Made by a program: the position numbers and the translations under genes
The notes under the pieces: generated by a model
Databases searched by the model: none
Told to the model about the DNA's origin: nothing
The model's input: the letters and a program-made list of their open reading frames with translations, nothing else
Shown here: piece after piece, positions 1-64,000 of the stretch
Layout: the number at the start of each line of letters is the position of its first letter
Numbering within the stretch: the first letter of the stretch is position 1
Source: an uncultured Ectothiorhodospiraceae bacterium
Lineage (GTDB): Bacteria; Pseudomonadota; Gammaproteobacteria; UBA9214
DNA length: 64,000 nucleotides
Direction: 5' to 3'
Assembly (NCBI GenBank): GCA_947258615.1
Contig: CAMYIX010000043.1
Location: forward strand, 1,825 to 65,824

Positions 1-660
1 CCCGGTCTGGATTTCATCGAGCATCATCAGCCAGTTGCGCTGATCGCAGATTTCGCGGATGCCTTTCAGATACCCCGGGTCCGGCACATTGATCCCGCCT
101 TCACCCTGGACGGGTTCCACCAGGATGGCCGCCACGGCGTTGCTGTTCCCGGCCACGGTACGGATCGCGTCCAGGTCGTTGTAGGGAACCCGGATGAAGC
201 CCTGCACCAGCGGCTCGAACCCGGCCTGGACGCGGCGGTTGCCGGTGGCCGTCAGGGTTGCCAGGGTGCGGCCGTGGAAACTGTTATCCATGACAATGAT
301 GGCCGGGGATTCGATGTCCCTGCCGTGTCCGTGAAGCCGTGCGATCTTGATGGCCGCTTCGTTGGCCTCGGCGCCCGAGTTGCAGAAAAACACCCGTTGC
401 ATGGCCGACAACAGGCTCAGGCGTTCCGCCAGTTCTGCCTGCAGCGGGATGCCGTAGAGGTTGGAGGTATGGAGCAGACGGCCGGCCTGTGTCGAGATGG
501 CCTCGGCTACGGCCGGATGTGCATGTCCCAGTCCGCACACCGCGATGCCGCTGAGTGCGTCCAGGTACTGCCTGCCCTCGGTGTCCCACAACCAGACACC
601 CTCGCCGCGTTCAAACTGCACCGGTAGTCGGGCATAGGTCGACATGAGATGATCTTTCAT
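1..660 (-). CDS. argD: Acetylornithine aminotransferase (class III PLP aminotransferase), N-terminal part; gene runs off the left edge
   Basis: My minus-strand translation from ATG at 660 (alternative ATG at 645) reads MKDHLMSTYARLPVQFERGEGVWLWDTEGRQYLDALSGIAVCGLGHAHP...FFCNSGAEANEAAIKIAR...VEPVQGEGGI...LMMLDEIQTG. These are typical ArgD/class-III motifs. The ORF is absent from the track because it is open at the window edge. Confidence 0.8.
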   Translation of the reverse strand, partial: MKDHLMSTYARLPVQFERGEGVWLWDTEGRQYLDALSGIAVCGLGHAHPAVAEAISTQAGRLLHTSNLYGIPLQAELAERLSLLSAMQRVFFCNSGAEANEAAIKIARLHGHGRDIESPAIIVMDNSFHGRTLATLTATGNRRVQAGFEPLVQGFIRVPYNDLDAIRTVAGNSNAVAAILVEPVQGEGGINVPDPGYLKGIREICDQRNWLMMLDEIQTG

Positions 661-674
661 ATTTTCCAAAGTCC

Positions 675-705
675 AAAAAGAAAAGGCAGTCCCTCACAGA
701 CTGCC
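675..705 (-). terminator. Rho-independent-type terminator hairpin
   Basis: On the minus strand, stem ggcagtc/gactgcc (685-691 / 699-705) is followed by ttttcttttt (plus-strand A-run 675-684). Confidence 0.5.
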
Positions 706-760
706 ATCCTCGAATTAACACTGATTTTATAGCCTGAATCGCCTACTGGCAAACGTCCTG

Positions 761-793
761 AAAAGCGCAAACCCGGCATTATGCCGGGTTTGC
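761..793 (-). terminator. Terminator hairpin downstream of the 845-1429 gene
   Basis: A 12-bp perfect stem gcaaacccggca/tgccgggtttgc (767-778 / 782-793) with a 3-nt loop. On the minus strand it is followed by gcttttc. Confidence 0.55.
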
Positions 794-844
794 GTGCCCT
801 GTTACGGCGTGTTCAGACCGGTGTCGTGCTGTTGTTCTCCGGGT

Positions 845-1429
845 CTAGAACGGCAGACCGTGCGCGTGTCCGGTCATGCACATCAGCATGGGGATGGACA
901 GCAGGGTGTTGGTGCGCGAGGCCATCAGGGCGACCTTTTTCGCCGAGGCGATCTGCTCTGCACTGGCTTCGACCATGCCCAGTATCTTTTTCTGGTTAGG
1001 CCAGATCAGCACCCACACATTGAACAGCATGATGGTGCCCAGCCAGGCACCAATACCGATCACGGCGGCACCGGACTGCAGGGTGAAGGCGTTCACGATA
1101 CCGATACCCATGGTCTCGAGTGCGGCCGCACCGGTCAGCCAGGTGGCAACAGCGGACCAACGAAACCACAACAGGGCACGCGGCGCCACGTACTTGTTGA
1201 TAGCGGCCGGTCCGGGGCCACCCTCGTCACCCAGCGCCTCACCCACGGCCGGGACCTGAACGAAGTTGAAGTAATACAGCAGGCCGATCCAGGTGATGCC
1301 GACCAGGACATGGGCCCATACTTCGAGTTCCCAGAGGTTGATGCCGCTTGTGCCGAGGACGAGTACGATGATAATCGACAGCACAAAACCGGAAATGATT
1401 GTGCCCAGTATCGAGGTTAACGGGTTCAT
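845..1429 (-). CDS. Integral membrane protein; resembles the transmembrane domain of the PuuD/urate-hydroxylase-type family, function uncertain
   Basis: 194-aa ORF with several hydrophobic helices. The pattern WAHVLVGITWIGLLYYFNF...LLWFRWSAVATWLTG recalls that family. It is followed by two terminator hairpins. Confidence 0.65.
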   Translation of the reverse strand: MNPLTSILGTIISGFVLSIIIVLVLGTSGINLWELEVWAHVLVGITWIGLLYYFNFVQVPAVGEALGDEGGPGPAAINKYVAPRALLWFRWSAVATWLTGAAALETMGIGIVNAFTLQSGAAVIGIGAWLGTIMLFNVWVLIWPNQKKILGMVEASAEQIASAKKVALMASRTNTLLSIPMLMCMTGHAHGLPF

Positions 1430-1599
1430 GTTTGCAGGCTCCTTTTGAGCGGTAGCGTTTGTTCTTGAAAAGGGTTCAATAAAAGCTGACTAAATTAGTC
1501 GGGATTGGAAGGATAAGGCAGGGCCATGCATAATGCAATACGCAAACCGTCTGAATCTTCTTGTAAAAGCATTGACTTACAGGTGCACGACCCATTCCC

Positions 1600-3165
1600 G
1601 TGACAGTGCCCAATCGGCCAGTGAAAATGGATGCAATTGAACTCAGCGTATATTCCAGCCGCTTGGCGGCCACCTGTGACGAAATGGGGGCGGTGCTGCG
1701 GCGCGCGGCGTTCTCGACCAATATCAAGGACCGGCTGGATTATTCCTGCGCCGTGTTCGATCCACGGGGACGCCTGTGTGCCCAGGCGGCACATATCCCG
1801 GTCCACCTCGGCAGCATGGCCTATGCCATGCAGGACCTGGTTGCGTGTATGCAGTGGGCGCCGGGCGACATGGTGGTCGTCAACGACCCCTACCTGGGTG
1901 GCACCCATCTGCCCGATGTGACCCTGATCGCCCCGGTTTACCTGCAGAAAAGGCTCATCGGCTTTGTGGCCAACCGCGCCCACCATGCCGATATCGGCGC
2001 GCACAGCCCGGGATCGATGCCGGTGTCGCGTTCCCTCACGGAAGAGGGCCTGATCATCTCGCCCCGGCACCTGCTGCGCGGGGACCGGGTGGAGATCGCT
2101 TGCCTGGAAACGATCACCACGGCCACCGCCAATCCCGTGCAGATGGACGGTGACATGGCCGCACAGATCAGCGCCAACCGCACCGGTGTACAGCGTCTGC
2201 TGCAGCTGGCCGGGTCCATGGGGACGGACCGCTACCTGGTCGGGCTGGATGCGGTGAATGATTACGCAGGACGGCTGGCCGCGCAGGCGCTGGGTCGCAT
2301 TCCGGACGGCCATTACGAATTCGAGGACGTGATGGAGGATGACGGTGCGGGCGGCGTCGACATCCGGATTGCGGTAAGCATCCGCGTTAAACAGGGCCGG
2401 GTCGATGTCGACTTCACCGGGACCGCCGCACAGGTACAGGGCAATATCAACTGTCCGCTCTCGGTTGCGGCGGCGGGCGTGTATTATGTGTTCCGCTGTC
2501 TCATGCCGGAACATACCCCGGCCTGTGCCGGCAGTTTTCGTTGCATCAGCCTGACGGCACCGGAAGGCTGCCTGCTCAATGCGCGGCGACCGGCGGCTGT
2601 AGCGGCCGGTAACGTGGAGACCAGCAGCCGGGTGGTGGACGTGGTGATGGGCGCACTGGCCCAGGCGATCCCGGACCGGGTCCCGGCGGCCAGCCAGGGC
2701 ACGATGAACAACCTGGCCATGGGTTCCCGTGACGGGGGGCGTGCCTGGGATTACTACGAGACCCTGGGCGGGGGCATGGGTGCCGGCGGTCTGCATGACG
2801 GCCTGAGCGCAATCCAGTCACATATGACGAACACGCTCAACACGCCGATCGAGGTGCTGGAGATGAATTTTCCGCTGCGCCTGCAGCGCTACCAGTTACG
2901 TGACGGTTCCGGTGGCGATGGCAGGCACCGGGGCGGGGACGGCCTGCTGCGCGAGTACGAGTTTCTCGAGCCGGCCACGGTCACCCTGCTGACAGAGCGA
3001 CGTCGCACCGGTCCCTGGGGGCTGGCGGGCGGCGAGGACGGCGCCAGCGGTGAAAACTGGCGCGGCAATCAACGTCTGCCCGCCAAGACCAGCTTCCGGA
3101 TAGGGGCCGGGGAGCGCCTGACGCTGTGCACGCCCGGTGGTGGTGGCTGGGGTGAAGCAGGATAG
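1600..3165 (+). CDS. Hydantoinase B / oxoprolinase family protein (HyuB-like)
   Basis: 521-aa ORF reading MDAIELSVYSSRLAATCDEMGAVLRRAAFSTNIKDRLDYSCAVFD...VNDPYLGGTHLPD...NTPIEVLE. This is a typical hydantoinase_B signature. The start may be ATG at 1627. Confidence 0.85.
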   Translation: MTVPNRPVKMDAIELSVYSSRLAATCDEMGAVLRRAAFSTNIKDRLDYSCAVFDPRGRLCAQAAHIPVHLGSMAYAMQDLVACMQWAPGDMVVVNDPYLGGTHLPDVTLIAPVYLQKRLIGFVANRAHHADIGAHSPGSMPVSRSLTEEGLIISPRHLLRGDRVEIACLETITTATANPVQMDGDMAAQISANRTGVQRLLQLAGSMGTDRYLVGLDAVNDYAGRLAAQALGRIPDGHYEFEDVMEDDGAGGVDIRIAVSIRVKQGRVDVDFTGTAAQVQGNINCPLSVAAAGVYYVFRCLMPEHTPACAGSFRCISLTAPEGCLLNARRPAAVAAGNVETSSRVVDVVMGALAQAIPDRVPAASQGTMNNLAMGSRDGGRAWDYYETLGGGMGAGGLHDGLSAIQSHMTNTLNTPIEVLEMNFPLRLQRYQLRDGSGGDGRHRGGDGLLREYEFLEPATVTLLTERRRTGPWGLAGGEDGASGENWRGNQRLPAKTSFRIGAGERLTLCTPGGGGWGEAG

Positions 3166-3489
3166 GATTAAGATACGCAATGAGTAAGAACAAGGTGGTT
3201 ATAGATTCTCACTCTCTCCCGGATAATACTGATCATGATGTCAGCTAACTCCTCCATGACAGGTAGAATTTTTTTCCAGAAGGATTAGAGACATGAAAGT
3301 CACCAGCGATGCAAAAAGAACAATTTCTTCTCCCTTCGGGACGCCTGCAGGGATGCAGGTGGTAGAGCAAAGCGTGGAGCATTTGCCGAGAAGGCCGGGA
3401 TGAGGGGATATAAAATCAGACAGATAACATTATTCTATCCACCCTCCCGATGGGCGAGGGGGTTTATGGGGCATCAGTTGACAGGGGCT

Positions 3490-3822
3490 ATGAAGATATC
3501 CGGTTATAGCGTGGTGGTGTTACTGCTTGCCGGTCTGCTGCAGGGCTGCGGTTCGCTGATCGTCGGGGGCGCCTCGCCAGGCGGCGGCAGCTACAGCGGC
3601 GCCCAGACCAGTACCGATGCGGCCATTACCTCCCGGGTCAACACCCGCCTTGTGAAGGACAGCCAGGTCAGGGCGCTGGATATCCGGGTCAGTACCTACA
3701 ACGGCGTGGTAAGCCTGTACGGCTCGGTCGACAGCGCCGCGGTCGCGGCCCGCGCGGTTGAACTGGCACGCACCACCAGCGGGGTCAGGCGCGTGATTTC
3801 CAGGCTGTCGGTCGCGCCCTGA
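3490..3822 (+). CDS. BON-domain lipoprotein (OsmY-like)
   Basis: The in-frame ATG at 3490 gives MKISGYSVVVLLLAGLLQGCGS, a signal peptide with an L-Q-G-C lipobox. A BON-like segment follows: ITSRVNTRLVKDSQVRALDIRVSTYNGVVSLYGSVDS. Confidence 0.75.
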   Translation: MKISGYSVVVLLLAGLLQGCGSLIVGGASPGGGSYSGAQTSTDAAITSRVNTRLVKDSQVRALDIRVSTYNGVVSLYGSVDSAAVAARAVELARTTSGVRRVISRLSVAP

Positions 3823-3858
3823 CAGCCTCACTGTTTCATTTTTATGGACCGGTAATTT

Positions 3859-5643
3859 ATGTGCGGCCTCTGCGGTGAATTGCGTTTTGACGGTTCGCGT
3901 CCGGACCGGCAGACCCTGTTGAAGATGATGTCCCGGCTGGAACGCCGCGGGCCGGATGCCGCGGGCGACTACGCCGATGGCCCGGTGGCACTGGGGCACC
4001 GGCGGCTGTCGATCATCGACCTCTCCGACCGCTCCAACCAGCCCCTGGTCGACCGGGACCTGGGGCTGGTGCTGGTGTTCAACGGTACCATCTACAACTA
4101 TCCGGAACTCAGGGACCGGCTGCGCGCGAAGGGCTACCGGTTTTTCACCAGCGGTGACAGCGAGGTGATCCTGAAGGCCTATGCCGAGTGGGGCGTGGAC
4201 TGCCCGCAGCATCTGCATGGCATGTTTGCCTTTGCGATCTGGGATGTCCGCAAGCAGGGCCTGTTTCTTGCCCGTGACCGCTTCGGCATCAAGCCCTTGT
4301 ATTACAGCATCACCCCGCGCGGTCTGCGTTTTGCCTCGACCAGCAGTGCGCTGCTGCAGGCCGGCGATGTCGACACCGACATCGATCCCGTGGCCCTGCA
4401 TCACCACCTCAGTCTGCACGCCGTGGTGCCGGCACCGCGCACCCTGCTGCGCGGGCTACGCAAACTGGCACCGGGGCACAGTCTCAGCTTTCAGCAGGAC
4501 GGCCGCAAGCAACTGCGGCGCTACTGGCAGCTGGATACGCAGCCGCGCTCCCCGGAACTGAGCGAGTGGGAGTGGATCGAGGCGATCCACGAGGCACTCA
4601 AAAAGGCGGTCGAGCGGCGCCGTACCATTGCCGACGTGCCGGTCGGTATCCTGCTGTCGGGGGGGCTGGATTCCAGCATGCTGGTCGCCCTGCTGGCAGA
4701 GGTGGGTGGCGGGGAGCTGTTTACCTTTTCCGTGGGCTTCGAGGACCAGCCGGAAGAACGCGGGCACGAATTCGAATACTCGGACCTGGTGGCGGACCTC
4801 TACCAGACCAAACACCAGCGCTTCTCGATTCCCAACGATGAGGTGCTGGCGCGCCTGCCTGAAGCGGTCGAGCACATGTCCGAGCCCATGGTCGGGCAGG
4901 ATGCCGTGGCCTTCTACCTGCTGGGTGAACGCGTCTCCCGGGAGGTCAAGGTGGTGCAGAGCGGACAGGGTGCCGATGAGGTATTCGCCGGCTATTTCTG
5001 GTACGAGCAGATGCAGGCGGCGCGGGGCAGCGACCTGGAACGTTTCCGGCCGCGCTATTTCGACCGCAGCCACGAGGAACTGCTGGAGACGATCGATGCC
5101 CGCCATCAGGGCATCGACTACACCTCGCCACGGGTCGAACAGGGGCTGAGACGCAGCGCGGCCGGGCGCTTCCTGAACCGGGTACTGGCCTTTGACGTCA
5201 CCACCCTGATCGTGGATGACCCGGTCAAGCGGGTCGACAACATGACCATGGCGTGGGGGCTGGAGGCGCGCGTACCGTTTCTCGATCACGAACTGGTCGA
5301 GCTTGCCATTCGCATGCCGCCCGAGATCAAGCTCAAGTCGGGTGGCAAGCACCCGCTCAAGGTGATTTCACGCGGTCTGCTGCCGGATCAGGTGATCGAC
5401 CGTCCCAAGGGCTACTTCCCGGTACCCGCCTTGAAATACGTGCGCGGCGAGGTGCTGGAATTCGTGCGCGAGGTGCTGTGCGCCCGGGCCTGCAGGGAGC
5501 GCGGGCTGTTCCGGCTTGAATACGTCGACACATTGCTGGACAGTCCCGAGCAGCACCATACGCCGATCCTGGGCAACAAGCTCTGGCACCTGGCCCTGCT
5601 GGAGTTCTGGCTGCAGCGCAACGTGGATGCTATATCCCTGTGA
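3859..5643 (+). CDS. Glutamine-hydrolysing asparagine synthase family amidotransferase (AsnO / N-acetylglutaminylglutamine amidotransferase-like)
   Basis: 594 aa. N-terminal MCGLCGELRFDG supplies the Ntn catalytic Cys2. The SGGLDSS PP-loop lies in the synthetase domain. Confidence 0.85.
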   Translation: MCGLCGELRFDGSRPDRQTLLKMMSRLERRGPDAAGDYADGPVALGHRRLSIIDLSDRSNQPLVDRDLGLVLVFNGTIYNYPELRDRLRAKGYRFFTSGDSEVILKAYAEWGVDCPQHLHGMFAFAIWDVRKQGLFLARDRFGIKPLYYSITPRGLRFASTSSALLQAGDVDTDIDPVALHHHLSLHAVVPAPRTLLRGLRKLAPGHSLSFQQDGRKQLRRYWQLDTQPRSPELSEWEWIEAIHEALKKAVERRRTIADVPVGILLSGGLDSSMLVALLAEVGGGELFTFSVGFEDQPEERGHEFEYSDLVADLYQTKHQRFSIPNDEVLARLPEAVEHMSEPMVGQDAVAFYLLGERVSREVKVVQSGQGADEVFAGYFWYEQMQAARGSDLERFRPRYFDRSHEELLETIDARHQGIDYTSPRVEQGLRRSAAGRFLNRVLAFDVTTLIVDDPVKRVDNMTMAWGLEARVPFLDHELVELAIRMPPEIKLKSGGKHPLKVISRGLLPDQVIDRPKGYFPVPALKYVRGEVLEFVREVLCARACRERGLFRLEYVDTLLDSPEQHHTPILGNKLWHLALLEFWLQRNVDAISL

Positions 5644-5760
5644 TTAGTGTCTTTTAGCGGAGACCCGACCCAAGTAGAATTTTTATATACCTTGAGACGC
5701 TTGTTGACCGCCGGGAGTCCGGACAAGCGGGGAAAAGCAGATGTATCCGTTATTGAAATT

Positions 5761-6078
5761 ATGGAACGCATCGACAAGGCGGTAAAAGACAACCCCGTCA
5801 TCATCTTCATGAAGGGTTCTCCCCAGATACCGCAGTGCGGTTATTCCAGTCGTGCAGCACAGGCGCTGATGGCCTGCGGCGAGGAGTTCGCGCATGTCAA
5901 CGTGCTGGCCGATCCGGAGGTGTTCGAGAATCTGCCGCGTTACGCCAACTGGCCGACCTTCCCGCAGATCTATATCAACGGTGAACTGATCGGGGGTTGC
6001 GATATCACCCTCGAACTCTACCAGAAGGGCGAATTGCAGAAGATGGTCAAGGACGCAAAGGCCGGGGACGCTGCCTGA
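5761..6078 (+). CDS. grxD: Monothiol glutaredoxin, Grx4 family
   Basis: From the internal ATG at 5761 the protein reads MERIDKAVKDNPVIIFMKGSPQIPQCGYSSRA...WPTFPQIYINGELIGGCDI. CGYS replaces the usual CGFS active site. The 5' extension of the tracked ORF has no family counterpart. Confidence 0.85.
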   Translation: MERIDKAVKDNPVIIFMKGSPQIPQCGYSSRAAQALMACGEEFAHVNVLADPEVFENLPRYANWPTFPQIYINGELIGGCDITLELYQKGELQKMVKDAKAGDAA

Positions 6079-6148
6079 AATGGCTTGCCGGAGGGGCGGG
6101 GTGCGGGCAGCGCATTCCGCCCCGGCAAAAAACAATCCTGTGAAGGCG

Positions 6149-6330
6149 TGATTAATCCGTCATTGCGACGAAGCAGTCTTTAAGGAAACTCTGATTAATC
6201 CGTCATTGCGAGGAACAAAGTGACGAAGCAATCTCCAAACGATTGATTATGAATCCTGAGATTGCCGCGCTGGCCGTTCCCGGCTTGGCCCAGGCCAGCC
6301 TCTCGACCGGTTCCCGGTCTCACCTTCTCC
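6149..6330. repeat. Repeat family 2, copy 1 (gtcattgcgag...gacgaagcaatct module duplicated, then cccaggccagcctctcgaccggttcccNgtctcacct module)
   Basis: Shares both modules with 42418-42565. The module attaatccgtcattgcga occurs twice (6151 and 6194). Confidence 0.6.
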
Positions 6331-6895
6331 TGCCTCCCACGGCACTTGTACATGGCCCAGGCCAGCTTTCCAGGATGTCCACCATCAGCTTCTGACCCTT
6401 TTCGGTCATATTCTCGGTCAGCTTGTCGGCATCACGTTCGCCTTCCACCAGGGGGCGAATGCGGCCTGCCAGGATACCCATGTCACCGCCGGCTGCCAGC
6501 ATCTGCTTGGCCATGTTGGCGATGATCTGCAGTGCCTGGGCATTGCCCGTGCGCGAGGCATGCACCAGGCCGGCGATTCCGGGTGCGGCCATACTGGAAT
6601 CGAAGTCGGCTTGCAGGTCGGGTAGCGTGCTCGGGTCCTGCAGGCCGCGCAGGATGGATTCGACAATCACCCGGTCCTCGTCATCGAGTCCCAGCAGGTG
6701 GCTCTCCTCGCGTTTGCCGGACATGATGTCGCGGATGGCCATAACCAGCAGCTTCCAGTCATTTTGTTCGGCCTGTTGCAGGACCTGTTCCAGGTCGGGT
6801 ACCGAGCCGGGATTGTTGCAGTGCATCACCACGCGGTGTATCAGTCCGGCATGGGATTGGAGTATCTGCTCGTCATGTTCGGGCATGTTGCTCAT
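6320..6895 (-). CDS. Hypothetical protein (no family recognised)
   Basis: 191-aa ORF. Its ATG (6895) overlaps the rnt stop by 4 nt. Its last codons and stop lie inside repeat family 2, copy 1. Confidence 0.6.
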
Positions 6896-7566
6896 CGTGA
6901 ATTGGCCTCGTCATAGTCGGTTTCAGCTGGCAATGGTGTCATAACACCGCCACTGTATTCATGCCAGCGGTTGATGATGGTGCAGAACAGGTCGGCGGTC
7001 CGTTCCGTGTCGTATACCGCGGAGTGTGCCTGGTCGCTGTCCCACTCGATACCCGCGGCCCGGGCGGCCCGCGCGAGCACGGTCTGGCCATAGGCCAGCC
7101 CGGCCAGCGTCACGGTGTCGAAGGTGCTGAACGGATGAAAGGGGTTGCGCTTGATCCCGGTGCGGTTCACCGCTGCGTTCAGGAAGCCTAGATCGAAGGC
7201 AGAGTTGTGGCCCACCAGGATGGCCCGGTTGCAGCCACTCGCCCTGATGGCCCGGCGTACCGGTTTGAAAATGGTCTCGAGTGCCTCCAGTTCCTGTTTT
7301 GCAAAACGGAAGGGGTGATAGGGGTCGATGCCGGTGAATTCCAGCGATTCCTGGTCAAGGTTGGCGCCCGGGAACGGTTCGACATGGCAGGCGTGGGTCT
7401 CTCTCCGCTGGATGTATCCCTGCTCGTCGATGGCCAGCGTGACGGCGGCGATTTCCAGCAGGGCATCGCGTTTGGCATTGAAGCCGGCGGTTTCGACATC
7501 GACCACAACCGGCAGAAAGCCGCGGAAACGCCGCGCCATGGGTGATTTGTCATTCAGGTCAGACAT
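6892..7566 (-). CDS. rnt: Ribonuclease T (DEDDh exonuclease)
   Basis: From ATG at 7566 the protein reads [30 protein letters not shown]...[13 protein letters not shown]...HSAVYDTE. The result is 224 aa. The longer tracked ORF (to 7986) is an upstream read-through. Confidence 0.85.
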
Positions 7567-7714
7567 CCCGCAAGCATACCCAATCATCCGTTGTTTTGCG
7601 AAGGTGACGTCGTGTTCAGGCCCTGCGCGCACGGATTGTAGTAAGCTCGACAGGGTTATTGTCAGAAACCCCTCCGCTAGTATTTCTATTAAGCTGTGAA
7701 CGAGGACGCGCTGC

Positions 7715-8611
7715 ATGATCCGACGAATTAACCAGGCAGGGCGTGTGGCCGGCCTGCTGCTGGCGGCCCTGCTGTGTTGGGCACAGGCCGTATACGGGGA
7801 TGGAAATACCCCGAGGCAGCGCGGGTTGCTGTGGGAAATCAGCAAGCCGGGTAAGCTGCCAGGCCACCTGTTCGGGACCATACATTCCGAAGATCCGGCG
7901 GTGCTGCGCCTCGACAGGACGGTCCAGCGGGCACTGGAGGACGCCAGTCGTGTTGTGCTGGAAGTGCAGATGGACAGGGACGCCATGGTCTACACCAGCA
8001 CGGCCATGTTGATGACCGATGGGCGCCTGTTGTCGGCCATCCTGGGCGGGGACCTGTTTGTGCAGGCGGTAGCCGCCATGCAGACGCGCGGTATCCCCGA
8101 GCTGGTCGTGGAGCGCATGAAGCCATGGGCAGTCGCCATTACTCTGGCCATGCCGCCCGCAGTGACGGGCGAAGTGCTGGACCTGACGCTGTACCAGTAT
8201 GCCCGGGAAACCAACAAGCCGGTCTACGGGCTGGAGACGATCCGTGAACAACTGGATGTGTTCGAGGGGATGTCGCTGAACGACCAGGTTGCCCTGTTGA
8301 AGGACGCCGTGGAACAGTTCCCCGACATTGATGCCCTGCACGCGGAGTTGCTGGCTGCCTACCAGCAACGCGACCTGGCCGCCCTGGAGGCGCTCAACGA
8401 GGCATCCCTTAAAACCGGCGACCAGCGCCTGGCCCGGGATTTCCAGCAGCGCCTGATCCTCGACCGCAACCGGCGTATGGCCGAGCGCATGCAGGAACAC
8501 CTGGAGGCAGGGGGCGCCTTCATTGCCGTAGGCGCCCTGCACCTCCCGGGTGAGGAGGGGTTGCTCGAGTTGCTCGAGCAGCGTGGTTATTCGGTCAGGG
8601 TGGTTTACTAG
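7715..8611 (+). CDS. TraB/GumN family protein, secreted
   Basis: A signal peptide is followed by [27 protein letters not shown], and near the C-terminus [19 protein letters not shown]. Confidence 0.75.
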
Positions 8612-8715
8612 GGTTTTTGGGGCAGGCTTTTGCGCCTGCACAGCATGGGGATCAGGTTTCGCACTAACGTGCGAGGTTCTTCATTTTAAGCGAGCTTCCG
8701 CGCTCGCACTGCGGG

Positions 8716-9224
8716 CCCCTTTTCTTTGCTCGCCCAAAGAAAAGGGACAAAAAGAAAAGGCGCCCGGAGGCTTGATCGCTGCGCGATTCCCCTGCGCTTC
8801 TCGCCTCAATCGGCGCTCGTCGAACTCGCAATCGCGCATTGCGCGATTGCTCAGACAGGCGACTCGCTTTTCCCGATTGCTGCTGCGATGCTCGGCGGCG
8901 CCTACGGTAACGGGGCGGCCGCCCGATGCCCCGTTGCCCTCACCGAGTACCGCAGGCAATCCGGGACAAGGGCGCGCACCCTGTTCAAGCTAGTAAATGT
9001 ACCTTACCCATCATGCCGAGTCCTGAATCAGGATCTGCACGGATGGCGGTCCGATCACCGTAGGCGCCGCCGAGCATCGCAGTGAAAAGCGGACCGAGCG
9101 AGCCGCCTGTTTGAGCGTATCGAGCGTAAGCGAGATCGCGAGTTCGGCGAACCCGCGTCAGCGGGCAAGCCTCCGGGCCGCTTTTCTTTTGGGTACTTTT
9201 CTTTGGCGGCGCAAAGAAAAGTAC
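8716..9224. repeat. Large imperfect foldback (palindromic) element: about 190-bp inverted arms around a 150-bp core
   Basis: The left arm 8716-8907 is the reverse complement of the right arm 9058-9224. The innermost 25 bp are perfect (8883-8907 against 9058-9082). Each arm also carries its own ttttctttg...caaagaaaa hairpin. Confidence 0.7.
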
Positions 9225-9277
9225 CTCGCCGTCAGGCGAAACCTGACACCATTACAGTGCGGGCATACAAGCCCGCT

Positions 9278-10309
9278 CTATTCCCTGATGCGCCAGTGCA
9301 GCGTCTCCCCCGCATACAGCGGGATGACGCTGGAATCCCCCAGTGGATAGCGCTCCGGCACTTGCCAATCGGCCTTTTCCAGGGTGAGGGTGTTGGTGTT
9401 CGGTGCCAGACCATAGAATGCCGGGCCATGCCGGCTGGCGAAGCCTTCCAGCCGGTCCAGGGCATTGGCCTCATCGAAGGCCTGTGCATAGAGTTCCAGG
9501 GCGGCATGGGCGGTATAGATCCCGGCGCAGCCACAGGCCGATTCCTTGTGTTCGCGGGCATGTGGTGCGCTGTCGGTGCCGAGGAAGAATTTCGGGCTGC
9601 CGCTGGTGGCCACTTCCAGCAGGGCCTCGCGGTGGGCCTCGCGCTTGAGTACCGGCAGGCAGTAGGCGTGCGGCCGGATGCCGCCTATGAACATGTCATT
9701 CCGGTTCAGCAGCAGGTGGTGTGCGGTGATGGTCGCGGCAACCGTGGACGGCGCCGACTGGACGAATGCGATCCCGTCCCGGGTGGTCACGTGTTCCAGC
9801 ACGATCCGCAGCTGCGGGTAGCGGTCCGCCAGTGGCTGCAGATGACGTTCGATAAACACTGCCTCGCGGTCAAAGACGTCGACGTCGCTGTCGGTGACCT
9901 CGGCGTGAACCAGCAGGGGCAGGCCGACCTCAGCCATGGCCTCGAGGGCCGCATAGGTGTTGCTGATCCGGGTGACCCCCGCATCGGAGTGGGTGGTCGC
10001 CCCTGCCGGGTAGAGCTTGACGGCATAGATGTGGCCGCTCTGTTTTGCCCGCCGTATCTCCGCAGCCGGGGTGTTGTCGGTCAGGTACAGGGTCATCAGG
10101 GGCGTGAAATCGGAGCCTGGCGGTGAGGCCGCCAGTATGCGTTCCCGGTAGGCGAGCGCCTGTTCCGTGGTGGTGACCGGCGGCTTCAGGTTCGGCATGA
10201 TGATGGCGCGTTTGAACTGGCGCGCCGTGTGCGGGACGACATCCTGCAATACCGCGGCGTCGCGGACGTGGAGGTGCCAGTCGTCGGGGCGTACCAGTGT
10301 CAGTTCCAT
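9278..10309 (-). CDS. pyrC: Dihydroorotase (class II)
   Basis: [17 protein letters not shown]...[13 protein letters not shown]...KLYPAGATT...LLVHAE...FLGTDSAPH, 343 aa. Confidence 0.9.
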
Positions 10310-11817
10310 GACTGCTCCAGGACGCCCTGCTGCAGCAGCAGGTTCAGGGTGTAGCGTACCCCGAAGCCGGTGGTATCCGTCGGGATGTGCCCCAGGCCGC
10401 CCTTGCGATTGCTGGCCGCCAGGTCCACGTGGACCCAGTTAATGTGGTCGTCGACAAAACGGTTGAGGAAACGCGCGGCCAGTATGTGGTCGGCCTCGCC
10501 GTCCAGGGTGCACTGTTTGGTGTCGGCGAGGGTCGACTTGAGGTCATCATCGAAATCCTTGTCCAGGGGAAACGGCCAGACCCGTTCGCCGCTGTCCCGG
10601 CCGGCCGTGGTCAGGGGCACATGCAGTGCGTCCCGGTTGCTGAACACACCGCTGTAGCGCGAGGACAGTGAATAGATGCAGGCGCCGGTCAGGGTGGCGT
10701 AGTCGATCAGCAACTTGGGTTTTTCCTTGCAGGCCAGGGCCAGGGTGTCGGCAAGCACCATGCGACCCTCGGCATCGGTGTGAATCACCTCGATGCTGGT
10801 GCCATTGCTGGCCTTGATCACGTCATTGGGCTTGTAGGCCTTGCTGCCGATATGGTTCTGCGCCAGTGCCAGCCAGCAGTCAACCGGATGCTCGATCCCC
10901 AGACGGGTCAGTGCCAGCAGGGTCCCCAGGGCCACGGCGCTGCCCTGCATATCCTCGTGCATGCCGTTCATGTAGCGGGCCGGCTTGACGTTCACGCCGC
11001 CGGTATCAAAGCAGATGCCCTTGCCGACCAGTGCCAGGCGCTTGCCGCCGCGACCACCCGGGCGGTAGCGCAGGTGCACAATGCCGGCGTCGTCGACCGG
11101 GCTGGCCTGTGCGACCGCGAGGAAGGCACCGGCCTTCCTGCGGGCCAGTGCCCGGGTGTCCAGGAAGTCCATTTTCCAGCCTTCATCAGCGGCCAGCTGG
11201 CCGACGAATTCACGGTAGATCGCAGGGGTCAGTTCGTTGGCGGGCAGGGCGGACAGCCAGCGCGTGAGGTGATTGCCGATACTCTCGGCCTGCACCTGGG
11301 CCAGGTCTGCCGGTTGTTCCAGACCGTAGATCTCGATGCGCTTCAGTGCGGCGGGTTTATCGGTCTCCGACTTGTAGCTGGGCATCGGGCACACCGCCGC
11401 CAGGATCGCCGCCGTCAGGGTCTCGGTGAGCCGGGTCGCCGTCGGCCGGTCAAATCCGACGATATGCAGCAGCACGGCAGCGGGGTCCTGCGCACGCAAT
11501 TCGGTGGCGATCTTGCGCGCACTGCTCAGGAGTTCGAAGCTGCTGCTATCGGGTTCAGCGGTCTGCAGGATGACACGGGTACCCGTTGCATTGGGCAGGT
11601 CGGTCAGCAGCTGACGGGTGTGCTTGTCCCGGCGCTTGCGGCGCTGGTAGCGGGACTTGAGGACATCGGCGTAGGCCAGTCGTTCCCAATGTGGCTTGCG
11701 CGGCGCATCCGGCACCACCACCACGGCCACCCGGAAGTCGTCGATGCGCCTGCCGTCGGGGTCCTTTGTGTGTTGATTTATCTTGATATTTTCACTGTGT
11801 CGGTAGGGGATTTCCAT
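10300..11817 (-). CDS. Leucyl aminopeptidase family protein (peptidase M17)
   Basis: [16 protein letters not shown]...[13 protein letters not shown]...[12 protein letters not shown], 505 aa. It overlaps the pyrC start by 10 nt. Confidence 0.85.
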
Positions 11818-12019
11818 ACTTTTTGCCTTGACCTGTTAACGCAAAACACTGATCATATCGCGCTTATTGTGTTTCGGGTACTGCTGTTTCCTTTGTATTC
11901 AGCAAGATGCACGCCCTTCACGGCAATTCCAGGCGCACGCGGGTCCATCCCGGCGAGTTGGCCCTACGCAAAATCTCAAAAATACGTCATGTATGTGACG
12001 AAGGCATGAAACGGACACT

Positions 12020-13012
12020 ATGAAGGTTGCTGATAAAAAACGCTTGTTACGCGAGATGCTGTTTGCCCGGCGTTTCGAGGAACGCTGTTACGAGGCCTAC
12101 GTCGAACGCAACATCGGCGGTTTCCTGCATCTCTACCCTGGCGAGGAGGCCTGTGCCCATGGGGTACTGGAAGCGGCGGAGATGGACGGCGACTACGTCA
12201 TCACCAGTTACCGCGATCACGTCCATGCCATCAAGTGGGGAGCCGACCCCAGGGAAGTCATGGCTGAGCTGTATGCCAAGGAGACCGGCGTCAGCAAGGG
12301 GCGCGGCGGCTCCATGCATATCTTCGATGTCAACAACCGCTTCATGGGTGGATACGCCCTGGTCGGCGGGCCGTTCCCGCTGGCTGCCGGCATCGCCAAG
12401 GCCATCCAGATGAAGCAGGGCAAGGAAATCTGCATCTGTTTTCTCGGCGATGCCGCCAACAACCAGGGCACCTTCCATGAATCATTGAACATGGCCAAGC
12501 TCTGGAACCTGCCGGTCCTCTATGTGTGTGAAAACAATCTCTATGGCATCGGTACCCGCATCGACCGTTCCACGGCCGTGGTGGAGCAGTACAAACGGGT
12601 GTCGGCCTATAACATCCCGTCGGCCCAGGAAGATGGCCAGGATGTCGAAAAGGTCTACAAGGCGGCAACCAAGGCCATCAAGCATGTACGCTCCGGCAAG
12701 GGCCCCTATTTTCTCGAACTGATGACCTACCGCTACCGCGGCCACTCGATGTCGGACTCCAATGCCTACCGCGCCAGGGCGGAGGAACGTATGTGGAGCA
12801 AGCGTGACCCCATCATCATGCTGCGTGATCGCCTGGTCGGGGACGGTCATCTGACCAAGGAAGAATACACGGACATGGATACCGAAATCCTGGACGAGAT
12901 CGAAAACGAGGTGATTGCCTTCGCCAGCGAGTCGCCCGAACCGCAGGTATCGGAAGTCGAACGCTATGTTCTTGCAGAGAATGACCCATGGGTCAGGGGC
13001 GGGGTGCAGTAA
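12020..13012 (+). CDS. pdhA: Pyruvate/2-oxoacid dehydrogenase E1 component, alpha subunit
   Basis: LREMLFARRFEERCYEAYVERNIGGFLHLYPGEEA...GGSMH...GDAANNQGTFHESLNMA...YRYRGHSMSD, carrying the ThDP-binding motif. Confidence 0.9.
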   Translation: MKVADKKRLLREMLFARRFEERCYEAYVERNIGGFLHLYPGEEACAHGVLEAAEMDGDYVITSYRDHVHAIKWGADPREVMAELYAKETGVSKGRGGSMHIFDVNNRFMGGYALVGGPFPLAAGIAKAIQMKQGKEICICFLGDAANNQGTFHESLNMAKLWNLPVLYVCENNLYGIGTRIDRSTAVVEQYKRVSAYNIPSAQEDGQDVEKVYKAATKAIKHVRSGKGPYFLELMTYRYRGHSMSDSNAYRARAEERMWSKRDPIIMLRDRLVGDGHLTKEEYTDMDTEILDEIENEVIAFASESPEPQVSEVERYVLAENDPWVRGGVQ

Positions 13013-13993
13013 ATGGCTGAAATCATGTTCTGGGAGGCAGTGCTGCGCGCCCATGATGAAGAGCTGGCCAATGACCCGATGGTGCTGGTCATGGGCGAGG
13101 ATGTCGGCGTGGTCGGCGGCACCTACAAGGCAACGCTGGGACTCTACGACAAGTACGGCGAAGAGCGGGTCATCGATACGCCGATTTCCGAAAACGGTTT
13201 TACCGGCCTGGGTATCGGCGCCTCCTTCCTGGGTGCGCGTCCCATCATCGAGATCATGTCGGTGAACTTCGCCTGGCTGGCGATGGACCAGATATTCAAC
13301 ACCGCGGCCAAGGTGCGCTACATGTCGGGTGGCCAGCTGGAGGCGCCGGTGGTGATACGTTCGCCGGGCGGCACCGCGCACCAGCTCGGTTCGCAGCACT
13401 CGGCACGCATGGAGAAGGTGTTCATGGGGATCGCCGGTCTGCGTGTAGTCACACCGTCAAATCCGCGCCAGGCCTATGGCCTGCTGAAGTCGGCGGTGCG
13501 CTGCAATGACCCGGTGTTCATCAATGAACACGAACTCATGTACAACATGAAGGGCGAGATGCCGGAAGAGGAATACTTTCACCCGCTGGAGGGTTCCGAG
13601 ATCGTCAGGCCGGGGCGCGATGTGACCCTGTTCGGCTACAACATCTCCGTGCACTGGTGTCTGCAGGCCGCGGATCTGCTATCCAAACATCACGGTATCG
13701 AGGCCGAGGTCATCGACCTGTATGCCCTGAGTCCACTGGATCGTGCGGGCATCCGCGACTCGGTTACGCGCACCCATCGCGCAGTCATTGTCGAAGAGGC
13801 CGAGCCGATGGTGGGCGTGGGCGCGGAGGTGATGGCGATCATCAATGAAGAATGCTTCTTCGAACTGGATGCCGCGCCGGTCCGGGTTTCGGCACTGAAC
13901 GTGCCGATTCCCTACAACCACGCACTGGAGAAGACGGCCTTGCCGGATGCCAACGACGTGGTCGAGGTCGTGCGGACAATGTTCGGCGTCTGA
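13013..13993 (+). CDS. pdhB: Pyruvate/2-oxoacid dehydrogenase E1 component, beta subunit
   Basis: The start directly abuts the pdhA stop. The sequence reads VLVMGEDVGVVGGTYKATLGLYDKYGEERVIDTPISENGFTGLGIGA. Confidence 0.9.
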   Translation: MAEIMFWEAVLRAHDEELANDPMVLVMGEDVGVVGGTYKATLGLYDKYGEERVIDTPISENGFTGLGIGASFLGARPIIEIMSVNFAWLAMDQIFNTAAKVRYMSGGQLEAPVVIRSPGGTAHQLGSQHSARMEKVFMGIAGLRVVTPSNPRQAYGLLKSAVRCNDPVFINEHELMYNMKGEMPEEEYFHPLEGSEIVRPGRDVTLFGYNISVHWCLQAADLLSKHHGIEAEVIDLYALSPLDRAGIRDSVTRTHRAVIVEEAEPMVGVGAEVMAIINEECFFELDAAPVRVSALNVPIPYNHALEKTALPDANDVVEVVRTMFGV

Positions 13994-14013
13994 AGCTATA
14001 TTGTTACTACATC

Positions 14014-14148
14014 TTCACCGCAGAGACGCAGAGGACGCAGAGCACACAAAGACTAAGAATTACCAGCCAAAGCATTAACCCGAGCATCAACATTTGTCTG
14101 TGTTTTTTAAATTCTTGATCTCTGCGTCCTTTGCGTCTCTGCGGTGAG
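14014..14148. repeat. GCAGAG-type inverted-repeat element, copy A (simple form)
   Basis: Left arm ttcaccgcagagacgcagaggacgcagag (14014-14042). Right arm ctctgcgtcctttgcgtctctgcggtgag (14120-14148). An AT-rich 77-bp spacer separates them. Confidence 0.85.
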
Positions 14149-14178
14149 ATTCGAATTCCCATTAAGGAACGGCATTTC

Positions 14179-16842
14179 ATGTCTGAACCCTATGTAATCA
14201 AGATGCCCCAGCTCTCCGACACCATGACGGAAGGTGTTGTCGTCAGCTGGGAAAAGAATATCGGCGATCAAGTCAAGCGTGGCGACATTGTCGCAACGGT
14301 AGAGACCGACAAGGCCGTCATGGATGTAGAGGTGTTCCGCGACGGATTTCTGTCCGGCCCGATTGCACCGGTGGACGCCGTGGTCCCGGTGACCCACGCT
14401 ATGGGCTACCTGGTCGAATCCGCCGATGACGTGGTGCAGGGCGAGGCGGAACAGGCCGCCACGCCGAAGCCCGAAACGGCAGCGGCCGCTGCGCCGGCCG
14501 GGGCAGTCTCGGCACCGGTCACTCCCCAGGCCATTCCACCTGCTGCAGGCAGCACGGCACCGGCGCCGCGTCCGCAGGGTGGCAAGGCCACCCCGCTGGC
14601 GCGCAGGCTGGCCGGTCAGGTCAACGCCGATCTTGATCGCCTGAGTGGCACTGGCCCGGGTGGTGTGATCACGGCAGGCGATATCCAGCATGCCCCGGCC
14701 GCCTATGAGGTCGAGGTGCCGGGCAACGGACGGCCCATGAAGTCGATGGAAAAGGCCATCGCGCGCGCCATGACCACCTCGCTGACCATGCCGACCTTCC
14801 GGGTGAGTTCCCACATCCACCTGCAGACCCTGATGGCCGCCGCCAAGCAGCACGGCGTCTCGGTGACCGTGGCGATCGCGCGCGCCTGTGCGCTGGCCAT
14901 GAAGGAGCACCCCAAGATCAACTGGTGTTATCAGCCGGATGACAGGCTGATCGAGCGTGAGCAGGTCGATATCGGCATGGCGGTGGCCGCCGACGATGGC
15001 GGACTGGTCGTGCCCATCCTGCGCAATGTCGAGTCGCGCGACCTTGGTGAACTGAACAACGACTGGAAGGACCTGGTGGCGCGAGCACGCACCCGCCACT
15101 TGAACCCGGAGGAGTTCACCGGGGCCACCTTCCAGATATCCAACATGGGCATGTTCGACGTCAGCTACTTCGATGCGATTGCCACACCGGGGCTGGCGGC
15201 GATCCTGGCCATTTCCTCCAATACGGATAAGGGCAGCGCCTTCACCATCACGGCGGACCACCGGGTCATCAACGGGGCGGACGTGGCGAAATATCTCTAT
15301 TCCCTGAAGGGGCTGGTTGAACAGCCCTTCGACTGGATGGGGCCGGGTGGCCCGGCCATTCCCGAGGGCGACTGGGACTACGACGTGGTGGTAATCGGCG
15401 GCGGACCCGGTGGGGAAGACTGTGCCCGCGACCTGGTCGGCCATGGCCTGAAGGTCGCGCTGGTCAACGACTCAGCCTTCCCGGGGGGCGAATGCCTGTG
15501 GCGTGGCTGCATCCCCTCCAAGGCCTGGCGGGCGGCGGCCGATCGCATGCGCGACCGCGCCGAGGATGCCCACCTCGGTGTGACCGGGACCAACAAGGCC
15601 CGGCTGGTCTGGAAGGAGCTCGAGAAGACCCGGCGCGGTGTCCTCGAGACCCGCGGCGGCATGGCATTGAAGACCGACAAGGGCGTCAGGATCAACTATA
15701 TTCACGGTTTCGGGCAGTTTGTCGACGACCATCACCTGGCCATCCATACCTCCACCAACCAGGATGATCCGCATACCCGCGCGGCCATACCGACGGCCGA
15801 TCCGGAGAAGACCATCAGCTTCGGCTGCGCCGTGATTGCCACCGGTGCGCCGCCCTTCGTGCCGCCGATCCCCGGGGCCAGGGAAGGACTTGAAAATAAC
15901 GGCGTGCTGACCTCGGACACCGTGTGGGCTCTGGAGAGCCCGCCGAAGCGGCTCGCCGTGATCGGCGCCGGCGCCATCGGCGTGGAAATGGCGCAGATCT
16001 TCCAGGACTTCGGCAGCAGGGTCACCCTGCTGGAGGCGCAGGAGCGTATCCTGGCCGAGGTCGAGCCCGAGATCGCAAACAGCCTGGCGGCCATCCTCGC
16101 CGACGAGCCGCGCCTGGACGTGCATACCTCTGCCGCAGTGAACCGGATCTCCGGCGAACCCGGCGCCATGAAACTCGCCTATACCGATGTGCAGGGCAAG
16201 AAGCGCACCCTTACCGTGGACCATGTCATCATGGCCACCGGCAAGCGCCCGGTCCTGGACGGCCTGGGCCTGGAGGCGGCAGGCGTGGCCAGCGAGGCCG
16301 GCATTGTCACGGCCGATGCCCGCTGCCGTACCAATGTGCCGCACATCTTTGCCCTGGGTGATGTCATCGGCGGCCTGATGCTGGCGCACACGGCCGGACA
16401 CCAGGGGCGGGTATCGGCCGCCACCATCCTGGGCGAGAACATGAAGTACGACCAGGACAGGGACTGCGGCGTCATCTTCAGCCGGCCCCAGGCGGCCTTC
16501 GTGGGCCTGTCGGTCGCGCAGGCGAAGGCGCAGGGGATCGATGCCGTGGAGGTGAAGGTGCCCATGAATATCGATGCCAAGGCGATGATCAACAACGAGA
16601 CCCACGGCATGATCAAGATCGTGGCGGACAAGGCCACGCACCGGATCCTGGGGGTGCATTTCCTCGCTGACCACGCCGACACCCTGATCGGTGAGGCGGT
16701 GATGATGGTCTCCGGCAACCTGACGCTGGAACAGGTCGCCGAGGCGATCCACCCGCACCCGACCCAGACCGAACTGTTCGGCGACATGGCGCGCCGCCTG
16801 CTGTCACGCCTGCGCCGCAGCCGGAAAAAGGCGAAGGCCTGA
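14179..16842 (+). CDS. Fused dihydrolipoamide acyltransferase (E2) and dihydrolipoyl dehydrogenase (E3)
   Basis: One uninterrupted frame contains, in order: a lipoyl domain (VETDKAVMDVE), an Ala/Pro linker, a subunit-binding domain (ATPLARRLAGQVNADLDRLSGTGPGGVITAGDI), and an E2 catalytic domain ending DHRVINGADVAKYL. After a linker come the E3 FAD site DVVVIGGGPGG, the redox disulfide GGECLWRGCIPSK, the NAD site VIGAGAIGVE and the C-terminal HPHPTQTE dyad. The start was chosen at MSEPYVIKMP. Confidence 0.85.
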   Translation: MSEPYVIKMPQLSDTMTEGVVVSWEKNIGDQVKRGDIVATVETDKAVMDVEVFRDGFLSGPIAPVDAVVPVTHAMGYLVESADDVVQGEAEQAATPKPETAAAAAPAGAVSAPVTPQAIPPAAGSTAPAPRPQGGKATPLARRLAGQVNADLDRLSGTGPGGVITAGDIQHAPAAYEVEVPGNGRPMKSMEKAIARAMTTSLTMPTFRVSSHIHLQTLMAAAKQHGVSVTVAIARACALAMKEHPKINWCYQPDDRLIEREQVDIGMAVAADDGGLVVPILRNVESRDLGELNNDWKDLVARARTRHLNPEEFTGATFQISNMGMFDVSYFDAIATPGLAAILAISSNTDKGSAFTITADHRVINGADVAKYLYSLKGLVEQPFDWMGPGGPAIPEGDWDYDVVVIGGGPGGEDCARDLVGHGLKVALVNDSAFPGGECLWRGCIPSKAWRAAADRMRDRAEDAHLGVTGTNKARLVWKELEKTRRGVLETRGGMALKTDKGVRINYIHGFGQFVDDHHLAIHTSTNQDDPHTRAAIPTADPEKTISFGCAVIATGAPPFVPPIPGAREGLENNGVLTSDTVWALESPPKRLAVIGAGAIGVEMAQIFQDFGSRVTLLEAQERILAEVEPEIANSLAAILADEPRLDVHTSAAVNRISGEPGAMKLAYTDVQGKKRTLTVDHVIMATGKRPVLDGLGLEAAGVASEAGIVTADARCRTNVPHIFALGDVIGGLMLAHTAGHQGRVSAATILGENMKYDQDRDCGVIFSRPQAAFVGLSVAQAKAQGIDAVEVKVPMNIDAKAMINNETHGMIKIVADKATHRILGVHFLADHADTLIGEAVMMVSGNLTLEQVAEAIHPHPTQTELFGDMARRLLSRLRRSRKKAKA

Positions 16843-16851
16843 AACAGATTA

Positions 16852-17007
16852 TTCACCGCAGAGACGCAGAGAGCGCAAAGAACATCAAATAAATGATTGC
16901 TTATGATGTGTTCAGGATGCCTGGCAGCCGATACAAGCAGGAATCAATTATTGTTTTTCTTATTTCTAAATGTTTTTACTTTGCGCTCTCTGCGTCTCTG
17001 CGGTGAA
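16852..17007. repeat. GCAGAG-type inverted-repeat element, copy B (simple form)
   Basis: Arms ttcaccgcagagacgcagagagcgcaaag (16852-16880) and ctttgcgctctctgcgtctctgcggtgaa (16979-17007). Confidence 0.85.
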
Positions 17008-17033
17008 ATTTATTCTCCTAATGGACCCTGACT

Positions 17034-18245
<1,212 letters not shown>

Positions 18246-18373
18246 AGGCGAGCGGTCGCCGCCGGAGGGCGACCTCCCGATCAGGGCCGTCGTCAGCGAG
18301 GGCCGTGCCTCCCGCCGGAAGGAATTCATTCACTGACTGCCCTCACGTGCGGGGGCTAAACGGGGAATAAATA

Positions 18374-18760
18374 ATGCGACTGCTACATACCATGCTGCGC
18401 GTTGGCAACCTGGAACGCTCCATCGATTTCTATACCCAGGTGCTGGGCATGAAGCTGCTGCGCCAGAAGGACTATCCGGATGGAAAATTCACCCTGGCCT
18501 TCGTCGGGTATGGCGACGAGGCCGACAACAGCGTCATCGAGCTGACCCATAACTGGGATACCGACCGCTACGATCTGGGTGAGGGCTATGGACACATCGC
18601 CATCGAGGTCGATGACGTCTACGAGGCGGTCAGGGAGCTGCAGTCACGCGGCGGCAAGGTGATCCGCGATGCCGGACCGATGAACGCCGGCACCACCATT
18701 ATCGCGTTTATCGAGGATCCGGACGGCTACCCGATCGAACTGATCGGCAAGAAACACTAG
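18374..18760 (+). CDS. gloA: Lactoylglutathione lyase (glyoxalase I)
   Basis: [47 protein letters not shown]...IELTHNW...GHIAIEVDD, 128 aa. Confidence 0.9.
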
Positions 18761-18809
18761 GTGGCCACTGTGCCCCCTGAAACAGGACGGGCAGCGCTGT
18801 GTTTGCTGT

Positions 18810-18926
18810 TCAGTTCTCGCCCATGAAGGGCAGCGGAATTCCGAGAAAAATCGCCCCGACGGCGGCGACGATGATGACCACCGCAATCACGCTGATCACC
18901 AGCAAGTGGCGTTCATAAGAAAACAT
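18810..18926 (-). CDS. Possible 38-aa single-pass membrane peptide
   Basis: MFSYERHLLVISVIAVVIIVAAVGAIFLGIPLPFMGEN. A GGGGGA sequence lies about 9 nt upstream of the ATG. No homology was recognised. Confidence 0.25.
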   Translation of the reverse strand: MFSYERHLLVISVIAVVIIVAAVGAIFLGIPLPFMGEN

Positions 18927-19029
18927 GCCCGTGTATCCCCCCGTAAAAAATTTTCTGATCGTCGTGCGCGACCTGGAACGACACCAGATTACTGTATAAG
19001 CCGGTTGTTGACAAATTACCAGGGCCCTG

Positions 19030-19932
19030 TCACTGCTGCGTGATGGCCTCTTTCCCGAACAGTCGCAAGGCATTGGTCAGTCGGAGTTTTTCTTCCATTT
19101 CGGGCGGGAGGGCCTTGAGCCAGGCGCGGTGAAAGCCTACGAAGCGTCCGTACTGCTGCCAGCCGGTGTCGGCCTGATCCCAGCTGTCGAGGCGCTCCAC
19201 GGGCCAAACCGGGTCTGAGCCGACCAGAAAGCGATCCGGGTAGCTTTCCAACAACTGGCGCCACTCCGGCAGGAGTCGGCCGTCCCCGCCGGTAATGGGA
19301 TTGTTCACATAACGCCAGGGATCGCGAGCCGACAGTTCGGTCCAGACGCCCGGGCAGGACCCCATGACCTCGGCGACCTGCCCGGGCGTCAGGACGGCAC
19401 CGGCATGTGCCCAGATGATTTTCAATTCAGGGTGCGAACGGCACAGTGCGCCCAGGTGCCGTGTCTCGCTGTATTCCGTGTGCAGCAGCACCGGGACGGC
19501 GTGTTCGATGGCGAGTTCTATCAGGCCACTGATGACCGGTGTCTCCCAGGCCGGGGTAAATCCGCTGATCAGGTGCAGTTCGCCTATGCCATACCAACGG
19601 CCACTGGCCAGTGCATGGCGCGCGCGCTCCAGGACGGACTTGTCGAATGCCCAGGTCGACCAGTCACCCGGTTCACGGTAGGGGCTCCATATCGGGAGTA
19701 TGCGCTGTGGGGCAAGCTGCTGGAGTTTCAGGGCGTGTTCGGCCGGTGTACCGATAACCAGTGCCAGGGCTATGTTATTGGCCAGGAGTATCCGTATGGC
19801 CTCCCCGGCAGGGGTGACCTCCTCCTGGTTCCACTTGAAATGCACATGGATGTCGGCGAGCGGGGGGAGTGCCCGGGCCGGCAGCGGCAGACACAGCAGC
19901 AATAGCAGCAGGGCACGAGGTGCGGGTCGCAT
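19030..19932 (-). CDS. Secreted amidohydrolase-fold (TIM-barrel metal-dependent hydrolase) family protein
   Basis: A signal peptide (LLLLLLCLPLPARA) is followed by ADIHVHF...GIGELH...VLLHTE...IIWAHAG...VGSDPVWP. Confidence 0.7.
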   Translation of the reverse strand: MRPAPRALLLLLLCLPLPARALPPLADIHVHFKWNQEEVTPAGEAIRILLANNIALALVIGTPAEHALKLQQLAPQRILPIWSPYREPGDWSTWAFDKSVLERARHALASGRWYGIGELHLISGFTPAWETPVISGLIELAIEHAVPVLLHTEYSETRHLGALCRSHPELKIIWAHAGAVLTPGQVAEVMGSCPGVWTELSARDPWRYVNNPITGGDGRLLPEWRQLLESYPDRFLVGSDPVWPVERLDSWDQADTGWQQYGRFVGFHRAWLKALPPEMEEKLRLTNALRLFGKEAITQQ

Positions 19933-19954
19933 GTGGCGGTGCCGTTACGGCTTC

Positions 19955-19976
19955 CCCGGGGCGCATGCGCCCCGGG
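19955..19976 (-). terminator. Perfect 22-nt GC palindrome between two same-strand genes (hairpin, no U-tract)
   Basis: cccggggcgc-at-gcgccccggg sits 22 nt downstream of the stop of the 19998-20696 gene. Confidence 0.35.
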
Positions 19977-19997
19977 AGGAAGCGTCGGTTTCTTCAG

Positions 19998-20696
19998 CTA
20001 CTTGAACAGGTACTCGCGCTGGCCGGCATACGGGGTGGCGGGCGCCGGATAGGTAGAACCGCCGGTCGCGGGGGGCGCCGGATAGGGGGAGCCGCCGGTC
20101 GCCGGGGCTGGTGACGCTTTGCTTGCCTCTTCGAGTTTCTTGATGCGTTGTTTCAGGCGCTCGATTTCAGCGGCATCGGGATCGGCCTGGGGGGCGGAAT
20201 AAGCCGGGGCGGCGCCGTAGCCACCCGGGGCAGCGTAGCCGCCCGGAGCACCGTAGCCACCCGGGGCAGCGTAGCCGCCCGGAGCGCCGTAACCGCCAGG
20301 GGCAGCGTAGCCGCCCGGTGCGCCGTAGCCACCCGGTGCGCCGTAGCCACCCGGATCGCCATAGCCGCCCGGGGCGCCGTAGCCGCCCGGGGCGCCGTAG
20401 CCGCCCGGGGCGCCGCCGTAACCACCCGGGGCACCACCGTAACCGTATCCCGGTGCCCCGCCGTAGCCATAGCCGGGTTCGCCGCCGTATCCCGGTGCTC
20501 CGCCGTAGCCATAGCCGGGTTCGCCACCGTAACCATAACCCGGTGGTGGGCCATCGTAGTAATCGTCATCCTTGTTGCCACCCATCCATTCAGAGGGGTT
20601 CATCATGTTGCCGAAGTCGAAGGCAGCGGCCGGGTTGGCGAGTAGCAAACCGGTTGCCATAAGAAGTCCACTGATTGTGTGTGCTGGATAGCGCAT
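19998..20696 (-). CDS. Secreted Gly/Tyr/Pro-repeat protein with C-terminal coiled-coil segment (sulfur-globule-protein-like)
   Basis: Signal peptide MRYPAHTISGLLMATGLLLANPAAA, then about 25 repeats of the type (A/E)PG(G)YG(G), then EIERLKQRIKKLEEASKA, then a Pro-rich tail. Confidence 0.7.
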   Translation of the reverse strand: MRYPAHTISGLLMATGLLLANPAAAFDFGNMMNPSEWMGGNKDDDYYDGPPPGYGYGGEPGYGYGGAPGYGGEPGYGYGGAPGYGYGGAPGGYGGAPGGYGAPGGYGAPGGYGDPGGYGAPGGYGAPGGYAAPGGYGAPGGYAAPGGYGAPGGYAAPGGYGAAPAYSAPQADPDAAEIERLKQRIKKLEEASKASPAPATGGSPYPAPPATGGSTYPAPATPYAGQREYLFK

Positions 20697-20858
20697 GGTC
20701 TAGCTCCTCAGATAAATGGGCGATGCCGCTGCGGGCGAACGAGACGGTCCCCGTCATGAGGACGCGAATGGATATTGATTACCCTTATCGCACTTGAGGG
20801 ACAAGACGTCAAATCATTCAGCTTGCAAGCCGGGGAGCGTTATATATGCCGGTCCAGA

Positions 20859-21077
20859 TCAGTAATGGGGTGGCGGTGTTTCCTCTTCGGGCTGTGCCAG
20901 GTTGGCTGGCAATCGTGTCCTGATTATGGTCTCGAGCCGCTTGATGGTTTCAGCCTGCTCTGCCACCAGTCGTTCCTGCTTGAGCAGGGTGTCCGTCAGC
21001 TCATCAAGCGCGGCCTCCTGGTGCATGAGCCGGGTTTCCAGTGCCTCGATTCGGGAAGTCAGTTCGGTGTCGGTCAT
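20859..21077 (-). CDS. slyX: SlyX family protein
   Basis: From ATG at 21077 the protein reads MTDTELTSRIEALETRLMHQEAALDELTDTLLKQERLVAEQAETIKRLE. At 72 aa it has the typical SlyX length and coiled coil. Confidence 0.75.
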   Translation of the reverse strand: MTDTELTSRIEALETRLMHQEAALDELTDTLLKQERLVAEQAETIKRLETIIRTRLPANLAQPEEETPPPHY

Positions 21078-21231
21078 GGTCCGCTGCTGGTGTCGGGGTT
21101 GTCGGTATTGGGGCCCTGCAGATGCCGGGCATGGCCATTGTACCTCCTGGTGCGCCGGGGGTGAGCGTGGCATTGAGCCCCTGGAATCTTTAGTATTGTC
21201 GACGCAAGGACACCACAGACTGGAGAGACAG

Positions 21232-21858
21232 ATGAGTGATGCACTGAATTACCTGATTGCCGCCCGGCCCGATGCCATTACGCCGTACTTCAAGTTTCTG
21301 AAGGAGGCCGGCAAGAACCTGGATATACGCACCCGGGACCTGATATCGGTAATTACCAAGGTCGATGCCCAGACCGAAGGCGGGTTCCGCCAGTACCTGA
21401 CCCGGGCCCTGCGCAACGGTGCCAGTCCCAACGAGGTCATCGACGCCCTGTTGATGGCGTTCCCCACGCTGGGACTGGCAAAGATCGTCTGGGCCGTGGA
21501 CATTCTGCTGGACATGGACATCCCGGAGTTCCGCCCGGAGAACCTGTTTGCTGAGCCCTCCTGGCACACCGTCGGTAAGCTTTCCGATCTGCCGAGCGGC
21601 GAGATCACTTACCGGGACTGCGATGGGCGCAGCCTGTATATCTACCGGGATGCCGATGTACTGCGTGTCTATGACAGCCGCTGTCCCCACCAGGTCACTA
21701 ACATCCCGCACCTGGCCCTCGAAGGGACTCGCCTGACCTGTCCCAAACACAAGTGGGCGTTCGACGTGACCACCGGTGAGTGTGTCGAGGTCGGCAACCG
21801 GCCGCTGACCGAGTTCGAACACAAGCTCGAGGGCGATACCCTGCGAGTGTTCTGGTAG
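21232..21858 (+). CDS. Carboxymuconolactone decarboxylase (AhpD-like) domain fused to a Rieske [2Fe-2S] domain
   Basis: GGAGAG RBS before ATG at 21232. The N-terminal half is CMD-like (DLISVITKVDAQTEGGFRQYLTRALRNGASPNEVIDALL). The C-terminal half carries CPH...17 aa...CPKH Rieske ligands. Confidence 0.75.
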   Translation: MSDALNYLIAARPDAITPYFKFLKEAGKNLDIRTRDLISVITKVDAQTEGGFRQYLTRALRNGASPNEVIDALLMAFPTLGLAKIVWAVDILLDMDIPEFRPENLFAEPSWHTVGKLSDLPSGEITYRDCDGRSLYIYRDADVLRVYDSRCPHQVTNIPHLALEGTRLTCPKHKWAFDVTTGECVEVGNRPLTEFEHKLEGDTLRVFW

Positions 21859-21877
21859 GCCGACAGGGCACCGGGCC

Positions 21878-22831
21878 ATGACCCGTGCGGATGCCCGGCC
21901 ACAGGTGGCCGTGAGCAGCTGCCTGCTCGGCAATCCGGTGCGCTATGACGGCAATCACACCCGCTACAACTGGCTGGTAGATACGCTTGGCCGGTTCGTC
22001 GATTTCGTTCCCCTGTGCCCGGAGGTGGCCATCGGCCTCGGGGTGCCGCGCAACCCGGTCCAGCTGACCGGTGATCCGCTACAGCCGCGCGTGCAGGGTG
22101 TGGTCGAACCCGATCTCGATGTAACCGATGCCCTGCGGTCACAGGGGCAGAAGGTGGCCGGGTCACTCGACAGGGTCGCCGGCTATGTCTTCAAAAATCG
22201 TTCGCCCAGCTGCGGCCTGTTCCGGGTCAAGGTGCGTACACCAACTGGTGTGGTGCGCAAGGGGCGCGGGGTCTACGCGGCTGCGATACTCGAGGCCTGT
22301 CCGCATCTGCCCGTCGAGGAGGAGGGCCGCCTGAACGACGCGCTGTTAAGGGAAAACTTTGTCAGCCGCCTGTATGCCTGGCAGCGCTGGCTGGCGCTGC
22401 GCGAGGCCGGACTGACCGCGGAAAGCCTGCTGGACTTCCACGCGCGGCACAAGTACCTGGTGATGGCACATTCACAGGCTGCCTACCAGCGGCTGGGACG
22501 GCTGCTGTCGCAACTCCGGGGCGTCGACATCGATGTGGTGGCCCAAAGCTACCTGGACGAGTTCATGCCGGCCCTGGCGCGTCGTGTCAGTCCGGGACGT
22601 CACGCCAATGTCCTGCATCACATCACGGGTTACCTGAAGCGCCGTATCGGGCCGGATGACAAGGCCGAGCTGGTGTCCGTGATCGATGCCTATCGCTGTG
22701 GTGAGGTGCCGCTGGTGGTGCCGGTTACGCTGCTAAGACACCATTTCCGCTGCCATCCGGACGACTACATCGGACTGCAATGGTATTTGTGGCCCTATCC
22801 TGACGAACTGGGTCTGCGCAACTTGCTGTGA
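21878..22831 (+). CDS. DUF523 + DUF1722 domain protein (YbgA family)
   Basis: VAVSSCLLGNPVRYDGNH...PLCPEVAIGLGVPR, then LLDFHARHKYLVMAHS, 317 aa. Confidence 0.8.
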   Translation: MTRADARPQVAVSSCLLGNPVRYDGNHTRYNWLVDTLGRFVDFVPLCPEVAIGLGVPRNPVQLTGDPLQPRVQGVVEPDLDVTDALRSQGQKVAGSLDRVAGYVFKNRSPSCGLFRVKVRTPTGVVRKGRGVYAAAILEACPHLPVEEEGRLNDALLRENFVSRLYAWQRWLALREAGLTAESLLDFHARHKYLVMAHSQAAYQRLGRLLSQLRGVDIDVVAQSYLDEFMPALARRVSPGRHANVLHHITGYLKRRIGPDDKAELVSVIDAYRCGEVPLVVPVTLLRHHFRCHPDDYIGLQWYLWPYPDELGLRNLL

Positions 22832-22870
22832 GTGTTTCGCTGTGAGCAGGGTATAGCAGGATGCGGGGGC

Positions 22871-22901
22871 GCGCCCTCGCTCGCATCACGAGTGAGGGCG
22901 C
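22871..22901. terminator. Hairpin between convergent genes (candidate bidirectional terminator)
   Basis: gcgccctcgctcg-catca-cgagtgagggcgc: a 13-bp stem with one mismatch. Confidence 0.45.
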
Positions 22902-22964
22902 GTTGAGCCGCTACTGCTCAGTGCCCGAAGTGAAACGGTTGCAGGGACCCTGGCTGCGATCAGC

Positions 22965-23450
22965 TCAGTTGCCCATACCGAAGCCGGAACCGCTGCCGTG
23001 ACGCGGGCCGCGCCCGTAGCCACTGCCGTCACGCGGGCCGCGGCCGTAACCCGGGCCATAACCGCGCTCGCCGGGATTGCCCATGCCGAAGCCGGAGCCG
23101 CTGCCGTCACGCGGGCCGCGCCCGTAGCCGGGACCATAGCCGGGCTCGCCGCGGTTGCCCATGCCGAAGCCGGACCCGCTGCCGTCCGCCGGGCCGCGCC
23201 CGTAATCGCCGCCACCGGGGCCGCGTCCGTAGCCCGGTCCGTAACCGCGCTCGCTGCGGTTGCCCATGCCGAAGCCGGACCCGCTGCCGTCCGCCGGGCC
23301 ACGTACGTAGCCCGGGCCGTAGCCCGGGCCGTAGCTGCTGTCCGGGCGTTTACTGCCGCTGCCCATGCCCATGCCGGCCTCAACCGCGTTGAAATACAAG
23401 GTCCCGCTTATGGCGAGGGCTGTCAGAATGCTGGTGCTCAATGGTTTCAA
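22965..23450 (-). CDS. Secreted Gly-rich repeat protein (sulfur-globule-protein-like)
   Basis: Signal peptide MKPLSTSILTALAISGTLYFNAVEA, then four long repeats RGP(A/R)DGSGSGFGMGN(R/P).E(R/P)GYGPGYG. The protein is 161 aa. Confidence 0.7.
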   Translation of the reverse strand: MKPLSTSILTALAISGTLYFNAVEAGMGMGSGSKRPDSSYGPGYGPGYVRGPADGSGSGFGMGNRSERGYGPGYGRGPGGGDYGRGPADGSGSGFGMGNRGEPGYGPGYGRGPRDGSGSGFGMGNPGERGYGPGYGRGPRDGSGYGRGPRHGSGSGFGMGN

Positions 23451-23631
23451 GGTGGATTCTCCCCTGTTATTAGGTTTTTTCCCCTGCGGCAGTTGCCGGC
23501 CGATGTAAGGAATGCAACTGTGGATAAGCCGGGTTTCGTTTTCCCCGGCAGCAACCGGATCATGCGCCGCCCGTGTCCGGGATGCAAAACATTCCTGTCA
23601 ATACCACACCAATGGCGGGGTGGCGCCGCCC

Positions 23632-24813
23632 CTAGAGATCAATGGAGACAGATGCCGAGGCCTGGCGTGCCTTGTGCAGCGCGGCCTCGATACTGTCACC
23701 TCGCGCCAGCACCACGCCCATACGGCGCTGGCCGCTGACTTCGGGTTTGCCGAACAGGCGTAGCTGAGTGTCGGTTTCGGCGAGTACCTGCCCTAGGTCG
23801 CCGAAACCCACCCGCCGTGACCCGCCATCCACCAGGATGACACTGGAGGCGGATGGCCCATGCAGGCGGATATTGGGTACGGGCAGGCCCAGGATGGCGC
23901 GCGCATGCAGGGCGAATTGCGACAGGTCCTGGGAGATCATGGTGACCATGCCTGTATCATGGGGTCGTGGCGAGACCTCGCTGAAGATTACCTCGTCGCC
24001 CTTGATGAACAATTCCACGCCAAAGATGCCGCGGCCTCCCAGAGCCGCGGTGATCTTGCCGGCGATAGCGCGGGCCGCGGCCTGGGCCGCCGGGCTCATC
24101 GGCTGGGGTTGCCAGGACTGGCGGTAGTCGCCGTCGACCTGTACATGGCCGATGGGCTCGCAGTAACTGGTCCCGGTCGCGTGGCGCAGGGTCAACTGGG
24201 TGATTTCGTAATCGAAGTCCACGAAGCCCTCGACGATGACCTTGCCGGCACCGGTGCGGCCACCGCCCTGGGCATACATCCAGGCCGGGTCGATATCGGC
24301 GGCCTGCCTGAGGGTGCTCTGGCCCTTGCCGGAGGAACTCATGATGGGCTTGACCACGCAGGGCAGGCCGATGTCCGCAACGGCCTGGTCGAATTCCGCG
24401 CGGGTCGCGGCGAAGCGGTAGGCTGAGGTGCGGATGCCCAGTTCCTCGGCGGCCAGCCGGCGTATCCCCTCGCGGTTCATGGTCAGGCGGGTGGCACGCG
24501 CGGTCGGGATGACGGTGTAGCCCTCTGCTTCCAGCTCGACCAGGGTGTCGGTGGCGATAGCCTCGATCTCCGGGACGATGTAGTGCGGTTGTTCCTGTTC
24601 GATCACTGCCCGCAAGGCGGCACCGTCCAGCATGGACAGAGTGTGGCTGCGATGCGCCACCTGCATGGCGGGCGCGTTCGCATAGCGGTCGACCACGATC
24701 GTTTCAACGCCGAGTCGCTGCAGTTCGATGACGACCTCTTTGCCGAGTTCGCCACCCCCGCAGAGCAGCACGCGGGTTGCGGAAGGGGATAAGGGGGTGC
24801 CTATGGTTGTCAT
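23632..24813 (-). CDS. purT: Formate-dependent phosphoribosylglycinamide formyltransferase
   Basis: From ATG at 24813 the protein reads [57 protein letters not shown], 393 aa. A TATAAT hexamer lies on the minus strand at 24847-24852. Confidence 0.9.
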
Positions 24814-24969
24814 GGCTCTGTCCTGCCGGATAGGGGAAAGCGCCTGATTATAGGGGATTTGCCAGGCGCATCGCGGCAACCGGGCCCTGTTTGTCAAGAA
24901 ACGCAATATCTGCGGCCTTCAAGGCGGGTTCCGGTTTACCGGTAATAACTTTTGCGTCACTATTGATTC

Positions 24970-25695
24970 ATGAATACCGAGATACCCGTCAATACCGAAT
25001 CCGGACGCCGCCGCAGCGGGTTCAGGATCTTCCTCATCGTTCTGGTCACCATGCTGGTCACGGCGGGTATCACGCTCTGGGCCGTTAAATATTTCCTGTT
25101 TCCCTCGGAGTTCCGGCCGGTTGAATTATCGACCCAGGAGGAGCAGGTACTCAACGACAAGCTCGAGCGGCTGGACTCGATGCAATACGCGAGTCGCAAG
25201 CAGCGCCGGGAAGAACGGGCGGGTAGCCAGGACCCGGCCGAGCCTGCCGTTCCCGCTGAACCGGAGATGCTCAAACCGGAAGCTTACAGCGAGGAAGGCG
25301 CCGACCGGGTCATCACCCTGAGCGAGCGCGAGCTCAACGCCTTGCTGGCGAAGAATACCGACCTTGCCAGAAAGCTGGCCATCGATCTCTCTGATGACCT
25401 GGTCAGCGCGAAGCTGCTGGTGCCGGTTGACGAGGATTTCCCGATCATGGGCGGCCAGATACTCAAGGTGAGGGCCGGTGTCGAACTTGCCTACCAGGAT
25501 GAACGGGCCGTGGTGATCCTGAAAGGGGTAAGCATTATGGGGGTACCGATCCCGAATGCCTGGCTGGGCGGCCTCAAGAACATCGACCTGGTGGAACAGT
25601 ACGGTACCGATGCCGGGTTCTGGAAGTCGTTCTCGGACGGGGTGCAGGATATCCGCATCGCGGACGGCAGCCTGCAAATTGAACTGAAGGAATAA
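24970..25695 (+). CDS. Hypothetical N-terminally membrane-anchored protein
   Basis: 241-aa ORF with a single TM helix (IFLIVLVTMLVTAGITLWAV). No family recognised. Confidence 0.55.
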   Translation: MNTEIPVNTESGRRRSGFRIFLIVLVTMLVTAGITLWAVKYFLFPSEFRPVELSTQEEQVLNDKLERLDSMQYASRKQRREERAGSQDPAEPAVPAEPEMLKPEAYSEEGADRVITLSERELNALLAKNTDLARKLAIDLSDDLVSAKLLVPVDEDFPIMGGQILKVRAGVELAYQDERAVVILKGVSIMGVPIPNAWLGGLKNIDLVEQYGTDAGFWKSFSDGVQDIRIADGSLQIELKE

Positions 25696-25722
25696 GGGCG
25701 CGGTCCCGCGCCTGATACCGAA

Positions 25723-26550
25723 TCAATAGGCCTGCTGCTGGGGAACCTTGATCTCCTCGATGTCCTGGTTCCGGTAAGAGAACGCGAAGGTGCCACCGTA
25801 CTTGCGGCGTTCGAAATGCATCCCTGCCGATGACACGCGGGTCAGCAGGACCTGCTGCTCTGTACTGTTCTTGCGTTTCACCTTGACGACCTTGCCGATG
25901 TAGTCCTTGGCCTCGGAAAGCTCGATCGGCACATAGACCAGATTGAATTTCCGGGGCCTGGTGGATCTGGGCTTCGGGCTTGCAGTGTCGAGTGTCGCAG
26001 TTGACGTGATCTGAGTGCGCATTTTCTCCAGGGCCTCCCGGTCCTCAGCGCTGAGGTCTTCTTTCTCCATGAGATCAAGAATCTCCTTCTGCAGTTTTTG
26101 CCGGTCTGCATCGGACATGGTGGTCTCATTCTGGTTGATGAAGCGGCGCATCAACTCGAGTTTTTTCACATCATCTTCGCCCGGATTGGAGTTCTCGATG
26201 AAATCAAGCCCGCTATTCATGTAGGCCAGTGCCTGTTCCTGGGTCAGGCTCTTGTCATGTATACCCTGGTTGACGACCAGTCCTGTGCGCACCATCTCCC
26301 AGCCACCCCAGGCGGTGAAGACATACAGGCCCAGCCCGACAGCTGCGATGAACGAGGTGATATAGGCAAGGAAGGGCTGCTTGTCTTCCCGCCAGTAGAT
26401 GATGCCGTAAATGGTGGCCGTGATCGGGGAGAGCAGCAGTACCGCCAGACCCCAGAGGATGCTGCGCTTGAATGCCCTGACGAGAAGCCAGATCAGGGCG
26501 ATAAATGCGACCACTCCGAACAGCGATGCCAGAAGATTCAGTGTTTCCAT
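25723..26550 (-). CDS. Hypothetical membrane protein (about 4 TM helices plus charged cytoplasmic tail)
   Basis: From ATG at 26550 the protein reads METLNLLASLFGVVAFIALIWLLV.... No family recognised. Confidence 0.55.
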   Translation of the reverse strand: METLNLLASLFGVVAFIALIWLLVRAFKRSILWGLAVLLLSPITATIYGIIYWREDKQPFLAYITSFIAAVGLGLYVFTAWGGWEMVRTGLVVNQGIHDKSLTQEQALAYMNSGLDFIENSNPGEDDVKKLELMRRFINQNETTMSDADRQKLQKEILDLMEKEDLSAEDREALEKMRTQITSTATLDTASPKPRSTRPRKFNLVYVPIELSEAKDYIGKVVKVKRKNSTEQQVLLTRVSSAGMHFERRKYGGTFAFSYRNQDIEEIKVPQQQAY

Positions 26551-26882
26551 GGTGATCCCTTGATCCTTGTTGCAGCAAAAACATACATTCGCCGGGAAGA
26601 TTATCAGGTGTATCGGTCGCCCGTGCATATAGCTTTAAGGAAGTGTCCCTGGCCAGGCCGCCGCGGGAAGATCTCTGGGCAGGATTCCGTGTCCAAATGA
26701 GAATAATTCACAATCAGTGCGCGGTTAAATCCTCCATTCCCGGCGCTGCTGCTGTTTAAAATTTTCTATCGGCCCATATTCCCACCTTGGACTATGGATT
26801 AATAAGTTACTGAAGTAATAGGTTATATTAATATTTTTTTCGTTCTTGCCCGGGTGATTCGATATTCGTTCGCTGGCGAGGC

Positions 26883-26911
26883 TTGACTTGTTGGCATATT
26901 GGTAAATAATA
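26883..26911 (+). promoter_or_regulatory. Candidate sigma-70 promoter for the YceI-family gene
   Basis: TTGACT (26883-26888), a 17-nt spacer, then ATAATA. It sits in an AT-rich divergent intergenic region about 35 nt upstream of the ATG at 26946. Confidence 0.3.
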
Positions 26912-26945
26912 AAATTCTAATGCGTTTTTTTACAGGAGTAGATCT

Positions 26946-27620
26946 ATGAACGCGATCCGATTATTGCGGCGCCTGGCACTGGCCATGTTTTTGTTGCAGG
27001 GCTCGGCGGCGCTGGTGGCTGCCGAAGAAGAGGACCTGTGCGAACCCTTCCTGAACAGCAAGGTCGATGCGTCCCTGATGGCCTCGATGCTGACAGCTGC
27101 CGAGAATGGCCAACTCTATCGCATCAATCAGGAGAGCTCACAGGTCGGATTCTGCGTGGACAGCCAGCTGTCACGCGTCGAGGGGTCGTTCCGCGACTTC
27201 CGCGGCGGCCTCGCGCTTGATTCCGGTACAAGCAGCGATGGACAGGCCATGGTCGTCATCAGGACCGACAGCGTGGATACGGACGCTACCTTGATCAAGC
27301 AGCTGCTCAAGGGTGACAGCTTCTTCGATGTCGAGAACAACCCGGAAATCCTGTTCGTCAGTACGGGCTTTGAATGGACCAGCGCCACTACGGCCAAGCT
27401 GGAAGGGGATATCACCCTGCGAGGCGTGACCCGCCCCGTGGTCTTTGATGTGACCTTGACCGAAATTACCCAGGCCAGTAAAGACGCAGATAAAAAGATA
27501 CTGGTCAAAGCGACCACCATCCTCAACCGCACGGATTTTGGCATGACCTCGCTCACCTCGCTGGTCAGCGACAATGTCAGGCTTTGCATGAGCGTCGAGG
27601 CGACCCGGTACAAGTCCTGA
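26946..27620 (+). CDS. YceI family periplasmic protein
   Basis: A signal peptide is followed by VEGSFRDFRGGLALD...LLKGDSFFDVENNPEILFVS...LEGDITLRGVTRPVVFDV. Confidence 0.8.
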   Translation: MNAIRLLRRLALAMFLLQGSAALVAAEEEDLCEPFLNSKVDASLMASMLTAAENGQLYRINQESSQVGFCVDSQLSRVEGSFRDFRGGLALDSGTSSDGQAMVVIRTDSVDTDATLIKQLLKGDSFFDVENNPEILFVSTGFEWTSATTAKLEGDITLRGVTRPVVFDVTLTEITQASKDADKKILVKATTILNRTDFGMTSLTSLVSDNVRLCMSVEATRYKS

Positions 27621-27905
27621 TCGCCCGATCCCGTTTCTGTTAAACGGCCCGGCCTGCATGTGCCGGGCCATCTCCCGGCAGTCCACAGCCAGTCTCACAA
27701 TCCCTCCGCTTTCCCCGTTTGTCCTGCGGAACAGCGCGCTCAATTTCCGATTTTCTGTTTTTCTGCCAACGGCTGGCATGCCCCGGTTCAGGTCCCCTGA
27801 CGCCCTTGTCTCATGTTTGAACAAGTGCGCTGGTCCAATTCAGGTTTCCAGGACTTTAGTCGTTAATGTATAGGACAAAAAAATCGTGCTGTGTAAGGGA
27901 CAATC

Positions 27906-30900
27906 ATGCGTATCTTGATCGGAGTGTTTATTATGCTGGCCGGCCTCGTTGCCGCCATCATATCTGCTTTAAAATCAATGGCTAAGCCCGAGTTCTGGCA
28001 GAGGGGCGCAGAGCGGCTGAAGGCGTATTCCCAGGCGATGGGGGAGCCGGGGACGGTTGCCGGGCAATTCGGCAGCCGGAATACGGGTGTCGACCAGAGC
28101 GCGCCCGGGGCAGCTGACGCGCAGCAGACACTGCCGCTGTTCGCGGATATTGAGCAGGAGATCAGTCAGCTGCAGGACAAGGTTCATTACCTGGACAGCG
28201 CCTACCGGGAAAGTGAGGGTCGTGCCGAGCTGCTCGAGGCCAGACTGAAGGAAATCGGCCAGCTGGATGGCGTGGTCGATGAGCGCAGGCATGAAATAAA
28301 CCAGTCGTGCGGAACAACCGATGATCCTGGTTCCACAGTAGTCATCAGCCAGGAAGGTGCGACCCCAGCGGACCTCAAGAAGCAGGCAAGCGATCAGCTG
28401 GAGATAAAGATCAAGCAGCGTGACGATGAACTCGTCGAACTGAGGGAAAAGCTGCAAGTGCTGGAAGAATTGCGTGCCCGCGAGTCCGAACGCCAGGAAA
28501 ACAAGGAACGGGAAACCGATGAACTGACATCAAAAATAGAAGAACTCAGCGCCGCATTGCAGGAAAGCGGGCAATGTGCGGGCCAGCAGCTTGAGGAAAA
28601 AAACCGGGAAATCAGGGAGCTCCAGGAGCGGTTCCAGCAGACGAAAACCGTACACCTCGAGAGAGAGAATCTGGCCAGGCAGCAACTTGATTTCAATATG
28701 CAGGAACTCAGGCAGCTTGGAGAGACTATCGAAGTCAAGGAGCAGGAAATCGTGGGTCTGCAGGGCAAGATCCATCAAATGGACCTGGCAGCGAATGAGG
28801 CCGAAGAGCGCGCGGTCCTGCTGGAAGAGAAGGAACGTCACATCAGCCGACTGCAAGGTCAGGTCCATGAACTCGATGCAGCCCTGCATCACAGTGCCGA
28901 ACGCTCCCAGCAACTCGAAACCAGCGAGCATGAGGTGGCACGGCTGGGTACCCGGGTGGTTGAGCTGGAATCTGCGCTGACTGACAGCCGGGAGCGCGTA
29001 GAGCAACTGGAGAAGAAAGATCAGGAGATCGAACACCTCAATACCGTGGTGCAGCAGAAGGCCGATCATATTTCCAGCCTCGAAGACCGGCTTGAGTTAC
29101 AGGATGCCGCCATTCAGGAAGGGAACGAGCGCGACGCCCTGCTTGAGTCCAGGGCGCGCGAGGTTATTGAGCTGCATAACCGGGTGCAGGAACTGGAAGC
29201 AATACTGCAAGACAGCCATGAACGTACCCTGCAACTGGAAGGCAAGGAACAGGAGGTAAACTCGCTGACGGCCCGGGTGCAGGAGCTTGCACGCCTCAAT
29301 GAGGTATTGCAGCAGAAGACCGATCATCTCGAGGCATTGGAGCAGCGGGTCCAGGCGCTGGATGCGGCCCTCCAGGAGGGCCATGACTATAGTCAGTTAC
29401 TGGAGGCCCGGGACCAGGAAATCGCGCGACTCGACGAGCAGGTGCAGCTACTCGAGATCAGGGAGCATGAGATCAATGCACTTAATGTCCAGGTAAAGAA
29501 GCTGGAATCCGAACTGCATGACAGCCAGGAGCGCACCCATCAGCTCGAGGCCATAGAGCAGGAAATTGTGCGTCTGAGTGAGCAGGCTCAAAACCTTGAG
29601 GGCAAGGGTGTTGAGATTGAGGAGATGACCGACCGGATAAAGGAACTGGAATCCGAGCTGCATATTACTCAGCAGCGCGCAGGGCAACTGGAGGCCGGGG
29701 AGCAGGAGATTGCGCGCCTCAATGAGACGCTGCAGAAGAAGACCAATCATATCGTGGCACTGGAGCAGCAGGTCCAGAAGCTGGATGAAGTGGTACGGGA
29801 TGGCAATGAGCATGGTCAGTTGCTGCAGATCAGGGATCAGGAGATTGCGCGGCTTGTTGAACAAACCCACAAGCTCTCCGGGCAGGCGCAGCAACTCGAG
29901 GGCAGGAATGAGGAAGTCAGGCAACTGAATAACCGGGTAGAGGAGCTTGAATCTGCCCTATCTGAGGCTGGCAAGCATGCACAGCTACTCGAGATCAAAC
30001 AGCAGGAAGTCAGCGAGCTGAATGCCAGGCTGCAGGATCTGTCAGTTGCGCTGCAGGAAAGTCAGGGCCGCGCGAAAGAAGCTGATGCCAGGAGCGAGGA
30101 AATCGCTCGCTTGAATGCACGACTCCGGGAGCTGGAAGCCGCGGTCGAGGCTGGCAATGAGCAGGCGCAGGTGCTACAGGCGAAGGAGCAAGAACTCGGC
30201 GAATTGACTGCCCGGCTCCGGGAGCTGGAAGCCGCGGTCGAGGCTGGCAATGAGCAGGCGCAGGTGCTGCAGGCGAAGGAGCAGGAGGTCGGTGAGCTCA
30301 CCGCCCGGCTGCGGGAGCTGGAAGCCGCGGTCGAGGCCGGCAATGCGCAGGCGCAGGCGTTGCAGGCGAAGGAGCAGGAGCTCGGCGGGCTCACCGCACG
30401 ATTGCAGGAGCTGGAAGCCGCGGTCGAGGCTGGTAATGCGCAGGCCCAACAGCTGGAGGTGAAGGAGCAGGAGGTCGGCGGGCTCACCGCACGATTGCAG
30501 GAGCTGGAAGCCGCGGTCGAGGCCGGTAATGCGCAGGCCCAACAGCTGGAGGTGAAGGAGCAGGAACTCGGCGAATTGACTGCCCGGCTCCGGGAGCTGG
30601 AAGCCGCGGTCGAGGTCGGCAATGCGCAGGCGCAGGTACTGCAATCGAGGGAGCAGGAGGTCGGCGAACTGACTGCACGGCTGCAGGAGCAGGTCAGGCA
30701 GCTGCAGGCCTGGGAGCAGGAAACTGCCAGTTTGCAGATGGCTGTGAGTGAGAAGGATGAGCAGATCAACGAAATCAAAGGGAAGATGCATGACCTGGCC
30801 ATCACCCTGCGCGATACCACGGCAGACGCAAAGGAGGCAGATGCCAGGCGCGAGGAAATCCTGCGCCTGAATCAACGGCTCAGGGAGTTGGAAGCCGACG

Positions 30901-33731
30901 TTGAGGCGGGCAATGCGCAGGCACAGCAGCTGCTGGCGAAGGAGCAGGAGCTCAGTGACCTGACTGCCCGGCTGAAGGAGCTGGAAGCTGCAGTCAGTGA
31001 AAAGGAAGAGTATGCCCGGCAGCTGGATGCAAGAGACCAGCAGATTGCGCAGCTCGGCATGGAAGTCGAGGCAAAGGGTCATGAGATCGCCAAGATGCAC
31101 GGTCAAATCCAGGACCTGGATGCGGCGGCGCAGCAAAGCGAAGCCATGGCCCGTTGCATTGAAGAGAAGGACCAGCAAATCGCCCGACTGCATTCCCAGG
31201 TACAGAGGCTGGGAACAGCTGTGCGTAAGAGCGCGGACCGTGTCCAGGTACTCGAGGAAAGGGAACACCTGATCGAGCAACTGAAAGGTGAGGTCAGGAG
31301 GCTGGAGGAAGGCAAGGATGAACTTGAACTGAGCCGGGAGGAGATGGCCCGGATGCAGGTGCGGCTTGAAGAGATGAGTGAGTCAGCACAAGCCGCTACC
31401 GATCAGGCGCAGCAGATGGAAATCAGGGAACGTGAAGCCAACGAGCTGCTTAACCGGGTAGAGGAACTGGAAAGTCAGCTGCATGAGAGTCATGAACGTG
31501 CTCAGCAGCTGCAGGCGAAGGAGCAGGAAGTTGGCGAGCTCACCACCCGGCTGCGGGAGCTGGAAGCCGCCGTCGAGGCCGGCAATTCACAGGCACAGGC
31601 GCTGCAGGCGAAGGAGCAGGAGCTCGGCGAACTCACCGCCCGGCTGCAGGAGCTGGAAGCCGCGGTCGAGGCCGGCAATGTGCAGGCGCAGGTGCTGCAG
31701 GCGAAGGAGCAGGAAGTTGGCGAACTCACCGCCCGCCTGCGGGAGCTGGAAGCCGCGGTCGAGGCCGGCAATGCGCAGGCACAGCAGCTGCAGGCGAAGG
31801 AGCAGGAAGTTGGCGAACTCACCACCCAGCTGCAGGAGCTGGAAGCCACCGTCGAGGCCGGCAATGCACAGGCACAGGCGCTGCAGGCGAAGGAGCAGGA
31901 GCTCGGGGAAGTCACTGCCCGGCTGCGAGAGCTGGAAGCCGCGGTCGAGGCGGGCAACGCGCAGGCACAGCAGCTGCAGGCGAAGGAACAGGAACTCGGC
32001 GAACTCACCGCCCGGCTGCAGGAGCTGGAATCGGCTGCCGCCGAGGGTGGCGACCATGCGCAGCTGCTGGAAGTCAAGCAGCAGGAAGTCAGCCGGCTGA
32101 CAGGGGAACTCGAGGAATTATCTGTCGAGCTGCAGGGCAGTCAGGAGCGTGCGCAGCAACTTGAAGCCAGGGAGCAGGAGATTTCACGTCTGGAGGAAAG
32201 GGCCAGGGAACTGGAGGCGGCACTGCAAGACAGCACTGAACGGGAACAACTGCTTGAGGCCAGGGAGCACGAAGTGACTGAACTCAAGGGCAAGCTCCAG
32301 GAGATGGCTGTGGTCCTGCAAGACAAGGAATCCCTTTCCGGAGGGCTGGCGGCTGTAACCCAGAATCAGATGGATGAGCAGGATATCGCTGTCAATTCTG
32401 TAGAGGAAGAGAAGTTGATGGAGATCAGCAAGCAGGACCCATTGACGGGTCTGTTCAATCGGCAGCATTTCATGCAGCTACTGGAAGAAAGCCTGGCCCA
32501 GGACAACGCGAGAAACGGCGACCAGGTGTTGATCTATATATTGCTGGAAAACTTCAAGTCAGTCCGCGATGAAATCGGGATTAACGGCAGTGATCTGGTT
32601 CTGCGTGAAACTGCTGCGCAGATCGCCTCCAATTGTGGTGAACAGGATCTAATCGCCCGTTTCAGCGACACTGTCTTTGTGGTGTTGCATCGTGGCGAAC
32701 ATCTGAGTGAGACCCGGGAGCTTTCCGAAAAAATGTTGCATGCTATCGAGCACCATGTCTTCGATGCTGAAGGAAGCTCAGTGATGGTTAAACTCAGTAT
32801 CGGTTTGTGCCCTGTCAGTGAGCATACCAGTACCGCGCAGGATGTGATTACACGTGCCGATCTGGCGTGTGAGGTTGCCAGCTCGTCCGAGGGGTCAAGA
32901 ATTCATTCCCACGACGTGACTGTTGACGAGCAGATGAGCCAGGACCATGAGGGCGAGTGGGATGTGATGATAAGGAATACGCTTGATGAAGAGCGCTTTT
33001 ACCTTGTCTACCAACCCATCGTCAGTCTCAACGGCGATGTCAGTGAGCGTTACGAGGTGCTGCTCAGGATCGTCGACGATGAGGGGCAGGTGGTTCTGCC
33101 AAGCCAGTTCCTGTCGATCGCAGACAAGATCGGACTGACCCATGAAATCGATCGTTGGGTCATTGATACCGCTATTACGACACTGGCAGAGCTGCACCGT
33201 GAGGGGAGGGACACAACGTTTTTTGTGAAGATATCCGGTAAAACACTGGCCGACAGCGAACTGCCTCTGTGGATCCATGAAAAGATCAGCGAATGCCAGG
33301 TCAAGACGGGGAATATCGTTTTCGAGATTACCGAGGCGGTTGCGCTCAAGGACCTCAGAAACACCATGCACTTCGTCAATGCCATGAACAAACTGGGCTG
33401 CAAGGTGGCGCTGGAACACTATGGTCGCGCTAACCAGCCGCAGCTGCTCAAGCACCTGTCCGTGGATGTCCTCAAGATCGATGGAAGCCTGATCGAGAAT
33501 CTGAGCACCAACAAGGAAAATCAGGTCATCGTGAAGCGCATCATCGAGGCTGCCAACAGCCACGATATCAAGTGTACAGCTGAACGCGTGGAAGAGGCCC
33601 ATGATCTCGGGATGCTCTGGCAGTACGGTGTCGAGTTTGTCCAGGGCAATTTTGCCCAGATACCGAGCAAGGACCTGGATTACAATTTCGAGGGGGATTC
33701 CGCCGAGGAGGAATCGACGATCTATATGTGA
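27906..33731 (+). CDS. Giant membrane-anchored coiled-coil protein with C-terminal degenerate GGDEF and EAL domains
   Basis: 1,941-aa uninterrupted ORF. It has one N-terminal TM helix and about 1,400 aa of E/Q/L/A/R-rich heptad-type sequence. The GGDEF-fold domain (PLTGLFNRQHF) carries RFSDTVF in place of GGDEF. The EAL domain keeps EVLLR, FEITE and KIDGS, but has EHYG in place of DDFG. Confidence 0.85.
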   Translation: MRILIGVFIMLAGLVAAIISALKSMAKPEFWQRGAERLKAYSQAMGEPGTVAGQFGSRNTGVDQSAPGAADAQQTLPLFADIEQEISQLQDKVHYLDSAYRESEGRAELLEARLKEIGQLDGVVDERRHEINQSCGTTDDPGSTVVISQEGATPADLKKQASDQLEIKIKQRDDELVELREKLQVLEELRARESERQENKERETDELTSKIEELSAALQESGQCAGQQLEEKNREIRELQERFQQTKTVHLERENLARQQLDFNMQELRQLGETIEVKEQEIVGLQGKIHQMDLAANEAEERAVLLEEKERHISRLQGQVHELDAALHHSAERSQQLETSEHEVARLGTRVVELESALTDSRERVEQLEKKDQEIEHLNTVVQQKADHISSLEDRLELQDAAIQEGNERDALLESRAREVIELHNRVQELEAILQDSHERTLQLEGKEQEVNSLTARVQELARLNEVLQQKTDHLEALEQRVQALDAALQEGHDYSQLLEARDQEIARLDEQVQLLEIREHEINALNVQVKKLESELHDSQERTHQLEAIEQEIVRLSEQAQNLEGKGVEIEEMTDRIKELESELHITQQRAGQLEAGEQEIARLNETLQKKTNHIVALEQQVQKLDEVVRDGNEHGQLLQIRDQEIARLVEQTHKLSGQAQQLEGRNEEVRQLNNRVEELESALSEAGKHAQLLEIKQQEVSELNARLQDLSVALQESQGRAKEADARSEEIARLNARLRELEAAVEAGNEQAQVLQAKEQELGELTARLRELEAAVEAGNEQAQVLQAKEQEVGELTARLRELEAAVEAGNAQAQALQAKEQELGGLTARLQELEAAVEAGNAQAQQLEVKEQEVGGLTARLQELEAAVEAGNAQAQQLEVKEQELGELTARLRELEAAVEVGNAQAQVLQSREQEVGELTARLQEQVRQLQAWEQETASLQMAVSEKDEQINEIKGKMHDLAITLRDTTADAKEADARREEILRLNQRLRELEADVEAGNAQAQQLLAKEQELSDLTARLKELEAAVSEKEEYARQLDARDQQIAQLGMEVEAKGHEIAKMHGQIQDLDAAAQQSEAMARCIEEKDQQIARLHSQVQRLGTAVRKSADRVQVLEEREHLIEQLKGEVRRLEEGKDELELSREEMARMQVRLEEMSESAQAATDQAQQMEIREREANELLNRVEELESQLHESHERAQQLQAKEQEVGELTTRLRELEAAVEAGNSQAQALQAKEQELGELTARLQELEAAVEAGNVQAQVLQAKEQEVGELTARLRELEAAVEAGNAQAQQLQAKEQEVGELTTQLQELEATVEAGNAQAQALQAKEQELGEVTARLRELEAAVEAGNAQAQQLQAKEQELGELTARLQELESAAAEGGDHAQLLEVKQQEVSRLTGELEELSVELQGSQERAQQLEAREQEISRLEERARELEAALQDSTEREQLLEAREHEVTELKGKLQEMAVVLQDKESLSGGLAAVTQNQMDEQDIAVNSVEEEKLMEISKQDPLTGLFNRQHFMQLLEESLAQDNARNGDQVLIYILLENFKSVRDEIGINGSDLVLRETAAQIASNCGEQDLIARFSDTVFVVLHRGEHLSETRELSEKMLHAIEHHVFDAEGSSVMVKLSIGLCPVSEHTSTAQDVITRADLACEVASSSEGSRIHSHDVTVDEQMSQDHEGEWDVMIRNTLDEERFYLVYQPIVSLNGDVSERYEVLLRIVDDEGQVVLPSQFLSIADKIGLTHEIDRWVIDTAITTLAELHREGRDTTFFVKISGKTLADSELPLWIHEKISECQVKTGNIVFEITEAVALKDLRNTMHFVNAMNKLGCKVALEHYGRANQPQLLKHLSVDVLKIDGSLIENLSTNKENQVIVKRIIEAANSHDIKCTAERVEEAHDLGMLWQYGVEFVQGNFAQIPSKDLDYNFEGDSAEEESTIYM
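30117..30674 (+). repeat. In-frame tandem array 1: 6 x 93 bp (31 aa)
   Basis: Units start at 30117, 30210, 30303, 30396, 30489 and 30582. Consensus ARL(R/Q)ELEAAVEAGN(A/E)QAQ.L..KEQE(L/V)G(E/G)LT. Confidence 0.9.
31503..32102 (+). repeat. In-frame tandem array 2: five 93-bp units (31545-32009) plus partial or degenerate flanking units
   Basis: It has the same 31-aa consensus as array 1. I checked the phase at 31545 and 32010. Confidence 0.9.
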
Positions 33732-33758
33732 CCCTGCAGTGTAACAAGCTGCTCATTA

Positions 33759-33796
33759 CGCAAAAGGCTCGTTCCGGATGGAGCGGGCCTTTTGCG
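33759..33796 (+). terminator. Terminator-like hairpin after the giant ORF
   Basis: cgcaaaaggctcg-12 nt loop-cgggccttttgcg: a 13-bp stem with one mismatch, 28 nt after the stop. There is no clear U-tract. Confidence 0.45.
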
Positions 33797-33846
33797 TGAA
33801 CTGGCGCTAAAATGCCTGTATAAGGTATTTGCCAAGGGGCAGGGCG

Positions 33847-34455
33847 ATGTGTAAACACTACCCGGTAACGGATGTGATGCTAAGGTTCATGATGTGTTTC
33901 GTGTTATTGCCCTCACTGGCGATAGCGGCTGTGGTGCGCAGTGCGGACGAGGAGACCGGCCTGGTGAAGTGGCACTTCACAGCAGGTGATCTGGAGATAG
34001 AACTGATTCAGCGGCTGCCGGACCAGACGCGCGGCTTCTTCCTGGCGCGCGGATTCTCCAGCGCGGTGGCCAATGAAATCGCCACCCGTTGCGTGTTCCA
34101 GACGATTGTACGCAACCGCAGCGAGTCGCCTGACGGCAAACCGGTCACGATTGATCTTGGTGAATGGCGCATCGTCCATGCCGGTACCCGCCGTCCTATC
34201 CGCCTCAAGGAGGACTGGATGGCTTCATGGCCGGAAGACAGGGTCAGCCAGGCATCCAGGCTCGCATTCCGCTGGGCGACCTTGCCGACCACGCAGGAGT
34301 TTCTGCCGGGGGACTATAACTGGGGCATGACGGCCTATGGACTGCCGCCGGGCGCCGTATTTGACCTGAACCTGGTCTGGCAGCAGGACGATCAGACAAA
34401 GGCCGGCTGGATACGCGGTATCGAATGTCCACCCGATGTGGATCGGCTGAAATGA
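33847..34455 (+). CDS. Hypothetical secreted protein
   Basis: AAGGGG RBS before ATG at 33847 (tracked ORF starts at 33829). Signal-like MLRFMMCFVLLPSLAIAA. The stop overlaps the next gene's start (ATGA). No family recognised. Confidence 0.6.
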   Translation: MCKHYPVTDVMLRFMMCFVLLPSLAIAAVVRSADEETGLVKWHFTAGDLEIELIQRLPDQTRGFFLARGFSSAVANEIATRCVFQTIVRNRSESPDGKPVTIDLGEWRIVHAGTRRPIRLKEDWMASWPEDRVSQASRLAFRWATLPTTQEFLPGDYNWGMTAYGLPPGAVFDLNLVWQQDDQTKAGWIRGIECPPDVDRLK

Positions 34456-34964
34456 GGGTCTTGAGGACATTGTGCCTGTTGTGGGGGTGCCTGTTCAGCC
34501 TCGGCAGCGCAGTTGCTGCGGATCAGACTCTGTCGCCGGTGCCGGGCAGGCCACTCGCGCCTGACTTCACCTTGCAGGATACTGACGGAAATCAGCACCG
34601 CCTCTCGGATTATCGCGGTCGGCCGGTGTTAATCAATTTCTGGGCCACCTGGTGTCCACCCTGCCGCGAGGAGATTCCCTCCATGAACCGCGCCTGGGCC
34701 AGGATTGCGGAAGAGGGTATTGCCATGTTGGCCATCAACGTGGGCGAGGACGAGGACACCATCTTTGTCTTTACCGCCGATTACCCGGCCGATTTCCCCC
34801 TGCTGCTTGATCGAGACGGGGAGGTGATCGGGCAGTGGCCCGTGAAGGGGCTGCCGACCACTTATATCGTGGATCCGCAAGGTCGCATCGCCTACCGTGC
34901 CATCGGCGGACGCGAGTGGGACGACGAGCGCTTGCTGGAAGCGCTGCGCGCGTTGCAGGAATGA
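34452..34964 (+). CDS. TlpA-family periplasmic thiol:disulfide oxidoreductase (thioredoxin fold)
   Basis: From ATG at 34452 the protein reads MRVLRTLCLLWGCLFSLGSAVA (signal), then VLINFWATWCPPCREEIP, which carries the WCxxC site. Confidence 0.8.
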   Translation: MRVLRTLCLLWGCLFSLGSAVAADQTLSPVPGRPLAPDFTLQDTDGNQHRLSDYRGRPVLINFWATWCPPCREEIPSMNRAWARIAEEGIAMLAINVGEDEDTIFVFTADYPADFPLLLDRDGEVIGQWPVKGLPTTYIVDPQGRIAYRAIGGREWDDERLLEALRALQE

Positions 34965-35489
34965 CGCAAGGAGACCGGGTTCCGGATCACTGTGTCAAGG
35001 GGAGTGTGCAATGTCAGAGTGGATCAGGTAATCCGGCCCCCTTGCGGTCATTAGACTATAGCGGGTTTCAGGTTTCAGTCCTTGTCTGTGTTCCTCTCTT
35101 GGTTATTGCCTGGTATCCAGTGTCCGACAATCGCTGCGGCGGCACTGCGACCCAGGTCACGATTCCCTTGTCACGCCCCTTCGGCAGCTTGTCCCGGTCA
35201 GCAGCGGTGATTTCCAAAGGAACACAATGCCTGTTATTCCGATTGCAGGCATCGGCTGACAAGTATCAGCATTATCAATGCATTACCCTGTCTGGAGTTG
35301 GACCTCAGGACAGGTCTGCCATGCCGGCGATGGCCATTGATAACCGGGGTCCTTGCTGCAACCGGTATGGGTATTATTTTTCCTTCAAATCTAAAGATTT
35401 AAGCCTGCAAGGCCGATCAGAACAGCATGGGGATATGCCTCGAGCCGGGTGTGCAAATTCGGGTGAAAAATGAAACCAACCTTATACCA

Positions 35490-36377
35490 ATGACCTGGAA
35501 GTCAATCATTGACAGATTACTTTACAGCCTGATCAGCGTCTGCCTGACCCTGTTACTTGTTGCCTGCTCATCCATAGATGAGGGCGGGCAGCTTGCCACG
35601 TTGCGTATCGGCCTCTTGCCGGACGAAAGTGAAGCGGAGCTTTACAGGCGATATACACCTCTGTTCGAGTTTCTCGAGAAGGAAACCGGGATACCCATTG
35701 AGCTCACCATTCCGGATTCCTATGATGAACTTGTAGAACTGTTCTCGGGCGGGTCGGTGGATCTGGCGTATTTTGGCGGTTATACCTTCGTAAAAGCCAA
35801 TATCGACCATGGCGCCGTGCCCCTGGTTATGCGTGACGTGGACATCAATTTCACCAGCGTCCTGATTGCAAATGGCAACAGCCAGGTGAAGGACTTCACG
35901 GAAACAGTGGGAAAGCGCTTTGCTTTCGGCTCAAGACTCTCGACCTCTGGACATCTGATGCCACGGCACTTCATGATTTCGGAAAAGAATATTGACCCGG
36001 AGAAACACTTCAGCAGCGTGCGTTACTCAGGTCTTCATGATCAAACCGCCTACTGGGTGCGCGACGGGGAGGTGGATCTGGGGGTGGCCAATGGCCGAAT
36101 CATTCGAAAGATGCTACAGGACGGGCGGTTGAGGCCGCAGGACATACGGATTATCTGGGAAACTCCGCCCTATTCCGATTATGTCTGGGCGGTGCAAGCG
36201 GGAGTCACACGAAAAGACAGGGATAAGATCAGGCAGGCCTTTATGAAACTCTCTGTCGACAATCCGTCACACGCAGTCATCCTGCATAACATCGATGCCG
36301 GTGGTTTCCTTCCAGCCAGCGAACAGGATTTTATCGATTTGAAGAAAATCGCTATTAGTATGGAGGCTGGCGAATGA
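35490..36377 (+). CDS. PhnD-like periplasmic substrate-binding lipoprotein
   Basis: MTWKSIIDRLLYSLISVCLTLLLVACSS (lipobox), then LRIGLLPDESEAELYRRYTPLFEFLEKETGIPIELTIPDSYDELVELFSGGSVDLAYFGG. The start is uncertain (tracked ORF starts at 35427). Confidence 0.7.
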   Translation: MTWKSIIDRLLYSLISVCLTLLLVACSSIDEGGQLATLRIGLLPDESEAELYRRYTPLFEFLEKETGIPIELTIPDSYDELVELFSGGSVDLAYFGGYTFVKANIDHGAVPLVMRDVDINFTSVLIANGNSQVKDFTETVGKRFAFGSRLSTSGHLMPRHFMISEKNIDPEKHFSSVRYSGLHDQTAYWVRDGEVDLGVANGRIIRKMLQDGRLRPQDIRIIWETPPYSDYVWAVQAGVTRKDRDKIRQAFMKLSVDNPSHAVILHNIDAGGFLPASEQDFIDLKKIAISMEAGE

Positions 36378-39300
36378 GCATGCCTGGTATCTTTTTCTGC
36401 CTCACTACCCTCTCGATACGTCACTATCTGTACGCACTTGTTACCGTGATCAGTTTAATGGTGCTTTCCATAGTCGCCTATATGAGCTGGCAGCACCATC
36501 TGTACAAGGAAAAGGAATATATTTCCAATCATTATCACCTGGAGACGGTTTTATTGGCCACCAGGGTCAAGGAAGATCTGCATGGCATTGAAGCGCACTA
36601 TGCCAAACACAGAACTCGCGATCAGGCTACGGGAGGCCATCCCGTGGATGATGGATACTACAATCAGACAATATATCGACTTCAAATAAACTTTGCCGAG
36701 ATAATGCGATTGTACGAGATGTTCCGTTTCGTGCATGTCGAACAGGATTCCTATATGCCCATCCTTGTCAAAGGAGAGGGGCAGCTGGAGCGTATTAGTC
36801 AAGGGCTGCTCGCGGCGGACACGATGGGCCACTCAATGAGCAGCCTGTCGGCCTTTGCGCTCAGCATGGAGCAACTCAGGCGACTGCACTCGATTGACCA
36901 TAAAGATATGTATGTGCTGTCGGAGAGGCAGCGTATTCAGAGTCTCAGGAACTTGTCTGTTATTGCTTTTTTCATGCTGGTACTTGGTTTCCCGATAGTA
37001 AGAAAGATATTAGCGCAGTACAGGATCATGGTAGACCGGGAGCAGCGGAGCGAAACGGAATTGCGTCAGAGTGAGAATCGTTTCAGGTCATTGGCCAGCT
37101 CCGCACCTGTCGGTATTTTCCGTAGCAGGATGGACGGTGCATGGATTTACGTTAACGAGCAATGTTCCGAATTGATCGGACTTTCGCGAGATGCCTGCCT
37201 GGGGCAGGGCTGGAAGCGGCAACTGCGCGCCGATTATATGGGTGCTGCCGAGGCATCCTGGCTGCATATGATCGATGGATGTCATTCCTTGTCGGATGAG
37301 TACGCCTTTATTCGTGAAAATGGTAATCCCGTGTGGGTGATATGCCAGGCAAGGCCGGAGAAGGATGCCGCAGGTAATGTCATCGGTTACATAGGGACCC
37401 TGACCGATGTGACTGCACGTATCCGGGCCGAGAATGAAGTCAGACAGCGCAAGATGGCAATGGAAACCATTTTCAATTCTCTCCCGGACATTTTTTTCCG
37501 CATGGGAAAAGACGGGACCATTCTCGATTACCAGGCGAAAAACGACTCGGACCTGTATGTCGAACCGGAATGCTTCATTGGTAAGCGGATGCAGGATGTG
37601 TTGCCTGCGGATGTAGGCCAACTGTTCATGGAACACATGGGCTTGATAGGCGGGCCGGGGGAGACCGCTGCCTTTGAGTATGAACTCATGGTCAACCAGG
37701 TGACCACCCCGTACGAGGCGCGACTGGTTTGTCTCGGTGAAACAGACGAGATAATCGCCCTGGTACGGGATATTTCCGATAGGCTGCGCGCGGATCAACA
37801 ATTGCAGCAGGCCGCCATTGTCTATGAAAATACGGTGGAAGGTATATTTATTGCAGACGGTAAAGGCATTGTTGTGAGCGTCAATCGTGCATTCACGGAT
37901 ATTACCGGTTACGGGGCCGATGAGGTCCTGGGGAAAGGCTCCGGAATACTGGATTCAGGGCGTCATGATTCCGAATTCTCCAAATCGATGTGGAGCCAGC
38001 TCGACGAACAGAGTCACTGGCAGGGGGAGATCTGGAGCCGGCGCAAGGGCGGTGAGTCATTCCCTGCCTGGCTCAGCATCAACAGTGTCCCGGATTCATC
38101 CGGAAAGCTCTGTAACTACGTGGCGATCTTCTCGGATATTACAGAAATGAGGCGATCGCAGGACGAGCTTGAACATCTGGCGCGTCATGACGTCCTCACC
38201 GATCTGCCCAACCGGCTTCTGTTCGAATCGCGCCTGGAGCATGCTATTCATCACGCCCATCGAAGTGGCGAGTTCCTGGCGGTGATGTTTCTTGATCTGG
38301 ATCGCTTCAAGATTGTCAATGACAGCCTTGGGCATGCGGCCGGTGATTCACTGTTGCAGCAGGTGGCCACCCGGTTGACTTCAGTGGTCAGAAAAGAGGA
38401 TACCGTCTCCAGGATGGGGGGTGACGAATTCACTTTCCTTCTGGAGGATGTCTCATCCCGGGGCGCTGCAAAGATTGCCGAGAAATGTATCCACGCCCTT
38501 AAACAGCCAGTTGAATTCGGGGACAGGGAGATCTACCTGTCTGGCAGCGTGGGTATCAGCCTTTTCCCTGAGGATGGCGAGGATGTCGACACCCTGGTCC
38601 GTAATGCGGATGCAGCCATGTACAAGGCAAAAGCTGCTGGCCGTGACAATTATCAGTTCTATACCAACGAGCTGACTGTCAATGCCCTGGAGCAGGTCTC
38701 GATGGAGGCCCAGCTGCGGCGCGCGCTTGAGCGCAATGAATTCCGTTTAGTATACCAGCCGCAAGTAGAGATGCCCTCGGGGAAACTCATTGGTGTCGAG
38801 GCATTGCTGCGTTGGGAGAGCCCCGAGTACGGTCTGGTTGGCCCCGACCGCTTTATCCCCCTGCTTGAGGATAGCGGATTGATCGTGCCGGTGGGTGAGT
38901 GGGTCCTCGAGACGGCTTGCAGGCAGGCAAGGGACTGGTTGGATATGGGTTGGACGGATTGCAACATGGCCGTCAATGTCGCAGGAGAGCAGATCACCCG
39001 CAGCGACATTGTCGGCCTGGTGCACCAGATCCTGGACCGTACAGGGCTCCCGGCGGAGCGTCTGGAACTTGAAATGACCGAGACATTCGCCATGTCCGAT
39101 CCGGAAAACACCATTGGCATCTTTCAGGAGCTTCGTGACCACGGTATTCGCATCGCCATCGACGATTTCGGGACAGGTTATTCATCACTTGCCTATCTCA
39201 AGCGCCTGCCGATCGACAGGCTCAAGATCGACCGGTCTTTTATCAGGGATATTCCGGGAGACGTCGACGATGAGGCCATTACCCAGGCCATTATCGCCCT

Positions 39301-39487
39301 GGGCCAGTCGCTGCGACTTGATGTGATCGCGGAGGGCGTCGAGACCGCGGACATGGTCGATTTTCTTGTCAGCCATGATTGCCATTATGGGCAGGGATTC
39401 TTTTTTGGAAAGCCGATGGCGGCCGTCGCCATCCAGGAACTGCTCGATCTGGACCTCGAGATCATCCGCAATGCGGCATCCAGCTAG
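36374..39487 (+). CDS. Membrane sensor diguanylate cyclase/phosphodiesterase (2 TM, periplasmic loop, PAS x3, GGDEF, EAL)
   Basis: The ATG overlaps the upstream stop by 4 nt. The motifs are intact: RMGGDEFTFLL, EALLRWE, ELEMTE, DDFGTGYSSLAYLKRLPIDRLKIDRSF, AEGVE. Confidence 0.9.
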   Translation: MSMPGIFFCLTTLSIRHYLYALVTVISLMVLSIVAYMSWQHHLYKEKEYISNHYHLETVLLATRVKEDLHGIEAHYAKHRTRDQATGGHPVDDGYYNQTIYRLQINFAEIMRLYEMFRFVHVEQDSYMPILVKGEGQLERISQGLLAADTMGHSMSSLSAFALSMEQLRRLHSIDHKDMYVLSERQRIQSLRNLSVIAFFMLVLGFPIVRKILAQYRIMVDREQRSETELRQSENRFRSLASSAPVGIFRSRMDGAWIYVNEQCSELIGLSRDACLGQGWKRQLRADYMGAAEASWLHMIDGCHSLSDEYAFIRENGNPVWVICQARPEKDAAGNVIGYIGTLTDVTARIRAENEVRQRKMAMETIFNSLPDIFFRMGKDGTILDYQAKNDSDLYVEPECFIGKRMQDVLPADVGQLFMEHMGLIGGPGETAAFEYELMVNQVTTPYEARLVCLGETDEIIALVRDISDRLRADQQLQQAAIVYENTVEGIFIADGKGIVVSVNRAFTDITGYGADEVLGKGSGILDSGRHDSEFSKSMWSQLDEQSHWQGEIWSRRKGGESFPAWLSINSVPDSSGKLCNYVAIFSDITEMRRSQDELEHLARHDVLTDLPNRLLFESRLEHAIHHAHRSGEFLAVMFLDLDRFKIVNDSLGHAAGDSLLQQVATRLTSVVRKEDTVSRMGGDEFTFLLEDVSSRGAAKIAEKCIHALKQPVEFGDREIYLSGSVGISLFPEDGEDVDTLVRNADAAMYKAKAAGRDNYQFYTNELTVNALEQVSMEAQLRRALERNEFRLVYQPQVEMPSGKLIGVEALLRWESPEYGLVGPDRFIPLLEDSGLIVPVGEWVLETACRQARDWLDMGWTDCNMAVNVAGEQITRSDIVGLVHQILDRTGLPAERLELEMTETFAMSDPENTIGIFQELRDHGIRIAIDDFGTGYSSLAYLKRLPIDRLKIDRSFIRDIPGDVDDEAITQAIIALGQSLRLDVIAEGVETADMVDFLVSHDCHYGQGFFFGKPMAAVAIQELLDLDLEIIRNAASS

Positions 39488-39619
39488 TAGCTGAAAACCC
39501 ACTGCCGGATACTCAAATCAATCAATCCGAGCGCAGGACAGCGCCTGTCGTGCTGTTTCTCGTAGACAGACGCGTGGGCGGCGGTTGTTCCGTTAATAGC
39601 CTGGGGGCCAATTGATCAT

Positions 39620-40846
39620 TTATGGATGATCGAGCCGGTAGTGCCGCAATAGCGCCCCGGTTGTGGTGGCCTGGGCGAACAGGGTGAACAGCACCACGCC
39701 GAAGGCAATCGACTGGATGGTCCACCAGTAGTCCAGGCTGGTCGGCAGCGCCAGCGCCAGCGCCAGGGTGACCGCGCCGCGCAGCCCGCCCCAGAACATG
39801 ACGACCTGGTAGGGTCGGGGAATCGGCTCGATTGCGGGGAGTCTGGAGATCAGCGGGACCAGCCCGAAGATGCCGATCGCGCGTGCCACGAGCACCCCGG
39901 CGATACCGATCAGCATGGCCAGCCAGCGTTCACTGAACATGTCCAGGGTGACGGTGACGCCCATCAGCAGGAATACCAGCGCATTGGCCACGTAGGCATT
40001 GAAGGCCCAAAGGGTCCGCACGAAGCCGTCATCCCGGGCGCCGTTGCCGGTGGATGAACGGCCCAGGATGAGGCCGGTCACCAGTACCGCCATCACCCCG
40101 GAGACATGGAGCCAGTACTCTGCCAGTACGAAGCCGAGGTAGGCCGCGATGACCGTTGCCAGCGCCCGGGTGATTTCATCCCCGAGCAGCCGGGTGATGC
40201 CGACGAAGGCCAGGCCGATGAGCGCACCGACCAGCGCCCCGCCGAAAAAGACTGCGCAGAACCGCAGGCCGGCGTCCGCAAGGGTCATGGCCCCGCCGGA
40301 GCTTGTGGCCAGTGCGATAATGACCCCGAACACGACAATGGCGGTGGCATCATTGAACAGGCTCTCGCCTTCCAGCAGCACCGTCAGGCGTTCCGGTGCG
40401 CCCATTTGCCTGAACAGGGCCACCACCGCGACCGGATCGGTGGCCGACAGCAGGGCTCCGGTCAGCAAGGCCGCAATCCAGGGGAAGCCCGTAGGATGGG
40501 CGATACCCGCATACACCAGCACGGCCGTAATCAGGGTCGACAGCAGCATCAGCGGGATGGCGAGGAACAGGATCGGCACCAGGTTCTTCAGCAGCAGGCG
40601 CACATCGATGGTATAGGCCGACTCGAAGATCAGCACCGGCAGGAACACGAAGAACACCAGGTCGTGGAAATTGCCGGCACGGACACCGGTGTCGATACCG
40701 GCCCCCACCAGGACCTCGGAGGCCACAAAGCCCGCAATCACCAGGGTCGCGGTGAACGGCAGGTGCAGGCGCCGGGCCAGCGGCTGGATGAGCAGCGCGA
40801 GCAGCAACAGTCCCGCGAGTAACAGGATGACGTGCCCGGTGTCCAT
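39620..40846 (-). CDS. Cation:proton antiporter (CPA1 / NhaP-type Na+/H+ exchanger)
   Basis: 408 aa and polytopic. Contains SATDPVAV and LEGESLFNDATAIV motifs. Confidence 0.85.
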   Translation of the reverse strand: MDTGHVILLLAGLLLLALLIQPLARRLHLPFTATLVIAGFVASEVLVGAGIDTGVRAGNFHDLVFFVFLPVLIFESAYTIDVRLLLKNLVPILFLAIPLMLLSTLITAVLVYAGIAHPTGFPWIAALLTGALLSATDPVAVVALFRQMGAPERLTVLLEGESLFNDATAIVVFGVIIALATSSGGAMTLADAGLRFCAVFFGGALVGALIGLAFVGITRLLGDEITRALATVIAAYLGFVLAEYWLHVSGVMAVLVTGLILGRSSTGNGARDDGFVRTLWAFNAYVANALVFLLMGVTVTLDMFSERWLAMLIGIAGVLVARAIGIFGLVPLISRLPAIEPIPRPYQVVMFWGGLRGAVTLALALALPTSLDYWWTIQSIAFGVVLFTLFAQATTTGALLRHYRLDHP

Positions 40847-40860
40847 AGGGTGCCAGCCGC

Positions 40861-42396
40861 TCAGCCAGTCTTGGCCGGCGGTGTGTCCGTCGGCACGCTG
40901 ATGTCCGGGTGCAACTCGTTCAGTGGAATGGACAGGCCGTTTCCGGTGACCACGCGGGCATGCATGCGGGACAGCTGGCGGGGCTCCCGGACACCGCAGG
41001 AATGCGCAATGATCCCCACTTCATAGACGATGTTGCGGGCGTAGCTGGCCACCCGCACGGCTTTGTGTTTCGGGTCGAGGCCCTTTTGCAGACCCTTGTC
41101 GTGGGTGGTGATCCCGGTCGGGCAGGTGTTCTTGTTGCACTGCAGCGCCTGGATGCAACCTAGCGAAAACATGAAACCGCGTGCCGAGGTGATGAAGTCC
41201 GCACCCAGGCACAGTGCCCAGGCGACATCGGCGGGTGTGATCAGCTTTCCGGAGGCGATTACCTTGATACGCTCCCGCAGGCCGTACTCGTTGAGCTTGT
41301 CGAGCAGCAGGGGCAGACTCTCGCGTAACGGCAGGCCGACGTCATCGATCAGCGGCATGGGCGCAGCCCCGGTGCCGCCATCGGCACTGTCCACGGTGAT
41401 GAAATCCGGCGCGCTTTCGTTGCCGCGCTCATTGATTTCCCCGAACAGCCCGTCCAGCCAGCCATAGGCGCCGATTACGGCCTTGAAGCCGACCGGTTTT
41501 CCGGTCACTTCGCGGATCCGCCGGATCATGTCGAGGAGGTCACTGTTCGAATTGATATCCGGATGGCGGTTGGGACTGATGGCATCATGTCCCGGTTGAA
41601 TGCCGCGTATGTGTGCGATCTCCTGAGTGACCTTGGCGCCCGGCAAGATGCCGCCCTTGCCGGGCTTGGCGCCCTGGCTGAGCTTGATCTCGAACATCCG
41701 GACTTGCGCGTGTGCGGCAGCCTCCCGGAGCTTGTCGTCATTCAGGTTGCCGGCCAGGTCGCGCACCCCGTTCTTGGCCGTGCCGATCTGGAAGACCAGG
41801 TCGCAGCCCCCGTCGAGGTGCCAGGGCGACAGCCCGCCCTCGCCGGTGTTCAGCCAGCAGCCCGCCATTTTGGCGCCGCGCGACAGTGCCAGTACCGCGG
41901 GTTTCGAGATGGCGCCGTAACTCATGCCGGAGATATTGAACAGGGAATCGGTGGTGTAGGGTTCCCGGCAATACGGCCCGATGGTGATGGGCTGGGTGGG
42001 GACGGCGTCCTCGCCCAGGGTAGGGTAGGGGCAGTTGACGAACAGCACGGTGCCGGCCGGACGCAGATCGCGGGTCGAGCCGAAGCCGACGGTGTTATCG
42101 ATGTTCTTGGCGGCCCGGTAGACCCAGGAACGCTGGGCGCGGTTAAAAGGCAGTTCCTCCCGGTCCATGGCAAAGAAATACTGCCGGAAGAATTCCCCCA
42201 GGCGCTCGAAGAAGTTGCGAAGGCGTCCGATGACCGGGTAATTGCGACGGATGGCATGTTTGGTCTGGGTGACGTCGAGGATGAAGACGACGATGACGGC
42301 CAGGACACCCAGGCCGACCACAAAGACAAACAGGGTCGCCATGATATTGAGCGCGGCCTGGATGTAGGAAGCCGTTTCCCCGGACATGAACTCCAT
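40861..42396 (-). CDS. FMN-binding glutamate synthase family protein (GltB central-domain-like, membrane anchored)
   Basis: An N-terminal TM helix is followed by HAIRRNYPVIGRLRNFFE...ISGMSYGAIS...IKLSQGAKPGKGGILPG...DGGTGAAP. Confidence 0.85.
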   Translation of the reverse strand: MEFMSGETASYIQAALNIMATLFVFVVGLGVLAVIVVFILDVTQTKHAIRRNYPVIGRLRNFFERLGEFFRQYFFAMDREELPFNRAQRSWVYRAAKNIDNTVGFGSTRDLRPAGTVLFVNCPYPTLGEDAVPTQPITIGPYCREPYTTDSLFNISGMSYGAISKPAVLALSRGAKMAGCWLNTGEGGLSPWHLDGGCDLVFQIGTAKNGVRDLAGNLNDDKLREAAAHAQVRMFEIKLSQGAKPGKGGILPGAKVTQEIAHIRGIQPGHDAISPNRHPDINSNSDLLDMIRRIREVTGKPVGFKAVIGAYGWLDGLFGEINERGNESAPDFITVDSADGGTGAAPMPLIDDVGLPLRESLPLLLDKLNEYGLRERIKVIASGKLITPADVAWALCLGADFITSARGFMFSLGCIQALQCNKNTCPTGITTHDKGLQKGLDPKHKAVRVASYARNIVYEVGIIAHSCGVREPRQLSRMHARVVTGNGLSIPLNELHPDISVPTDTPPAKTG

Positions 42397-42417
42397 GCGA
42401 CGCCCCCTTAAGGGAAT

Positions 42418-42565
42418 CCCTGATTAATTGATGTATAACGTCATTGCGAGCGTAGCGAAGCCATCTCTTGCAATCAGGGTCAACGAGTTACAGATTGCTT
42501 CGTCGCCGGCCGCTCCCGGTATGACCCAGGCCAGCCTCTCGACCGGTTCCCTGTCTCACCTTTCC
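42418..42565. repeat. Repeat family 2, copy 2
   Basis: cgtcattgcgagcgtagcgaagccatct...agattgcttcgtcgcc hairpin, followed by cccaggccagcctctcgaccggttccctgtctcacct, which it shares with 6286-6330. Confidence 0.6.
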
Positions 42566-42629
42566 CTTGTAGATCGTGCTCCTCGCGATGGCGAATTCAT
42601 CCGATCATACCTGGACAATAACCGGCTTT

Positions 42630-43238
42630 TCAGCAGCGCTCCTGGTTGCGCCAGCGCCGTGCGATCCAGTAGTCGGCACTGAAGTACCTGCCGGCACCAA
42701 GGTAGAGTAGCGCCAGCAGCATGATGAAATAGGTGGCGGCAAATTCGATACCGTTTTTCAGAATGGTGATGCCCCCGGTCTCGGTCAACCAGCTGTAGTT
42801 ACCATGTTCCCTGAGCAGACTCCTGGCAGCCTCCCGGCGCGTGTTGGCCTCCTCGATGAGGTCGGTTCGCCATTCCCAGGGGACAGTGAGGTCGGTCTCG
42901 GGCAGGACATGCCAGCCGTTATCCCAGTGTGCGGTCGTGGCGGCGACTAGCATGGTAAACATCAGGGGGATGACCGCCCAGCGGACTGCCAGTCCGGCCA
43001 GCAGTGCAATACCGCCCAGTAGCTCTGTCAGGGCGGCAACATAGACCATGAGCTCCGGTGCCGGGATGCCCAGCGACTCGAAATAGGGGCCGAGGTGTTC
43101 CGCATGTTTCAGCTTGTTACTGCCCGCCAGAATAAAGATCGGGGCCAGGAATAATCGCAGTGCCAGCGGGGCCAGAAAGTCCAGCGGGCGGATGACGCGT
43201 TCCAGCAGGCTCTGCAGGCAGTTCATGAATCCGATCAT
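42630..43238 (-). CDS. DoxX-family membrane protein, last gene of the MNIO cluster (HvfX/bufferin-operon DoxX-like)
   Basis: 202 aa. LALRLFLAPIFILAGSNKL...LTELLGGIALLAGLAVRW, with 4 TM helices. Confidence 0.8.
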   Translation of the reverse strand: MIGFMNCLQSLLERVIRPLDFLAPLALRLFLAPIFILAGSNKLKHAEHLGPYFESLGIPAPELMVYVAALTELLGGIALLAGLAVRWAVIPLMFTMLVAATTAHWDNGWHVLPETDLTVPWEWRTDLIEEANTRREAARSLLREHGNYSWLTETGGITILKNGIEFAATYFIMLLALLYLGAGRYFSADYWIARRWRNQERC

Positions 43239-43289
43239 GGCTGTTCTCCCGGTTGTGGTTTTTTGTTGGTGCAGCGTCCGGTAGCCGGA

Positions 43290-44078
43290 TCAATGCCGTC
43301 TGGTGCCGGGGATGATGTCCTTCTCATGCAAGCCCCTGAAGATTGCCCGGCCACCCTCGACGACGACTTCGGGTTGCGGATGCGATAGCTCCCGGGCAAT
43401 GATCAGCAACAGTTCTTCGCCCGTGGCCCCGGGCTCCGATTCGACCAGTTCCAGCAACCGACGGGTGACCGGGTTGATCTCGATAAAGCCGACCTCGTCC
43501 CGGCGGTCGCGGTACACGACCAGGTAGGTCGGGGTATCCCCCGGCGCGTCCGGCCGGAAGTCGGGGCCGATGCGATGGACGGGATAGCGGTAGGCGAGAT
43601 GCCAAGCCAGCGGAGACAGCATCGGGCTACCCGTCATCAGATCACCCTCGGGGTCGAACTGTTCCGGGTCGAGCCGTTCATCCGCCACGGAGAGGGCCAG
43701 TTCCACCCACTCGTAGTGTGCCAGCTCCTGCAGGAAGGGCGGGTCCTCCGGGTGTTCGCTGCGCTCATGCTCCAGGTAGTTGAGGAATTCGCGCGGCATC
43801 TCCAGGAACAGCGGTGTATGTGCGCGGTGCCGGTTGAAGTAGTCCCTGATCAGGGCATGCCAGGCTGCATCATCCAGGATCCTGCGCAGGACCGGGAAGG
43901 TGCCGGACATGAAGCCCTCGACATTGTTGTAGAACAGCTCACGATAGATGCCCATGCGCCGGTCTTCGATATCTGCCGGTGCGGACCGGTGCTCCGGATC
44001 GCGTATATGGGCAGCGAATTCATACTGCCTGCGGACAAAATCCGGGAGTTCAGTTCTGGAGTGCGATGCCATGGCCAC
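43290..44078 (-). CDS. DUF2063-type partner protein of the MNIO (HvfC/BufC/MbnC-role-like)
   Basis: 262 aa. Its start overlaps the 3' end of the DUF692 gene by 29 nt. The assignment rests on position and a general resemblance to DUF2063 N-terminal sequences. Confidence 0.7.
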
Positions 44079-44910
44079 AGGCCGCCTTCCATTTGTTCTG
44101 CAATGCCTTGATGTGACTCATCTCGGCGAGCAGTTCCGGGAGCGGCGGGATATTGAAGTCGCGTTCCAGCAGGGTGGGAACCACGCCGAAATGTTCGTAG
44201 GCGGTTTCCAGCAGGTCCCAGACCGGGTCGATGACCGGGGCGCCGTGGGTGTCCACCTTGAGGTCGTCGGCCTCGTCGTAGTGTCCGGCCATGTGAAAAT
44301 AGACGACGCGCCCGGCGGGTAATGCCTTGAGAAACCGTTCTGCGTCATAGCGATGGTTGATGCTGTTGACGTAGATGTTGTTCACGTCCAGCAGCAGGTC
44401 ACAGTCGGCCTCGGACAGGACGGCGTTGATGAAGTCGATCTCGTCCATCTCCTTGCCCGGGGCCGCGTAGTAGGAAACATTCTCCATGGCGATGCGCCGT
44501 TCCAGGATGTCCTGAACGCGCCGGATGCGGCCGGCGACATAATGGACGGCCTCTTCGGTAAACGGGATGGGCAGCAGATCGTAGAGATGACCATCGTCGC
44601 TGCAGTAACTCAGGTGTTCGGTGTAAAAGCGGATATTGTGTTCATCGAGAAAGCGCTTGACCCTGAACAGGAAGGTCTCGTCCAGGGGGGCGGGGCTGCC
44701 GATGGACAGGGACAGTCCGTGCGCCACAAACGGGTAGCGTTCGGTAAACCAGCTGAAGTCCTTGCCCGGCTTGCCGCCGACGCCGATCCAGTTTTCCGGG
44801 GCCACCTCGAAGAAATCGACCGCATCCGGCGGGTTGTCCCGCAGCGGACCCATCAGGGTCCGCCGCAGTCCAAGTCCCGCCCCGGCGACCGGGTAGTGTG
44901 TTGCAGTCAC
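44050..44910 (-). CDS. DUF692 / UPF0276 multinuclear non-heme iron oxidase (MNIO; MbnB/HvfB/BufB-like)
   Basis: GLGLRR...FFEVAPENW...HGLSLSIG...YTEHLSY...ENVSYY...[14 protein letters not shown]...FHMAGH...VDTHG, 286 aa. Confidence 0.9.
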
Positions 44911-44928
44911 GGTTGCTAGGGGCGACGC

Positions 44929-45465
44929 TTACTTGTTAGCGCCGCACTTGCCTTCGCCGCACTTGCCTTCCATCATGCCCTTGGCCTTGTCGACCGCCTT
45001 GGCGCCGCCGCATTTGCCTTCACCGCACTTGCCTTCCTTCATTTTCATTTCGCTGGCATCGATTACGCCATCCGCATTCTTGTCCTTCTTGCTGAACATG
45101 GACTCGTGGGCTGACATGAACTCGTCCTTGGTGACCTTGCCATCGCCATCGGCGTCCATGCTCTTCATGCCGCATTTGCCCTCGCCACACTTGCCTTCCA
45201 TGGTGGCCTTGGCCGTGCCGCCGCACTTGCCTTCACCGCACTTGCCTTCACCGCACTTGCCTTCCTTGGTGGCCTTGGTTGCACCACCGCATTTACCTTC
45301 ACCGCACTTGCCCTCCGCCATACCGGCGACCATGTAGCCGCTGGAAAGCTCGGTCATGGCGAACGGATTCTCAGCGGCGGTGGCCGTGTTGATGCTCGCC
45401 AGCGAGGTCACGATGGCCGTACTCACAGCGATCGCCAGGGGTTTGATTACAGTTTTATCTGACAT
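44929..45465 (-). CDS. Secreted Cys-repeat protein: 11 x (E)GKCG motifs flanking a paired EF-hand (predicted MNIO substrate)
   Basis: GGAGAG RBS before ATG at 45465. A signal peptide ends INTATAA, then ENPFAMTELSSGYMVA. The EGKCG blocks follow. The EF-hand loops are DADGDGKVTKDE and DKNADGVIDASE. Confidence 0.85.
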   Translation of the reverse strand: MSDKTVIKPLAIAVSTAIVTSLASINTATAAENPFAMTELSSGYMVAGMAEGKCGEGKCGGATKATKEGKCGEGKCGEGKCGGTAKATMEGKCGEGKCGMKSMDADGDGKVTKDEFMSAHESMFSKKDKNADGVIDASEMKMKEGKCGEGKCGGAKAVDKAKGMMEGKCGEGKCGANK

Positions 45466-45530
45466 TAGATCTCTCCACACAGGTTTTTAGGAAATGGGGT
45501 CATTGCCCCGGTTGTAATGATTGTCTTTTG

Positions 45531-45550
45531 CATCAATGCGGTGATTGATG
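45531..45550. promoter_or_regulatory. Perfect palindrome CATCAAT-N6-ATTGATG upstream of the Cys-repeat gene (candidate operator)
   Basis: catcaatgcggtgattgatg lies 66-85 nt upstream of the ATG at 45465, in a 205-nt AT-rich intergenic region. Confidence 0.3.
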
Positions 45551-45670
45551 GAGTTTACGACATTGACTTGATTGAAAAGTTTCTCGGCCTCACGGATTTC
45601 TCAAATCCCCGGGCTTCTAGATAATATATTTATTAATCAACTGGTTATAGTGTAAATTGGGGTGCCACGA

Positions 45671-46306
45671 CTACTCCATCAGCTTGTGCCGGTACTCGCA
45701 CAGGTCCGAAATCACGCATGACTGGCAACGCGGCTTGCGCGCAATGCAGGTGTAGCGACCGTGCAGGATCAGCCAGTGATGCGCATCGTGCAGGAATTCG
45801 CCGGGTACCAGGCGCAGCAGCCGCTGTTCGACCTCGGTGACATTCTTGCCGGGGGCGATGCCGGTGCGGTTGGCGACCCGGAAGATGTGGGTATCCACCG
45901 CAATGGTCGGTTGTCCGAAGGCCGTGTTGAGGACGACGTTGGCGGTCTTGCGGCCGACGCCGGGCAGGGCCTCCAGCGACTTGCGGTCCGCGGGGACCTT
46001 GCCGTTATGCCGCTCCTCCAGCAGGGTGCAGGCCTTGATGATATTGCGTGCCTTGGTATTGAACAGGCCAATGGTCTTGATGTGTTCCTTGAGTCCGTCC
46101 TCGCCCAGATCGAGCATGGCCCTGGGTGTCCTGACCTTTTTGAACAGGCCCCGGGTGGCCTTGTTGACACCGACATCGGTGGACTGGGCCGAGAGGATGA
46201 CCGCGATCAGCAACTGGAAAGGGTTGCCGTATTCGAGTTCCGTGGTCGGTTTCGGGTTGGCCGCGCGCAGGCGTTCGAAGATTTGCTGGCGTTTGTCGCG
46301 GTTCAC
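45671..46306 (-). CDS. nth: Endonuclease III
   Basis: GTG start at 46306, 20 nt after the rnfE stop, gives 211 aa. The helix-hairpin-helix LPGVGRKTANVVL is present, as is the C-terminal CX6CX2CX5C cluster (CIARKPRCQSCVISDLC). Confidence 0.9.
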   Translation of the reverse strand: MNRDKRQQIFERLRAANPKPTTELEYGNPFQLLIAVILSAQSTDVGVNKATRGLFKKVRTPRAMLDLGEDGLKEHIKTIGLFNTKARNIIKACTLLEERHNGKVPADRKSLEALPGVGRKTANVVLNTAFGQPTIAVDTHIFRVANRTGIAPGKNVTEVEQRLLRLVPGEFLHDAHHWLILHGRYTCIARKPRCQSCVISDLCEYRHKLME

Positions 46307-46325
46307 AGTGGAGACGTGATGGTGC

Positions 46326-47015
46326 TCAGGCCTGGGAGGCCCGTGCCGCGTCCAGGTCCCGGGCAAGCGCGCGTTCCTCGCGCCGGGCATTGATGACATT
46401 CATCAGGGCGATCAGCAATCCGAGGCCGATGAAGGCGCCCGGAGGCAGTATTGCCAGCAGGAAGCCGCGATAGTCATCGATCAGTGTCATCGCCAGTGCC
46501 CGGCCCGATTCGCCGAACATCAGGTGGGCCTGTGAGAACAGGGTGCCCTGCCCGATCAGTTCGCGCATTCCGCCCAGGGCCACCAGCACCAGCGTGAACC
46601 CTACACCCATGGCCAGGCCGTCGATGCAGGCGCGGTCAACACTCTGCTTCGAGGCAAACGACTCGGCGCGCCCGATAATGGCACAGTTGGTGACGATCAG
46701 CGGGATGAAGATGCCGAGTATCAGGTAGAGGTCATGGAACCAGGCATTCATGGCCAGTTCGATCACGGTGACCACGGAGGCGATCACCAGCACATAAACC
46801 GGGATCCGGACCTCGGGACGCACCAGGTTGCGAATACTCGATACGATGACGTTGGTGGTGACCAGAGTGAGGGTCGTGGCCAGGCCCAGGCCCAGGCCGT
46901 TGACCAGTGAATTGGTGATTGCCAGCAGCGGGCACAGGCCCAACAGCTGTACCAGTCCCGGGTTGTTGTTCCAGAGGCCTTCCCTGATGATGTGTGTATA
47001 ACCCGGTTCAGTCAT
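46326..47015 (-). CDS. rnfE: Rnf/Rsx electron transport complex subunit E
   Basis: From ATG at 47015 the protein reads MTEPGYTHIIREGLWNNNPGLVQLLGLCPLLAITNSLVNGLGLG... Confidence 0.9.
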   Translation of the reverse strand: MTEPGYTHIIREGLWNNNPGLVQLLGLCPLLAITNSLVNGLGLGLATTLTLVTTNVIVSSIRNLVRPEVRIPVYVLVIASVVTVIELAMNAWFHDLYLILGIFIPLIVTNCAIIGRAESFASKQSVDRACIDGLAMGVGFTLVLVALGGMRELIGQGTLFSQAHLMFGESGRALAMTLIDDYRGFLLAILPPGAFIGLGLLIALMNVINARREERALARDLDAARASQA

Positions 47016-47037
47016 TGTGTTTCTGACCTGTGAAAAG

Positions 47038-47247
47038 CACCGCAAAGGCGCAACGATCGCAAAGAAATAATATTTCTCACCGCGGAGACGCCGAGGACGC
47101 AGAGTAAGAATTCCATGGTAAAAACCCTAACAATGAATTCTCTATTTAGATGGATGTTTTATCTGTTTCATTATTTATTTTTTCTCTGCGTTCTCGGTGT
47201 CTCCGCGGTGAATACTGTTGTGTTTTTCTTTGCGACTTTGCGGTGAG
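47038..47247. repeat. GCAGAG-type inverted-repeat element, copy C (compound form: outer GCAAAG arms plus inner GCAGAG arms)
   Basis: Outer left arm caccgcaaaggcgcaacgatcgcaaagaa (from 47038). Inner left arm tcaccgcggagacgccgaggacgcagag. Inner right arm ctctgcgttctcggtgtctccgcggtgaa. Outer right arm ttctttgcgactttgcggtgag (to 47247). Confidence 0.85.
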
Positions 47248-47882
47248 TGCCCTTTTTCATTTTCGGTGTCCAGGGAGAACAAGGCCTCGCGATGATCCCG
47301 GTAGTATAGCAGCGATTTCCTGACTGCCCCGACAATGGCGCGCGGCGTGATGGTCGCGCCGGTCAGCTGGTCGAAGTCGCCGCCGTCCTTGCTGACCTCC
47401 CAGCGGGCCGTCGGCGGGTTTTCCAGCGATTTCCCGTCGAAGCCGTAGATCCAGTCGGAACGTTCTTCCTCGATGGCATCACCGAGGCCGGGTGTCTCCC
47501 GGTGCGTGACAACCCGGACCCCGGTGAGGGTGCCGTCGTAGTTGATGCCGACCAGCAGCCGGATGGAGCCGCTGTAACCGTCAGGGGCGACCGGCGCCAT
47601 GACCAGGGCAACCGGCCGGCTGCCGCGGCGCGCGCGATAGACCATCACCGGTTCGGGCGTGCCCAGCAGGATTTCGTCCCGCACCTCCAGGGTATCCGCG
47701 AACAGGTCATTGTCATGCTGTGCGGGGGGTGCCAGGACATGCAGCTTGCGCAGCAGTCTTTCGCGTTCATTGGCGGCGATCTGCTCGCGGGTACCGTCAT
47801 AGGTAACGGCGACCAGTCCGGTCCCGACAACAGCGAACAGGAACAGAATGACTGCGGTGATCGCGCTGCTGCGGTAATTCAC
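47175..47882 (-). CDS. rnfG: Rnf/Rsx electron transport complex subunit G (FMN-binding); C-terminal tail encoded by repeat copy C
   Basis: MNYRSSAITAVILFLFAVVGTGLVA...GYSGSIRLLVGI...ETPGLGD...DQLTGATITPRA. The last roughly 23 codons (SPQSRKEKHNSIHRGDTENAEKK) and the stop lie inside 47038-47247. Confidence 0.85.
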   Translation of the reverse strand: MNYRSSAITAVILFLFAVVGTGLVAVTYDGTREQIAANERERLLRKLHVLAPPAQHDNDLFADTLEVRDEILLGTPEPVMVYRARRGSRPVALVMAPVAPDGYSGSIRLLVGINYDGTLTGVRVVTHRETPGLGDAIEEERSDWIYGFDGKSLENPPTARWEVSKDGGDFDQLTGATITPRAIVGAVRKSLLYYRDHREALFSLDTENEKGHSPQSRKEKHNSIHRGDTENAEKK

Positions 47883-47888
47883 GCTGGC

Positions 47889-48905
47889 CTACGGTTGTCC
47901 GAACACCCGGGGGCGGGTGTAGTGGTCGATGGTCGGGGCCGCCATGTTCATCAGCAGCACGGCAAAGGCCACGCCGTCGGGGTAGCCGCCCCAGGTGCGA
48001 ATCAGGTAGGTGAGTATGCCGATACCGGCACCGTAGATCAGCCGTCCACGCGGGGTGGTGCTGGCGGAGACGGGGTCGGTGGCGATGAAAAAGGCGCCCA
48101 GCATGGCGGCGCCGCTGAACAGGTGAAAGACCGGTGAGGTAAAGCTGTCCGGGTTGAACAGGTGGAACACCAGTGCCGTCGCAAACAGCCCGCCGAGCAT
48201 GCCGGCGGGTATCTGCCACTGGATCACCCTGGCCTGCAGCAGCCAGAGTCCACCTAGCAGGAAGCCGAGATTGACCCACTCCCACGCCCGGCCACCGAAG
48301 TAACCGAACAAAACCGTGCTGTGGATTTCGCCCAGGGTCTCGTTAAGCCCGAGGCGTGTCTTGATAGTGTCCATGGGTGTTGCCATTGACAGTGCATCCA
48401 GGCCGGCGCCGGCGCGCGCGGTCTCGGTGAACGCCAGTGCCAGGGTGTCCAGCAGGCCGGGGTAATTGCCGGGCGCCGACCACTGGGTGAGTTCCAGCGG
48501 GAACGAGATCAGCAGGACCACGTAACCGGCCATGGCGGGATTGAAGGGGTTGTAGCCCAGGCCGCCGTAGAGCTGTTTCGCAACCACGATAGCGAACAGC
48601 GTGCCGACCACGGGGATCCACCAGGGGGTCAGTGGCGGCAGCGCCAGGGCCAGCAGGACGGCGGTCAGCAGGGCGCTGCCGTCCAGCAGGGTCACTAGGA
48701 CGGGACGCCGGCGCAACCTGAGCATCAGGGCCTCCGCGGCAATGGCTGTGAGCGCGGCGAGCAGGACATTGATGAGTATGCCCCAGCCGAACAACCACGC
48801 GGCGCAGGCGGCCCCGGGCAGCAGTGCCAGCAGGACCTTCTGCATCATGGCCGCGACATCTTCGGAAACCGGCAGATGCGGCGAGCTGTAGGTGTTGAAT
48901 TTCAT
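47889..48905 (-). CDS. rnfD: Rnf/Rsx electron transport complex subunit D
   Basis: MKFNTYSSPHLPVSEDVAAMMQKVLLALLPG...ATDPVSASTT, 338 aa. Confidence 0.9.
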   Translation of the reverse strand: MKFNTYSSPHLPVSEDVAAMMQKVLLALLPGAACAAWLFGWGILINVLLAALTAIAAEALMLRLRRRPVLVTLLDGSALLTAVLLALALPPLTPWWIPVVGTLFAIVVAKQLYGGLGYNPFNPAMAGYVVLLISFPLELTQWSAPGNYPGLLDTLALAFTETARAGAGLDALSMATPMDTIKTRLGLNETLGEIHSTVLFGYFGGRAWEWVNLGFLLGGLWLLQARVIQWQIPAGMLGGLFATALVFHLFNPDSFTSPVFHLFSGAAMLGAFFIATDPVSASTTPRGRLIYGAGIGILTYLIRTWGGYPDGVAFAVLLMNMAAPTIDHYTRPRVFGQP

Positions 48906-48911
48906 GAATGC

Positions 48912-50597
48912 TCAGTGTTCCCCGGGTGGTGACTTGTGCCGGCGACGCCTGTCGACTTCCCTGACCTTCTCAGCCTGTTCGGCGGTGAGATTATCCACGT
49001 TTTTCTGGACAATGCCTTTGCGCTCCTTTTTCTTTTTCACCCGCTCCAGCGCTGCCTGGATCGCGGCCTGCTTGGCATCCAGGCGGGCACTGTCACTGCC
49101 GGAGACCGCCTTTTTCCTGCGTGCCAACCGCTCGGCCCGCTCGCGCTTGATGCGCTCCAGGCGCTCCTGGTGCGCCTGGTGACGGTCACGGGCGATGTCC
49201 GCGGCCTGTTTCTGCTTTTCGTCGTTCCAGATTTCGGTCTTGGCGTGGCGATAGTACTGCACCAGCGGTATATGGCTTGGGCATACATAGGCGCAGCAGC
49301 CGCATTCGATGCAGTCAAACAGATTGTAGTCCTGGGCCGCGTCCAGGTTACCGCTGCGCGCATACCAGTAAAGTTGCTGGGGCAGCAGGTCGGCCGGGCA
49401 GGCCTCGGTGCATTTGCCGCAGCGGATACAGGGCAGCGCGGCTGCGGGCGGCGGCATCTCTTCACGGGTGACGGCCAGGATGCAGTTGGTGGCCTTGATG
49501 ACCGGGACCGCGTCCGTACTGACGGCAAAACCCATCATCGGCCCCCCCATCAGCAGGCGGTCAACGTCGTCGCTGTAACCGCCGCTGGCCGCGATCGCGT
49601 GACTGAACGGGGTGCCGATAAGCACCTCGAGGTTGCGCGGCTGGTTCACGCCGGCCCCGGTGACGGTCACGATCCTGGAAATCAGGGGATGGTTGCGCGC
49701 CACGGCGCGGTAGACGGCGGCGGCGGTGCCGACGTTCTGGCAAATGATGCCGATATCGGACGGGAAGCCCTGGCTGGGCACCTCGCGCCCCGTCAGTACC
49801 TTGATCAGCTGGCGCTCGCCACCGCTGGGGTAGCGTTGCGGCACGCTGACGACCTGGATGCCGGTATCCGCGGAGGCTCTCAGCGCCTCGCGCAAGGCCC
49901 TCTCGGCCTCCTGCATGTCGGCCTCGACGGCGATGACGCAGTCACGCGGTTGCAGGATATGCCGCAGGATCCTGGTACCTTCGAGCAATTCCCCGGTCCT
50001 TTCCTGCAGCAACTGGTTGTCACAGGAAATATAAGGCTCGCACTCGACGCCGTTGATCAACAGCAGGTCGACACGGTCATCGGTGCCACTGGCCAGTTTT
50101 ACCTGGGTCGGAAATCCCGCGCCCCCAAGTCCGACAATCCCCGCCGCGCGGATGTGGTCCAGCAGCCTGACCGGGGACAGCTGGCGGTAGTCTGGCAGGC
50201 TATGTGGGTGCCCGCCCCATTCGTCCCTGCCATCGGTCTCGATGACCACGCTGGGGAAACTGAGCCCCGAGGGGTGCGGGAAGGGACGCTCTTCCAGCGC
50301 AACGACCGTGCCGGAGCTGGAGGCGTGCACCGGTACACTCACATTGCCTCTGGGTGCGGCGATTATCTGGCCCTTGTGAACAGGGTCCCCTACTTTTACC
50401 AGGCACTCCGAGGTTTCGCCGATATGCTGCAGCAGCGGGATGACCAGGTGCGGTGGGATGCCCGCGGCCTTGATCGGCAGCACCGTGGATATCTCGTGCT
50501 GCCCCGGAAGCACCAGCCCGCCGTGGAAACGGTAGAGGCGTTCAAAACGGCCGGTCGTGCCCCGGTCGCCCGATTCGAGGTCGGTCACGGGGTCCAT
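48912..50597 (-). CDS. rnfC: Rnf/Rsx electron transport complex subunit C
   Basis: GIVGLGGAGFPT, two 4Fe-4S motifs (CIRCGKCTEACP and CIECGCCAYVCP) and a Lys/Arg-rich C-terminal tail. 561 aa. Confidence 0.9.
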   Translation of the reverse strand: MDPVTDLESGDRGTTGRFERLYRFHGGLVLPGQHEISTVLPIKAAGIPPHLVIPLLQHIGETSECLVKVGDPVHKGQIIAAPRGNVSVPVHASSSGTVVALEERPFPHPSGLSFPSVVIETDGRDEWGGHPHSLPDYRQLSPVRLLDHIRAAGIVGLGGAGFPTQVKLASGTDDRVDLLLINGVECEPYISCDNQLLQERTGELLEGTRILRHILQPRDCVIAVEADMQEAERALREALRASADTGIQVVSVPQRYPSGGERQLIKVLTGREVPSQGFPSDIGIICQNVGTAAAVYRAVARNHPLISRIVTVTGAGVNQPRNLEVLIGTPFSHAIAASGGYSDDVDRLLMGGPMMGFAVSTDAVPVIKATNCILAVTREEMPPPAAALPCIRCGKCTEACPADLLPQQLYWYARSGNLDAAQDYNLFDCIECGCCAYVCPSHIPLVQYYRHAKTEIWNDEKQKQAADIARDRHQAHQERLERIKRERAERLARRKKAVSGSDSARLDAKQAAIQAALERVKKKKERKGIVQKNVDNLTAEQAEKVREVDRRRRHKSPPGEH

Positions 50598-51178
50598 CAG
50601 CGCGCGGCGGCCTGTGTCCGGGCAGGTTCGGCCCGGCCGGTCGATTCATCTCCCGGCAACGGCCAGATCCAGTTGCTGATGGTCTGTCTGACCGTGACGA
50701 CCTCGATACACTCGACAGGGCAGGGTGGTATGCACAAATCGCAACCGGTGCACTCGGCCGCGATGACGGTATGCATCTGCTTGGCCGCACCGAGGATCGC
50801 GTCGACCGGGCAGGCCTGGATGCAGAGCGTGCAGCCGATGCAGGTCTGTTCGTCGATGACGACAACGGTCTTTTCCGAGTGCTCCCCGTGCTCGGGGTTC
50901 AGCGGTTTGGGGTCCTTACCAAGCAGGTCCGCCAGCGCCTGGATGGTACTCTCGCCACCTGGCGGGCACTGGTTGATATCGGCCGTACCGGTCGCGATGG
51001 CCTCGGCGTAGGGCCGGCAGCCGGGGTAGGTGCACTGGCCACACTGGGTCTGCGGCAGCAGTTTGTCGATCTGGTCGATCACCGGATCGCTCTCCACGCG
51101 GAAACGCACGGCCGCATAGCCCAGTACCAGGCCAATCAATGCGGCCAGCGCCCCGAGTGTCAGCAATGCGGTCAACAT
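50597..51178 (-). CDS. rnfB: Rnf/Rsx electron transport complex subunit B
   Basis: [21 protein letters not shown]...[16 protein letters not shown]...[16 protein letters not shown]. Confidence 0.9.
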
Positions 51179-51208
51179 GATCTGCGGGACACTGCCGGCT
51201 GGACCGGG

Positions 51209-51790
51209 CTAGCCCTTCACCAGCCCGGAAAAGCCCATGAAGGCGAGCGACATCAGGCCGGCGGTCACCAGGGCAATCGCGGAGCCGCGGAATGGGACCG
51301 GGACATCGGCGGCGGCGACGCGTTCGCGGATGGCCGAGAACAGGATCAGCACCATGGAAAACCCGGCGGCGGCACCGAAGCCATAGATCGCGGATTCCAC
51401 GAAATTATGTTTCAGCTGGGTATTGAGCAGCGCCACACCCAGGACGGCGCAGTTGGTGGTGATCAGGGGGAGGAAGATGCCCAGCACCTTGTAGAGCAGA
51501 GGGCTCGTCTTGTGGACCACCATTTCGGTGAACTGCACGACGGCGGCGATGACCAGGATGAAGGTGATGGTGCGCAGGTACTCCAGTCCCAGGGGTTGCA
51601 GCAGGTATTCATTGGCAAGGTGGCTGCAGATGGACGACAGCGTCAGCACAAAGGTCGTGGCCAGCGCCATGCCCGTGGCCGTGTCCACGCTGCGCGAGAC
51701 CCCCATGAAGGGGCACAGGCCCAGGAACTTGACCAGGACGAAGTTGTTCACCAGCACGGTGCTGACCAGGATCAGGGCAAGTTCAGTCAT
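51209..51790 (-). CDS. rnfA: Rnf/Rsx electron transport complex subunit A
   Basis: [32 protein letters not shown]...[12 protein letters not shown], 193 aa. Confidence 0.9.
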
Positions 51791-51832
51791 GCTGCGGTTT
51801 CATAGTCAGTGATCGAAAATAACAAGCATGGA

Positions 51833-52045
51833 TTCACCGCAAAGACGCAAAGGACGCAAAGACAAAATAGTCATTACCGCGGAGACGCGGAGAACGCAGA
51901 GCAAGAATTCCAGTGTGAAAACCCGAATAATTTATACTGTTTTTTGATGGATGTTTTGTCTGTTCCATTATTTACTGTTTTCTCTGTGTCCTCCGCGTCT
52001 CCGCGGTGAAAAGTCTGTGTTTTTCTTTGCGCCTTTGCGGTTAAG
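51833..52045. repeat. GCAGAG-type inverted-repeat element, copy D (compound form)
   Basis: It has the same nested outer and inner arms as copy C. The spacer is visibly homologous to that of copy C (aagaattcca...gatggatgtttt.tctgtt.cattattta). Confidence 0.85.
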
Positions 52046-52067
52046 TTTTGACGTTTTCAGGTGAACA

Positions 52068-54104
52068 TTACTTGACCCGCATCCCCGGCTGGGCGCCGTC
52101 ATCGGGGTTGAGTATCCACAGGTCTTCGCCCCCGGGGCCAGCGGCCAGCACCATGCCCTCGGAAACACCGAAGCGCATCTTGCGGGGTTCCAGGTTGGCG
52201 ACCATGACCGTCAGGCGGCCCTCGAGTGCTTCCGGTGCATAGGCGGACTTGATGCCGGCAAATACGTTGCGGGTCTCGCCGCCGAGGTCCAGGGTCAGGC
52301 GCAGCAGCTTGTCGGCACCCTCGACGTGTTCGGCTTTCGCGATGCGGGCAATGCGCAGGTCAACCCTGGCGAAGTCGTCAAAGTTGATGGTCTCCGCAAT
52401 CGGGTCGTCCTGCAGGGGGCCGCTGGCGGACCGGGTCCCACTGTCGTTGTTTCCGAGGCTGTGTTTTGAATCTTCCATCATGGCGTCTACCTTGTCCTGT
52501 TCCACACGTGTCAGCAGAGGTTTGAACGGTTTGATGATGTGGCCTGTCAGCGGGGTCGCCACGTCATCCCAGCGCATCGCCGGGATATTGAGAAAGGTCT
52601 CTACCTGGCGCGTCATCACCGGCAGCACAGGCGCCAGGTAGGTGGCCAGTACCCGGAACAGGTTGAGCCCGACGCTGCAGACCTGCTGCACCGTCTGTTC
52701 CTGGCCTTCCTGCTTGGCCAGCACCCACGGCTTGTTGGCGTCGATGTACTGATTGGCCCTGTCGGCCAGTGCCATGATCTTGCGGACGGCATGGCCGTAC
52801 TCGCGCGCCTCGTAGTCTGCGGCGATTGCCGCGCCGGCGTCGGCAAATTCCACATACAGTTCCGGTTCGGCGCAGGTGCCTGACAGTTCCCCGCCGAAAC
52901 GCTTGTTGATGAAGCCCGCGCAGCGGCTGGCGATGTTGACGACCTTGCCCACCAGGTCGCTGTTCACCCGCTGCACGAAGTCCTCTAGGTTCAGGTCCAG
53001 GTCGTCGATGCCGCTGCCCAGCTTGGCTGCGAAATAATAGCGCAGGTATTCGGGATTCAGGTGATCGAGGTAAGTGCGCGCCTTGATGAAGGTGCCGCGC
53101 GACTTGGACATCTTCTGGCCGTCGATGGTCAGGAAGCCGTGGGCAAACACCGCGCTCGGCGTACGCATGCCGGCGCCGGCCAGCATGGCGGGCCAGAACA
53201 GGGTATGGAAGTAGATGATGTCCTTGCCGATGAAATGGTACAGCTCGGCCTCGCTGTCCCGGGCCCAGTAGGCATCGAAGTCACGGCCGCTGCGCTCGCA
53301 CAGGTTTTTGAAGCTGGCCATGTAGCCGATGGGTGCGTCCAGCCAGACATAGAAGTACTTGTCCGTGGTGTCCGGGATGCGGAAGCCGAAGTAGGGCGCA
53401 TCCCGGGAGATGTCCCACTCGCGCAGCCCCTGTTCGAACCACTCATTGAGCTTGTTGGTGACTTCGTCCTGCACATGGTCTGCCGAGGTCCAGTCGCGCA
53501 GCAGCGGTTCGAAATCCGCCAGCTTGAAAAAATAATGCAGTGATTCGCGCTCGACCGGGGTAGTCCCGGACACGACCGACACCGGGTTCTTCAACTCCGT
53601 GGGCGTGTAGGTGGCGCCGCAGGTCTCGCAGCTGTCACCGTGCTGGTCGCTGGCGCCGCAGCGCGGGCACTCGCCCTTGATGAAGCGGTCCGGCAGGAAC
53701 ATCTCCTTTACCGGGTCATAGGCCTGGGTGATGGTGCGGCTGGTGATGTGGCCGGCGTCCAGGTGGCGCCGGTAGACCAGTTCCGCCAGCTCGCGGTTCT
53801 CCGGCGAGTGGGTGCTGTAGTAGTTGTCGAAGACGATGTGGAAGTCCCTGAAATCGGCCTGGTGTTCCTCCCCGACCGTGGCAATCAGTTGCTCCGGCGT
53901 GATGCCCTCCTGTTCCGCACGCAACATGATGGGCGTGCCATGTGCATCATCGGCGCAGACATAGACGCAGTCGTGGCCACGCAGTTTCTGGAAACGTACC
54001 CAGATATCCGTCTGGATGTATTCCACCAGGTGCCCCAGGTGGATGGGGCCGTTGGCATAGGGCAGGGCACTGGTGACCAGCAGGGTGCGTTTATTCTGGC
54101 TCAT
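52068..54104 (-). CDS. metG: Methionine--tRNA ligase
   Basis: [16 protein letters not shown] (HIGH motif), KMSKS, a Zn knuckle ([18 protein letters not shown]) and a C-terminal tRNA-binding domain. 678 aa. Confidence 0.95.
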
Positions 54105-54303
54105 CGGGCTTTTTTCTGGTTAAAACCATGAAACATGTATGAATATTCAAGGGGCTAAGTATGCCATAGACCCGCCGCCAGTGTGGTACCAGGCCGCCAG
54201 CGCAGCGGGACGCTAGGTTGAAGTTCGTGTACAATGCGCGGTCAATTTTGACCCGATCCATTGAGGGTGTTGTCCGGTAAAGCGCCCTCCCAGGAGTAAA
54301 TCA

Positions 54304-55395
54304 ATGGCTGATGTAACCGAATCCCTGATTGAAGAAAAGCTGTCATCCTATGTCGATCCCTATCTCGAGCGGGATCTGGTCTCTGCCAAATGCGTGAAAA
54401 GCATCGCCGTCGATGGCGACACCGCCAAGGTCGATGTGGTACTCGGGTTTCCCGCTGCCGGCTATCGGGAACAGCTGGCGAACTCGCTGAAACAGCTGGT
54501 CGAATCCATTGATGGCATCAGCAGCGCGAGCGTCGATGTCTCCAGCAAGATCGCCGCGCACGCCGTGCAGAAGGGCGTCAAGCACATAGACAACATCAAG
54601 AACATCATCGCCGTTGCCTCCGGCAAGGGTGGCGTGGGCAAGTCCACCACGGCGGTCAACCTGGCCCTGGCCCTGTCCGCCGAGGGCGCCAGTGTCGGCG
54701 TTCTCGATGCCGATATCTATGGCCCCAGCCAGCCGCGCATGCTGGGTGTTCATGGCAAGCCGGAATCCAAGGATGGCAAGAGCCTGGAGCCCATGACCAG
54801 CTATCACCTGCAGGCCATGTCCATCGGCTTTCTGGTCGACGAAGAGACCCCGATGATCTGGCGTGGACCGATGGTCACCCAGGCCTTGCAGCAGCTGCTG
54901 AATGACACCAACTGGACGGACCTGGATTACCTGGTGGTCGACCTGCCGCCGGGCACCGGTGATATCCAGCTGACACTGGCCCAGCAGGTGCCGGTCAGCG
55001 GTGCGGTCATCGTCACCACCCCCCAGGACATCGCCCTGCTGGATGCACGCAAGGGCCTGAAGATGTTCGAGAAGGTCGAGGTGCCGGTACTGGGTATTAT
55101 CGAGAACATGAGTATCCATATCTGCAGTGAATGCGGCCACGAGGAACACATCTTTGGCGAGGGCGGCGGTGAGCTCATGTCCGAGCAGCACAACGTCGAC
55201 TTCCTCGGCGCGCTGCCGCTGGACAAACGCATTCGCGAGGAAACGGACTCCGGCAAGCCCACCGTGGTGGCCGAGCCGGACAGTCGCATCTCGCAGATCT
55301 ACCGCGAAATCGCACGCCGCACGGCCGCCAAGCTGTCCCTGAAGACCAAGGACTACGCGGCGCGCTTCCCGCAGATCGTCATTCAGAACGACTGA
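54304..55395 (+). CDS. apbC: Iron-sulfur cluster carrier ATPase ApbC/Mrp
   Basis: VASGKGGVGKST Walker A and CSECGH; divergent from metG as in enterobacteria. 363 aa. Confidence 0.9.
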   Translation: MADVTESLIEEKLSSYVDPYLERDLVSAKCVKSIAVDGDTAKVDVVLGFPAAGYREQLANSLKQLVESIDGISSASVDVSSKIAAHAVQKGVKHIDNIKNIIAVASGKGGVGKSTTAVNLALALSAEGASVGVLDADIYGPSQPRMLGVHGKPESKDGKSLEPMTSYHLQAMSIGFLVDEETPMIWRGPMVTQALQQLLNDTNWTDLDYLVVDLPPGTGDIQLTLAQQVPVSGAVIVTTPQDIALLDARKGLKMFEKVEVPVLGIIENMSIHICSECGHEEHIFGEGGGELMSEQHNVDFLGALPLDKRIREETDSGKPTVVAEPDSRISQIYREIARRTAAKLSLKTKDYAARFPQIVIQND

Positions 55396-55405
55396 TCAAT
55401 AAAAT

Positions 55406-55583
55406 TTCACCGCAGAGACGCCGAGGACGCAGAGAAAGACATATAACAGGGAGAAATGTTAATTAGAAACAACGGCACGAAGACCGGTGGCATTCAGAAT
55501 GCCTCGATAATTGGTGGCCCTGTAAGAGAACAATTTTGAATCAATAAAGATTTTCTCTGCGCTCTCTGCGTCTCCGCGGTGAA
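55406..55583. repeat. GCAGAG-type inverted-repeat element, copy E (simple form)
   Basis: Arms ttcaccgcagagacgccgaggacgcagag (55406-55434) and ctctgcgctctctgcgtctccgcggtgaa (55555-55583). Confidence 0.85.
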
Positions 55584-55641
55584 TGACCCGCTTTAACAAA
55601 CCAGCCGGACCGAAATCCGGCGTTTCCATGGAATAGCTGAT

Positions 55642-56322
55642 ATGTCGATCAAGTCTGACAAGTGGATCCGGCGCATGGCCCAGGAACATGCCATGATCGA
55701 GCCGTTCGAGGCGGGGCAGGTGAGGCACAGTGAAGACGGCTCGCGCCTGGTTTCCTACGGCACCTCGAGCTATGGCTATGACATCCGCTGTTCCGACGAA
55801 TTCAAGATCTTCACCAATATCAACTCGGCAATCGTCGATCCCAAGAACTTCGACGCCAACAGCTTCGTGGACGTCAAGGCCGATGTCTGCATTATCCCGC
55901 CTAACTCCTTCGCCCTGGCGCGGACGGTCGAGTATTTCCGCATCCCGCGCAATGTCCTGACCATCTGCCTTGGCAAGTCGACCTATGCGCGTTGCGGCAT
56001 CATCGTCAATGTGACGCCGTTCGAGCCCGAGTGGGAAGGGCATGTCACCCTGGAGTTCTCCAACACCACACCGCTGCCGGCCAAGATCTATGCCAACGAG
56101 GGTGTGGCCCAGGTGCTGTTCCTGGAGTCGGACGAGGTCTGCGAGACCTCCTACAAGGACCGCGGCGGCGCCAGAAGGGCGTCACGTTGCCGAAGACCTG
56201 AACGGCCTGTTCACCGCAAAGGCGCAAAGGACGCAAAGAAAAAATCTGTTATTACCGCAGAGACGCAGAGAACGCGGAGTAAGGATTCAGAAGGTATTAC
56301 ATCAAAAGACGTTCTCGTGTAA
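55642..56322 (+). CDS. dcd: dCTP deaminase with a 3'-terminal frameshift relative to the family consensus
   Basis: [22 protein letters not shown]...[10 protein letters not shown]...[32 protein letters not shown]...SYKDRGG, then an aberrant tail. The conserved ending [13 protein letters not shown] is present in a different frame (56172-56201). Confidence 0.8.
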
Positions 56323-56435
56323 TTTATAGAGGCTTGGGTTTTTTAAAATAATTTATTTTTGATTTGTTTTCTCTGCGCACTCTGCGTCTCTGCGGTGAGG
56401 AAATTTGTTTGTGTTCTTTGCGCCTTTGCGGTTAG
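56210..56435. repeat. GCAGAG-type inverted-repeat element, copy F (compound form)
   Basis: Outer arms ttcaccgcaaaggcgcaaaggacgcaaagaa and ttctttgcgcctttgcggttag. Inner arms ttaccgcagagacgcagagaacgcggag and ctctgcgcactctgcgtctctgcggtgag. Confidence 0.85.
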
Positions 56436-56475
56436 GACGGTATTACCGGTAGATCGCATCCCGCTTATGTACGGT

Positions 56476-57225
56476 TTACTGTTTCACCCGCAGTGATTCG
56501 CTGAAGCTTTCCAGGTCGCTCTGGTATTCATCGTCGTCCTTCTCGCGCTGCCAGATCCGCACTGGCAAATAGCCGAGCTCGGGGGCGCACCAGATGTAGG
56601 TCTCGCGCTTGGTGTGGCGACGCACCTTGACCAACTTGACGGTTTCGAAGGTACCTGCGGGCAATTCCAGCGTTTCCCTGGCCACCACCCTGAAGTTGTA
56701 TTCCCGGAGTTTGCCGCCATCGGCGATGTTGAAGGCCATTTCCGTTTTGTTGTCCTGCAGCGCCAGCATCACCCCGAGTTGCGAGGCCAGCCGGTCCAGG
56801 GTGCCGTCGGGGATGTCCATCTTCCAGACGCTGTCATCGACATGGTTCTCGACACTGTGCTGGTCCCAGTCGAAGTGCAACTCGGCCTCACGCTCGCGGA
56901 CGCCTCCGGAGCGCTTGTAGTGGTAGTAGACCGGGCGTAGCCCGGTGGCGTCGAGGTATCCGCGGCTGAGTTCGTGCAGCTTGTCTTTCAGCAGCCAGGA
57001 TATCCAGCGGCTGGGTGTGCTGCGGGTCTCGTAGCGGTAGTGGCCGTCCTTGTCCAGGCTCAGTGTGACCGTCGAGGTGCCGATGCGCAGGCTGCCGCGT
57101 GACAGCTTGAAGCTGGCATCGAACTCCGGCAAAGGTGCCGCCCGGGGCGCCGACACGAAGACCGTGCAGGCCAGCAGCAGGCCGACAATGGCAAGGTTGT
57201 GTGTCCGGTACCTGTTTTTCAGCAT
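56476..57225 (-). CDS. DUF3108 domain protein (secreted/outer-membrane-associated)
   Basis: 249 aa with a signal peptide. Its position immediately downstream of purN is typical of this family, and it overlaps the purN stop by 7 nt. Confidence 0.75.
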   Translation of the reverse strand: MLKNRYRTHNLAIVGLLLACTVFVSAPRAAPLPEFDASFKLSRGSLRIGTSTVTLSLDKDGHYRYETRSTPSRWISWLLKDKLHELSRGYLDATGLRPVYYHYKRSGGVREREAELHFDWDQHSVENHVDDSVWKMDIPDGTLDRLASQLGVMLALQDNKTEMAFNIADGGKLREYNFRVVARETLELPAGTFETVKLVKVRRHTKRETYIWCAPELGYLPVRIWQREKDDDEYQSDLESFSESLRVKQ

Positions 57226-57899
57226 GGCGCACCCGATTCGGAAGACAGCCGCAGGGGGCGTTCCAGTACATCATGGTCGAACCGGACCTGTCCTTGCGGG
57301 TCCAGCTGCACGCGGCCCTCGGCGTACCAGCGTATGACAACAGGATACACCCGGTGTTCCTGCTCCAGCACTCGTGCCGCCAGGCTGTCGGCATCGTCGC
57401 CGGTCAGCACCGCCACGCGCGCCTGAAGAATGGCCGGCCCGCCGTCCGTCTCCTCGGTGACGAAGTGGATGGTAGCGCCGGTCTCCTTCCTGCCCGCATC
57501 GAGTACCCGCTGGTGGGTGTTCAGCCCGGGAAACTCGGGTAGTAGTGAAGGATGGATATTGATCATCCGTCCCCGGTAATGCTGTACCAATGCCGGTGTC
57601 AGGATGCGCATGAAGCCGGCCAGTACCACCAGCTGCGGCCGGTAGTCGTCGATGGCGGCCTGCAGCGCCGCATCGAAGGCCATGCGTTCCGGGTACTGGC
57701 GGTGGTCGACCACCCGGGTGGCGATACTGGCACGCGCGGCACGCTGCAGCCCCTGGGCATCCGGCCTGTTGCTGATTACCGCACGTATCTCGACCGGCAG
57801 TTCGCCTGCGGCAATGGCGTCGATGATCGACTGGAGATTGCTGCCCCGGCCCGATATCAGGACCACGATGGGCAAGGGAGTGTTTACGGCAGCTGCCAT
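57219..57899 (-). CDS. purN: Phosphoribosylglycinamide formyltransferase
   Basis: IVVLISGRGSNLQSII...LVVLAGFMRIL...INIHPSLLP...TGATIHFVTEETDGGP. Confidence 0.9.
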   Translation of the reverse strand: MAAAVNTPLPIVVLISGRGSNLQSIIDAIAAGELPVEIRAVISNRPDAQGLQRAARASIATRVVDHRQYPERMAFDAALQAAIDDYRPQLVVLAGFMRILTPALVQHYRGRMINIHPSLLPEFPGLNTHQRVLDAGRKETGATIHFVTEETDGGPAILQARVAVLTGDDADSLAARVLEQEHRVYPVVIRWYAEGRVQLDPQGQVRFDHDVLERPLRLSSESGAPC

Positions 57900-57930
57900 A
57901 GCCAGGTCAGGAGGGCCGGGGAGGGTGGGG

Positions 57931-59001
57931 TTATTTTTCCAGGGTGACGCCGGGTGCGCCTTTCCCGGGGGTCACATGGCCAATGATCCAGGCCTGCTCT
58001 CCCTGTGAGCGCAGGTGCTCGAGGGCCAGGTGTGCATCGGCCTGGTCGATACACACCACCATGCCGATGCCGCAGTTGAAGGTGCGGTACATCTCTTCGC
58101 TGCTGACCTTGCCCTTGTCCTGCAGCCAGTCGAATATGGCCGGGCGTTCCCAGCTGCGGGTGTCGATCTGTGCCCGGGTACCCTCCGGCATGACCCGGGG
58201 CAGGTTCTCGGTCAGGCCGCCGCCGGTAATGTGGGCCAGGGCATGGACGTCGACCGTATCGAACAGGGACAGCAGCGGCTTGACGTAGATGCGTGTCGGT
58301 GCGAGCAGCCAGTGGGCCAGTGACTGGCCGTCGAGTTCGTCGTCCAGCTTGCTGTGACTGACCTCGATGATCTTGCGGATCAGCGAGTAACCATTGGAAT
58401 GGGGGCCGGAAGAGGCCAATCCGATCAGGCTGTCGCCGGTCCGGACGTCGCTGCCGTCGATAATCGCGTCCTTCTCGACCACGCCGACACCGAACCCGGC
58501 AAGGTCATAATCATTCGCAGCGTACATGCCGGGCATCTCCGCGGTCTCGCCGCCGACCAGTGCGGCACCGGCCAGCTCGCAACCGCGCGCGATGCCGCTG
58601 ATGACGCTGGTCGCGACCTCGATATCCAGCTTTCCGGTAGCGTAATAATCGAGGAAGAACAGGGGTTCGGCGCCCTGCACGATAATGTCGTTCACGCACA
58701 TGCCCACCAGGTCGATGCCGATGGTGTCGTGCAGGCCGGTATCGATCGCCAGTTTGAGCTTGGTGCCGACACCGTCGGTGCCGGAGACCAGTACCGGCTT
58801 GCGGTAGCGGTCCAGCGGCAACTCGAACAGCGCGCCGAAGCCGCCCAGTCCGGCCAGGACACCGGGCCGCGTGGTGCGTGCCACGGCGGGCTTGATGCGG
58901 TCGATAAGCCGGTTGCCCGCGTCGATATCGACGCCGGCATCACGATAACTCAGTGAACCGGATGGTTGTTCTGCGGCCGTGCTGTTGTCCTGCGAACTCA
59001 C
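57931..59001 (-). CDS. purM: Phosphoribosylformylglycinamidine cyclo-ligase
   Basis: GTG at 59001 is preceded by GGGAG. The protein reads [15 protein letters not shown]...[11 protein letters not shown]...[10 protein letters not shown]...[11 protein letters not shown], 356 aa. The tracked 734-aa ORF is an upstream read-through. Confidence 0.9.
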
Positions 59002-59178
59002 GTTGGGGCTCCCGTTGCTAGCAGCGCCAATGGTAGCGGTCGGCCGCGAGTGGTGTAAACCCGACCGGGCAGGGTATCCGCTGCACCGGCCCCGTCGGCT
59101 ACGTTCCATTATGGCCAAAATCCGTTGATACCCGTATGCTTGGGCTTCCTTTTTCTGGTGTTTACTTGGGTACGGTGT

Positions 59179-60237
59179 ATGGATAAAACGCGTCGATGGA
59201 AGCGGCTCCTGGTCATCATCGCCTGCATTCCGGGTCTGCTGCCGGCGTTTGCCGGCGCCGTTACCGGGCAGGACCTGTTCGAGTCCGAGGTCACTGTCAC
59301 CAGCCAGCAGCCGGATGAACGCAAGGCGGCAATGAAACAGGCCCTGGCCGAGGTACTGGTCAGGGTGTCCGGGCAGCGTGAACTGCTGGGGAAGGAACCG
59401 GCGAAGTCGATGCTGGACGATCCTGCCCGCTACGTACAGCAATACCGTTACTACACGGTACCCGACTCCCGGCCGGCGGAACTGAAGCTGCGGGTGCGCT
59501 TTGATGGCAATGCAGTGCGCACGGCATTGCGCCAGCAGGGCGTGTCCTACTGGGGCGGTTCGGAACGGCCGGATACACTGGTGTGGCTGGCCGTCGAGGA
59601 CCGGGGCGAGCGCTACATCGTCCCGGCGCAGGACAGTCGCGCGGTTTACCGGAAGATCCAGGCCGCCGCGCAGCAGCGCGGCGTGCCCCTGATATTTCCC
59701 CTGATGGACCTCGAGGACCAGTCGAGCGCGCGGTTCAGCGATCTCTGGGGCGGGTTCTTCGAGCGCGTCCTGGCGGCCTCCGAGCGCTATAATCCCAGCG
59801 CCATCCTGATCGGCCGCCTGAACCGGGCACCCTCCGGCGGCTGGGTCGCACGCTGGGATATGCAGGTCGCCGGCGCGTCCTCGTCCTGGTCGGACAACAA
59901 TCAGCAGCTGGACAGTCTCCTCCAGGCGGGCCTCGACAGTGCCGCCGATCGGCAGGCATCGCGCCTTGCGGTCAGCGGTCCCGGTGTCAGTACCGGAGCG
60001 ATTACCATTACGGTGGATGACATCAGCACACTTGCCGCCTATGCTCGCGTCACTGACTACCTGTCCTCGCTGACTGCCATCAGGCAGTTCCAGGTCGAAC
60101 AGGTTGCCGGATCCAGGGTGAACTATGCCGTGCAACTCAACGGTACTCTCCAGGGCCTGGCGCAGACCATCATCATCGGCACGGTGCTGGAACCGTCGCC
60201 CGGGGGAGCGCCGGGCAGTTACCGGTTACGCCAGTGA
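59179..60237 (+). CDS. DUF2066 domain protein (secreted)
   Basis: From ATG at 59179 the protein reads [27 protein letters not shown] (signal). The position between purM and hda is typical of this family. Confidence 0.7.
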
Positions 60238-60785
60238 AATCCAGTGACCTGCCCAACCTGATAACGGTTTTCCGTTTTCTGCTGGTGCCGCCGGTCGTCA
60301 TGCTGCTGTTGAAAGGCCGCTTCGAAAGTGCCTTGCTGATCTTCGCCGTGGCCGGTTTTTCCGATGCCCTCGACGGCTATCTCGCCAAGCACTACCACTG
60401 GACCAGCCGCCTGGGTGCCCTGATGGACCCGCTGGCGGACAAGCTCCTGCTGGTGTCCACTTTTGTGACCCTGGGCTGGCTCGGACTGATTCCGCTGTGG
60501 CTGGTAGGGCTGGTGATCCTGCGCGACCTGGTCATCGTGACGGGCGCGGTGGTGTATCACATGCGCATTGAGCAGCTGGATGCGGAACCGAGTCTGATCA
60601 GCAAGCTGAATACCTTTACCCAGATTGTGCTGGTACTGGCCGTCATGTTCACCCAGGTGTTCGGGGAGTTGCCGGAACTTTGGCTGGAGGCGTTGTTGTA
60701 CAGTGTTCTGGTCACCACCGTATGGAGTGGCTTCGACTATGTCTGGATCTGGAGCCGCAAGGCCTGGTCCAGGCGCGGCCACTAG
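60234..60785 (+). CDS. CDP-alcohol phosphatidyltransferase family protein (PgsA-like)
   Basis: DALDGYLAKHYHWTSRLGALMDPLADK matches D-x2-DG-x2-AR...G-x3-D-x3-D. 183 aa. There is a 4-nt overlap with the upstream gene. Confidence 0.8.
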   Translation: MKSSDLPNLITVFRFLLVPPVVMLLLKGRFESALLIFAVAGFSDALDGYLAKHYHWTSRLGALMDPLADKLLLVSTFVTLGWLGLIPLWLVGLVILRDLVIVTGAVVYHMRIEQLDAEPSLISKLNTFTQIVLVLAVMFTQVFGELPELWLEALLYSVLVTTVWSGFDYVWIWSRKAWSRRGH

Positions 60786-60798
60786 CCAGGGCATTACG

Positions 60799-61500
60799 GT
60801 GAAGCACCCCCAATTGCCGCTGGGCCTGGCGCTGAAAGAGAGTGCCCGTTTCGAGAGTTTCTTCCCCGGACAGAACCAGGAGGCCGTGCAGACGTTGCTG
60901 TCGGCCGCGACAGGGCGGGGTGAATCGCTGGTTTACCTTGCCGGTCCCGCCGGTATGGGCAAGACACACCTGCTGCAGGCCGCCTGTCACCTGGCGGCGG
61001 AACACGGGCGCAGCACTGCCTACCTGCCCATGCAGGAATTGCGGAATCTTTCAGCAGAGATATTCCAGGGCCTGGAACAGCTGGACCTGGTCTGCCTGGA
61101 TGATGCGCAGGCCCTGGCCTGCCTGGGTGAGTGGGAGCAGGGCCTGTTCGACCTGTTCAACCGTTTGCGGGACACGGGCAGCGCGCTGTTGGTTGCCGCT
61201 GAACGGCTACCGGGCCGGGCCGGATTTGAACTGCCGGACCTGGTCTCCAGGCTGGGTTGGGGCGTGACCTATACCCTGAAGCCGCTGGCTGATGACGAGG
61301 TGCTCGCTGCCCTGGCGTATCGCGCCCGGGGTCGCGGGCTGGAACTGCCGGAGGAGACCGCGGGTTTTCTCCTGAAACGCATCCCGCGTGATCTGCCGTC
61401 GGTCTTCAATCTGCTCGATCGCCTCGACGAGGCTTCCATGATCGAGCAGCGCCGCCTCACCATCCCCTTCGTGAAGTCCGTGCTCGATCAGGTGCAGTGA
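60799..61500 (+). CDS. hda: DnaA regulatory inactivator Hda
   Basis: GTG at 60799 gives VKHPQLPLGLALKESARFESFFPGQN...LAGPAGMGKTHLLQAAC...LVCLDD. At 233 aa this is the typical Hda length. Confidence 0.8.
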   Translation: MKHPQLPLGLALKESARFESFFPGQNQEAVQTLLSAATGRGESLVYLAGPAGMGKTHLLQAACHLAAEHGRSTAYLPMQELRNLSAEIFQGLEQLDLVCLDDAQALACLGEWEQGLFDLFNRLRDTGSALLVAAERLPGRAGFELPDLVSRLGWGVTYTLKPLADDEVLAALAYRARGRGLELPEETAGFLLKRIPRDLPSVFNLLDRLDEASMIEQRRLTIPFVKSVLDQVQ

Positions 61501-61591
61501 GCAGGACAAGGCTGTGTGATCCGAAAGATATAAGAAAGATCTACCGCAGAGACGCAAAGGGCGCAGAGAAAACAATAAATATTAGGGTGCT

Positions 61592-62098
61592 CTTCCCCAA
61601 ATCGAGTGGGTAGATTACCGCTGTAGGGCCGAATTCATTCGGCCAACAGCTATCCTTACCATTGGAGACAAGGAGGTCACCCTATCCTGCGACGCATTGC
61701 GCAGGGGGCATCATTCTGCAGCATCAGGTCTGTTGCATCACCACGGTTACCCGTAATCGCCATCCCTTGTTCACGGATATCACCACAGCACGCCTGCTGG
61801 TTCGTGAACTCCGACACCTGCATGAACACGGGAGTCTGAAGGATGAGGATGTTCGCCAGATTGCCCGATATAGCGTTGCCAACCCGTTGCGAGCGGGTCT
61901 GGTCCGGGATATTGGAGATTAACTCCATTGGGATTGCATCTGGATAACAGATGACGATGAAACACCGTTGGTCGAAAACACCGTTGGTCGAATGAATTCG
62001 ACCCTACAGCAGGAACGAATTCATTCGACCAACAACCTCGCCATCAGAAGAAATGCGTCTCGTCTGAATTGATGTGTTACCCACTCAATCAGGGGAAG
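61592..62098 (+). mobile_element. Decayed REP-associated tyrosine transposase (RAYT) unit bounded by imperfect terminal inverted repeats and REP hairpins
   Basis: The terminal repeat cttccccaaatcgagtgggta (61592-61612) matches the reverse complement of gttacccactcaatcaggggaag (62076-62098). The REP ctgtagggccgaattcattcggccaac (61621-) matches its inverted copy gttggtcgaatgaattcgaccctacag (61983-62009). A further inverted partner cgaattcattcgaccaac lies at 62016-62033. Confidence 0.7.
61662..61948 (+). pseudogene. RAYT (IS200/Y1-like, COG1943-type) pseudogene: internal deletion of the catalytic core plus premature stop
   Basis: The translation ...CCITTVTRNRHPLFTDITTARLLVRELRHLHEHG joins directly to KDEDVRQIARYSVANPLRAGLVRDIGD-stop-LHWDCIW. 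As I recall full-length family members, about 70-80 aa (HxH motif and catalytic Tyr) lie between these segments, and ...GDYPLWDA.WL follows. Confidence 0.65.
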
Positions 62099-62282
62099 AC
62101 GCCATTAGGGAAGGCCGGAATCCAGTAACTGCCTGATTCCCAATTTTTGGACTCCGGGTCTCCGCCACGCTACGCCCGTAATAAACATCTCAATGAAGTA
62201 GCTATGGATTGCCGGTTCAGGTTTTTCACAGATGTAATCCTTACTCTGCGATCTCGGCGTCTCAGCGGTGATTCTTTGCTGT

Positions 62283-62492
62283 TTATTCTGCCTCCGGCTG
62301 GCCAAAACTTGCGCTTTTCGTCTCCTCCAGCCTGAGTCGGAGGGTGGAATTTTCATCGGAGAGGTCGGTGATGCGTTGCTGCAGCAGGGCGATATCCTGG
62401 CGCTCGAACAGCATCAGCGCGACCGAGGCAATGACGGCGCCCGTGAGCATAAAAACGGTGATGCAGAGTCCGAATACAAGCTTGTGTTTCAT
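62283..62492 (-). CDS. Possible small membrane-anchored coiled-coil protein
   Basis: 69 aa: MKHKLVFGLCITVFMLTGAVIASVALMLF, then a heptad-like segment. It lies last in the wrbA-DUF2069 gene string. There is no clear RBS. Confidence 0.3.
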   Translation of the reverse strand: MKHKLVFGLCITVFMLTGAVIASVALMLFERQDIALLQQRITDLSDENSTLRLRLEETKSASFGQPEAE

Positions 62493-62544
62493 GGTCAGGA
62501 AAGCGGACTGTTATTGATCTATGTCAACCGGAGTCTACGCCATG

Positions 62545-62934
62545 TCATCCGCTGTGTGAATCCAGCGCATCTCCGGACTTACCGGCTGTCACGCGCACAT
62601 AGGTCATGCCCGCCAGGAACCAGAGCGAGGAAAACAGCACCTCGAGCAGGCCCAGGTGGCGCGCGGTTTCCGAGACATAGGCCTCGACCACACCATGGGC
62701 GAAGTAGAACGCGGCAAGAAAGCAGCTCCACGCGATGGTGTAGCGACGTCTGTGAAGCAGACCGCGCAGCGGGGCGAACAAGGGCAGCACCAGCACCAGC
62801 AGTACCAGCGAGACGGGGAAGTGTTCGGAAGGCGCCAGCCAGGTGTACCAGGCGACCAGCAGCGTCAGGGTGCCGAGGTGTCCGGCCAGTGTCAGGGCAT
62901 AAAGAAAACGGTGGCCGGGCTGGGTCATGGTCAT
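62545..62934 (-). CDS. DUF2069 domain membrane protein
   Basis: 129 aa with 4 TM helices. It follows wrbA, which I recall as the typical pairing. Confidence 0.7.
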   Translation of the reverse strand: MTMTQPGHRFLYALTLAGHLGTLTLLVAWYTWLAPSEHFPVSLVLLVLVLPLFAPLRGLLHRRRYTIAWSCFLAAFYFAHGVVEAYVSETARHLGLLEVLFSSLWFLAGMTYVRVTAGKSGDALDSHSG

Positions 62935-63007
62935 GTCGATCGGTTTGGCAGTCCGGCGGCGGCAAGCGGAAATCGGCTCAACCGGCCCATCGTCCTTGCG
63001 CTACGGG

Positions 63008-63613
<606 letters not shown>

Positions 63614-63636
63614 TCATCTTTATCGAAGGAAATAAT

Positions 63637-63792
63637 TTCACCGCAGAGACGCAGAGTCCCCTGGGAAAATATAATATCTGATTCAAAGAATGCACTTTCC
63701 TGACAGGCAAGGTGAACCTGTATGGTTTGGCATATTTGTATTGATAATGAGAATTATTGCTCTACTCGGCGTTCTCGGCGTCTCTGCGGTAA
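63637..63792. repeat. GCAGAG-type inverted-repeat element, copy H (simple, more diverged)
   Basis: Left arm ttcaccgcagagacgcagag (63637-63656). Right arm ctctactcggcgttctcggcgtctctgcggtaa (63760-63792). Confidence 0.75.
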
Positions 63793-63801
63793 ATATACTG
63801 T

Positions 63802-64000
63802 TCAAAGGATCTTCAGCACGGCTTCCGGGGGGCGGCCCAGGGCAGCCTTGCCATTGGCCAGTACGATGGGGCGCTCAATCAGGCGCGGGTGCCGGTGCAT
63901 GGCCCTGATCAGGTCCCTGTCTTTCAGCCCAGGATTATCCAGGTCTTCCTGCCGGTACTCGGTCTCTTTTCGGCGCATCAGTTCGCGCGGCTGCAGCCCG
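63802..64000 (-). CDS. arsC: ArsC-family (glutaredoxin-type arsenate reductase-like) protein, C-terminal part; gene runs off the right edge
   Basis: My minus-strand translation reads ...GLQPRELMRRKETEYRQEDLDNPGLKDRDLIRAMHRHPRLIERPIVLANGKAALGRPPEAVLKIL-stop (stop at 63802-63804). Confidence 0.7.
   Translation of the reverse strand, partial: GLQPRELMRRKETEYRQEDLDNPGLKDRDLIRAMHRHPRLIERPIVLANGKAALGRPPEAVLKIL

What the first reader, a model, noticed from the sequence alone, without database searches (positions are those of the whole stretch)
14179..16842. E2 acyltransferase and E3 dihydrolipoyl dehydrogenase fused into one polypeptide
After pdhA and pdhB, a single 888-codon frame contains a complete E2: lipoyl domain with ETDKA, subunit-binding domain, and catalytic domain with DHRVINGAD. 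It continues through the linker FDWMGPGGPAIPEGDWDY, without a stop or frame change, into a complete E3. The E3 part has GGGPGG, the redox-active CLWRGC, GAGAIGVE and the C-terminal HPHPTQTE. The junction is near nt 15340-15385.

In textbook complexes E2 and E3 are separate proteins, and E3 docks on the E2 subunit-binding domain. A covalent fusion would fix the E2:E3 stoichiometry at 1:1. It also raises the question of what the retained binding domain now binds.

The redox motif reads C-L-W-R-G-C, against the common C-L-N-V-G-C.
Basis: partly seen in the sequence, partly recalled or inferred. Interest (0 to 1): 0.6.

Follow-up and report, generated by a model that had tools for sequence, protein, structure and literature searches.

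The report
Fused E2-E3 pyruvate dehydrogenase subunit
One real, conserved gene encodes both the acetyl-transferring core (E2) and the lipoamide-reoxidising flavoenzyme (E3) of a pyruvate dehydrogenase complex; the design is common in sulfur-oxidising Gammaproteobacteria and, as I recall, was first described in 1997, so it is a known curiosity whose assembly is still unsolved.

Summary
Window 14179-16842 (+) is one stop-free 887-codon gene directly after E1 alpha and E1 beta. Its domains are lipoyl, subunit-binding (PSBD), E2 acyltransferase and a complete E3.

It is not an assembly error. All 80 related loci fetched from other species' genomes keep both halves in one frame. About 60 of 300 genomes sampled across the class carry it, in the same E1a-E1b-fusion-argG order. 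All catalytic residues of both halves are invariant.

Three refinements:
- The "linker" is mostly not a linker. FDWM is the normal E2 C-terminal helix, and AIPEGDWDY is the N-terminal cap of a special CLWRGC E3 subfamily that also exists as stand-alone proteins. Only about five residues (GPGGP) are fusion-specific, and they are strongly conserved and predicted ordered.
- This E3 is only 32% identical to the genome's ordinary Lpd, which sits unfused next to sucB. It scores below NCBI's lipoamide-dehydrogenase cut-off.
- At least eight other deeply divergent protein clusters have the same five-domain fusion.

From memory, such a fusion was published for Thiobacillus ferrooxidans in 1997; the library does not hold that paper. 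Verdict: real, functional and already known in kind. How it assembles remains open.

The parts
12020..13012 (+). pdhA, E1 alpha subunit (330 aa)
   Evidence: Pfam E1_dh 279 bits. NCBIfam TIGR03182 PDH_E1_alph_y scores 407.6, above its cut-off of 393.85.
13013..13993 (+). pdhB, E1 beta subunit (326 aa)
   Evidence: Pfam Transket_pyr plus Transketolase_C. NCBIfam NF006667 scores 368, above its cut-off of 321.
14015..14147 (.). Inverted-repeat element in the pdhB / E2-E3 spacer (28-nt arms, 96% complementary). It is not part of the gene.
   Evidence: The right arm overlaps the alternative TTG start at 14131, which favours ATG 14179 as the true start.
14165..14168 (+). Shine-Dalgarno-like AGGA, 10 nt before the ATG
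   Evidence: Read directly from the sequence.
14179..16842 (+). E2-E3 fusion gene (887 aa plus stop, 94.1 kDa)
   Evidence: Orthologues are in one frame in 80/80 loci.
14197..14385 (+). Lipoyl domain (residues 7-69; lipoyl-Lys45 at 14311-14313)
   Evidence: Pfam Biotin_lipoyl. K45 is invariant in 35/35 sequences.
14416..14583 (+). Ala/Pro-rich flexible linker (residues about 80-135)
   Evidence: Column conservation 0.44. pLDDT is below 50 for residues 91-126, with 10-residue block means of 25-30.
14584..14688 (+). Peripheral-subunit-binding domain (residues 136-170)
   Evidence: Pfam E3_binding scores 42.6, above its cut-off of 23.7. Conservation 0.70 and R142 invariant.
14731..15339 (+). E2 acyltransferase catalytic domain (residues 185-387). 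Catalytic DHR is at 15256-15264. It ends with the short C-terminal helix FDWM.
   Evidence: Pfam 2-oxoacid_dh 162 bits. S321, D360 and H361 are invariant. The model has a helix at 384-387. The best solved relatives are mitochondrial-type E2p.
15340..15378 (+). Junction GPGGPAIPEGDWD (residues 388-400). GPGGP is the fusion-specific connector. AIPEGDW is the N-terminal cap of the CLWRGC E3 subfamily.
   Evidence: Conservation 0.85 and length fixed to within one residue. Block-mean pLDDT 85-90. The IPxGxWDYDV motif is also present in stand-alone relatives.
15379..16839 (+). E3 (dihydrolipoyl-dehydrogenase-like flavoprotein, residues 401-887). Redox CLWRGC is at 15493-15510, the NAD GxGxxG at 15964-15981 and the His-Glu dyad HPHPTQTE at 16750-16773.
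   Evidence: Pfam Pyr_redox_2 and Pyr_redox_dim. The best NCBIfam model, TIGR01350, scores 367.4, below its cut-off of 408.8. The best PDB sequence hit is Lpd 1ebd. The top 50 Foldseek hits are all Lpd. Catalytic residues are invariant.
16852..17007 (.). Second inverted-repeat element between the fusion gene and argG (29-nt arms, 100% complementary)
17034..18245 (+). argG, the conserved downstream neighbour
   Evidence: ORF. It lies downstream of the fusion in 67 of 80 loci.

Best explanation
This is a genuine, vertically inherited gene for a bifunctional E2-E3 subunit of a pyruvate dehydrogenase complex with a heterotetrameric (alpha2beta2) E1.

Proposed cycle:
1. E1 (PdhA/PdhB) decarboxylates pyruvate and acetylates the lipoyl-Lys45 of the N-terminal lipoyl domain.
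2. The lipoyl domain swings on a flexible Ala/Pro linker of about 55 residues to the E2 catalytic domain (His361/Ser321), which makes acetyl-CoA.
3. The reduced lipoyl group is reoxidised by the covalently attached E3 domain (Cys439/Cys444, FAD, and His858/Glu865 from the partner chain), which passes electrons to NAD+.

The E3 belongs to a distinct CLWRGC subfamily dedicated to this complex. The cell's ordinary Lpd remains a separate protein beside sucB. The retained subunit-binding domain most likely docks E1.

The E2 domain forms trimers and the E3 domain must form dimers, and only about 5 ordered residues join them. E3 dimers are therefore expected to lie on the two-fold axes between E2 trimers.

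Shown here: the gene structure, its conservation, intact catalytic residues and the family relationships. Inferred: enzyme activities, the E1 docking role of the PSBD and the quaternary structure.
For: - Single open frame with all five Pfam domains above cut-off.
- E1 alpha and E1 beta typed as pyruvate dehydrogenase above NCBIfam cut-offs.
- More than 100 database clusters at 80% identity or more are all about 880 aa with all domains.
- 328 species loci were detected; the 80 fetched are all continuous through the junction.
- About 60 of 300 genomes sampled evenly over the class have a full-length stop-free orthologue at 52-78% identity.
- Synteny E1a-E1b-fusion-argG is conserved.
- K45, S321, D360, H361, C439, C444, E619, H858, E865 and both GxGxxG motifs are invariant in 35 diverse sequences.
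- Junction conservation is 0.85, higher than either catalytic domain, with block-mean pLDDT 85-90.
- The E3 half is closest to solved lipoamide dehydrogenases by sequence and by fold.
- A relative (P0245) joins a lipoyl domain directly to a CLWRGC E3, which supports a lipoyl substrate for this subfamily.
- There is no Shine-Dalgarno sequence before the internal ATG at 15337, and that Met is Ile or Leu in 7 of 35 orthologues.
Against:
- The E3 half scores below the curated lipoamide-dehydrogenase cut-off, 367.4 against 408.8, with MerA close behind.
- It is only 32% identical to the genome's own Lpd.
- Stand-alone CLWRGC proteins lie in contexts without E1 or E2 genes, so the subfamily may have other roles.
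- A canonical Lpd is available in the same genome and the PSBD is retained, so docking of a free E3 cannot be excluded.
- Two distant fused orthologues have long flexible linkers, so a rigid junction is not essential to the family.
- The monomer model gives no information on the oligomer.
Confidence: 0.85

Rival explanations
1. Sequencing or assembly artefact. E2 and E3 are separate genes, and a missed stop or frameshift at the junction merged them in this metagenome-assembled genome.
For: The genome is a draft MAG, 65% complete in 87 contigs. Read-level confirmation was not possible. Some relatives do show frameshifted copies (G108 and G298).
Against: The identical in-frame junction occurs in 80/80 independently assembled species loci, including the isolate Thiohalobacter thiocyanaticus Hrh1 (L051) and a closed MAG chromosome (L006). 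The junction is more conserved than the flanking domains.
Confidence: 0.01
2. The gene is fused but the proteins are not. Internal translation initiation or proteolytic cleavage at the junction would yield ordinary separate E2 and E3, so the stoichiometry is not fixed.
For: An ATG lies exactly at the end of E2 (15337). Gene callers sometimes start 'E3' proteins inside the junction (P0177 and P0181). The Gly/Pro stretch could be a protease site.
Against: There is no Shine-Dalgarno motif upstream of 15337. That codon is Ile or Leu in 7 of 35 orthologues. The junction is invariant in length and predicted ordered, not an exposed loop. Nothing obvious would select for an in-frame junction over such divergence if the products were made separately.
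Confidence: 0.06
3. The C-terminal half is not the E3 of the PDH cycle. It would be a CLWRGC flavoprotein disulfide reductase with another substrate, while the ordinary Lpd docks on the retained PSBD and reoxidises lipoamide.
For: It scores below the TIGR01350 cut-off, with MerA close behind. The W-R pair in the redox motif is unusual. Stand-alone homologues lie outside PDH contexts, one of them in a genome with no detectable E2. The PSBD is conserved. A canonical Lpd is present.
Against: All Lpd catalytic and cofactor residues are invariant. The best sequence and fold matches are lipoamide dehydrogenases. P0245 fuses a lipoyl domain directly to a CLWRGC E3. The PSBD is independently needed for E1. 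Two of the three PSBD arginines that, from memory, bind E3 in B. stearothermophilus are lost family-wide.
Confidence: 0.08

Closest known systems
E2-E3 fused subunit (PdhC) of the Thiobacillus (Acidithiobacillus) ferrooxidans pyruvate dehydrogenase complex. Powles & Rawlings, Microbiology 1997, 143:2189; cited from memory, as the paper is not in the held library.
   Same: The operon has E1 alpha, E1 beta and then one gene for E2 and E3, in a chemolithoautotrophic sulfur or iron oxidiser. The A. ferrooxidans genome paper lists only three genes, AFE3068-70, for pyruvate dehydrogenase.
   Different: I could not retrieve that sequence, so identity, junction type and redox motif were not compared. 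The window's protein has one lipoyl domain, and most relatives have two.
Bacillus (Geobacillus) stearothermophilus PDH: alpha2beta2 E1, 60-mer E2, and a PSBD that binds E1 or E3 (PDB 1ebd is E3 with PSBD)
   Same: Same E1 type and the same E2 domain order. 1ebd E3 is the best solved sequence match to the E3 half, at 213.8 bits.
   Different: There E3 is a free dimer that competes with E1 for the PSBD. Here E3 is covalent. The canonical 'GR(I/V)' arginine of the PSBD is Val here, and the position that (from memory of the B. stearothermophilus sequence) holds R139 is Gly.
Mitochondrial-type E2p (60-mer; PDB 8piu, 6ct0)
   Same: These are the closest solved relatives of the E2 half, at 186-187 bits. 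The E1 alpha is the matching 'y' type. In that system the E2 PSBD binds E1, not E3 (established knowledge).
   Different: Mitochondria recruit E3 through a separate E3-binding protein. Here the E2 catalytic domain is about 20 residues shorter, with loops deleted, and carries E3 itself.
Lipoamide dehydrogenases with an N-terminal lipoyl domain (Neisseria P64K, PDB 1bhy/1ojt; 5u25)
   Same: These are natural fusions of an E2-derived module to E3, and they rank among the top sequence matches.
   Different: They carry only a lipoyl domain, with no PSBD and no acyltransferase core. Their E3 is a canonical CLNVGC type.
Other E2-E3 fusion lineages in public data (representatives P0250, P0251, P0252, P0253, P0256, P0264, P0269, P0310)
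   Same: They have the identical five-domain architecture by Pfam.
   Different: They are only 30-35% identical to the window's protein. They have ordinary Lpd-type redox motifs and long, variable linkers. Their E3 domains sit among unfused Lpds at several separate places in a tree, which suggests repeated fusion or fission.
Engineered E2p nanocage with a domain fused to the E2 C-terminus (PDB 8eqn, BG505 UFO-E2p-L4P)
   Same: It shows that the E2 core tolerates a C-terminal extension. The entry matches the E2 half.
   Different: The added module is small (about 75 aa) and designed. From memory it sits inside the cage, where 60 E3 domains of 53 kDa could not fit.

Membership tests
2-oxoacid dehydrogenase E2 (dihydrolipoyl acyltransferase) | Lipoyl domain with the lipoyl-lysine in a DK motif | tested here: met
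   Pfam Biotin_lipoyl scores 43.7, above 22.1. ETDKA Lys45 is invariant.
2-oxoacid dehydrogenase E2 (dihydrolipoyl acyltransferase) | Peripheral-subunit-binding domain | tested here: met
   Pfam E3_binding scores 42.6, above 23.7. Its binding partner was not tested.
2-oxoacid dehydrogenase E2 (dihydrolipoyl acyltransferase) | Catalytic domain with DHRxx(D/N)G His and the conserved Ser | tested here: met
   Pfam 2-oxoacid_dh scores 162.4, above 23. H361, D360 and S321 are invariant; N365 is present in 32/35.
Pyruvate-specific complex (PDH) rather than another 2-oxoacid dehydrogenase | E1 subunits pass the PDH equivalog or subfamily models | tested here: met
   TIGR03182 scores 407.6, above 393.85. 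NF006667 scores 368.1, above 321.
Pyruvate-specific complex (PDH) rather than another 2-oxoacid dehydrogenase | E2 passes a PDH acetyltransferase equivalog model | tested here: not met
   The best model, TIGR01349, scores 245.5 against a cut-off of 445. The E2 half is divergent and shortened. Substrate assignment rests on E1 and on the closest solved relatives being E2p.
Dihydrolipoyl dehydrogenase (E3, Lpd) | Score above the curated equivalog cut-off (TIGR01350) | tested here: not met
   It scores 367.4 against 408.8. The genome's own Lpd scores 512.2 as a control, and stand-alone P0197 scores 367.
Dihydrolipoyl dehydrogenase (E3, Lpd) | Redox-active Cx4C, C-terminal His-Glu dyad, FAD and NAD GxGxxG motifs, and an acidic residue for NAD | tested here: met
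   C439, C444, H858, E865, G407/G409/G412, G596/G598/G601 and E619 are invariant in 35/35.
Dihydrolipoyl dehydrogenase (E3, Lpd) | Fold and nearest characterised relatives are Lpd | tested here: met
   The top four PDB sequence hits are Lpd. The top 50 Foldseek hits are all Lpd, with TM 0.78-0.83 on the target.
Dihydrolipoyl dehydrogenase (E3, Lpd) | Dihydrolipoamide:NAD+ oxidoreductase activity | not testable with these tools
   Requires an enzyme assay.
Natural E2-E3 fused PDH subunit (T. ferrooxidans type) | E2 and E3 in one reading frame after E1 alpha and E1 beta, conserved in orthologues | tested here: met
Natural E2-E3 fused PDH subunit (T. ferrooxidans type) | Orthology to the published T. 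ferrooxidans protein | not tested
   The published sequence and paper were not retrievable.
Natural E2-E3 fused PDH subunit (T. ferrooxidans type) | Full-length fusion protein made in the cell | not testable with these tools

The most novel reading that the evidence does not exclude
In the window's clade, only five ordered, invariant residues join the C-terminal inter-trimer helix of a trimer-forming E2 domain to the N-terminal cap of an obligately dimeric E3. The complex would then be a natural trimer-dimer fusion cage, with E3 dimers acting as structural edges between E2 trimers. From memory, the E2 C-terminus points into the canonical cage, where 60 E3 domains of 53 kDa cannot fit. If so, the core may be non-canonical: inverted, expanded or open. 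It would have no free E3 and would leave the PSBD to E1 alone.
Probability: 0.3. Interest if true: 0.6.

Novelty: new member of a known kind. Interest (0 to 1): 0.3.

Why it matters
Pyruvate dehydrogenase complexes are the textbook example of a multi-enzyme machine built from separate E1, E2 and E3 proteins. In that design E1 and E3 compete for sites on E2.

A lineage in which E3 is permanently welded to E2 is a natural experiment on several points:
- stoichiometry;
- substrate channelling of the lipoyl arm;
- cage geometry, since a three-fold unit is fused to a two-fold unit.

This survey shows the design is not a one-off. It is present in about a fifth of the sampled gammaproteobacterial families. 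It uses its own E3 subfamily (CLWRGC). It coexists with a normal free Lpd serving the 2-oxoglutarate complex.

None of this changes the conclusion that the fusion itself is known. It does mark the family, including the cultured Thiohalobacter thiocyanaticus, as a good target for cryo-EM and enzymology.

Tried and rejected
- **Read-level check.** I substituted cross-species conservation.
- **Literature.** Seven searches found nothing on a PDH E2-E3 fusion; the 'E2-E3 fusion' hits concern ubiquitin enzymes. The 1997 paper could not be opened by DOI. The A. ferrooxidans genome paper lists only AFE3068-70, and its supplements hold none of the terms. PMC11021618 only names pdhC. The prior description therefore rests on my memory.
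- **Internal start.** Rejected: there is no Shine-Dalgarno sequence and the Met is not conserved.
- **'Five exceptions'.** Five loci among the 80 seemed to lack the fusion. They merely have DHRVV(T/Y)G and are continuous. One search failed because of a file-name assumption.
- **C-terminal tail.** I considered whether the basic tail RRLLSRLRRSRKK is an extra appendage. It has the same length as the tail of the genome's own Lpd, so it is not an extension.
- **Stand-alone relatives.** I tried to learn the role of stand-alone CLWRGC proteins from one genome (G301). It has no E2 hit, but its Lpd lies near a contig end, so the result is inconclusive. Three of the 'stand-alone' proteins are truncated gene calls of fusions.
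- **Model geometry.** Model coordinates and PAE are not exposed, so the geometry at the junction and the oligomer could not be measured.
- **Direction of change.** Whether fusion or fission came first within the CLWRGC clade is unresolved, because the base of the tree is a polytomy.
Full report
**1. The observation**

The + strand is open from 14131 to 16842. The ATG at 14179 gives 887 residues plus a stop, 94.1 kDa. It is preceded by AGGA 10 nt upstream. The alternative TTG at 14131 lies inside the right arm of an intergenic inverted repeat.

Pfam finds five domains, each above its gathering score:
- Biotin_lipoyl, residues 7-69
- E3_binding, 136-170
- 2-oxoacid_dh, 185-387
- Pyr_redox_2, 401-743
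- Pyr_redox_dim, 764-870

E1 alpha (12020-13012) and E1 beta (13013-13993) lie directly upstream. Both pass the NCBIfam pyruvate-dehydrogenase models: TIGR03182 scores 407.6 against a cut-off of 393.85, and NF006667 scores 368 against 321.

**2. It is not an artefact**

- A search of 5.8 billion proteins returned more than 100 clusters at 80% identity or more. All are about 880 aa with every domain.
- A scan of one genome per prokaryotic species found 328 loci encoding a relative. In all 80 that were fetched, the E2 and E3 parts are in one stop-free frame. These include the isolate Thiohalobacter thiocyanaticus Hrh1 (L051) and a closed MAG chromosome (L006).
- In an even sample of 300 genomes across the class (1-2 per family), about 60 have a full-length orthologue at 52-78% identity with open frames of 890-1140 aa.
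- In that sample, the hits of about 30% identity with a stop inside are ordinary adjacent E2 and E3 genes.
- The order E1a-E1b-fusion-argG(-gloA) is kept wherever flanks exist: E1b in 70 and argG in 67 of 80 loci.

The named carriers are sulfur-oxidising Gammaproteobacteria: Ectothiorhodospiraceae, Thiohalobacter, Thiogranum, Sulfuriflexus, and Chromatiales and Thiotrichales MAGs. The window's nearest relatives are uncultured Ectothiorhodospiraceae MAGs at 90-92% identity.

**3. Both halves look functional**

In 35 diverse full-length sequences (alignment A1, down to 65% identity) the following are invariant:
- the lipoyl Lys45;
- the E2 residues Ser321, Asp360 and His361;
- the E3 redox Cys439 and Cys444;
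- both GxGxxG motifs;
- the NAD-type Glu619;
- the His858/Glu865 dyad.

The E2 half is closest to solved mitochondrial-type 60-mer E2p (8piu and 6ct0, 186-187 bits). This fits the 'y'-type E1 alpha. The E3 half is closest to solved lipoamide dehydrogenases (1ebd, 213.8 bits). An AlphaFold2 model has mean pLDDT 76. Its 50 best Foldseek hits are all lipoamide dehydrogenases, each aligned to the E3 half only. No solved chain covers both halves.

**4. What the 'linker' really is**

Column conservation over residues 388-400 is 0.85. That is higher than the E2 catalytic domain (0.77) or E3 (0.81), and far above the true Ala/Pro linker (0.44). The junction length varies by at most one residue. The model gives 10-residue block means of pLDDT 85-90 across 381-410, against 25-30 within the flexible linker at 91-126. 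It shows a short helix at 384-387, which I read as the equivalent of the canonical C-terminal helix of E2.

I then searched with the E3 half alone. This revealed stand-alone proteins of about 500 aa at 61-70% identity. They share three features:
- the CLWRGC motif;
- the same basic C-terminal tail;
- the motif IPxGxWDYDV, placed after a short variable leader.

So FDWM belongs to E2 and AIPEGDWDY belongs to this E3 subfamily. Only about GPGGP is specific to the fusion.

Twenty stand-alone sequences form their own supported clade inside the CLWRGC group. Their neighbours are not E1 or E2 genes. Two distant fused orthologues (L091, L095) have Ala/Pro/Ser-rich linkers, giving about 50-55 residues between the E2 C-terminus and the E3 FAD motif against 14 here. 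The tight junction is therefore the majority state but not obligatory.

**5. A dedicated, divergent E3**

The same genome has a classical sucA(partial)-sucB-lpd cluster on contig C51. There E2 ends normally (…EEPASMLLDI*) and Lpd is a separate protein with CLNAGC. Its scores are above the cut-offs: SucB 588 against 449, and Lpd 512 against 408.8.

By contrast the fused E3 half scores 367.4 on the same Lpd model. That is below the cut-off, and MerA follows at 305.7. The fused E3 half is only 32% identical to the genome's Lpd. The CLWRGC proteins are separated from the genome's other flavoprotein disulfide reductases by a very long branch. Their nearest neighbours among database representatives are unfused CLF(E/S/D)GC proteins.

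Membership in the Lpd equivalog is therefore not met by score. It is met on every catalytic feature and on fold. One relative, P0245, joins a lipoyl domain directly to a CLWRGC E3 and an AhpD-like CMD domain. That supports a lipoyl-domain substrate for the subfamily.

**6. How it most likely works**

1. E1 acetylates the lipoyl domain.
2. The domain swings on its flexible tether to the E2 active site, where acetyl-CoA is made.
3. It then swings to the covalently attached E3, which reoxidises it with NAD+.

This cycle is inferred from the intact parts. In complexes with alpha2beta2 E1, the PSBD binds E1 as well as E3 in B. stearothermophilus, and in mitochondria the E2 PSBD binds E1 (established knowledge). 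The retained and still conserved PSBD (0.70, R142 invariant) is therefore most simply the E1 dock.

Two positions fit a loss of E3 binding. From memory, R139 and R156 are arginines that contact E3 in the B. stearothermophilus PSBD. Here the equivalent positions are Gly/Ala and Val/Glu across the family. This is only suggestive.

E3 active sites are built across a dimer and E2 cores are built from trimers (established knowledge). The short ordered junction therefore implies E3 dimers on the two-fold axes between trimers. Whether the result is a canonical 24- or 60-mer decorated on its edges or a different assembly cannot be decided here.

An internal start is unlikely. There is no Shine-Dalgarno sequence before ATG 15337, and that codon is Ile or Leu in 7 of 35 orthologues.

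**7. Comparison with what is known**

From memory, Powles and Rawlings (Microbiology 1997) reported 'an unusual E2-E3 subunit fusion' in the Thiobacillus ferrooxidans PDH complex. I could not open or find that paper, or any paper citing it, in the held library. The A. ferrooxidans genome paper assigns pyruvate dehydrogenase to just three genes, AFE3068-70. That is consistent with a fusion but proves nothing.

Independently of that, an exhaustive HMMER search of 1.84 billion cluster representatives gave two results:
- The CLWRGC fusions collapse into one 50%-identity cluster (P0240).
- At least eight other clusters at 30-35% identity to the query have the same five-domain architecture. They carry ordinary Lpd motifs and long, variable linkers.

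Their E3 domains sit next to unfused Lpds at several separate places in a quick tree. Examples are P0250 with P0380 and P0253 with P0353. The fusion, or its fission, has probably happened repeatedly.

Earlier notes of this scan describe the same family in other genomes and reach the same reading. I treated them as leads and re-derived the evidence here.

**8. Verdict**

The gene is real, conserved and almost certainly functional. It is a new member of a known kind. The points added here are these:
- how common the fusion is;
- that its E3 is a distinct subfamily with stand-alone relatives;
- that the apparent linker is largely structured;
- that the organism keeps a normal free Lpd for its 2-oxoglutarate complex.

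The open question is structural: how a trimer-dimer fusion with a 5-residue connector assembles.

Noticed in passing
window 14015-14147 and 16852-17007: Two copies of an inverted-repeat element with (CGCAGAG)-type arms (28-29 nt arms, 96-100% complementary, AT-rich spacers of 77-98 nt).
   Followed up: partly
P0197, P0200, P0233 and 17 others; loci L088, L089, L090: These are stand-alone CLWRGC flavoproteins of about 500 aa at 61-70% identity to the fused E3. They have the IPxGxWDYDV cap and the same basic tail, and they lie in contexts without E1 or E2 genes. One host genome (G301) shows no E2 acyltransferase hit at all. Their function is unknown.
   Followed up: partly
P0245 (797 aa, from the representative library): This protein has a lipoyl domain, a CLWRGC E3 and a C-terminal AhpD-like CMD domain (CxxC) in one chain. 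From memory, this recalls the mycobacterial Lpd-DlaT-AhpD peroxide-reducing relay compressed into a single protein.
   Followed up: partly
P0250, P0251, P0252, P0253, P0256, P0264, P0269, P0310: Eight further clusters at 30-35% identity to the query have the full lipoyl, PSBD, E2 and E3 architecture but ordinary Lpd redox motifs and long linkers. In a quick tree their E3 domains are scattered among unfused Lpds, which suggests repeated fusion or fission.
   Followed up: partly
L091 (G096:C8) and L095 (G293:C99): These fused orthologues have long Ala/Pro/Ser-rich flexible linkers in place of the tight GPxGP junction. L095 has also lost the IPEGDW cap.
   Followed up: no
own genome contig C51:1-6292: A classical sucA (cut by the contig end), sucB and lpd cluster has separate E2 and E3, so the organism runs one fused and one unfused 2-oxoacid dehydrogenase system side by side.
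   Followed up: yes
L010, L012, L072: MAGs labelled 'Halobacteria archaeon' carry this gammaproteobacterial operon at 80-84% identity with the same neighbours. They are probably mis-binned or mislabelled records.
   Followed up: no
window 14731-15339 (E2 catalytic domain): The acyltransferase domain is about 20 residues shorter than the Pfam model and mitochondrial E2p. Loops are deleted, notably before the DHR motif ('ISSNTDKGSAFTITADHR'). The domain scores only 154-162 bits in this family (P0001 and P0240), against 230-274 bits in the other fusion lineages.
   Followed up: no
loci L029-L080 versus L001-L028: There are two size classes of the fusion. One has a single lipoyl domain (about 880-900 aa; the window's clade). 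The other has two (about 1010-1080 aa; Thiohalobacter, Thiogranum, Sulfuriflexus and others).
   Followed up: partly
P0270, P0271, P0272, P0311, P0352: These unfused flavoproteins of about 465-477 aa have a CLF(E/S/D)GC redox motif and are the nearest sister group (support 99) of the CLWRGC clade among the library representatives. Their function is unknown.
   Followed up: no

Follow-up and report, generated by a model that had tools for sequence, protein, structure and literature searches.

The stretch of DNA analyzed here, 64,000 nt from an uncultured Ectothiorhodospiraceae bacterium (hereafter, the window), harbors a complete open reading frame (ORF) at positions 27906..33731 on the + strand. 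It starts with ATG and encodes 1,941 aa plus a stop codon, without any internal stop codon, as stated in the original prediction. The protein consists of one N-terminal transmembrane (TM) helix, followed by a proline-free helical rod of ~1,300 aa, a degenerate GGDEF domain, and an EAL domain. All computational tests that were run backed the earlier description of a membrane-anchored coiled-coil rod ending in a degenerate GGDEF-EAL module. The gene is preceded by an intergenic region of 285 nt (27621..27905, + strand), in which the purine-rich sequence AAGGGA, located 5 nt ahead of the ATG, is likely to be the ribosome-binding site. A sigma-70-like promoter match was not found on the + strand within this region; the gene probably has its own promoter.

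The N-terminus contains the sole hydrophobic segment of the protein, the single helix that had been predicted (residues 3–22; 27912..27971, +). Its Kyte-Doolittle mean over 19 residues is 2.77, and all other stretches of this length have values of at most 1.6. The 15 residues following the helix carry a net charge of +2, and therefore the predicted topology has the N-terminus outside and the remainder of the protein in the cytoplasm. A signal peptide instead of an anchor was rejected because the hydrophobic stretch is 20 residues long, because GGDEF-EAL modules work on cytoplasmic c-di-GMP, and because a rod of ~200 nm would be too long for the periplasm. The anchor is followed by the conserved juxtamembrane motif KSMxKPEFWxxGAERLKAYSQ (residues 23–44; 27972..28037, +), the invariant columns of which are K23, S24, F30, W31, and G34-L38 (alignment A3). 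Residues 1–45 are 76–84% identical among the orthologues, and the region of the motif retrieved only one homologue cluster among 1.84 billion representatives. Three segments separate the motif from the main rod: a variable linker rich in G, P, Q, and A (residues 45–80; 28038..28145, +), with 14–34% identity and indels between orthologues; a conserved first coiled-coil segment (residues 81–125; 28146..28280, +); and a variable non-helical insert with Pro141 and Pro154, apparent from the sequence and the comparison of orthologues (residues 126–160; 28281..28385, +). The first coiled-coil segment has the motif IExEIxQLxxKVHYLDxAYRESExRAxxLExRLKE in alignment A3 and, with 58–69% identity, is better conserved than the remainder of the rod.

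The alpha-helical rod itself extends from residue 161 to residue 1478 (28386..32339, +). The claim that residues ~75–1490 are nearly all rod was correct for the E/L/Q/A/R-rich helix (18.6% E, 13.4% L, 12.6% Q, 12.2% A, and 7.5% R in residues 81–1480), but residues 126–160 form the Pro/Gly-containing non-helical insert. Not a single proline occurs between residues 155 and 1500. The proposed module of ~31 aa in dozens of copies was clearly recovered: the residue identity at a lag of 31 is 0.375 in the rod, compared to a background of ~0.15, and a unit HMM detected ~40 units over ~1,100 residues. The hydrophobic periodicity peaks at 3.446 residues with a power of 20.8, compared to a maximum of 2.3 over 200 shuffles. 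This period of 31/9 = 3.45 residues is equivalent to four heptads plus a three-residue "stammer" per unit. In an AlphaFold2 model (single sequence, monomer), residues 701–959 form one continuous helix with a pLDDT of 83. Between the rod and a short helix ahead of the GGDEF domain lies a linker (residues 1473–1497; 32322..32396, +) that is probably flexible, as suggested by a pLDDT below 50 (model residues 104–128). By description, the rod resembles the Streptomyces proteins Scy and FilP, which likewise form very long helical rods that lack proline and have a regular repeat other than the heptad; it differs from them in having a period below 3.5, a membrane anchor, and a signaling module. Most known non-heptad coiled coils have a period above 3.5 (PMC4786415). 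Long natural coiled coils with a period below 3.5 are rare. The rod described here would be such a case and could be of interest for the structural biology and design of coiled coils.

Two parts of the rod gene are arrays of near-identical 93-nt repeats, as identified with Tandem Repeats Finder. Array 1 (30112..30690, +; 6.2 copies, 86% matches) is mostly missing in two orthologous loci, L001 and L002, and is a lineage-specific expansion; array 2 (31503..32089, +; ~6 copies, 86–87% matches) is mostly missing in L002 and in a third locus, L003. A survey of orthologue lengths, suggested in the original prediction, revealed a range from about 1,486 to 1,941 aa in four relatives, with gain and loss of rod units. 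The arrays, each of roughly 200 aa, come and go independently in the relatives. This pattern is as expected for a parallel oligomer with its chains in register and speaks against an antiparallel hairpin. We infer a coiled coil in which the chains run parallel and in register. An SMC-like antiparallel hairpin was rejected on these grounds and also because the anchor and the receptor are located at opposite ends. In contrast to the antiparallel intramolecular coiled coil of SMC, Rad50, and SbcC, the arrays are gained or lost on one side only; furthermore, the scores for these three families are far below the cut-offs and stem exclusively from coiled-coil stretches, and a Pfam search did not detect an ABC-type ATPase domain. 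The NCBIfam model SpiroCoCo (NF047515) scored 149.5, above its cut-off of 125, but this is the sum over eight separate stretches of the rod and is regarded as compositional coiled-coil similarity. The matches to SMC, Rad50, SbcC, BLOC1_2, MAD, and tropomyosin were treated in the same way, because they are scattered over multiple stretches, confined to the rod, and devoid of the globular domains of the respective families.

It could be argued that the length of the ORF is an artefact of repeat expansion or collapse, a concern already raised with the original prediction, or that the gene is a decaying pseudogene. Indeed, of the three orthologues that come from metagenome-assembled genomes, those in L001 and L002 each have a single frame break, which lies at a repeat junction in the rod and divides the ORF in two, and the exact protein sequence is absent from a collection of 15 billion proteins. 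However, both halves of the split orthologues are open to the end, the L003 orthologue is intact and has 1,775 aa, and the frame in the window is open across 5.8 kb of DNA with a GC content of roughly 60%. An assembly artefact is unlikely because the gene contains no exact repeats of at least 60 nt and because its repeat units have diverged from one another at 499 synonymous and 656 non-synonymous codon positions. Taken together with the conservation of the EAL domain, these observations make both versions of this explanation very improbable. Identity among the orthologues follows a gradient, from 84–91% in the EAL domain, the best-conserved part of the protein by this comparison, to 76–84% in the anchor, 62–71% in the GGDEF domain, and 11–68% in the rod. 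Members of the family are known only from two metagenome contigs and a few genomes of uncultured, Ectothiorhodospiraceae-like bacteria: a metagenome scan with a single N-terminal sequence did not yield a match, and a scan with the alignment yielded only two real loci, both from one sample.

The C-terminal part of the protein comprises a degenerate GGDEF domain (residues 1509–1660; 32430..32885, +; Pfam 9e-25), a FimX-type EAL domain (residues 1688–1917; 32967..33656, +; Pfam 1e-54), and a conserved acidic C-terminal tail, GDSAEEESTIYM (residues 1926–1941; 33681..33728, +), with 75–100% identity in the orthologues. The GGDEF fold opens with PLTGLFNRQHF at nt 32439, as had been predicted. A homology search with the full-length protein was swamped by coiled-coil words (19 matches, best identity 32%), and the query was replaced by the C-terminal 452 aa. 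Among solved structures, the top match to this query was the GGDEF-EAL module of Pseudomonas aeruginosa FimX (4j40; PaFimX), which covered both domains with an E-value of 2.8e-83 and 35% identity, followed by Xanthomonas citri FimX (XcFimX; 1.3e-55, 28% identity). Hundreds of proteins of ~693 aa, which constitute a metagenomic FimX-like clade, are 48–55% identical to the module; two of these that were checked (P0026 and P0068) have a REC-PAS-GGDEF-EAL architecture. In a neighbor-joining analysis, the coil proteins grouped with the 693-aa clade, PaFimX, and XcFimX, apart from other GGDEF-EAL proteins, with a bootstrap support of 197 out of 200. In line with the original suggestion to predict the structure of the C-terminus and to align it with FimX, an AlphaFold2 model of this part as a monomer (mean pLDDT 78.8) had a FimX-type EAL fold, and its EAL domain matched FimX EAL structures with TM-scores of 0.90–0.92. 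Thus, sequence comparisons place the module inside the FimX family, as a homologue nested within it.

Because of this clustering, the proposed analogy with FimX is in fact homology, and the module can be assigned to a characterized family, contrary to the earlier statement that no such assignment was possible; that statement stands for the anchor and the rod, which are new. The second proposed analogue, LapD, turned out to be a poor model. Like the protein in the window, LapD is an inner-membrane protein with a degenerate GGDEF-EAL module that binds c-di-GMP via the EAL domain, and a fold search with the C-terminal model recovered LapD structures. However, the giant protein is far less similar to LapD in sequence than to FimX, the NCBIfam LapD model (NF045673) scored 156 at a cut-off of 1020, the periplasmic output domain and the HAMP domain of LapD are absent here according to Pfam, and LapD has two TM helices, compared to the one hydrophobic segment of the giant protein. 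LapD-like inside-out signaling was rejected because the giant protein has no periplasmic domain. Similarly, the score for CsrD (NF008281) was 157, far below the cut-off of 663.

FimX is the best-studied EAL-type c-di-GMP receptor, and the route by which it reaches its cellular site is debated (the REC domain, PilG/PilH, and PdeR are under discussion). The giant protein shares with FimX the homologous pair of degenerate GGDEF and EAL domains, the EVL motif, most of the c-di-GMP contacts, and a short helix ahead of the GGDEF domain (EEKLMEISKQDPLTG in the giant protein vs. EEKLREVSSQDPVTG in PaFimX). In contrast to FimX, it is 2.8 times longer and has a TM helix and a ~1,300-aa rod in place of REC and PAS domains, for which neither Pfam nor NCBIfam gave a match. 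In addition, it has an extra acidic tail, which is not part of the consensus of the canonical 693-aa clade. A similar concept is realized in Caulobacter TipF, a c-di-GMP receptor that combines a membrane anchor, a coiled coil, and an EAL domain devoid of catalytic activity, and that organizes a polar machine. Its partner TipN, a landmark protein, is likewise anchored in the membrane and has a long coiled coil. However, TipF has two TM helices, a short coiled coil, no GGDEF domain, and a flagellar function in an alphaproteobacterium, and a specific sequence relation to TipF was not found. In contrast to the TipF/TipN pair, the protein in the window combines anchor, rod, and receptor in one polypeptide.

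All short motifs listed in the original prediction (RFSDTVF, GEQD, EVLLR, VKIS, FEITE, ALEHYGRA, KIDGS, AERVE, and QG) are present. The GGDEF signature reads RFSDTVF, compared to RFGDSIF in PaFimX and RFGEHSF in XcFimX, so that SDTVF takes the place of the GG(D/E)EF motif of active diguanylate cyclases, and GEQD replaces the RxxD of the I-site. Both the GGDEF motif and the I-site are destroyed at the sequence level. The EAL domain contains EVLLR, K1775 at the Asn site, FEITE, E1837-H1838 at the Asp-Asp site, KIDGS, AERVE, and QGN. Of the residues that constitute an active phosphodiesterase (E, N, E, E, D, D, K, E, Q), three are thus replaced (the Asn by K, and the two Asp by E and H), and the others are present. 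The metal-site residues are H and S-Q in PaFimX and R and E-Q in XcFimX. We regard the changes of Asn to K1775 and of Asp-Asp to E1837-H1838 as the decisive losses. AERVE, which had also been counted among the changed catalytic positions, is not a loss, as both glutamates are retained and AEFVE is found at this site in RbdA, an active phosphodiesterase. In an alignment of 28 sequences of the FimX subfamily, K1775 and E1837-H1838 do not vary; therefore, these substitutions look selected rather than decayed. Six residues of FimX contact c-di-GMP: L477, R479, D507, E654, F652, and Y673 (PMC3527489). The first four are kept in the giant protein, and the other two are changed (F652 to R, and Y673 to N, with D in X. 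citri FimX). These results support the reading of the protein as a candidate c-di-GMP receptor, the EAL domain of which would bind c-di-GMP without meaningful turnover.

Alternatively, the protein might still hydrolyze c-di-GMP as an active phosphodiesterase, perhaps a weak or regulated one, which the rod would tether to the membrane so that it lowers c-di-GMP locally. More catalytic residues are kept than in PaFimX (E1717, E1807, E1810, K1857, E1896, and Q1913), the Glu in place of the first Asp might in principle still bind metal, and weak phosphodiesterase activity of FimX itself has been reported by some groups (PMC3527489; PMC11656802). However, the metal-binding Asn and the second Asp are replaced by Lys and His, respectively, throughout the subfamily, the Asn and Asp-Asp positions are among the ten residues held to be essential for EAL catalysis (PMC3527489), and the module groups with receptor-type FimX proteins and not with active enzymes such as RbdA. 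A phosphodiesterase is thus distinctly improbable.

The genomic neighborhood had been described as containing an intact GGDEF-EAL sensor next to the giant protein. Such a sensor is indeed present in the window, but it does not adjoin the gene; it is located 2.6 kb downstream, at a distance of four ORFs. It forms a pair with a binding-protein gene, and the pair has a lower GC content. In L001, only the start of the binding-protein gene is visible, and the sensor is probably present; L002 and L003 lack the sensor, and therefore its adjacency carries no functional weight. A functional link was accordingly rejected, and the pair is best read as a variable insertion and not as a conserved partner. 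Type IV pilus genes were found neither in the 64-kb window nor in the orthologous loci; to our knowledge, fimX of P. aeruginosa is likewise not linked to pil genes.

The protein is best explained as a FimX-family c-di-GMP receptor in which the REC-PAS part, which places PaFimX at the cell pole, is replaced by a TM anchor and a ~1,300-residue rod that acts as a tether or spacer, with pilus control as the likely output; we assign a probability of about 60% to this reading. The single anchor would hold a parallel coiled coil in the inner membrane, with the entire body in the cytoplasm. The EAL domain would act as the c-di-GMP receptor, with no meaningful turnover, and the rod would keep the receptor module and a bound partner within at most about 200 nm of the anchor. 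FimX acts together with PilB and PilZ, and its REC domain has a role in localization (reviewed in PMC11656802). From family membership, the likely output of the giant protein would be the control of type IV pilus assembly via the ATPase PilB or the adaptor PilZ, as in Pseudomonas and Xanthomonas.

A different view is that the protein is mainly structural, similar to a cytoskeletal element or a polar landmark such as Caulobacter TipN or Streptomyces Scy/FilP, and builds filaments or a membrane-associated matrix. In that case, the FimX-type module would serve as a regulatory add-on through which assembly or the recruitment of partners responds to c-di-GMP. The ~1,300 residues of unbroken helix with a regular hydrophobic stripe are consistent with this view, as are the conserved anchor and first coiled-coil segment, which could be interaction sites, and the occurrence of long coiled-coil rods fused to GGDEF-EAL modules in the unrelated proteins P0005, P0006, and P0011. 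However, the rod changes fast in sequence and in length, as would be expected of a spacer rather than of a lattice that depends on specific lateral contacts. In addition, selection is strongest on the EAL domain. A mainly structural role is thus rather unlikely. In a more speculative version, which we consider quite unlikely, the overwound and perfectly regular 31/9 parallel coil would be a c-di-GMP-controlled tether or ruler that sets a FimX-type receptor, which might carry the pilus motor ATPase, at a defined and evolutionarily tunable distance (at most about 200 nm) from the inner membrane or the pole, or else the protein would form a c-di-GMP-responsive polar matrix. This would be a purely architectural solution in place of REC-based localization and chemosensory inputs.

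To judge from the sequence, a FimX relative with its localization domains swapped for an anchor and a rod of up to about 200 nm represents a design that has not been described previously. The entire localization and sensing half of FimX appears to have given way to an anchor in the membrane and a rod. Should this variant still act on the pilus motor, the GGDEF-EAL half alone would be the functional core of FimX, and tethering may be a way to solve the localization problem.

The giant gene at 27906-33731 (+) is a real, uninterrupted ORF, as originally predicted: it begins with ATG and runs for 1,941 codons without an internal stop. A 285 nt intergenic stretch lies in front of it and carries a purine-rich AAGGGA just before the ATG. 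Its product contains a sole hydrophobic segment, residues 3-22 (ILIGVFIMLAGLVAAIISAL), with a Kyte-Doolittle 19-residue mean of 2.77, compared with at most 1.6 in all other windows of the protein, which agrees with the single N-terminal helix expected. The charges flanking this helix (net +2 in the 15 residues after it, one Arg before it) predict that most of the protein is cytoplasmic. At the C-terminus, Pfam matches were obtained for GGDEF (aa 1509-1660, 9e-25) and EAL (aa 1688-1917, 1e-54), and all remaining matches were to coiled-coil families on the repetitive middle. ORFs of up to 368 aa are also found on the opposite strand and in the other plus frames within the repeat arrays (30062-31280 and 31502-32100); these are most likely by-products of GC-rich, stop-poor repeats and not genes.

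The middle of the protein is a rod in which E, L, Q, A and R make up 64% of residues 81-1480, and proline is absent from residues 155-1500. The presumed module of roughly 31 aa was confirmed: identity at lag 31 is 0.375, with harmonics at lags 62 and 93, and an HMM of the unit found about 40 copies over about 1,100 residues. Tandem Repeats Finder detected two near-identical 93 nt arrays, at 30112-30690 and 31503-32089, both with 86-87% matches. Where the spacing departs from 31 residues, it mostly does so by 7 or 14, which would be expected of a rod that must preserve its heptad phase. The hydrophobic pattern has a single dominant peak at nine cycles per 31 residues, that is, a period of 3.446, with a power of 20.8 versus a maximum of 2.3 among 200 shuffles; the same peak is present in the orthologues and outside both arrays. 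The unit profile has strong core positions at 4, 7, 11, 14, 18 and 28 and weak ones at 21/22 (G, S or N), 25 (A) and 30/31, from which each unit reads as four heptads with an added stammer of three residues. Helices are overwound by stammers, and in most of the non-heptad coiled coils known the period exceeds 3.5 (PMC4786415), which makes the regular 31/9 period of this rod unusual. AlphaFold2, run without an alignment, modeled residues 701-959 as one unbroken helix (pLDDT 83), and thus the EAGN motif is not predicted to break the helix. The rise of a coiled coil is 0.148 nm per residue, and the approximately 1,320 rod residues would span about 195 nm if fully extended.

The original prediction allowed for the ORF length being an artefact of repeat assembly. 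The gene contains no exact repeat of at least 60 nt, and 499 synonymous and 656 non-synonymous codon positions vary among its units, which argues against such an artefact and in favor of selection at the protein level.

One scan of species-representative genomes yielded three close orthologous loci, all from metagenome-assembled genomes of uncultured Ectothiorhodospiraceae. The gene neighborhood is conserved and runs from PurT through two unknown ORFs, YceI, the giant gene and a secreted-looking ORF of 208 aa to an AhpC/TSA-family gene. The orthologue at locus L003 is intact like that in the window and has 1,775 aa, whereas those at L001 (about 1,740 aa) and L002 (about 1,486 aa) each have one frame break; the breaks lie at repeat junctions, both halves are otherwise open, and they are probably short-read assembly errors. 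Relative to the window protein, identities are 84-91% in EAL, 75-100% in the C-terminal tail, 76-84% in the anchor and juxtamembrane motif, 62-71% in GGDEF, 58-69% in the first coiled-coil segment and 11-68% in the rest of the rod, and EAL bears the signature of the strongest purifying selection. Each array is largely missing from one or other relative; the rod is thus a fast-evolving, length-variable element that has kept its periodic pattern, and the arrays are lineage-specific expansions. For the N-terminal 125 aa, a search of 1.84 billion representatives gave a single true homologue cluster, and matches were found on two contigs from one JGI sample; therefore, the anchor-rod-FimX architecture is rare. 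In all four genomes, the 208-aa ORF (33829-34455, + in the window; 76-77% identity) comes directly after the giant gene and before the AhpC/TSA-family gene; its product carries a hydrophobic, signal-like segment at the N-terminus, and Pfam gave no match for it.

The best match of the last 452 aa is the GGDEF-EAL part of P. aeruginosa FimX (PaFimX; PDB 4j40, E=2.8e-83, spanning both domains), followed by X. citri FimX (XcFimX, 1.3e-55), ahead of the active enzymes RbdA and MorA and of LapD. Hundreds of proteins of about 693 aa in a large collection share 48-55% identity with the module, and two representatives of them contain REC, PAS, GGDEF and EAL, the architecture of FimX (PMC11656802). In a neighbor-joining tree of the module (200 bootstraps) that included PaFimX, XcFimX and other GGDEF-EAL proteins, the giant protein and its close relatives form a clade (200/200), which is joined by the partial coil-bearing protein P0024 (182/200); these group in turn with the 693-aa clade and with P0001, a coil protein of 1,191 aa (200/200). 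This set plus both FimX proteins is separated from the other GGDEF-EAL proteins (197/200). The rod of P0001 has 28-aa units with a period of 3.52; because a coil-only grouping received just 39/200, this rod may or may not have been acquired independently. P0001, the more distant coil protein, has no obvious transmembrane helix; its gene belongs to a small c-di-GMP cluster at 515-6822 of locus L033, in which an HD-GYP-type gene (DUF3391, HD_5) and another GGDEF-EAL gene come after it. An AlphaFold2 model of residues 1370-1941 (mean pLDDT 78.8) shows a low-confidence linker (aa 1473-1497) between the rod and a short pre-GGDEF helix, and its EAL superposes on FimX EAL structures with TM-scores of 0.90-0.92. 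Very probably, the C-terminal module belongs to the FimX family, the closest known system by sequence, motifs and fold, although the REC-PAS architecture is missing from the giant protein. LapD and CsrD were also considered as its identity and rejected, as it lacks the features that define either.

The GGDEF domain is degenerate as proposed, with RFSDTVF in place of R-x-GGDEF and GEQD in place of the RxxD I-site, which, to the extent that sequence can tell, rules out cyclase activity and I-site binding. The EAL domain retains Q1703, E1717 and L1719 (EVL), R1721, D1749, E1807 and E1810 (FEITE), K1857 (KIDGS), E1896 (AERVE) and Q1913-G1914. The predicted changes at metal and catalytic positions hold for the metal-binding Asn, replaced by K1775, and the Asp-Asp pair, replaced by E1837-H1838, but not for AERVE, which keeps its glutamates and resembles the AEFVE of the active enzyme RbdA. 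FimX contacts c-di-GMP via L477, R479, D507, E654 and Y673, and F652 stacks on a guanine (PMC3527489). Four of these six residues are identical in the giant protein; F652 is replaced by Arg and Y673 by Asn; at the latter position, X. citri FimX, which binds c-di-GMP, carries Asp. Across an alignment of 28 coil-type and canonical relatives, K1775 and H1838 do not vary, which suggests selection for a non-catalytic ligand site and not decay.

The 64-kb window contains no pilus, flagellar or chemosensory genes. Its housekeeping genes include those for hydantoinase B, asparagine synthase, M17 peptidase, 2-oxoacid dehydrogenase, ArgG, PurT, Rnf, endonuclease III, MetG, an Mrp/NUBPL-type ATPase, dCTP deaminase, PurN, a PurM-like protein and Hda. 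The nearby PAS-GGDEF-EAL sensor (36374-39487, 1,037 aa) does have intact motifs, as originally noted (GGDEF with RxxD site, EALLR, DDFGTG, EGVE). Its start is overlapped by the preceding gene for a phosphonate-binding-type periplasmic protein (35427-36377), and the pair lies in a stretch of lower GC content (34965-39600; 50-53% versus 60-65% in the flanks). The pair looks like a variable insertion: it is at least partly present at L001, where the sequence ends inside the binding-protein gene, and missing at L002 and L003, whose AhpC/TSA-family gene lies directly next to a Na+/H+ exchanger. Therefore, the sensor is not a conserved partner of the giant gene. Elsewhere in the window, a single 903-aa ORF (14131-16842, +) encodes an E2 acyltransferase (lipoyl, E3-binding and catalytic domains) and a complete E3 dihydrolipoamide dehydrogenase (Pyr_redox_2 and dimerisation domain) downstream of E1 alpha (12020-13012) and E1 beta (13013-13993), an unusual fusion within a 2-oxoacid dehydrogenase operon. 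At 42630-44910 (-) lies a cassette reminiscent of peptide-modification (RiPP) or DUF692-DUF2063 gene pairs; it encodes an MbnB/TglH/ChrH (DUF692) enzyme, a protein of the DUF2063/NGO1945 type and a DoxX membrane protein.

Taken as a whole, we read the giant protein as a c-di-GMP receptor on a tether, with a probability of roughly 60%. Its chains would pair in parallel and in register, so that a one-sided gain or loss of an array of about 200 aa would automatically be matched in the partner chain, with anchor and receptor at opposite ends. The EAL domain would bind c-di-GMP without significant hydrolysis. The rod would serve as a flexible tether or spacer and not as a surface for specific docking, and anchor and rod would stand in for the REC-PAS half, which is required for correct FimX localisation in P. 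aeruginosa (PMC11656802). By family membership, the protein may act on PilB, the ATPase that extends the type IV pilus, either directly or via PilZ; a pilus role is tentative and somewhat doubtful. A Trp near the EAL start is kept in the giant protein and the canonical relatives and aligns with a Trp of X. citri FimX; it may correspond to W445, one of the PilZ contact residues (PMC11656802), a weak hint for a PilZ link.

The nearest conceptual parallel is Caulobacter TipF/TipN, which combines a coiled coil anchored in the membrane with an inactive EAL receptor at a pole; specific homology to the giant protein was not found. Long rods fused to non-FimX GGDEF-EAL modules occur in the metagenome proteins P0005, P0006 and P0011 (1,400-1,600 aa), which have a PAS-like N-terminus, a coiled-coil rod of 850-1,000 aa and an altered GGDEF (KSDDEF or RGEDEF); EAL is intact in P0011 (DDYGTG) and has one DD-site change in P0005 and P0006 (DRFGSG). 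They form a separate, uncharacterised family outside the FimX clade, and therefore the general idea of a rod with a c-di-GMP module is not unique. A literature search found no published description of a FimX-type module on a transmembrane coiled-coil rod. This architecture, together with the 31/9 rod, would surprise a specialist, although the function of the protein is predicted and its hosts are uncultured.

Follow-up and report, generated by a model that had tools for sequence, protein, structure and literature searches.

A probable hvfABCX-type operon encoding an EGKCG precursor with an EF-hand pair in an uncultured Ectothiorhodospiraceae bacterium

What does a Ca2+ module add to a Cu(I) metallophore? 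This question is raised by the EF-hand subclass of EGKCG-repeat proteins, a clean example of which, with 11 motifs, the full A-B-C-X operon and a putative ECF promoter, is found in an uncultured Ectothiorhodospiraceae bacterium, within the 64,000-nucleotide stretch of DNA analyzed here (GCA_947258615.1 CAMYIX010000043.1:1825-65824; hereinafter, the window). The locus of four genes is very probably an hvfABCX-type (oxazolin or 'captophorin') biosynthetic operon with an EF-hand-containing precursor. The gene content and order, the membership of the products in families defined by curated models, the iron ligands, the canonical EF loops and the conservation of the architecture are all directly observed. 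The operon consists of the following genes:

44929..45465, minus strand, hvfA-like precursor gene (178 aa; from the ORF and the motif count)
44050..44910, minus strand, hvfB, the MNIO gene (286 aa, GTG start)
43290..44078, minus strand, hvfC, the DUF2063 and RRE-type partner gene (262 aa, GTG start)
42630..43238, minus strand, hvfX, the DoxX-type gene (202 aa)

The tight packing of these genes on the minus strand, reported in the first-pass annotation, was reproduced together with all coordinates: hvfA and hvfB are separated by an 18-nt gap, the last 29 nt of hvfB are shared with the start of hvfC, and a 51-nt gap follows before hvfX. As described previously, rnfABCDGE and nth are located upstream on the same strand, and the repeat element noted at the end of the cluster is an intergenic 71-nt repeat (42492-42562) past the last gene, which occurs again at 6259-6326 (87% identity). 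No further EGKCG-encoding gene was found elsewhere in the 64-kb window.

Profile-HMM searches against Pfam and NCBIfam placed all genes in the predicted families, including the two for which a failure to match DUF692 (44050-44910) or DUF2063 (43290-44078) had been named as grounds for abandoning the annotation. HvfB, originally described as a DUF692/UPF0276 enzyme, contains every motif quoted for it and matches, over the full length, both PF05114 (MbnB_TglH_ChrH, formerly DUF692; E = 1.2e-106) and the HvfB model NF003818 (448.8 bits vs a cut-off of 360); the comparison with PDB 3BWW gives E = 4.5e-75. All nine MNIO iron-ligand positions, mapped from alignments to 3BWW and to MbnB structures and from the site-3 residues of HvfB (N175/D242/H244), are retained as H64, H99, E143, D175, N178, H206, D220, H222 and E249; the ligands of iron sites 1-3 in MbnB are H54, H90, E133, D163, N166, H192, D208, H210 and E239 (PMC9060507). 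The proposed DUF2063-type partner matches Pfam DUF2063 (92.6 bits) and NGO1945_C (105.9 bits) and passes the HvfC model NF050145 (323.7 bits vs a cut-off of 142). Likewise, the predicted 4-TM DoxX protein is recognized by Pfam DoxX (76.9 bits) and by the HvfX model NF050144 (187.5 bits vs a cut-off of 80); it contains about four hydrophobic segments, the middle two of which merge in the hydropathy profile, with a loop of roughly 60 residues ahead of the last one.

In the precursor, a predicted Sec signal peptide and an NPF..GY box are followed by seven EGKCG motifs, which an EF-hand pair separates from the remaining four; the parts are encoded as follows:

45376..45465, minus strand, predicted Sec signal peptide, residues 1-30, cut after A-T-A (hydrophobic segment and conserved A-x-A)
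45334..45369, minus strand, post-signal box N33-P34-F35 ... G43-Y44, invariant in 29 aligned homologues
45169..45315, minus strand, N-terminal Cys arm, seven EGKCG motifs arranged as 2 + 3 + 2 with 7-residue linkers
45049..45156, minus strand, EF-hand pair, loop 1 D104-E115 DADGDGKVTKDE, loop 2 D128-E139 DKNADGVIDASE
44941..45036, minus strand, C-terminal Cys arm, four EGKCG motifs arranged as 2 + 2

The mechanical ORF list contains an alternative start, GTG at 45480, but the ATG at 45465 is preferred given the RBS (GGAGAG) 5 nt before it and an identical 178-aa protein in a public collection (P0001). The earlier count of 11 (E)GKCG motifs is precise: there are exactly 11 motifs, all of them exact EGKCG, and exactly 11 cysteines, the highest motif count in the homologue sample. 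The precursor matches the HvfA-family repeat domain NF050137 (KCGExKCG_twice; 82.9 bits vs a cut-off of 19.5) and scores 81.5 bits, under the cut-off of 95, with the HvfA equivalog NF050188; judged from its sequence, it is a member of the HvfA family and not a strict HvfA orthologue. In the analyses below, homologue counts refer to the best 120 homologues, and conservation refers to an alignment of 29 homologues (A1). The N-terminus is hydrophobic at about residues 5-26, followed by A-T-A and the next A, and the A-x-A/A-E site is kept among the homologues aligned in A1. These features are consistent with a Sec signal peptide and agree with the first-pass prediction of a secreted substrate; by likeness to HvfA, the precursor would be secreted and its signal peptide cleaved (PMC11252979). 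The NPF..GY box is present in 115 of the 120 homologues and probably serves as the place where the HvfC RRE domain docks, considering that HvfA is modified optimally when its N-terminal region is intact (PMC11252979). In the N-terminal Cys arm, the motif blocks start at residues 51, 68 and 90, with paired blocks 17 residues apart (51 to 68, 73 to 90), and the underlying DNA contains tandem repeats of 15 nt and 66 nt. This arm is predicted to be disordered (AlphaFold2 pLDDT below 50).

The EF-hand pair (residues 104-139), which is located between the seven N-terminal and the four C-terminal EGKCG motifs, was overlooked in the first-pass annotation. Pfam detects it with both EF-hand_1 (36.4 bits, cut-off 25.4) and EF-hand_5 (36.5 bits, cut-off 25.9). 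Both loops are canonical 12-residue EF loops with D/N at positions 3 and 5 in this precursor, and D104, G109, E115, D128, G133 and E139 (loop positions 1, 6 and 12) are invariant across the aligned homologues. The loops start 24 residues apart, a spacing that is identical in all 110 two-loop homologues, and the sandwich layout, with Cys motifs on either side of the EF pair, is found in 113 of the best 120 homologues. The EF-hand pair is the only part of the precursor that is modelled with confidence (AlphaFold2, pLDDT 83-91), as would be expected if the precursor were chiefly a periplasmic Ca2+-binding or signaling protein like EfhP, in which the Cys repeats are unmodified or incidental and act as a metallothionein-like thiolate binder. 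Unmodified HvfA likewise keeps 2-3 Cu(I), weakly (PMC11252979); moreover, some EF-hand/EGKCG genes are solitary, lacking an hvfBC pair in the surrounding 8 kb (loci L006, L007, L012 and L014), and one Nitrosospira homologue has a single Cys. However, in the window the precursor gene precedes hvfB by 18 nt, hvfBC is complete and its iron ligands are intact, EGKCG is strictly kept 11 times, and A-B-C(-X) clusters adjoin EF-hand precursor genes in many genomes, with the A-B-C linkage recurring across Gamma- and Betaproteobacteria, so that a primarily Ca2+-related function appears extremely unlikely.

The EF-hand variants are concentrated in chemolithotrophs, namely, Thiobacillus, Thiogranum, Thiohalobacteraceae, Nitrosomonas, Nitrosospira and Ectothiorhodospiraceae. 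This distribution would fit copper acquisition, with the product acting as a methanobactin-like chalkophore that feeds the cuproenzymes of sulfur- and ammonia-oxidizing lineages. Yet the cluster encodes no TonB-dependent receptor, no MbnT/MbnE-like uptake protein and no exporter, the product, at 15 kDa, is a protein and not a small peptide able to diffuse, and it is an excess of metal, not starvation, that induces related systems (PMC12668002), all of which makes acquisition quite improbable.

The chemistry, export, Cu(I) binding, Ca2+ binding and regulation of this operon can be tentatively predicted from those of characterized homologues. The oxazolone/thioamide chemistry invoked in the first-pass annotation is superseded for HvfBC-type enzymes acting on EGKCG: the product has since been reassigned to 5-thiooxazole, which is now the product assigned for HvfBC, FonBC, NgoBC and the bufferins (bioRxiv 10.64898/2026.06.05.730506; PMC12668002), and oxazolone/thioamide is still valid for MbnB only. 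It seems very unlikely that, within the same architecture, the enzyme in the window follows methanobactin and makes oxazolone/thioamide pairs. HvfA was originally assigned this chemistry (PMC11252979), and the two products are isobaric, each with a 4 Da loss, and hard to distinguish; nevertheless, alkylation-assisted NMR, together with a comparison to methanobactin, led two independent groups to 5-thiooxazole for oxazolin, fontiphorin, gonophorin and bufferin, and the HvfB in the window is near HvfB and far from MbnB (40 bits vs a cut-off of 325). EGKCG is fully converted in oxazolin and fontiphorin (PMC12668002), HvfA binds about one Cu(I) per pair of modifications (PMC11252979), and Cu-induced aggregation as well as possible proteolytic processing have been reported for EGKCG peptides (PMC12668002).

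By analogy with these systems, HvfA would be synthesized with its Sec signal peptide and bound in the cytoplasm by the HvfB-HvfC complex, probably via the NPF..GY box and the RRE domain of HvfC. HvfB, with a mixed-valent diiron cofactor and O2, would then convert each of the 11 EGKCG cysteines to 5-thiooxazole, in a four-electron oxidation each. The modified protein would be exported and the signal peptide removed, yielding a mature protein of about 15 kDa with two disordered arms in which paired thiooxazoles are expected to form roughly five Cu(I) sites, counting about one Cu for each EGKCGEGKCG unit. The central EF-hand pair is likely to fold around two Ca2+ ions outside the low-Ca2+ cytoplasm. 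The likely role of the product is periplasmic copper sequestration and, possibly, protection against oxidants, with expression probably driven by its own stress-responsive ECF-type promoter.

A more specific role for the EF-hand pair can be proposed, although we consider it doubtful: it might be a Ca2+-driven organizer that unites the N- and C-terminal thiooxazole arms in the periplasm and stays unfolded in the low-Ca2+ cytoplasm, letting HvfBC modify both arms and permitting Sec export. The Cu(I) capacity, affinity or Cu-induced aggregation would then be Ca2+-dependent; conceivably, the driver could be a lanthanide instead of Ca2+. If correct, this proposal would make the product a two-metal RiPP/protein hybrid. 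The strict 24-residue spacing and the Cys arms flanking the EF pair are compatible with an organizer and do not demonstrate one.

Two elements were identified upstream of hvfA:

45556..45583, minus strand, candidate ECF/sigma-E-type promoter GAAACTT-N16-TCGTA (motif match, conserved in orthologous loci)
45496..45509, minus strand, small hairpin GGGG-caatga-CCCC in the putative 5' UTR (covariation)

The promoter motif has a single match in the window and none in 100 shuffles. It is found 115-119 nt ahead of the ATG in the orthologous loci L002, L003 and L005 and is confined to four close relatives (GAAACTT-N16-TCRYA across these loci), with a looser variant in L010. From its sequence, the motif resembles sigma-E/ECF promoters, for which the E. 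coli sigma-E consensus is GGAACTT / TCAAA (PMC2893595), and is a candidate to function as such; the predicted transcription start, near 45549, would leave a 5' UTR of about 84 nt. In the hairpin, two of the four pairs covary over four orthologous loci, a weak signal, and the fold energy of the 5' UTR is ordinary (z = -0.74). No terminator was found between nth and hvfA, so that transcription may also read through from rnf-nth. The earlier statement that the cluster lacks an adjacent sigma/anti-sigma pair or metal sensor stands within the limits of a tblastn search, which yielded no sigma factor or metal sensor matches in the 64 kb with approximate sequences of E. coli RpoE, CueR and CusR as queries.

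The upstream motif bears on the possibility that this system belongs to an ECF sigma regulon and primarily counters oxidative, hypochlorite or thiol stress, with DoxX and the thiooxazole protein forming a periplasmic redox system and copper being secondary. The hvf operon of H. influenzae is strongly RpoE2-dependent and HOCl-induced (PMC7907618), and the cluster of N. meningitidis belongs to a sigma-E operon together with msrAB (PMC2893595); in addition to the sigma-E-like motif, the locus in the window has redox-related neighbors, rnf-nth and an FMN oxidoreductase gene conserved beside hvfX. However, all biochemical studies to date find high-affinity binding of Cu(I) by the modified residues (PMC12668002, PMC11252979), bufferins protect against copper (PMC11626156), and the peptide is not known to have redox activity. 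A primary role in stress defense appears to be a minor but appreciable possibility. It is compatible with the assignment of the locus as an hvfABCX-type operon, and the two are not mutually exclusive.

Altogether, the locus reveals no new kind of system: it is the standard operon of a very common, recently characterized family of secreted, enzyme-modified copper-binding peptides, with the EF-hand pair as its one less ordinary feature. The EGKCG class includes more than 20,000 examples in RefSeq (PMC12668002), and curated NCBI models exist for every component of the operon. The EGKCG-type thiooxazole metallophores are among the most abundant RiPP classes and are tied to virulence in Haemophilus. 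The EF-hand subclass is widespread in sulfur- and ammonia-oxidizing Proteobacteria and shows a very regular succession of Cys arm, EF pair and Cys arm.

Among the characterized systems, hvfABCX of H. influenzae (product oxazolin; HvfA/NTHI1441) consists of the same four gene families, with adjacent precursor, MNIO and partner genes. HvfA of nontypeable H. influenzae and the precursor in the window are both Sec-secreted, in the latter case by prediction, and contain paired EGKCGEGKCG units, and the N-terminal 101 residues of the latter align to the entire HvfA profile. HvfA is a 95-aa protein with six modified Cys, two N-terminal disulfide Cys and no EF-hands (PMC11252979), whereas the 178-aa precursor in the window has 11 motifs and no N-terminal disulfide pair and continues with the EF-hand pair and two extra repeat units. 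Furthermore, doxX is the last gene of the operon in the window but is located on the opposite side of hvfA in H. influenzae (NTHI1440) (PMC11252979), and the host is an environmental gammaproteobacterium near Ectothiorhodospiraceae rather than a pathogen.

The first-pass annotation referred to a bufferin/Hvf-type system; the Hvf part stands, with the HvfB, HvfC and HvfX models all passed, and the bufferin part does not. Identity with the bufferins (Buf1/DUF2282 and Buf2), for which a BufB-type MNIO and a DUF2282 or Buf_6/12Cys precursor would be expected, was rejected as the score with the BufB model NF050167 (270.4 bits) is below the cut-off of 310 and the precursor has no DUF2282 match in Pfam. 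The bufferin systems (BufB/BufC) are similar to that in the window in having a related MNIO and DUF2063 pair, a Sec-exported precursor and, frequently, doxX, and probably also in 5-thiooxazole modification and copper protection; Buf1 clusters usually include an adjacent ECF sigma/NrsF pair, which the window lacks. MbnABC shares the MNIO fold, the same iron ligand set and, by analogy, the four-electron oxidation of Cys to a copper-binding heterocycle, but methanobactin is a small, leader-cleaved oxazolone/thioamide peptide that functions in copper uptake, and the partner is MbnC rather than a DUF2063/RRE protein. A methanobactin system was accordingly rejected (TIGR04159 MbnB, 40.4 bits vs a cut-off of 325; partner DUF2063, not MbnC).

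The 12-residue spacer between the EF loops is reminiscent of lanmodulin, which like EfhP is a bacterial EF-hand_5 protein, and residues 97-146 give a weak LanM match. Such a short spacer is typical of lanmodulin and not of calmodulin, and lanmodulin is also typified by Pro at EF-loop position 2. This Pro was found in none of the 220 loops in the homologue sample, and lanmodulin has four EF loops vs two in the precursor, leaving the short spacing as the sole shared trait; identity with lanmodulin was rejected (NF053806 LanM, 36.3 bits vs a cut-off of 135; no Pro at loop position 2).

Fontiphorin (FonABC, Fontimonas thermophila) and gonophorin (NgoABC), like the system in the window, combine an EGKCG-repeat precursor with an MNIO and a DUF2063/RRE-type partner ('PME1'). 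In these 'captophorins', all of the EGKCG cysteines end up as 5-thiooxazole, yielding products that bind Cu (PMC12668002); fontiphorin has seven heterocycles, and neither EF-hands nor calcium are mentioned for the fontiphorin and gonophorin precursors (PMC12668002). Finally, EGKCG/EF-hand chimeras were catalogued bioinformatically in 2025 as a subclass named Buf_EGKCG|EF-hand_5 (PMC12452194). They have in common with the precursor in the window an N-terminal hydrophobic segment, EGKCG motifs, two EF-hand_5 domains, an EGKCG part predicted to be unstructured, and an MNIO and DUF2063 (and DoxX) context. As worded, the subclass has EF-hands C-terminal to a short EGKCG domain without 17-residue repeats (PMC12452194), unlike the precursor in the window, which displays a 17-residue recurrence in the N-terminal arm and four EGKCG motifs past the EF pair. 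Given that Cys motifs flank the EF pair on both sides in 113 of the 120 homologues, the published scheme is perhaps simplified, and the mismatch may lie in the wording rather than in the biology.

The tightly packed minus-strand genes that the first-pass annotation read as a bufferin/Hvf-type system form a real cluster, and that reading is essentially right in all but its chemistry. The coordinates of the four ORFs were recovered on re-checking, as were the 18-nt gap, 29-nt overlap and 51-nt gap that separate them. The genes discussed here are the following.

44929-45465, minus strand: precursor ORF (hvfA-like), 178 aa
44050-44910, minus strand: enzyme ORF (hvfB), 286 aa
43290-44078, minus strand: partner ORF (hvfC), 262 aa
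42630-43238, minus strand: DoxX-protein ORF (hvfX), 202 aa
40861-42396, minus strand: membrane-anchored Glu_synthase-family FMN protein (PF01645), 511 aa

The precursor begins with an ATG at 45465, with GGAGAG 5 nt before it, and an identical 178-aa protein (P0001) is present in the public collection. As previously described, rnfA, B, C, D, G and E and nth precede the cluster on the same strand; downstream of it are the membrane-anchored glutamate-synthase-like FMN protein (Pfam Glu_synthase) and a Na+/H+ antiporter. An Rfam scan of 42300-45800 at a permissive threshold yielded no matches, and a promoter/terminator scan found no minus-strand terminator in 42200-46000.

Profile searches assign the enzyme to Pfam MbnB_TglH_ChrH (formerly DUF692; E = 1.2e-106, full length), the partner to DUF2063 and NGO1945_C, and the last protein to DoxX, which are the families originally proposed. 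The curated cut-offs of NCBIfam, which are more specific than those of Pfam, are passed by all four components.

Enzyme, NCBIfam HvfB: 448.8 bits, cut-off 360
Partner, NCBIfam HvfC: 323.7 bits, cut-off 142
DoxX protein, NCBIfam HvfX: 187.5 bits, cut-off 80
Substrate, NCBIfam KCGExKCG_twice (HvfA family): 82.9 bits, cut-off 19.5

Against the strict HvfA equivalog model of NCBIfam, the substrate falls below the cut-off (81.5 vs 95). Membership of the enzyme in the bufferin and methanobactin families is ruled out by the respective NCBIfam models (BufB, 270, cut-off 310; MbnB, 40, cut-off 325). Among solved structures, the nearest is 3BWW, an MNIO of Histophilus somni (E = 4.5e-75). Iron ligands were mapped by aligning the enzyme to 3BWW and MbnB structures, using the ligand set of MbnB (PMC9060507) and the site-3 residues of HvfB as references. 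Because all nine ligand positions are retained (H64, H99, E143, D175, N178, H206, D220, H222 and E249), the enzyme looks catalytically competent.

The count of 11 EGKCG motifs in the secreted protein proved to be exact; these motifs hold all 11 cysteines, are visible at the DNA level as tandem units of 15 nt and 66 nt, and have no further coding counterpart in any frame of the 64-kb window. The first-pass annotation missed that the substrate also matches Pfam EF-hand_1 and EF-hand_5, both above cut-off, with two loops.

EF loop 1: D104-A-D-G-D-G-K-V-T-K-D-E115, canonical, 12 residues
EF loop 2: D128-K-N-A-D-G-V-I-D-A-S-E139, canonical, 12 residues

Seven EGKCG motifs, including paired blocks at 17-residue intervals, precede the loops, and four follow them. 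Among the best 120 homologues from a collection of 5.8 billion proteins, KCG motifs flank the EF loops on both sides in 113 (110 with two loops and three with one), and the remaining seven lack EF loops; the loop starts are exactly 24 residues apart in all 110 two-loop homologues, and position 2 is never Pro in their 220 loops. An NPF..GY box lies right behind the signal peptide in 115 of these 120 sequences. In an alignment of 29 family members, the invariant positions include N33, P34, F35, G43 and Y44 of this box, D104, G109, E115, D128, G133 and E139 of the EF loops, and several K-C-G positions. The AlphaFold2 model built from this alignment is confident only at residues ~100-143 (pLDDT 83-91), and both Cys arms are predicted to be disordered. 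A Foldseek search of the PDB with the model gave nothing significant (best E = 0.33); every top match is a two-EF-hand protein, polcalcins and calmodulin lobes among them, a result that fits the EF-hand assignment without adding information. Membership in the lanmodulin family is ruled out (36 bits vs an NCBIfam cut-off of 135), the weak profile match probably reflecting the short inter-loop spacer. The predicted mature protein has a computed mass of ~15 kDa and a pI of ~8.

When one genome per species was scanned, EF-hand/EGKCG genes were found in Gammaproteobacteria (Ectothiorhodospiraceae, Thiogranum, Thiohalobacteraceae, Thiotrichaceae, Luteimonas and Aerolutibacter) and Betaproteobacteria (Thiobacillus, Nitrosomonas and Nitrosospira), with hvfB and hvfC directly behind most of them. 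Luteimonas aquatica RIB1-20 and Aerolutibacter ruishenii CGMCC 1.10136 are cultured strains that have an EF-hand variant. The closest locus, L002, from an uncultured Ectothiorhodospiraceae MAG, shares with the window a gene order in which rnfE-nth-hvfA-B-C-X leads into the glutamate-synthase-like gene. Protein identity between the two loci is 90% for HvfB, 88% for HvfC, 92% for HvfX, 93% for Nth and 95% for the glutamate-synthase-like protein vs only 61% for the precursor, which has 10 KCG motifs in L002 vs 11 in the window. Therefore, the precursor evolves much faster than its enzymes, mainly by change of repeat number. The extremes of the EF-hand subclass are the precursors of L027 (Nitrosospira sp. 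Nsp11), an hvfBC-adjacent homologue with a single Cys (EGRCG) ahead of the EF pair, and L031 (a Bacteroidales MAG), a 314-aa protein with a lipoprotein-like N-terminus and KCG repeats flanking a duplicated four-EF-loop module. In L006, L007, L012, L014, L030, L032 and L034 (Thiogranum and others), the precursor is encoded without hvfB or hvfC in the retrieved flanking sequence (8 kb at most); such stand-alone precursors, some of which have EGRCG in place of EGKCG, could be either modified in trans or unmodified. Locus L005 (CAVYIJ010000003.1) and proteins P0069 and P0127 are labelled 'Halobacteria archaeon' yet show the gammaproteobacterial rnfE-nth-hvfABCX synteny, with flanking genes and enzymes 67-83% identical to those of the window at the protein level; these are probably mis-binned MAG contigs.

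No sigma/anti-sigma factor or metal sensor adjoins the operon, as originally stated, and tblastn with E. coli RpoE, CueR and CusR sequences detected no such regulators in the 64-kb window, a soft negative. A scan found no minus-strand sigma-70 promoter upstream of hvfA. When the nth-hvfA intergenic region of the window was aligned with its counterparts in the related loci L002, L003, L004 and L005, a conserved block, GAAACTT-N16-TC(G/A)(T/C)A, emerged that is missing only from L004.

45583-45556, minus strand: candidate ECF-like promoter motif (GAAACTT-N16-TCGTA), nth-hvfA intergenic region

The motif lies 115-119 nt upstream of the ATG in L002, L003 and L005, the only ones among 79 fetched loci that contain it; it has a single match in the 64 kb and none in 100 shuffles. 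It is similar to the sigma-E consensus of the E. coli type, GGAACTT / TCAAA, as given in PMC2893595. In H. influenzae, the hvf operon depends strongly on RpoE2, whose gene lies elsewhere in the genome, and is induced by HOCl (PMC7907618); the Neisseria homologues belong to the sigma-E operon (PMC2893595). ECF-type control of hvfA from this motif is a tentative proposal, to be given slightly less than even credence; it is confined to this lineage because the motif is missing upstream of the distant EF-hand precursors, not being found in the Thiobacillus, Nitrosospira and Xanthomonadales loci. The nth stop codon is followed at once by a markedly AT-rich stretch, ttgattaataaatatattatctag (45600-45660, minus strand), which ends up ~30-55 nt ahead of the candidate -35 element. 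UP-like elements have been described for sigma-E promoters, and this stretch could be one of them or simply the 3' end of nth. In the putative 5' UTR, two pairs of a 4-bp hairpin covary, a weak signal from only four sequences, and this UTR folds no better than shuffled sequences (z = -0.74).

The FMN gene is directly 3' of hvfX in the window and in the related loci L001, L002 and L005. In L004, the precursor is cut off from the other hvf genes by two unrelated opposite-strand genes, and the order is FMN gene, hvfX, hvfB, hvfC, so that the FMN gene still adjoins hvfX. Common descent could explain this adjacency, as could a functional link; the FMN gene is absent from the known MNIO cluster genes listed in PMC12452194. 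The repeat-family-2 element said to end the cluster corresponds to a 71-nt repeat.

42492-42562: 71-nt repeat, copy 1, intergenic, 3' of hvfX
6259-6326: 71-nt repeat, copy 2, 87% identical to copy 1

The gap behind hvfX is 233 nt in the window vs ~45-65 nt in L001, L002 and L005 (tblastn coordinates), which suggests insertion of a small repeat element; this intergenic region folds no better than shuffled sequences (z = -0.53). A separate family of dispersed intergenic repeats shares the core CACCGCAGAGACGCAGAG and often forms inverted, REP-like pairs.

14011-14151, 16842-17011, 47061-47227, 51833-52013, 55402-55593, 56210-56402, 61540-61586, 62235-62269, 63637-63802: CACCGCAGAGACGCAGAG repeat family

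One inverted pair lies between rnfE and rnfG, the rnfG ORF extending into it, and a 146-nt segment (47038-47183) recurs at 51835-51980, flanking the rnf operon on both sides. Elsewhere in the window, a 1941-aa ORF (27906-33731, plus strand) encodes a very large repetitive protein, in which a 93-nt (31-aa) unit is tandemly repeated in two arrays of ~7 copies each (roughly 29934-30791 and 31362-32219). An 18-nt tandem repeat of ~11 or more copies (20176-20550) lies inside the minus-strand ORF 19998-20696 which, if real, would encode a Gly/Pro/Tyr/Ala-rich low-complexity protein.

The direct basis for a mechanism consists of gene content and order, curated-model membership, the iron ligands, the EF loops and the arm/EF pair/arm layout; all steps after precursor synthesis are drawn by inference from characterised homologues. 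By this analogy, the precursor would dock on HvfC, with the NPF..GY box as the probable contact, and HvfB would convert all 11 cysteines to 5-thiooxazoles in the cytoplasm. The modified protein would be exported by Sec and cut by signal peptidase I after A30; the ~15-kDa mature protein might then take roughly five Cu(I) via paired thiooxazoles, with the EF pair binding two Ca2+ in the periplasm.

The class is already well described, with curated models, and the active cofactor of its enzymes is a mixed-valent diiron cluster. HvfA of nontypeable H. influenzae (NTHI1441) is a secreted protein of 95 aa with three AEGKCGEGKCG units, whose six repeat cysteines are oxidised by HvfBC with the loss of 4 Da each; the modified protein binds about one Cu(I) per pair of modifications (PMC11252979). 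The modification was first named oxazolone/thioamide. It has been reassigned as 5-thiooxazole by the same group (bioRxiv 10.64898/2026.06.05.730506) and in the fontiphorin study, which proposed the class name 'captophorins' and counted >20,000 RefSeq examples (PMC12668002), so that the heterocycle/thioamide product of the first-pass annotation is outdated. No experimental study of any EF-hand member was found in the literature, and the conserved arrangement, with an EF-hand pair between two presumed thiooxazole arms, would suit a study of Ca2+/Cu(I) interplay. The EF-hand subclass itself is already catalogued in the survey of PMC12452194, where the EGKCG domain is described as short, free of 17-residue repeats and followed by C-terminal EF-hands. 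In contrast to these chimaeras, the window protein has a 17-residue block recurrence and motifs beyond the EF pair; since most of its relatives share this layout, the description in the survey is refined and no new class is added.

Follow-up and report, generated by a model that had tools for sequence, protein, structure and literature searches.

The precursor described here connects two largely separate bodies of work, one treating EfhP as a 'Ca sensor' and the other treating EGKCG peptides as copper chelators made by MNIO enzymes. The efhP gene of P. aeruginosa (PA4107) was noted in 2014 to be operonic with DUF692 and DUF2063 genes (PMC4053335). Its product, for which SignalP 5 predicts a signal peptide, binds Ca2+ with a Kd of 13.7 μM and does not bind Mg or Sr; without Ca it is a molten globule that undergoes Ca-dependent folding, and D1/E12 loop mutants lose binding (PMC9132961). 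EfhP carries four EGKCG repeats, for which Fe sensing has been hypothesised (PMC11559002), and deleting the gene affects virulence, pyocyanin production and the transcription of iron-uptake functions. All the biochemistry on EfhP was done on protein produced without its maturase.

The chemistry expected of EGKCG peptides has been revised from oxazolone/thioamide to 5-thiooxazole, as in oxazolin, fontiphorin and gonophorin, and these peptides bind Cu. 5-Thiooxazoles are installed by every characterised MNIO cluster with a type-1 partner. In vitro, FonBC acted on a peptide with two repeats and left one with a single repeat unmodified, and Gadgil et al. linked FonB residues R15/R16, D249 (the catalytic base) and F250 to EGKCG-type substrates. 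Chimaeras of EGKCG motifs and EF-hands were described in 2025 within the Buf_EGKCG/oxazolin family, as a second type with two EF-hand_5 domains of which EfhP is an example and for which combined Cu and Ca roles were suggested (PMC12452194). The literature searched on EF-hand-bearing members yielded no report of MNIO modification or Cu binding. A preliminary description of the present locus had taken an EF-hand insertion to be undescribed for this substrate class; this has to be withdrawn, given PMC12452194, PMC4053335, PMC9132961 and PMC11559002 and the NCBI name of the Pseudomonas EfhP-type protein, 'HvfA family ... RiPP metallophore'.

A gene of this kind lies on the minus strand of the window, that is, of the whole 64-kb stretch of DNA analysed here. 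The features of the locus are as follows.

44929..45465, minus strand: hvfA/efhP-like precursor gene; 178 aa, 11 Cys, two EF loops
45373..45465, minus strand: predicted Sec-type signal peptide, aa 1-31; A-x-A ahead of ENPF, read from the sequence and from conservation in homologues
45325..45372, minus strand: ENPFAMTELSSGYMVA motif (NPF..GY), aa 32-47; P34, F35, G43 and Y44 invariant
45169..45315, minus strand: N-terminal EGKCG array, aa 51-99; 7 Cys in blocks of 2+3+2
45037..45168, minus strand: EF-hand pair module, aa 100-143; loop 1 at 45121-45156, linker helix, loop 2 at 45049-45084
44941..45036, minus strand: C-terminal EGKCG array, aa 144-175; 4 Cys in blocks of 2+2
45471..45476, minus strand: Shine-Dalgarno sequence GGAGAG, 5 nt upstream of the ATG at 45465
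45556..45583, minus strand: promoter-like element GAAACTTTT-N14-GTCGTA, ECF/RpoE type, invariant in syntenic loci
44050..44910, minus strand: hvfB, MNIO-type maturase; NF003818 448.8 bits (cut-off 360), PF05114 E 1e-106
43290..44078, minus strand: hvfC, DUF2063/RRE partner protein; NF050145 323.7 bits (cut-off 142)
42630..43238, minus strand: hvfX, DoxX-family membrane protein; NF050144 187.5 bits (cut-off 80)

Translation of 44929-45465 (-) gave exactly the 178-aa protein first described, with the same cysteine positions and contexts and the same loops. All 11 Cys residues (54, 59, 71, 76, 81, 93, 98, 147, 152, 169 and 174) lie within EGKCG motifs, which are grouped in five blocks (51-60, 68-82, 90-99, 144-153 and 166-175), each a tandem set of at least two motifs. 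Four of these blocks have the boundaries given originally, while the third starts at 90 instead of 89, M89 being outside it. The start codon agrees with that of the homologues, which begin at the same MS.K. The NCBIfam domain model KCGExKCG_twice (NF050137) matched four stretches of the precursor and scored 82.9 bits, far above its cut-off of 19.5, which places the protein in the HvfA family. The HvfA equivalog model (NF050188) aligned from profile position 7 to 96 of 96 with aa 7-101 of the precursor, at 81.5 bits against a cut-off of 95. The precursor reads as a complete HvfA-like unit, made up of a predicted signal peptide, the NPF..GY motif and three EGKCG blocks, which is then followed by the EF pair and two more EGKCG blocks.

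The repeats are also visible in the DNA. A perfect 15-bp repeat in 2.9 copies (45221-45264) encodes the triple EGKCG block, and a 66-bp repeat in 2.2 copies with 83% matches (45170-45315) underlies the EGKCG array. The perfect 15-bp repeat suggests that EGKCG sets expand by slippage. No other gene of the block syntenic with the L004 locus diverges nearly as much as hvfA, as would fit a rapidly changing number of repeats. An antisense ORF at 44933-45337 (+), encoding 134 aa with a PHLPSPHLPS repeat, was rejected as a gene and regarded as a by-product of the EGKCG coding repeat. The idea that the precursor ORF itself is an untranslated low-complexity artefact would fit its repetitive composition, in which G, K, A and E dominate, and the label 'uncharacterized low-complexity protein' that JGI gives to homologues; it is effectively refuted by conservation, as homologues in which the functional residues are invariant number in the thousands, the synteny and the Shine-Dalgarno sequence are conserved, and EfhP is an expressed and studied protein.

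The hvfB, hvfC and hvfX genes are contiguous and directly downstream of the precursor gene on the same strand, so that the locus has the composition of an HvfA/captophorin gene cluster. Together with the KCGExKCG_twice score, this supports the earlier prediction of an MNIO substrate, for which the expected product is now revised to 5-thiooxazole. By position and motif, not by an alignment to FonB, residues R16-R17 and D251-F252 of the window HvfB match FonB R15/R16, D249 and F250. Upstream of the precursor gene lie nth and the rnf operon, and the whole rnfG-rnfE-nth-hvfABCX-gltS-like-nhaP block is syntenic with that of an uncultured Ectothiorhodospiraceae MAG (L004), the neighbour proteins being 88-95% identical; on this synteny the window was placed in a relative of that MAG. 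Further downstream, a glutamate-synthase-domain protein (40861-42396, -) and, from sequence reading, a putative cation/H+ exchanger (39620-40846, -) belong to the synteny with L004, and a connection with metals is obvious for neither. A PAS/GGDEF/EAL-like protein of 1037 aa (36374-39487, +) was likewise recognised from its sequence only.

A 28-nt element, GAAACTTTTCAATCAAGTCAATGTCGTA (45556-45583, -), was found about 120 nt upstream of the hvfA start codon. Its consensus, GAAAC[TC]TT-N14-GTCnnA (GAAACTTT-N14-GTCnnA), has this sole match on both strands of the window and nine matches in 1.47 Mb of locus sequence. The element occurs at the same geometry in eight related loci (L002:80, L003:4887, L004:4885, L005:4886, L006:4886, L010:4882, L011:4882 and L035:4895). 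It fits AACTT-N16-TCnnA, which we take to be the consensus of RpoE/AlgU-type ECF sigma factors, and we infer that an ECF sigma factor recognises it. Such a promoter element suggests a link between the hvfA operon and envelope stress. A generic sigma-70 scan gave no convincing minus-strand promoter upstream of hvfA. The leader of about 90 nt (45466-45555, -), with equivalents in L003-L011, contains two small hairpins in which some of the changes are compensatory (e.g. GGGG..CCCC vs GGAAC..GTTCC); RNAalifold scored the two at -4 kcal/mol with 3 of 9 pairs compensatory, which is too weak to claim a structure, and an Rfam scan of 44800-45800 gave no match.

We then compared the precursor with its closest described relatives. 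BLASTP against WP_053150604, a Pseudomonas EfhP-type orthologue that is not PAO1 EfhP itself, gave an E value of 3e-18 and 48% identity over 86 aa, covering the EF pair and flanking EGKCG blocks. Proteins of the WP_053150604 type read ...EGKCGEGKCG-EF-EF-EGKCGEGKCG, followed by hvfB and hvfC, the same order as in the window protein. With EfhP the window protein shares an N-terminal signal/TM segment, EGKCG motifs, two loops of the EF-hand_5 type and downstream DUF692 (MNIO) and DUF2063 genes, the MNIO gene adjoining the precursor gene, and thus has the layout of chimaeras of the type Buf_EGKCG|EF-hand_5. Its differences are quantitative. The window protein has 11 Cys (7+4), as against 3-4 in the Pseudomonas EfhP-type proteins found and four EGKCG repeats reported for EfhP itself; its loop starts are 24 residues apart and not 27; it has the full NPF..GY motif where the Pseudomonas type retains L..GY only; and its DoxX gene is co-directional, whereas that of Pseudomonas is on the opposite strand. 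It also keeps a 17-residue two-motif repeat unit (aa 51-67), which PMC12452194 assigns to the non-EF type and finds absent from chimaeras. The window protein is therefore a real, conserved and expanded (7+4 Cys) member of an already described class and not a new class.

The captophorins, i.e. HvfA/oxazolin of H. influenzae, fontiphorin and gonophorin, resemble the window protein in the signal peptide, the NPF..GY region, the tandem EGKCG motifs and the HvfB/HvfC-type maturases. Unlike the window protein, they have no EF-hand module in the descriptions consulted, and the fontiphorin paper mentions no EF-hands. The bufferins (Buf1/DUF2282 and Buf2) are likewise Sec-exported, Cu-binding thiooxazole proteins made by closely related MNIOs with DUF2063 and DoxX partners, but their precursors have another fold and other Cys contexts, and the window HvfB reached 270 bits with the BufB model, below the cut-off of 310.

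From these comparisons we propose, with a probability of roughly 0.7, that the gene encodes an EfhP-family protein which is a Sec-exported precursor of the HvfA type ('oxazolin'/captophorin), with a predicted Ca-binding EF pair embedded between arrays of Cys repeats. The anatomy, conservation and gene linkage of the precursor come from the present data. In the cytoplasm, a complex of HvfB and HvfC would oxidise the EGKCG cysteines, seven before and four after the EF pair, to 5-thiooxazoles, by analogy with EGKCG peptides without an EF hand, on which others demonstrated both this modification and Cu binding. The signal peptide would then direct the product into the periplasm by way of the Sec system. 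Once exported, the EF pair, as in EfhP, would bind Ca2+ and fold into the only ordered part of the molecule, and the flexible, heterocycle-rich tails may chelate copper for buffering or detoxification. Since EfhP is a molten globule in its Ca-free form, and since both modification and Sec export need an unfolded substrate, we infer that the low Ca of the cytoplasm could keep the core unfolded so that both flanks are processed and exported, Ca acting as a folding or stability switch after export. The HvfA domain model, the HvfB, HvfC and HvfX scores, the RR and DF determinants of Lys-Cys-type MNIOs in HvfB, and the match to EfhP-type proteins argue for this proposal, as does, by analogy with the peptide that FonBC modifies, the presence of at least two EGKCG motifs in every set. 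The sub-threshold HvfA equivalog score and the absence of literature reports for EF-hand members count against it.

The two EF loops, DADGDGKVTKDE (104-115) and DKNADGVIDASE (128-139), have all canonical ligand positions and are the only two matches to the EF-loop pattern in a six-frame translation of the whole window. EF-hands were accepted when the score exceeded the gathering cut-off and canonical ligands 1, 3, 5 and 12 plus Gly6 were in place. The precursor scored 36.4 bits with Pfam EF-hand_1 (PF00036; cut-off 25.4) and 36.5 bits with EF-hand_5 (PF13202; cut-off 25.9), each with an E value of about 3e-9, and both loops are canonical. Scored singly, loop 1 came barely above the Pfam cut-off (25.7 vs 25.4 bits), and loop 2, with its ligand positions all canonical, fell under it (19.8 bits, E 5e-4), a point against the proposal above. 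The pair that had been claimed is present and conserved, but it falls short of the canonical pair model EF-hand_7 (PF13499), with 23.1 bits against 30. The loop starts are 24 residues apart, with a linker of 12 residues. In calmodulin-type EF pairs, loop starts are roughly 36 residues apart. The precursor pair is thus of the short-spaced bacterial type, as in lanmodulin. AF2 models were confident for the EF core alone (about aa 100-143, pLDDT 72-85), where a single continuous helix (113-127) joins the loops and a short exit helix follows (137-143); the EGKCG segments were disordered (pLDDT < 50) and the models uninformative on the arrays. The ordered EF core agrees with the EfhP-family proposal. 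Foldseek searches of the PDB with the full-length and core-only models returned EF-hand proteins exclusively, none of them significant (E > 0.1) and lanmodulin not among them, which weighs against it; we did not take these matches to indicate any particular fold class.

Lanmodulin (6MI5, 8FNS) was nonetheless the best match among solved structures at the sequence level, aligning ungapped over 48 residues to each lanmodulin half, with the same short-spaced pair, 12-residue linker and 24-residue distance between loop starts. One could therefore suppose that the pair is a lanmodulin-like site whose ligand in vivo is not Ca2+ but a lanthanide or some other hard cation, all the more as the NCBIfam LanM model (NF053806) gave a partial match and EfhP was never assayed with lanthanides. 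We consider this very unlikely. The LanM score was 36.3 bits against a cut-off of 135, the window protein has two loops and not four, in addition to Cys-rich tails, and its loops follow the calmodulin-like D-x-[DN]-x-D-G pattern with Ala/Lys at position 2. Pro at this position is characteristic of LanM. Finally, the Ca2+ affinity of EfhP is micromolar. Identity with lanmodulin was rejected on the score and on the missing Pro, and we retain the assignment of the pair to Ca2+ within the EfhP-family reading.

We next examined the distribution of the family. A word-indexed search returned 6877 matches; among the best 120 of these, 112 carry Cys before as well as after the EF loops, and the loop starts are exactly 24 residues apart wherever both loops were detected. 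In an alignment of 59 homologues, D104, D108, G109, E115, D128, G133 and E139 were invariant, as were F124, P34, F35, G43 and Y44, and F116, H120, N130 and D132 were near-invariant. Loss of the loops in orthologues, which the preliminary description had named as evidence against its reading, is thus not what is seen. When 1.84 billion representatives were searched exhaustively, 989 matched at E <= 1e-10; the best 150 of these included 31 chimaeras, 53 precursors with EGKCG only and 64 proteins with EF only. The NPF..GY motif is present in 46 of the 53 EGKCG-only and 22 of the 31 chimaera representatives, so that it is a general feature of the HvfA family, possibly a docking region for a partner protein. 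Among the reference genomes scanned, the chimaera was present in Ectothiorhodospiraceae, Thiogranum, Thiothrix, Chromatiales, Sinimarinibacterium, Thiobacillus, Hydrogenophilales, Nitrosospira and Pseudomonas. The EF insert, which might have been lineage-specific, hence occurs across Gamma- and Betaproteobacteria.

These searches also showed that members of the family as a rule carry EGKCG blocks before and after the EF pair, Pseudomonas EfhP-type orthologues included. The C-terminal blocks were accordingly rejected as an architectural novelty; the published description, which speaks of 'EF-hands fused to the C-terminus of a short EGKCG domain', omits them (PMC12452194). Homologues carry 4-12 Cys with a mode of 8, which puts the window protein at the top end. 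Long matches with many stretches were rejected as giant chimaeras: they are poly-EF proteins without EGKCG or Cys repeats (P0127, P0131, P0206, P0256 and others), long and secreted, in which the same short-spaced loop-helix-loop unit is repeated to give as many as 23 loops in 947 aa.

In 36 of 80 genomic loci, hvfB lies immediately downstream of the homologue gene. This linkage and the invariant EF ligands further support the EfhP-family proposal, against which stand at least 14 full-layout homologues (L007 and at least 13 others) with no MNIO gene within 5 kb. Such stand-alone homologues would fit an explanation in which the Cys of the EF-bearing subfamily stay unconverted and act as free thiolates, binding Cu or Fe as in metallothionein or ligating Fe-S, in line with the Fe sensing by EGKCG Cys that the EfhP authors put forward (PMC11559002). 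We regard this as unlikely, given that hvfBCX directly follows the gene here, that the HvfB determinants match E-G-K-C-G substrates, and that the characterised MNIO clusters with a type-1 partner all make 5-thiooxazoles. The L007 precursor (L007:4995-5519) stands alone and keeps 12 EGKCG Cys. It shares the synteny metG-fdx-nth-EF protein-ALDH-TPP enzyme with L056 (L056:4917-5186), and hvfBCX was absent from the flanks examined at both loci. At the syntenic position, L056 encodes an 89-aa EF-only protein that has lost the EGKCG blocks and kept the EF pair.

EF-only relatives such as the L056 protein, which keep the core without EGKCG, would also suit a second alternative, namely that the protein is mainly a periplasmic Ca2+ sensor. 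In this scheme, as proposed for EfhP, a hydrophobic surface exposed by Ca relays the signal to partners, and the EGKCG Cys provide a second sensing input, for Fe or Cu, and no bulk metal buffer. EfhP does undergo a Ca-dependent conformational change with increased ANS binding, and the effects of its deletion also speak for this scheme. Conversely, a Kd near 14 μM suggests that the sites would be saturated at typical periplasmic or external Ca, and a variable Cys copy number (4 to 12), growing by DNA slippage, is more in keeping with capacity than with signalling. A partner protein is not known, and the genes conserved in the operon encode maturation proteins. A sensor is therefore possible, but we give it a clearly smaller chance than the copper-binding precursor of the EfhP-family reading. 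If EfhP-type proteins are modified in vivo as the latter supposes, it may be necessary to reinterpret the published Ca, Fe and virulence phenotypes in terms of copper handling. The 11-Cys member, with its complete hvfABCX operon, would be a good substrate for probing the interplay of Ca and Cu binding.

The 24-residue-spaced EF core was also seen with other tails. In Nitrosomonas/Nitrosospira (L047, L053, L057, L058, L061, L063, L066, L067, L069, L070, L072 and L076) the tails are His-rich, with up to 16 His within the 45-aa flanks, and in Massilia and other Oxalobacteraceae (L062, L068, L073 and L080) they are Met-rich; neither kind has an MNIO gene nearby. These relatives may use the same Ca scaffold to bind Cu in the periplasm. 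As a more speculative extension, which we hold only tentatively, the EF pair could be a Ca-switched scaffold for interchangeable Cu-binding tails, made of MNIO-modified Cys, of His in ammonia oxidisers or of Met in Oxalobacteraceae. The Cys version would be unfolded in the low-Ca cytoplasm, allowing HvfBC to process both flanks and Sec to export the product, and would fold on periplasmic Ca, possibly into a lanmodulin-like four-EF dimer, so that the thiooxazole arrays of the two termini come together as a defined assembly that binds Cu.

Two of the loci collected carry unexpected taxonomic labels. L011 (CAVYIJ010000003.1) and P0069 are assigned to a 'Halobacteria archaeon' MAG, yet they contain the gammaproteobacterial rnf-nth-hvfABCX block with about 80% protein identity to the window, which probably reflects an error of binning or labelling. 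An EfhP locus of the Pseudomonas type is present in L071, whose label reads Leclercia tamurae (7.1 Mb).
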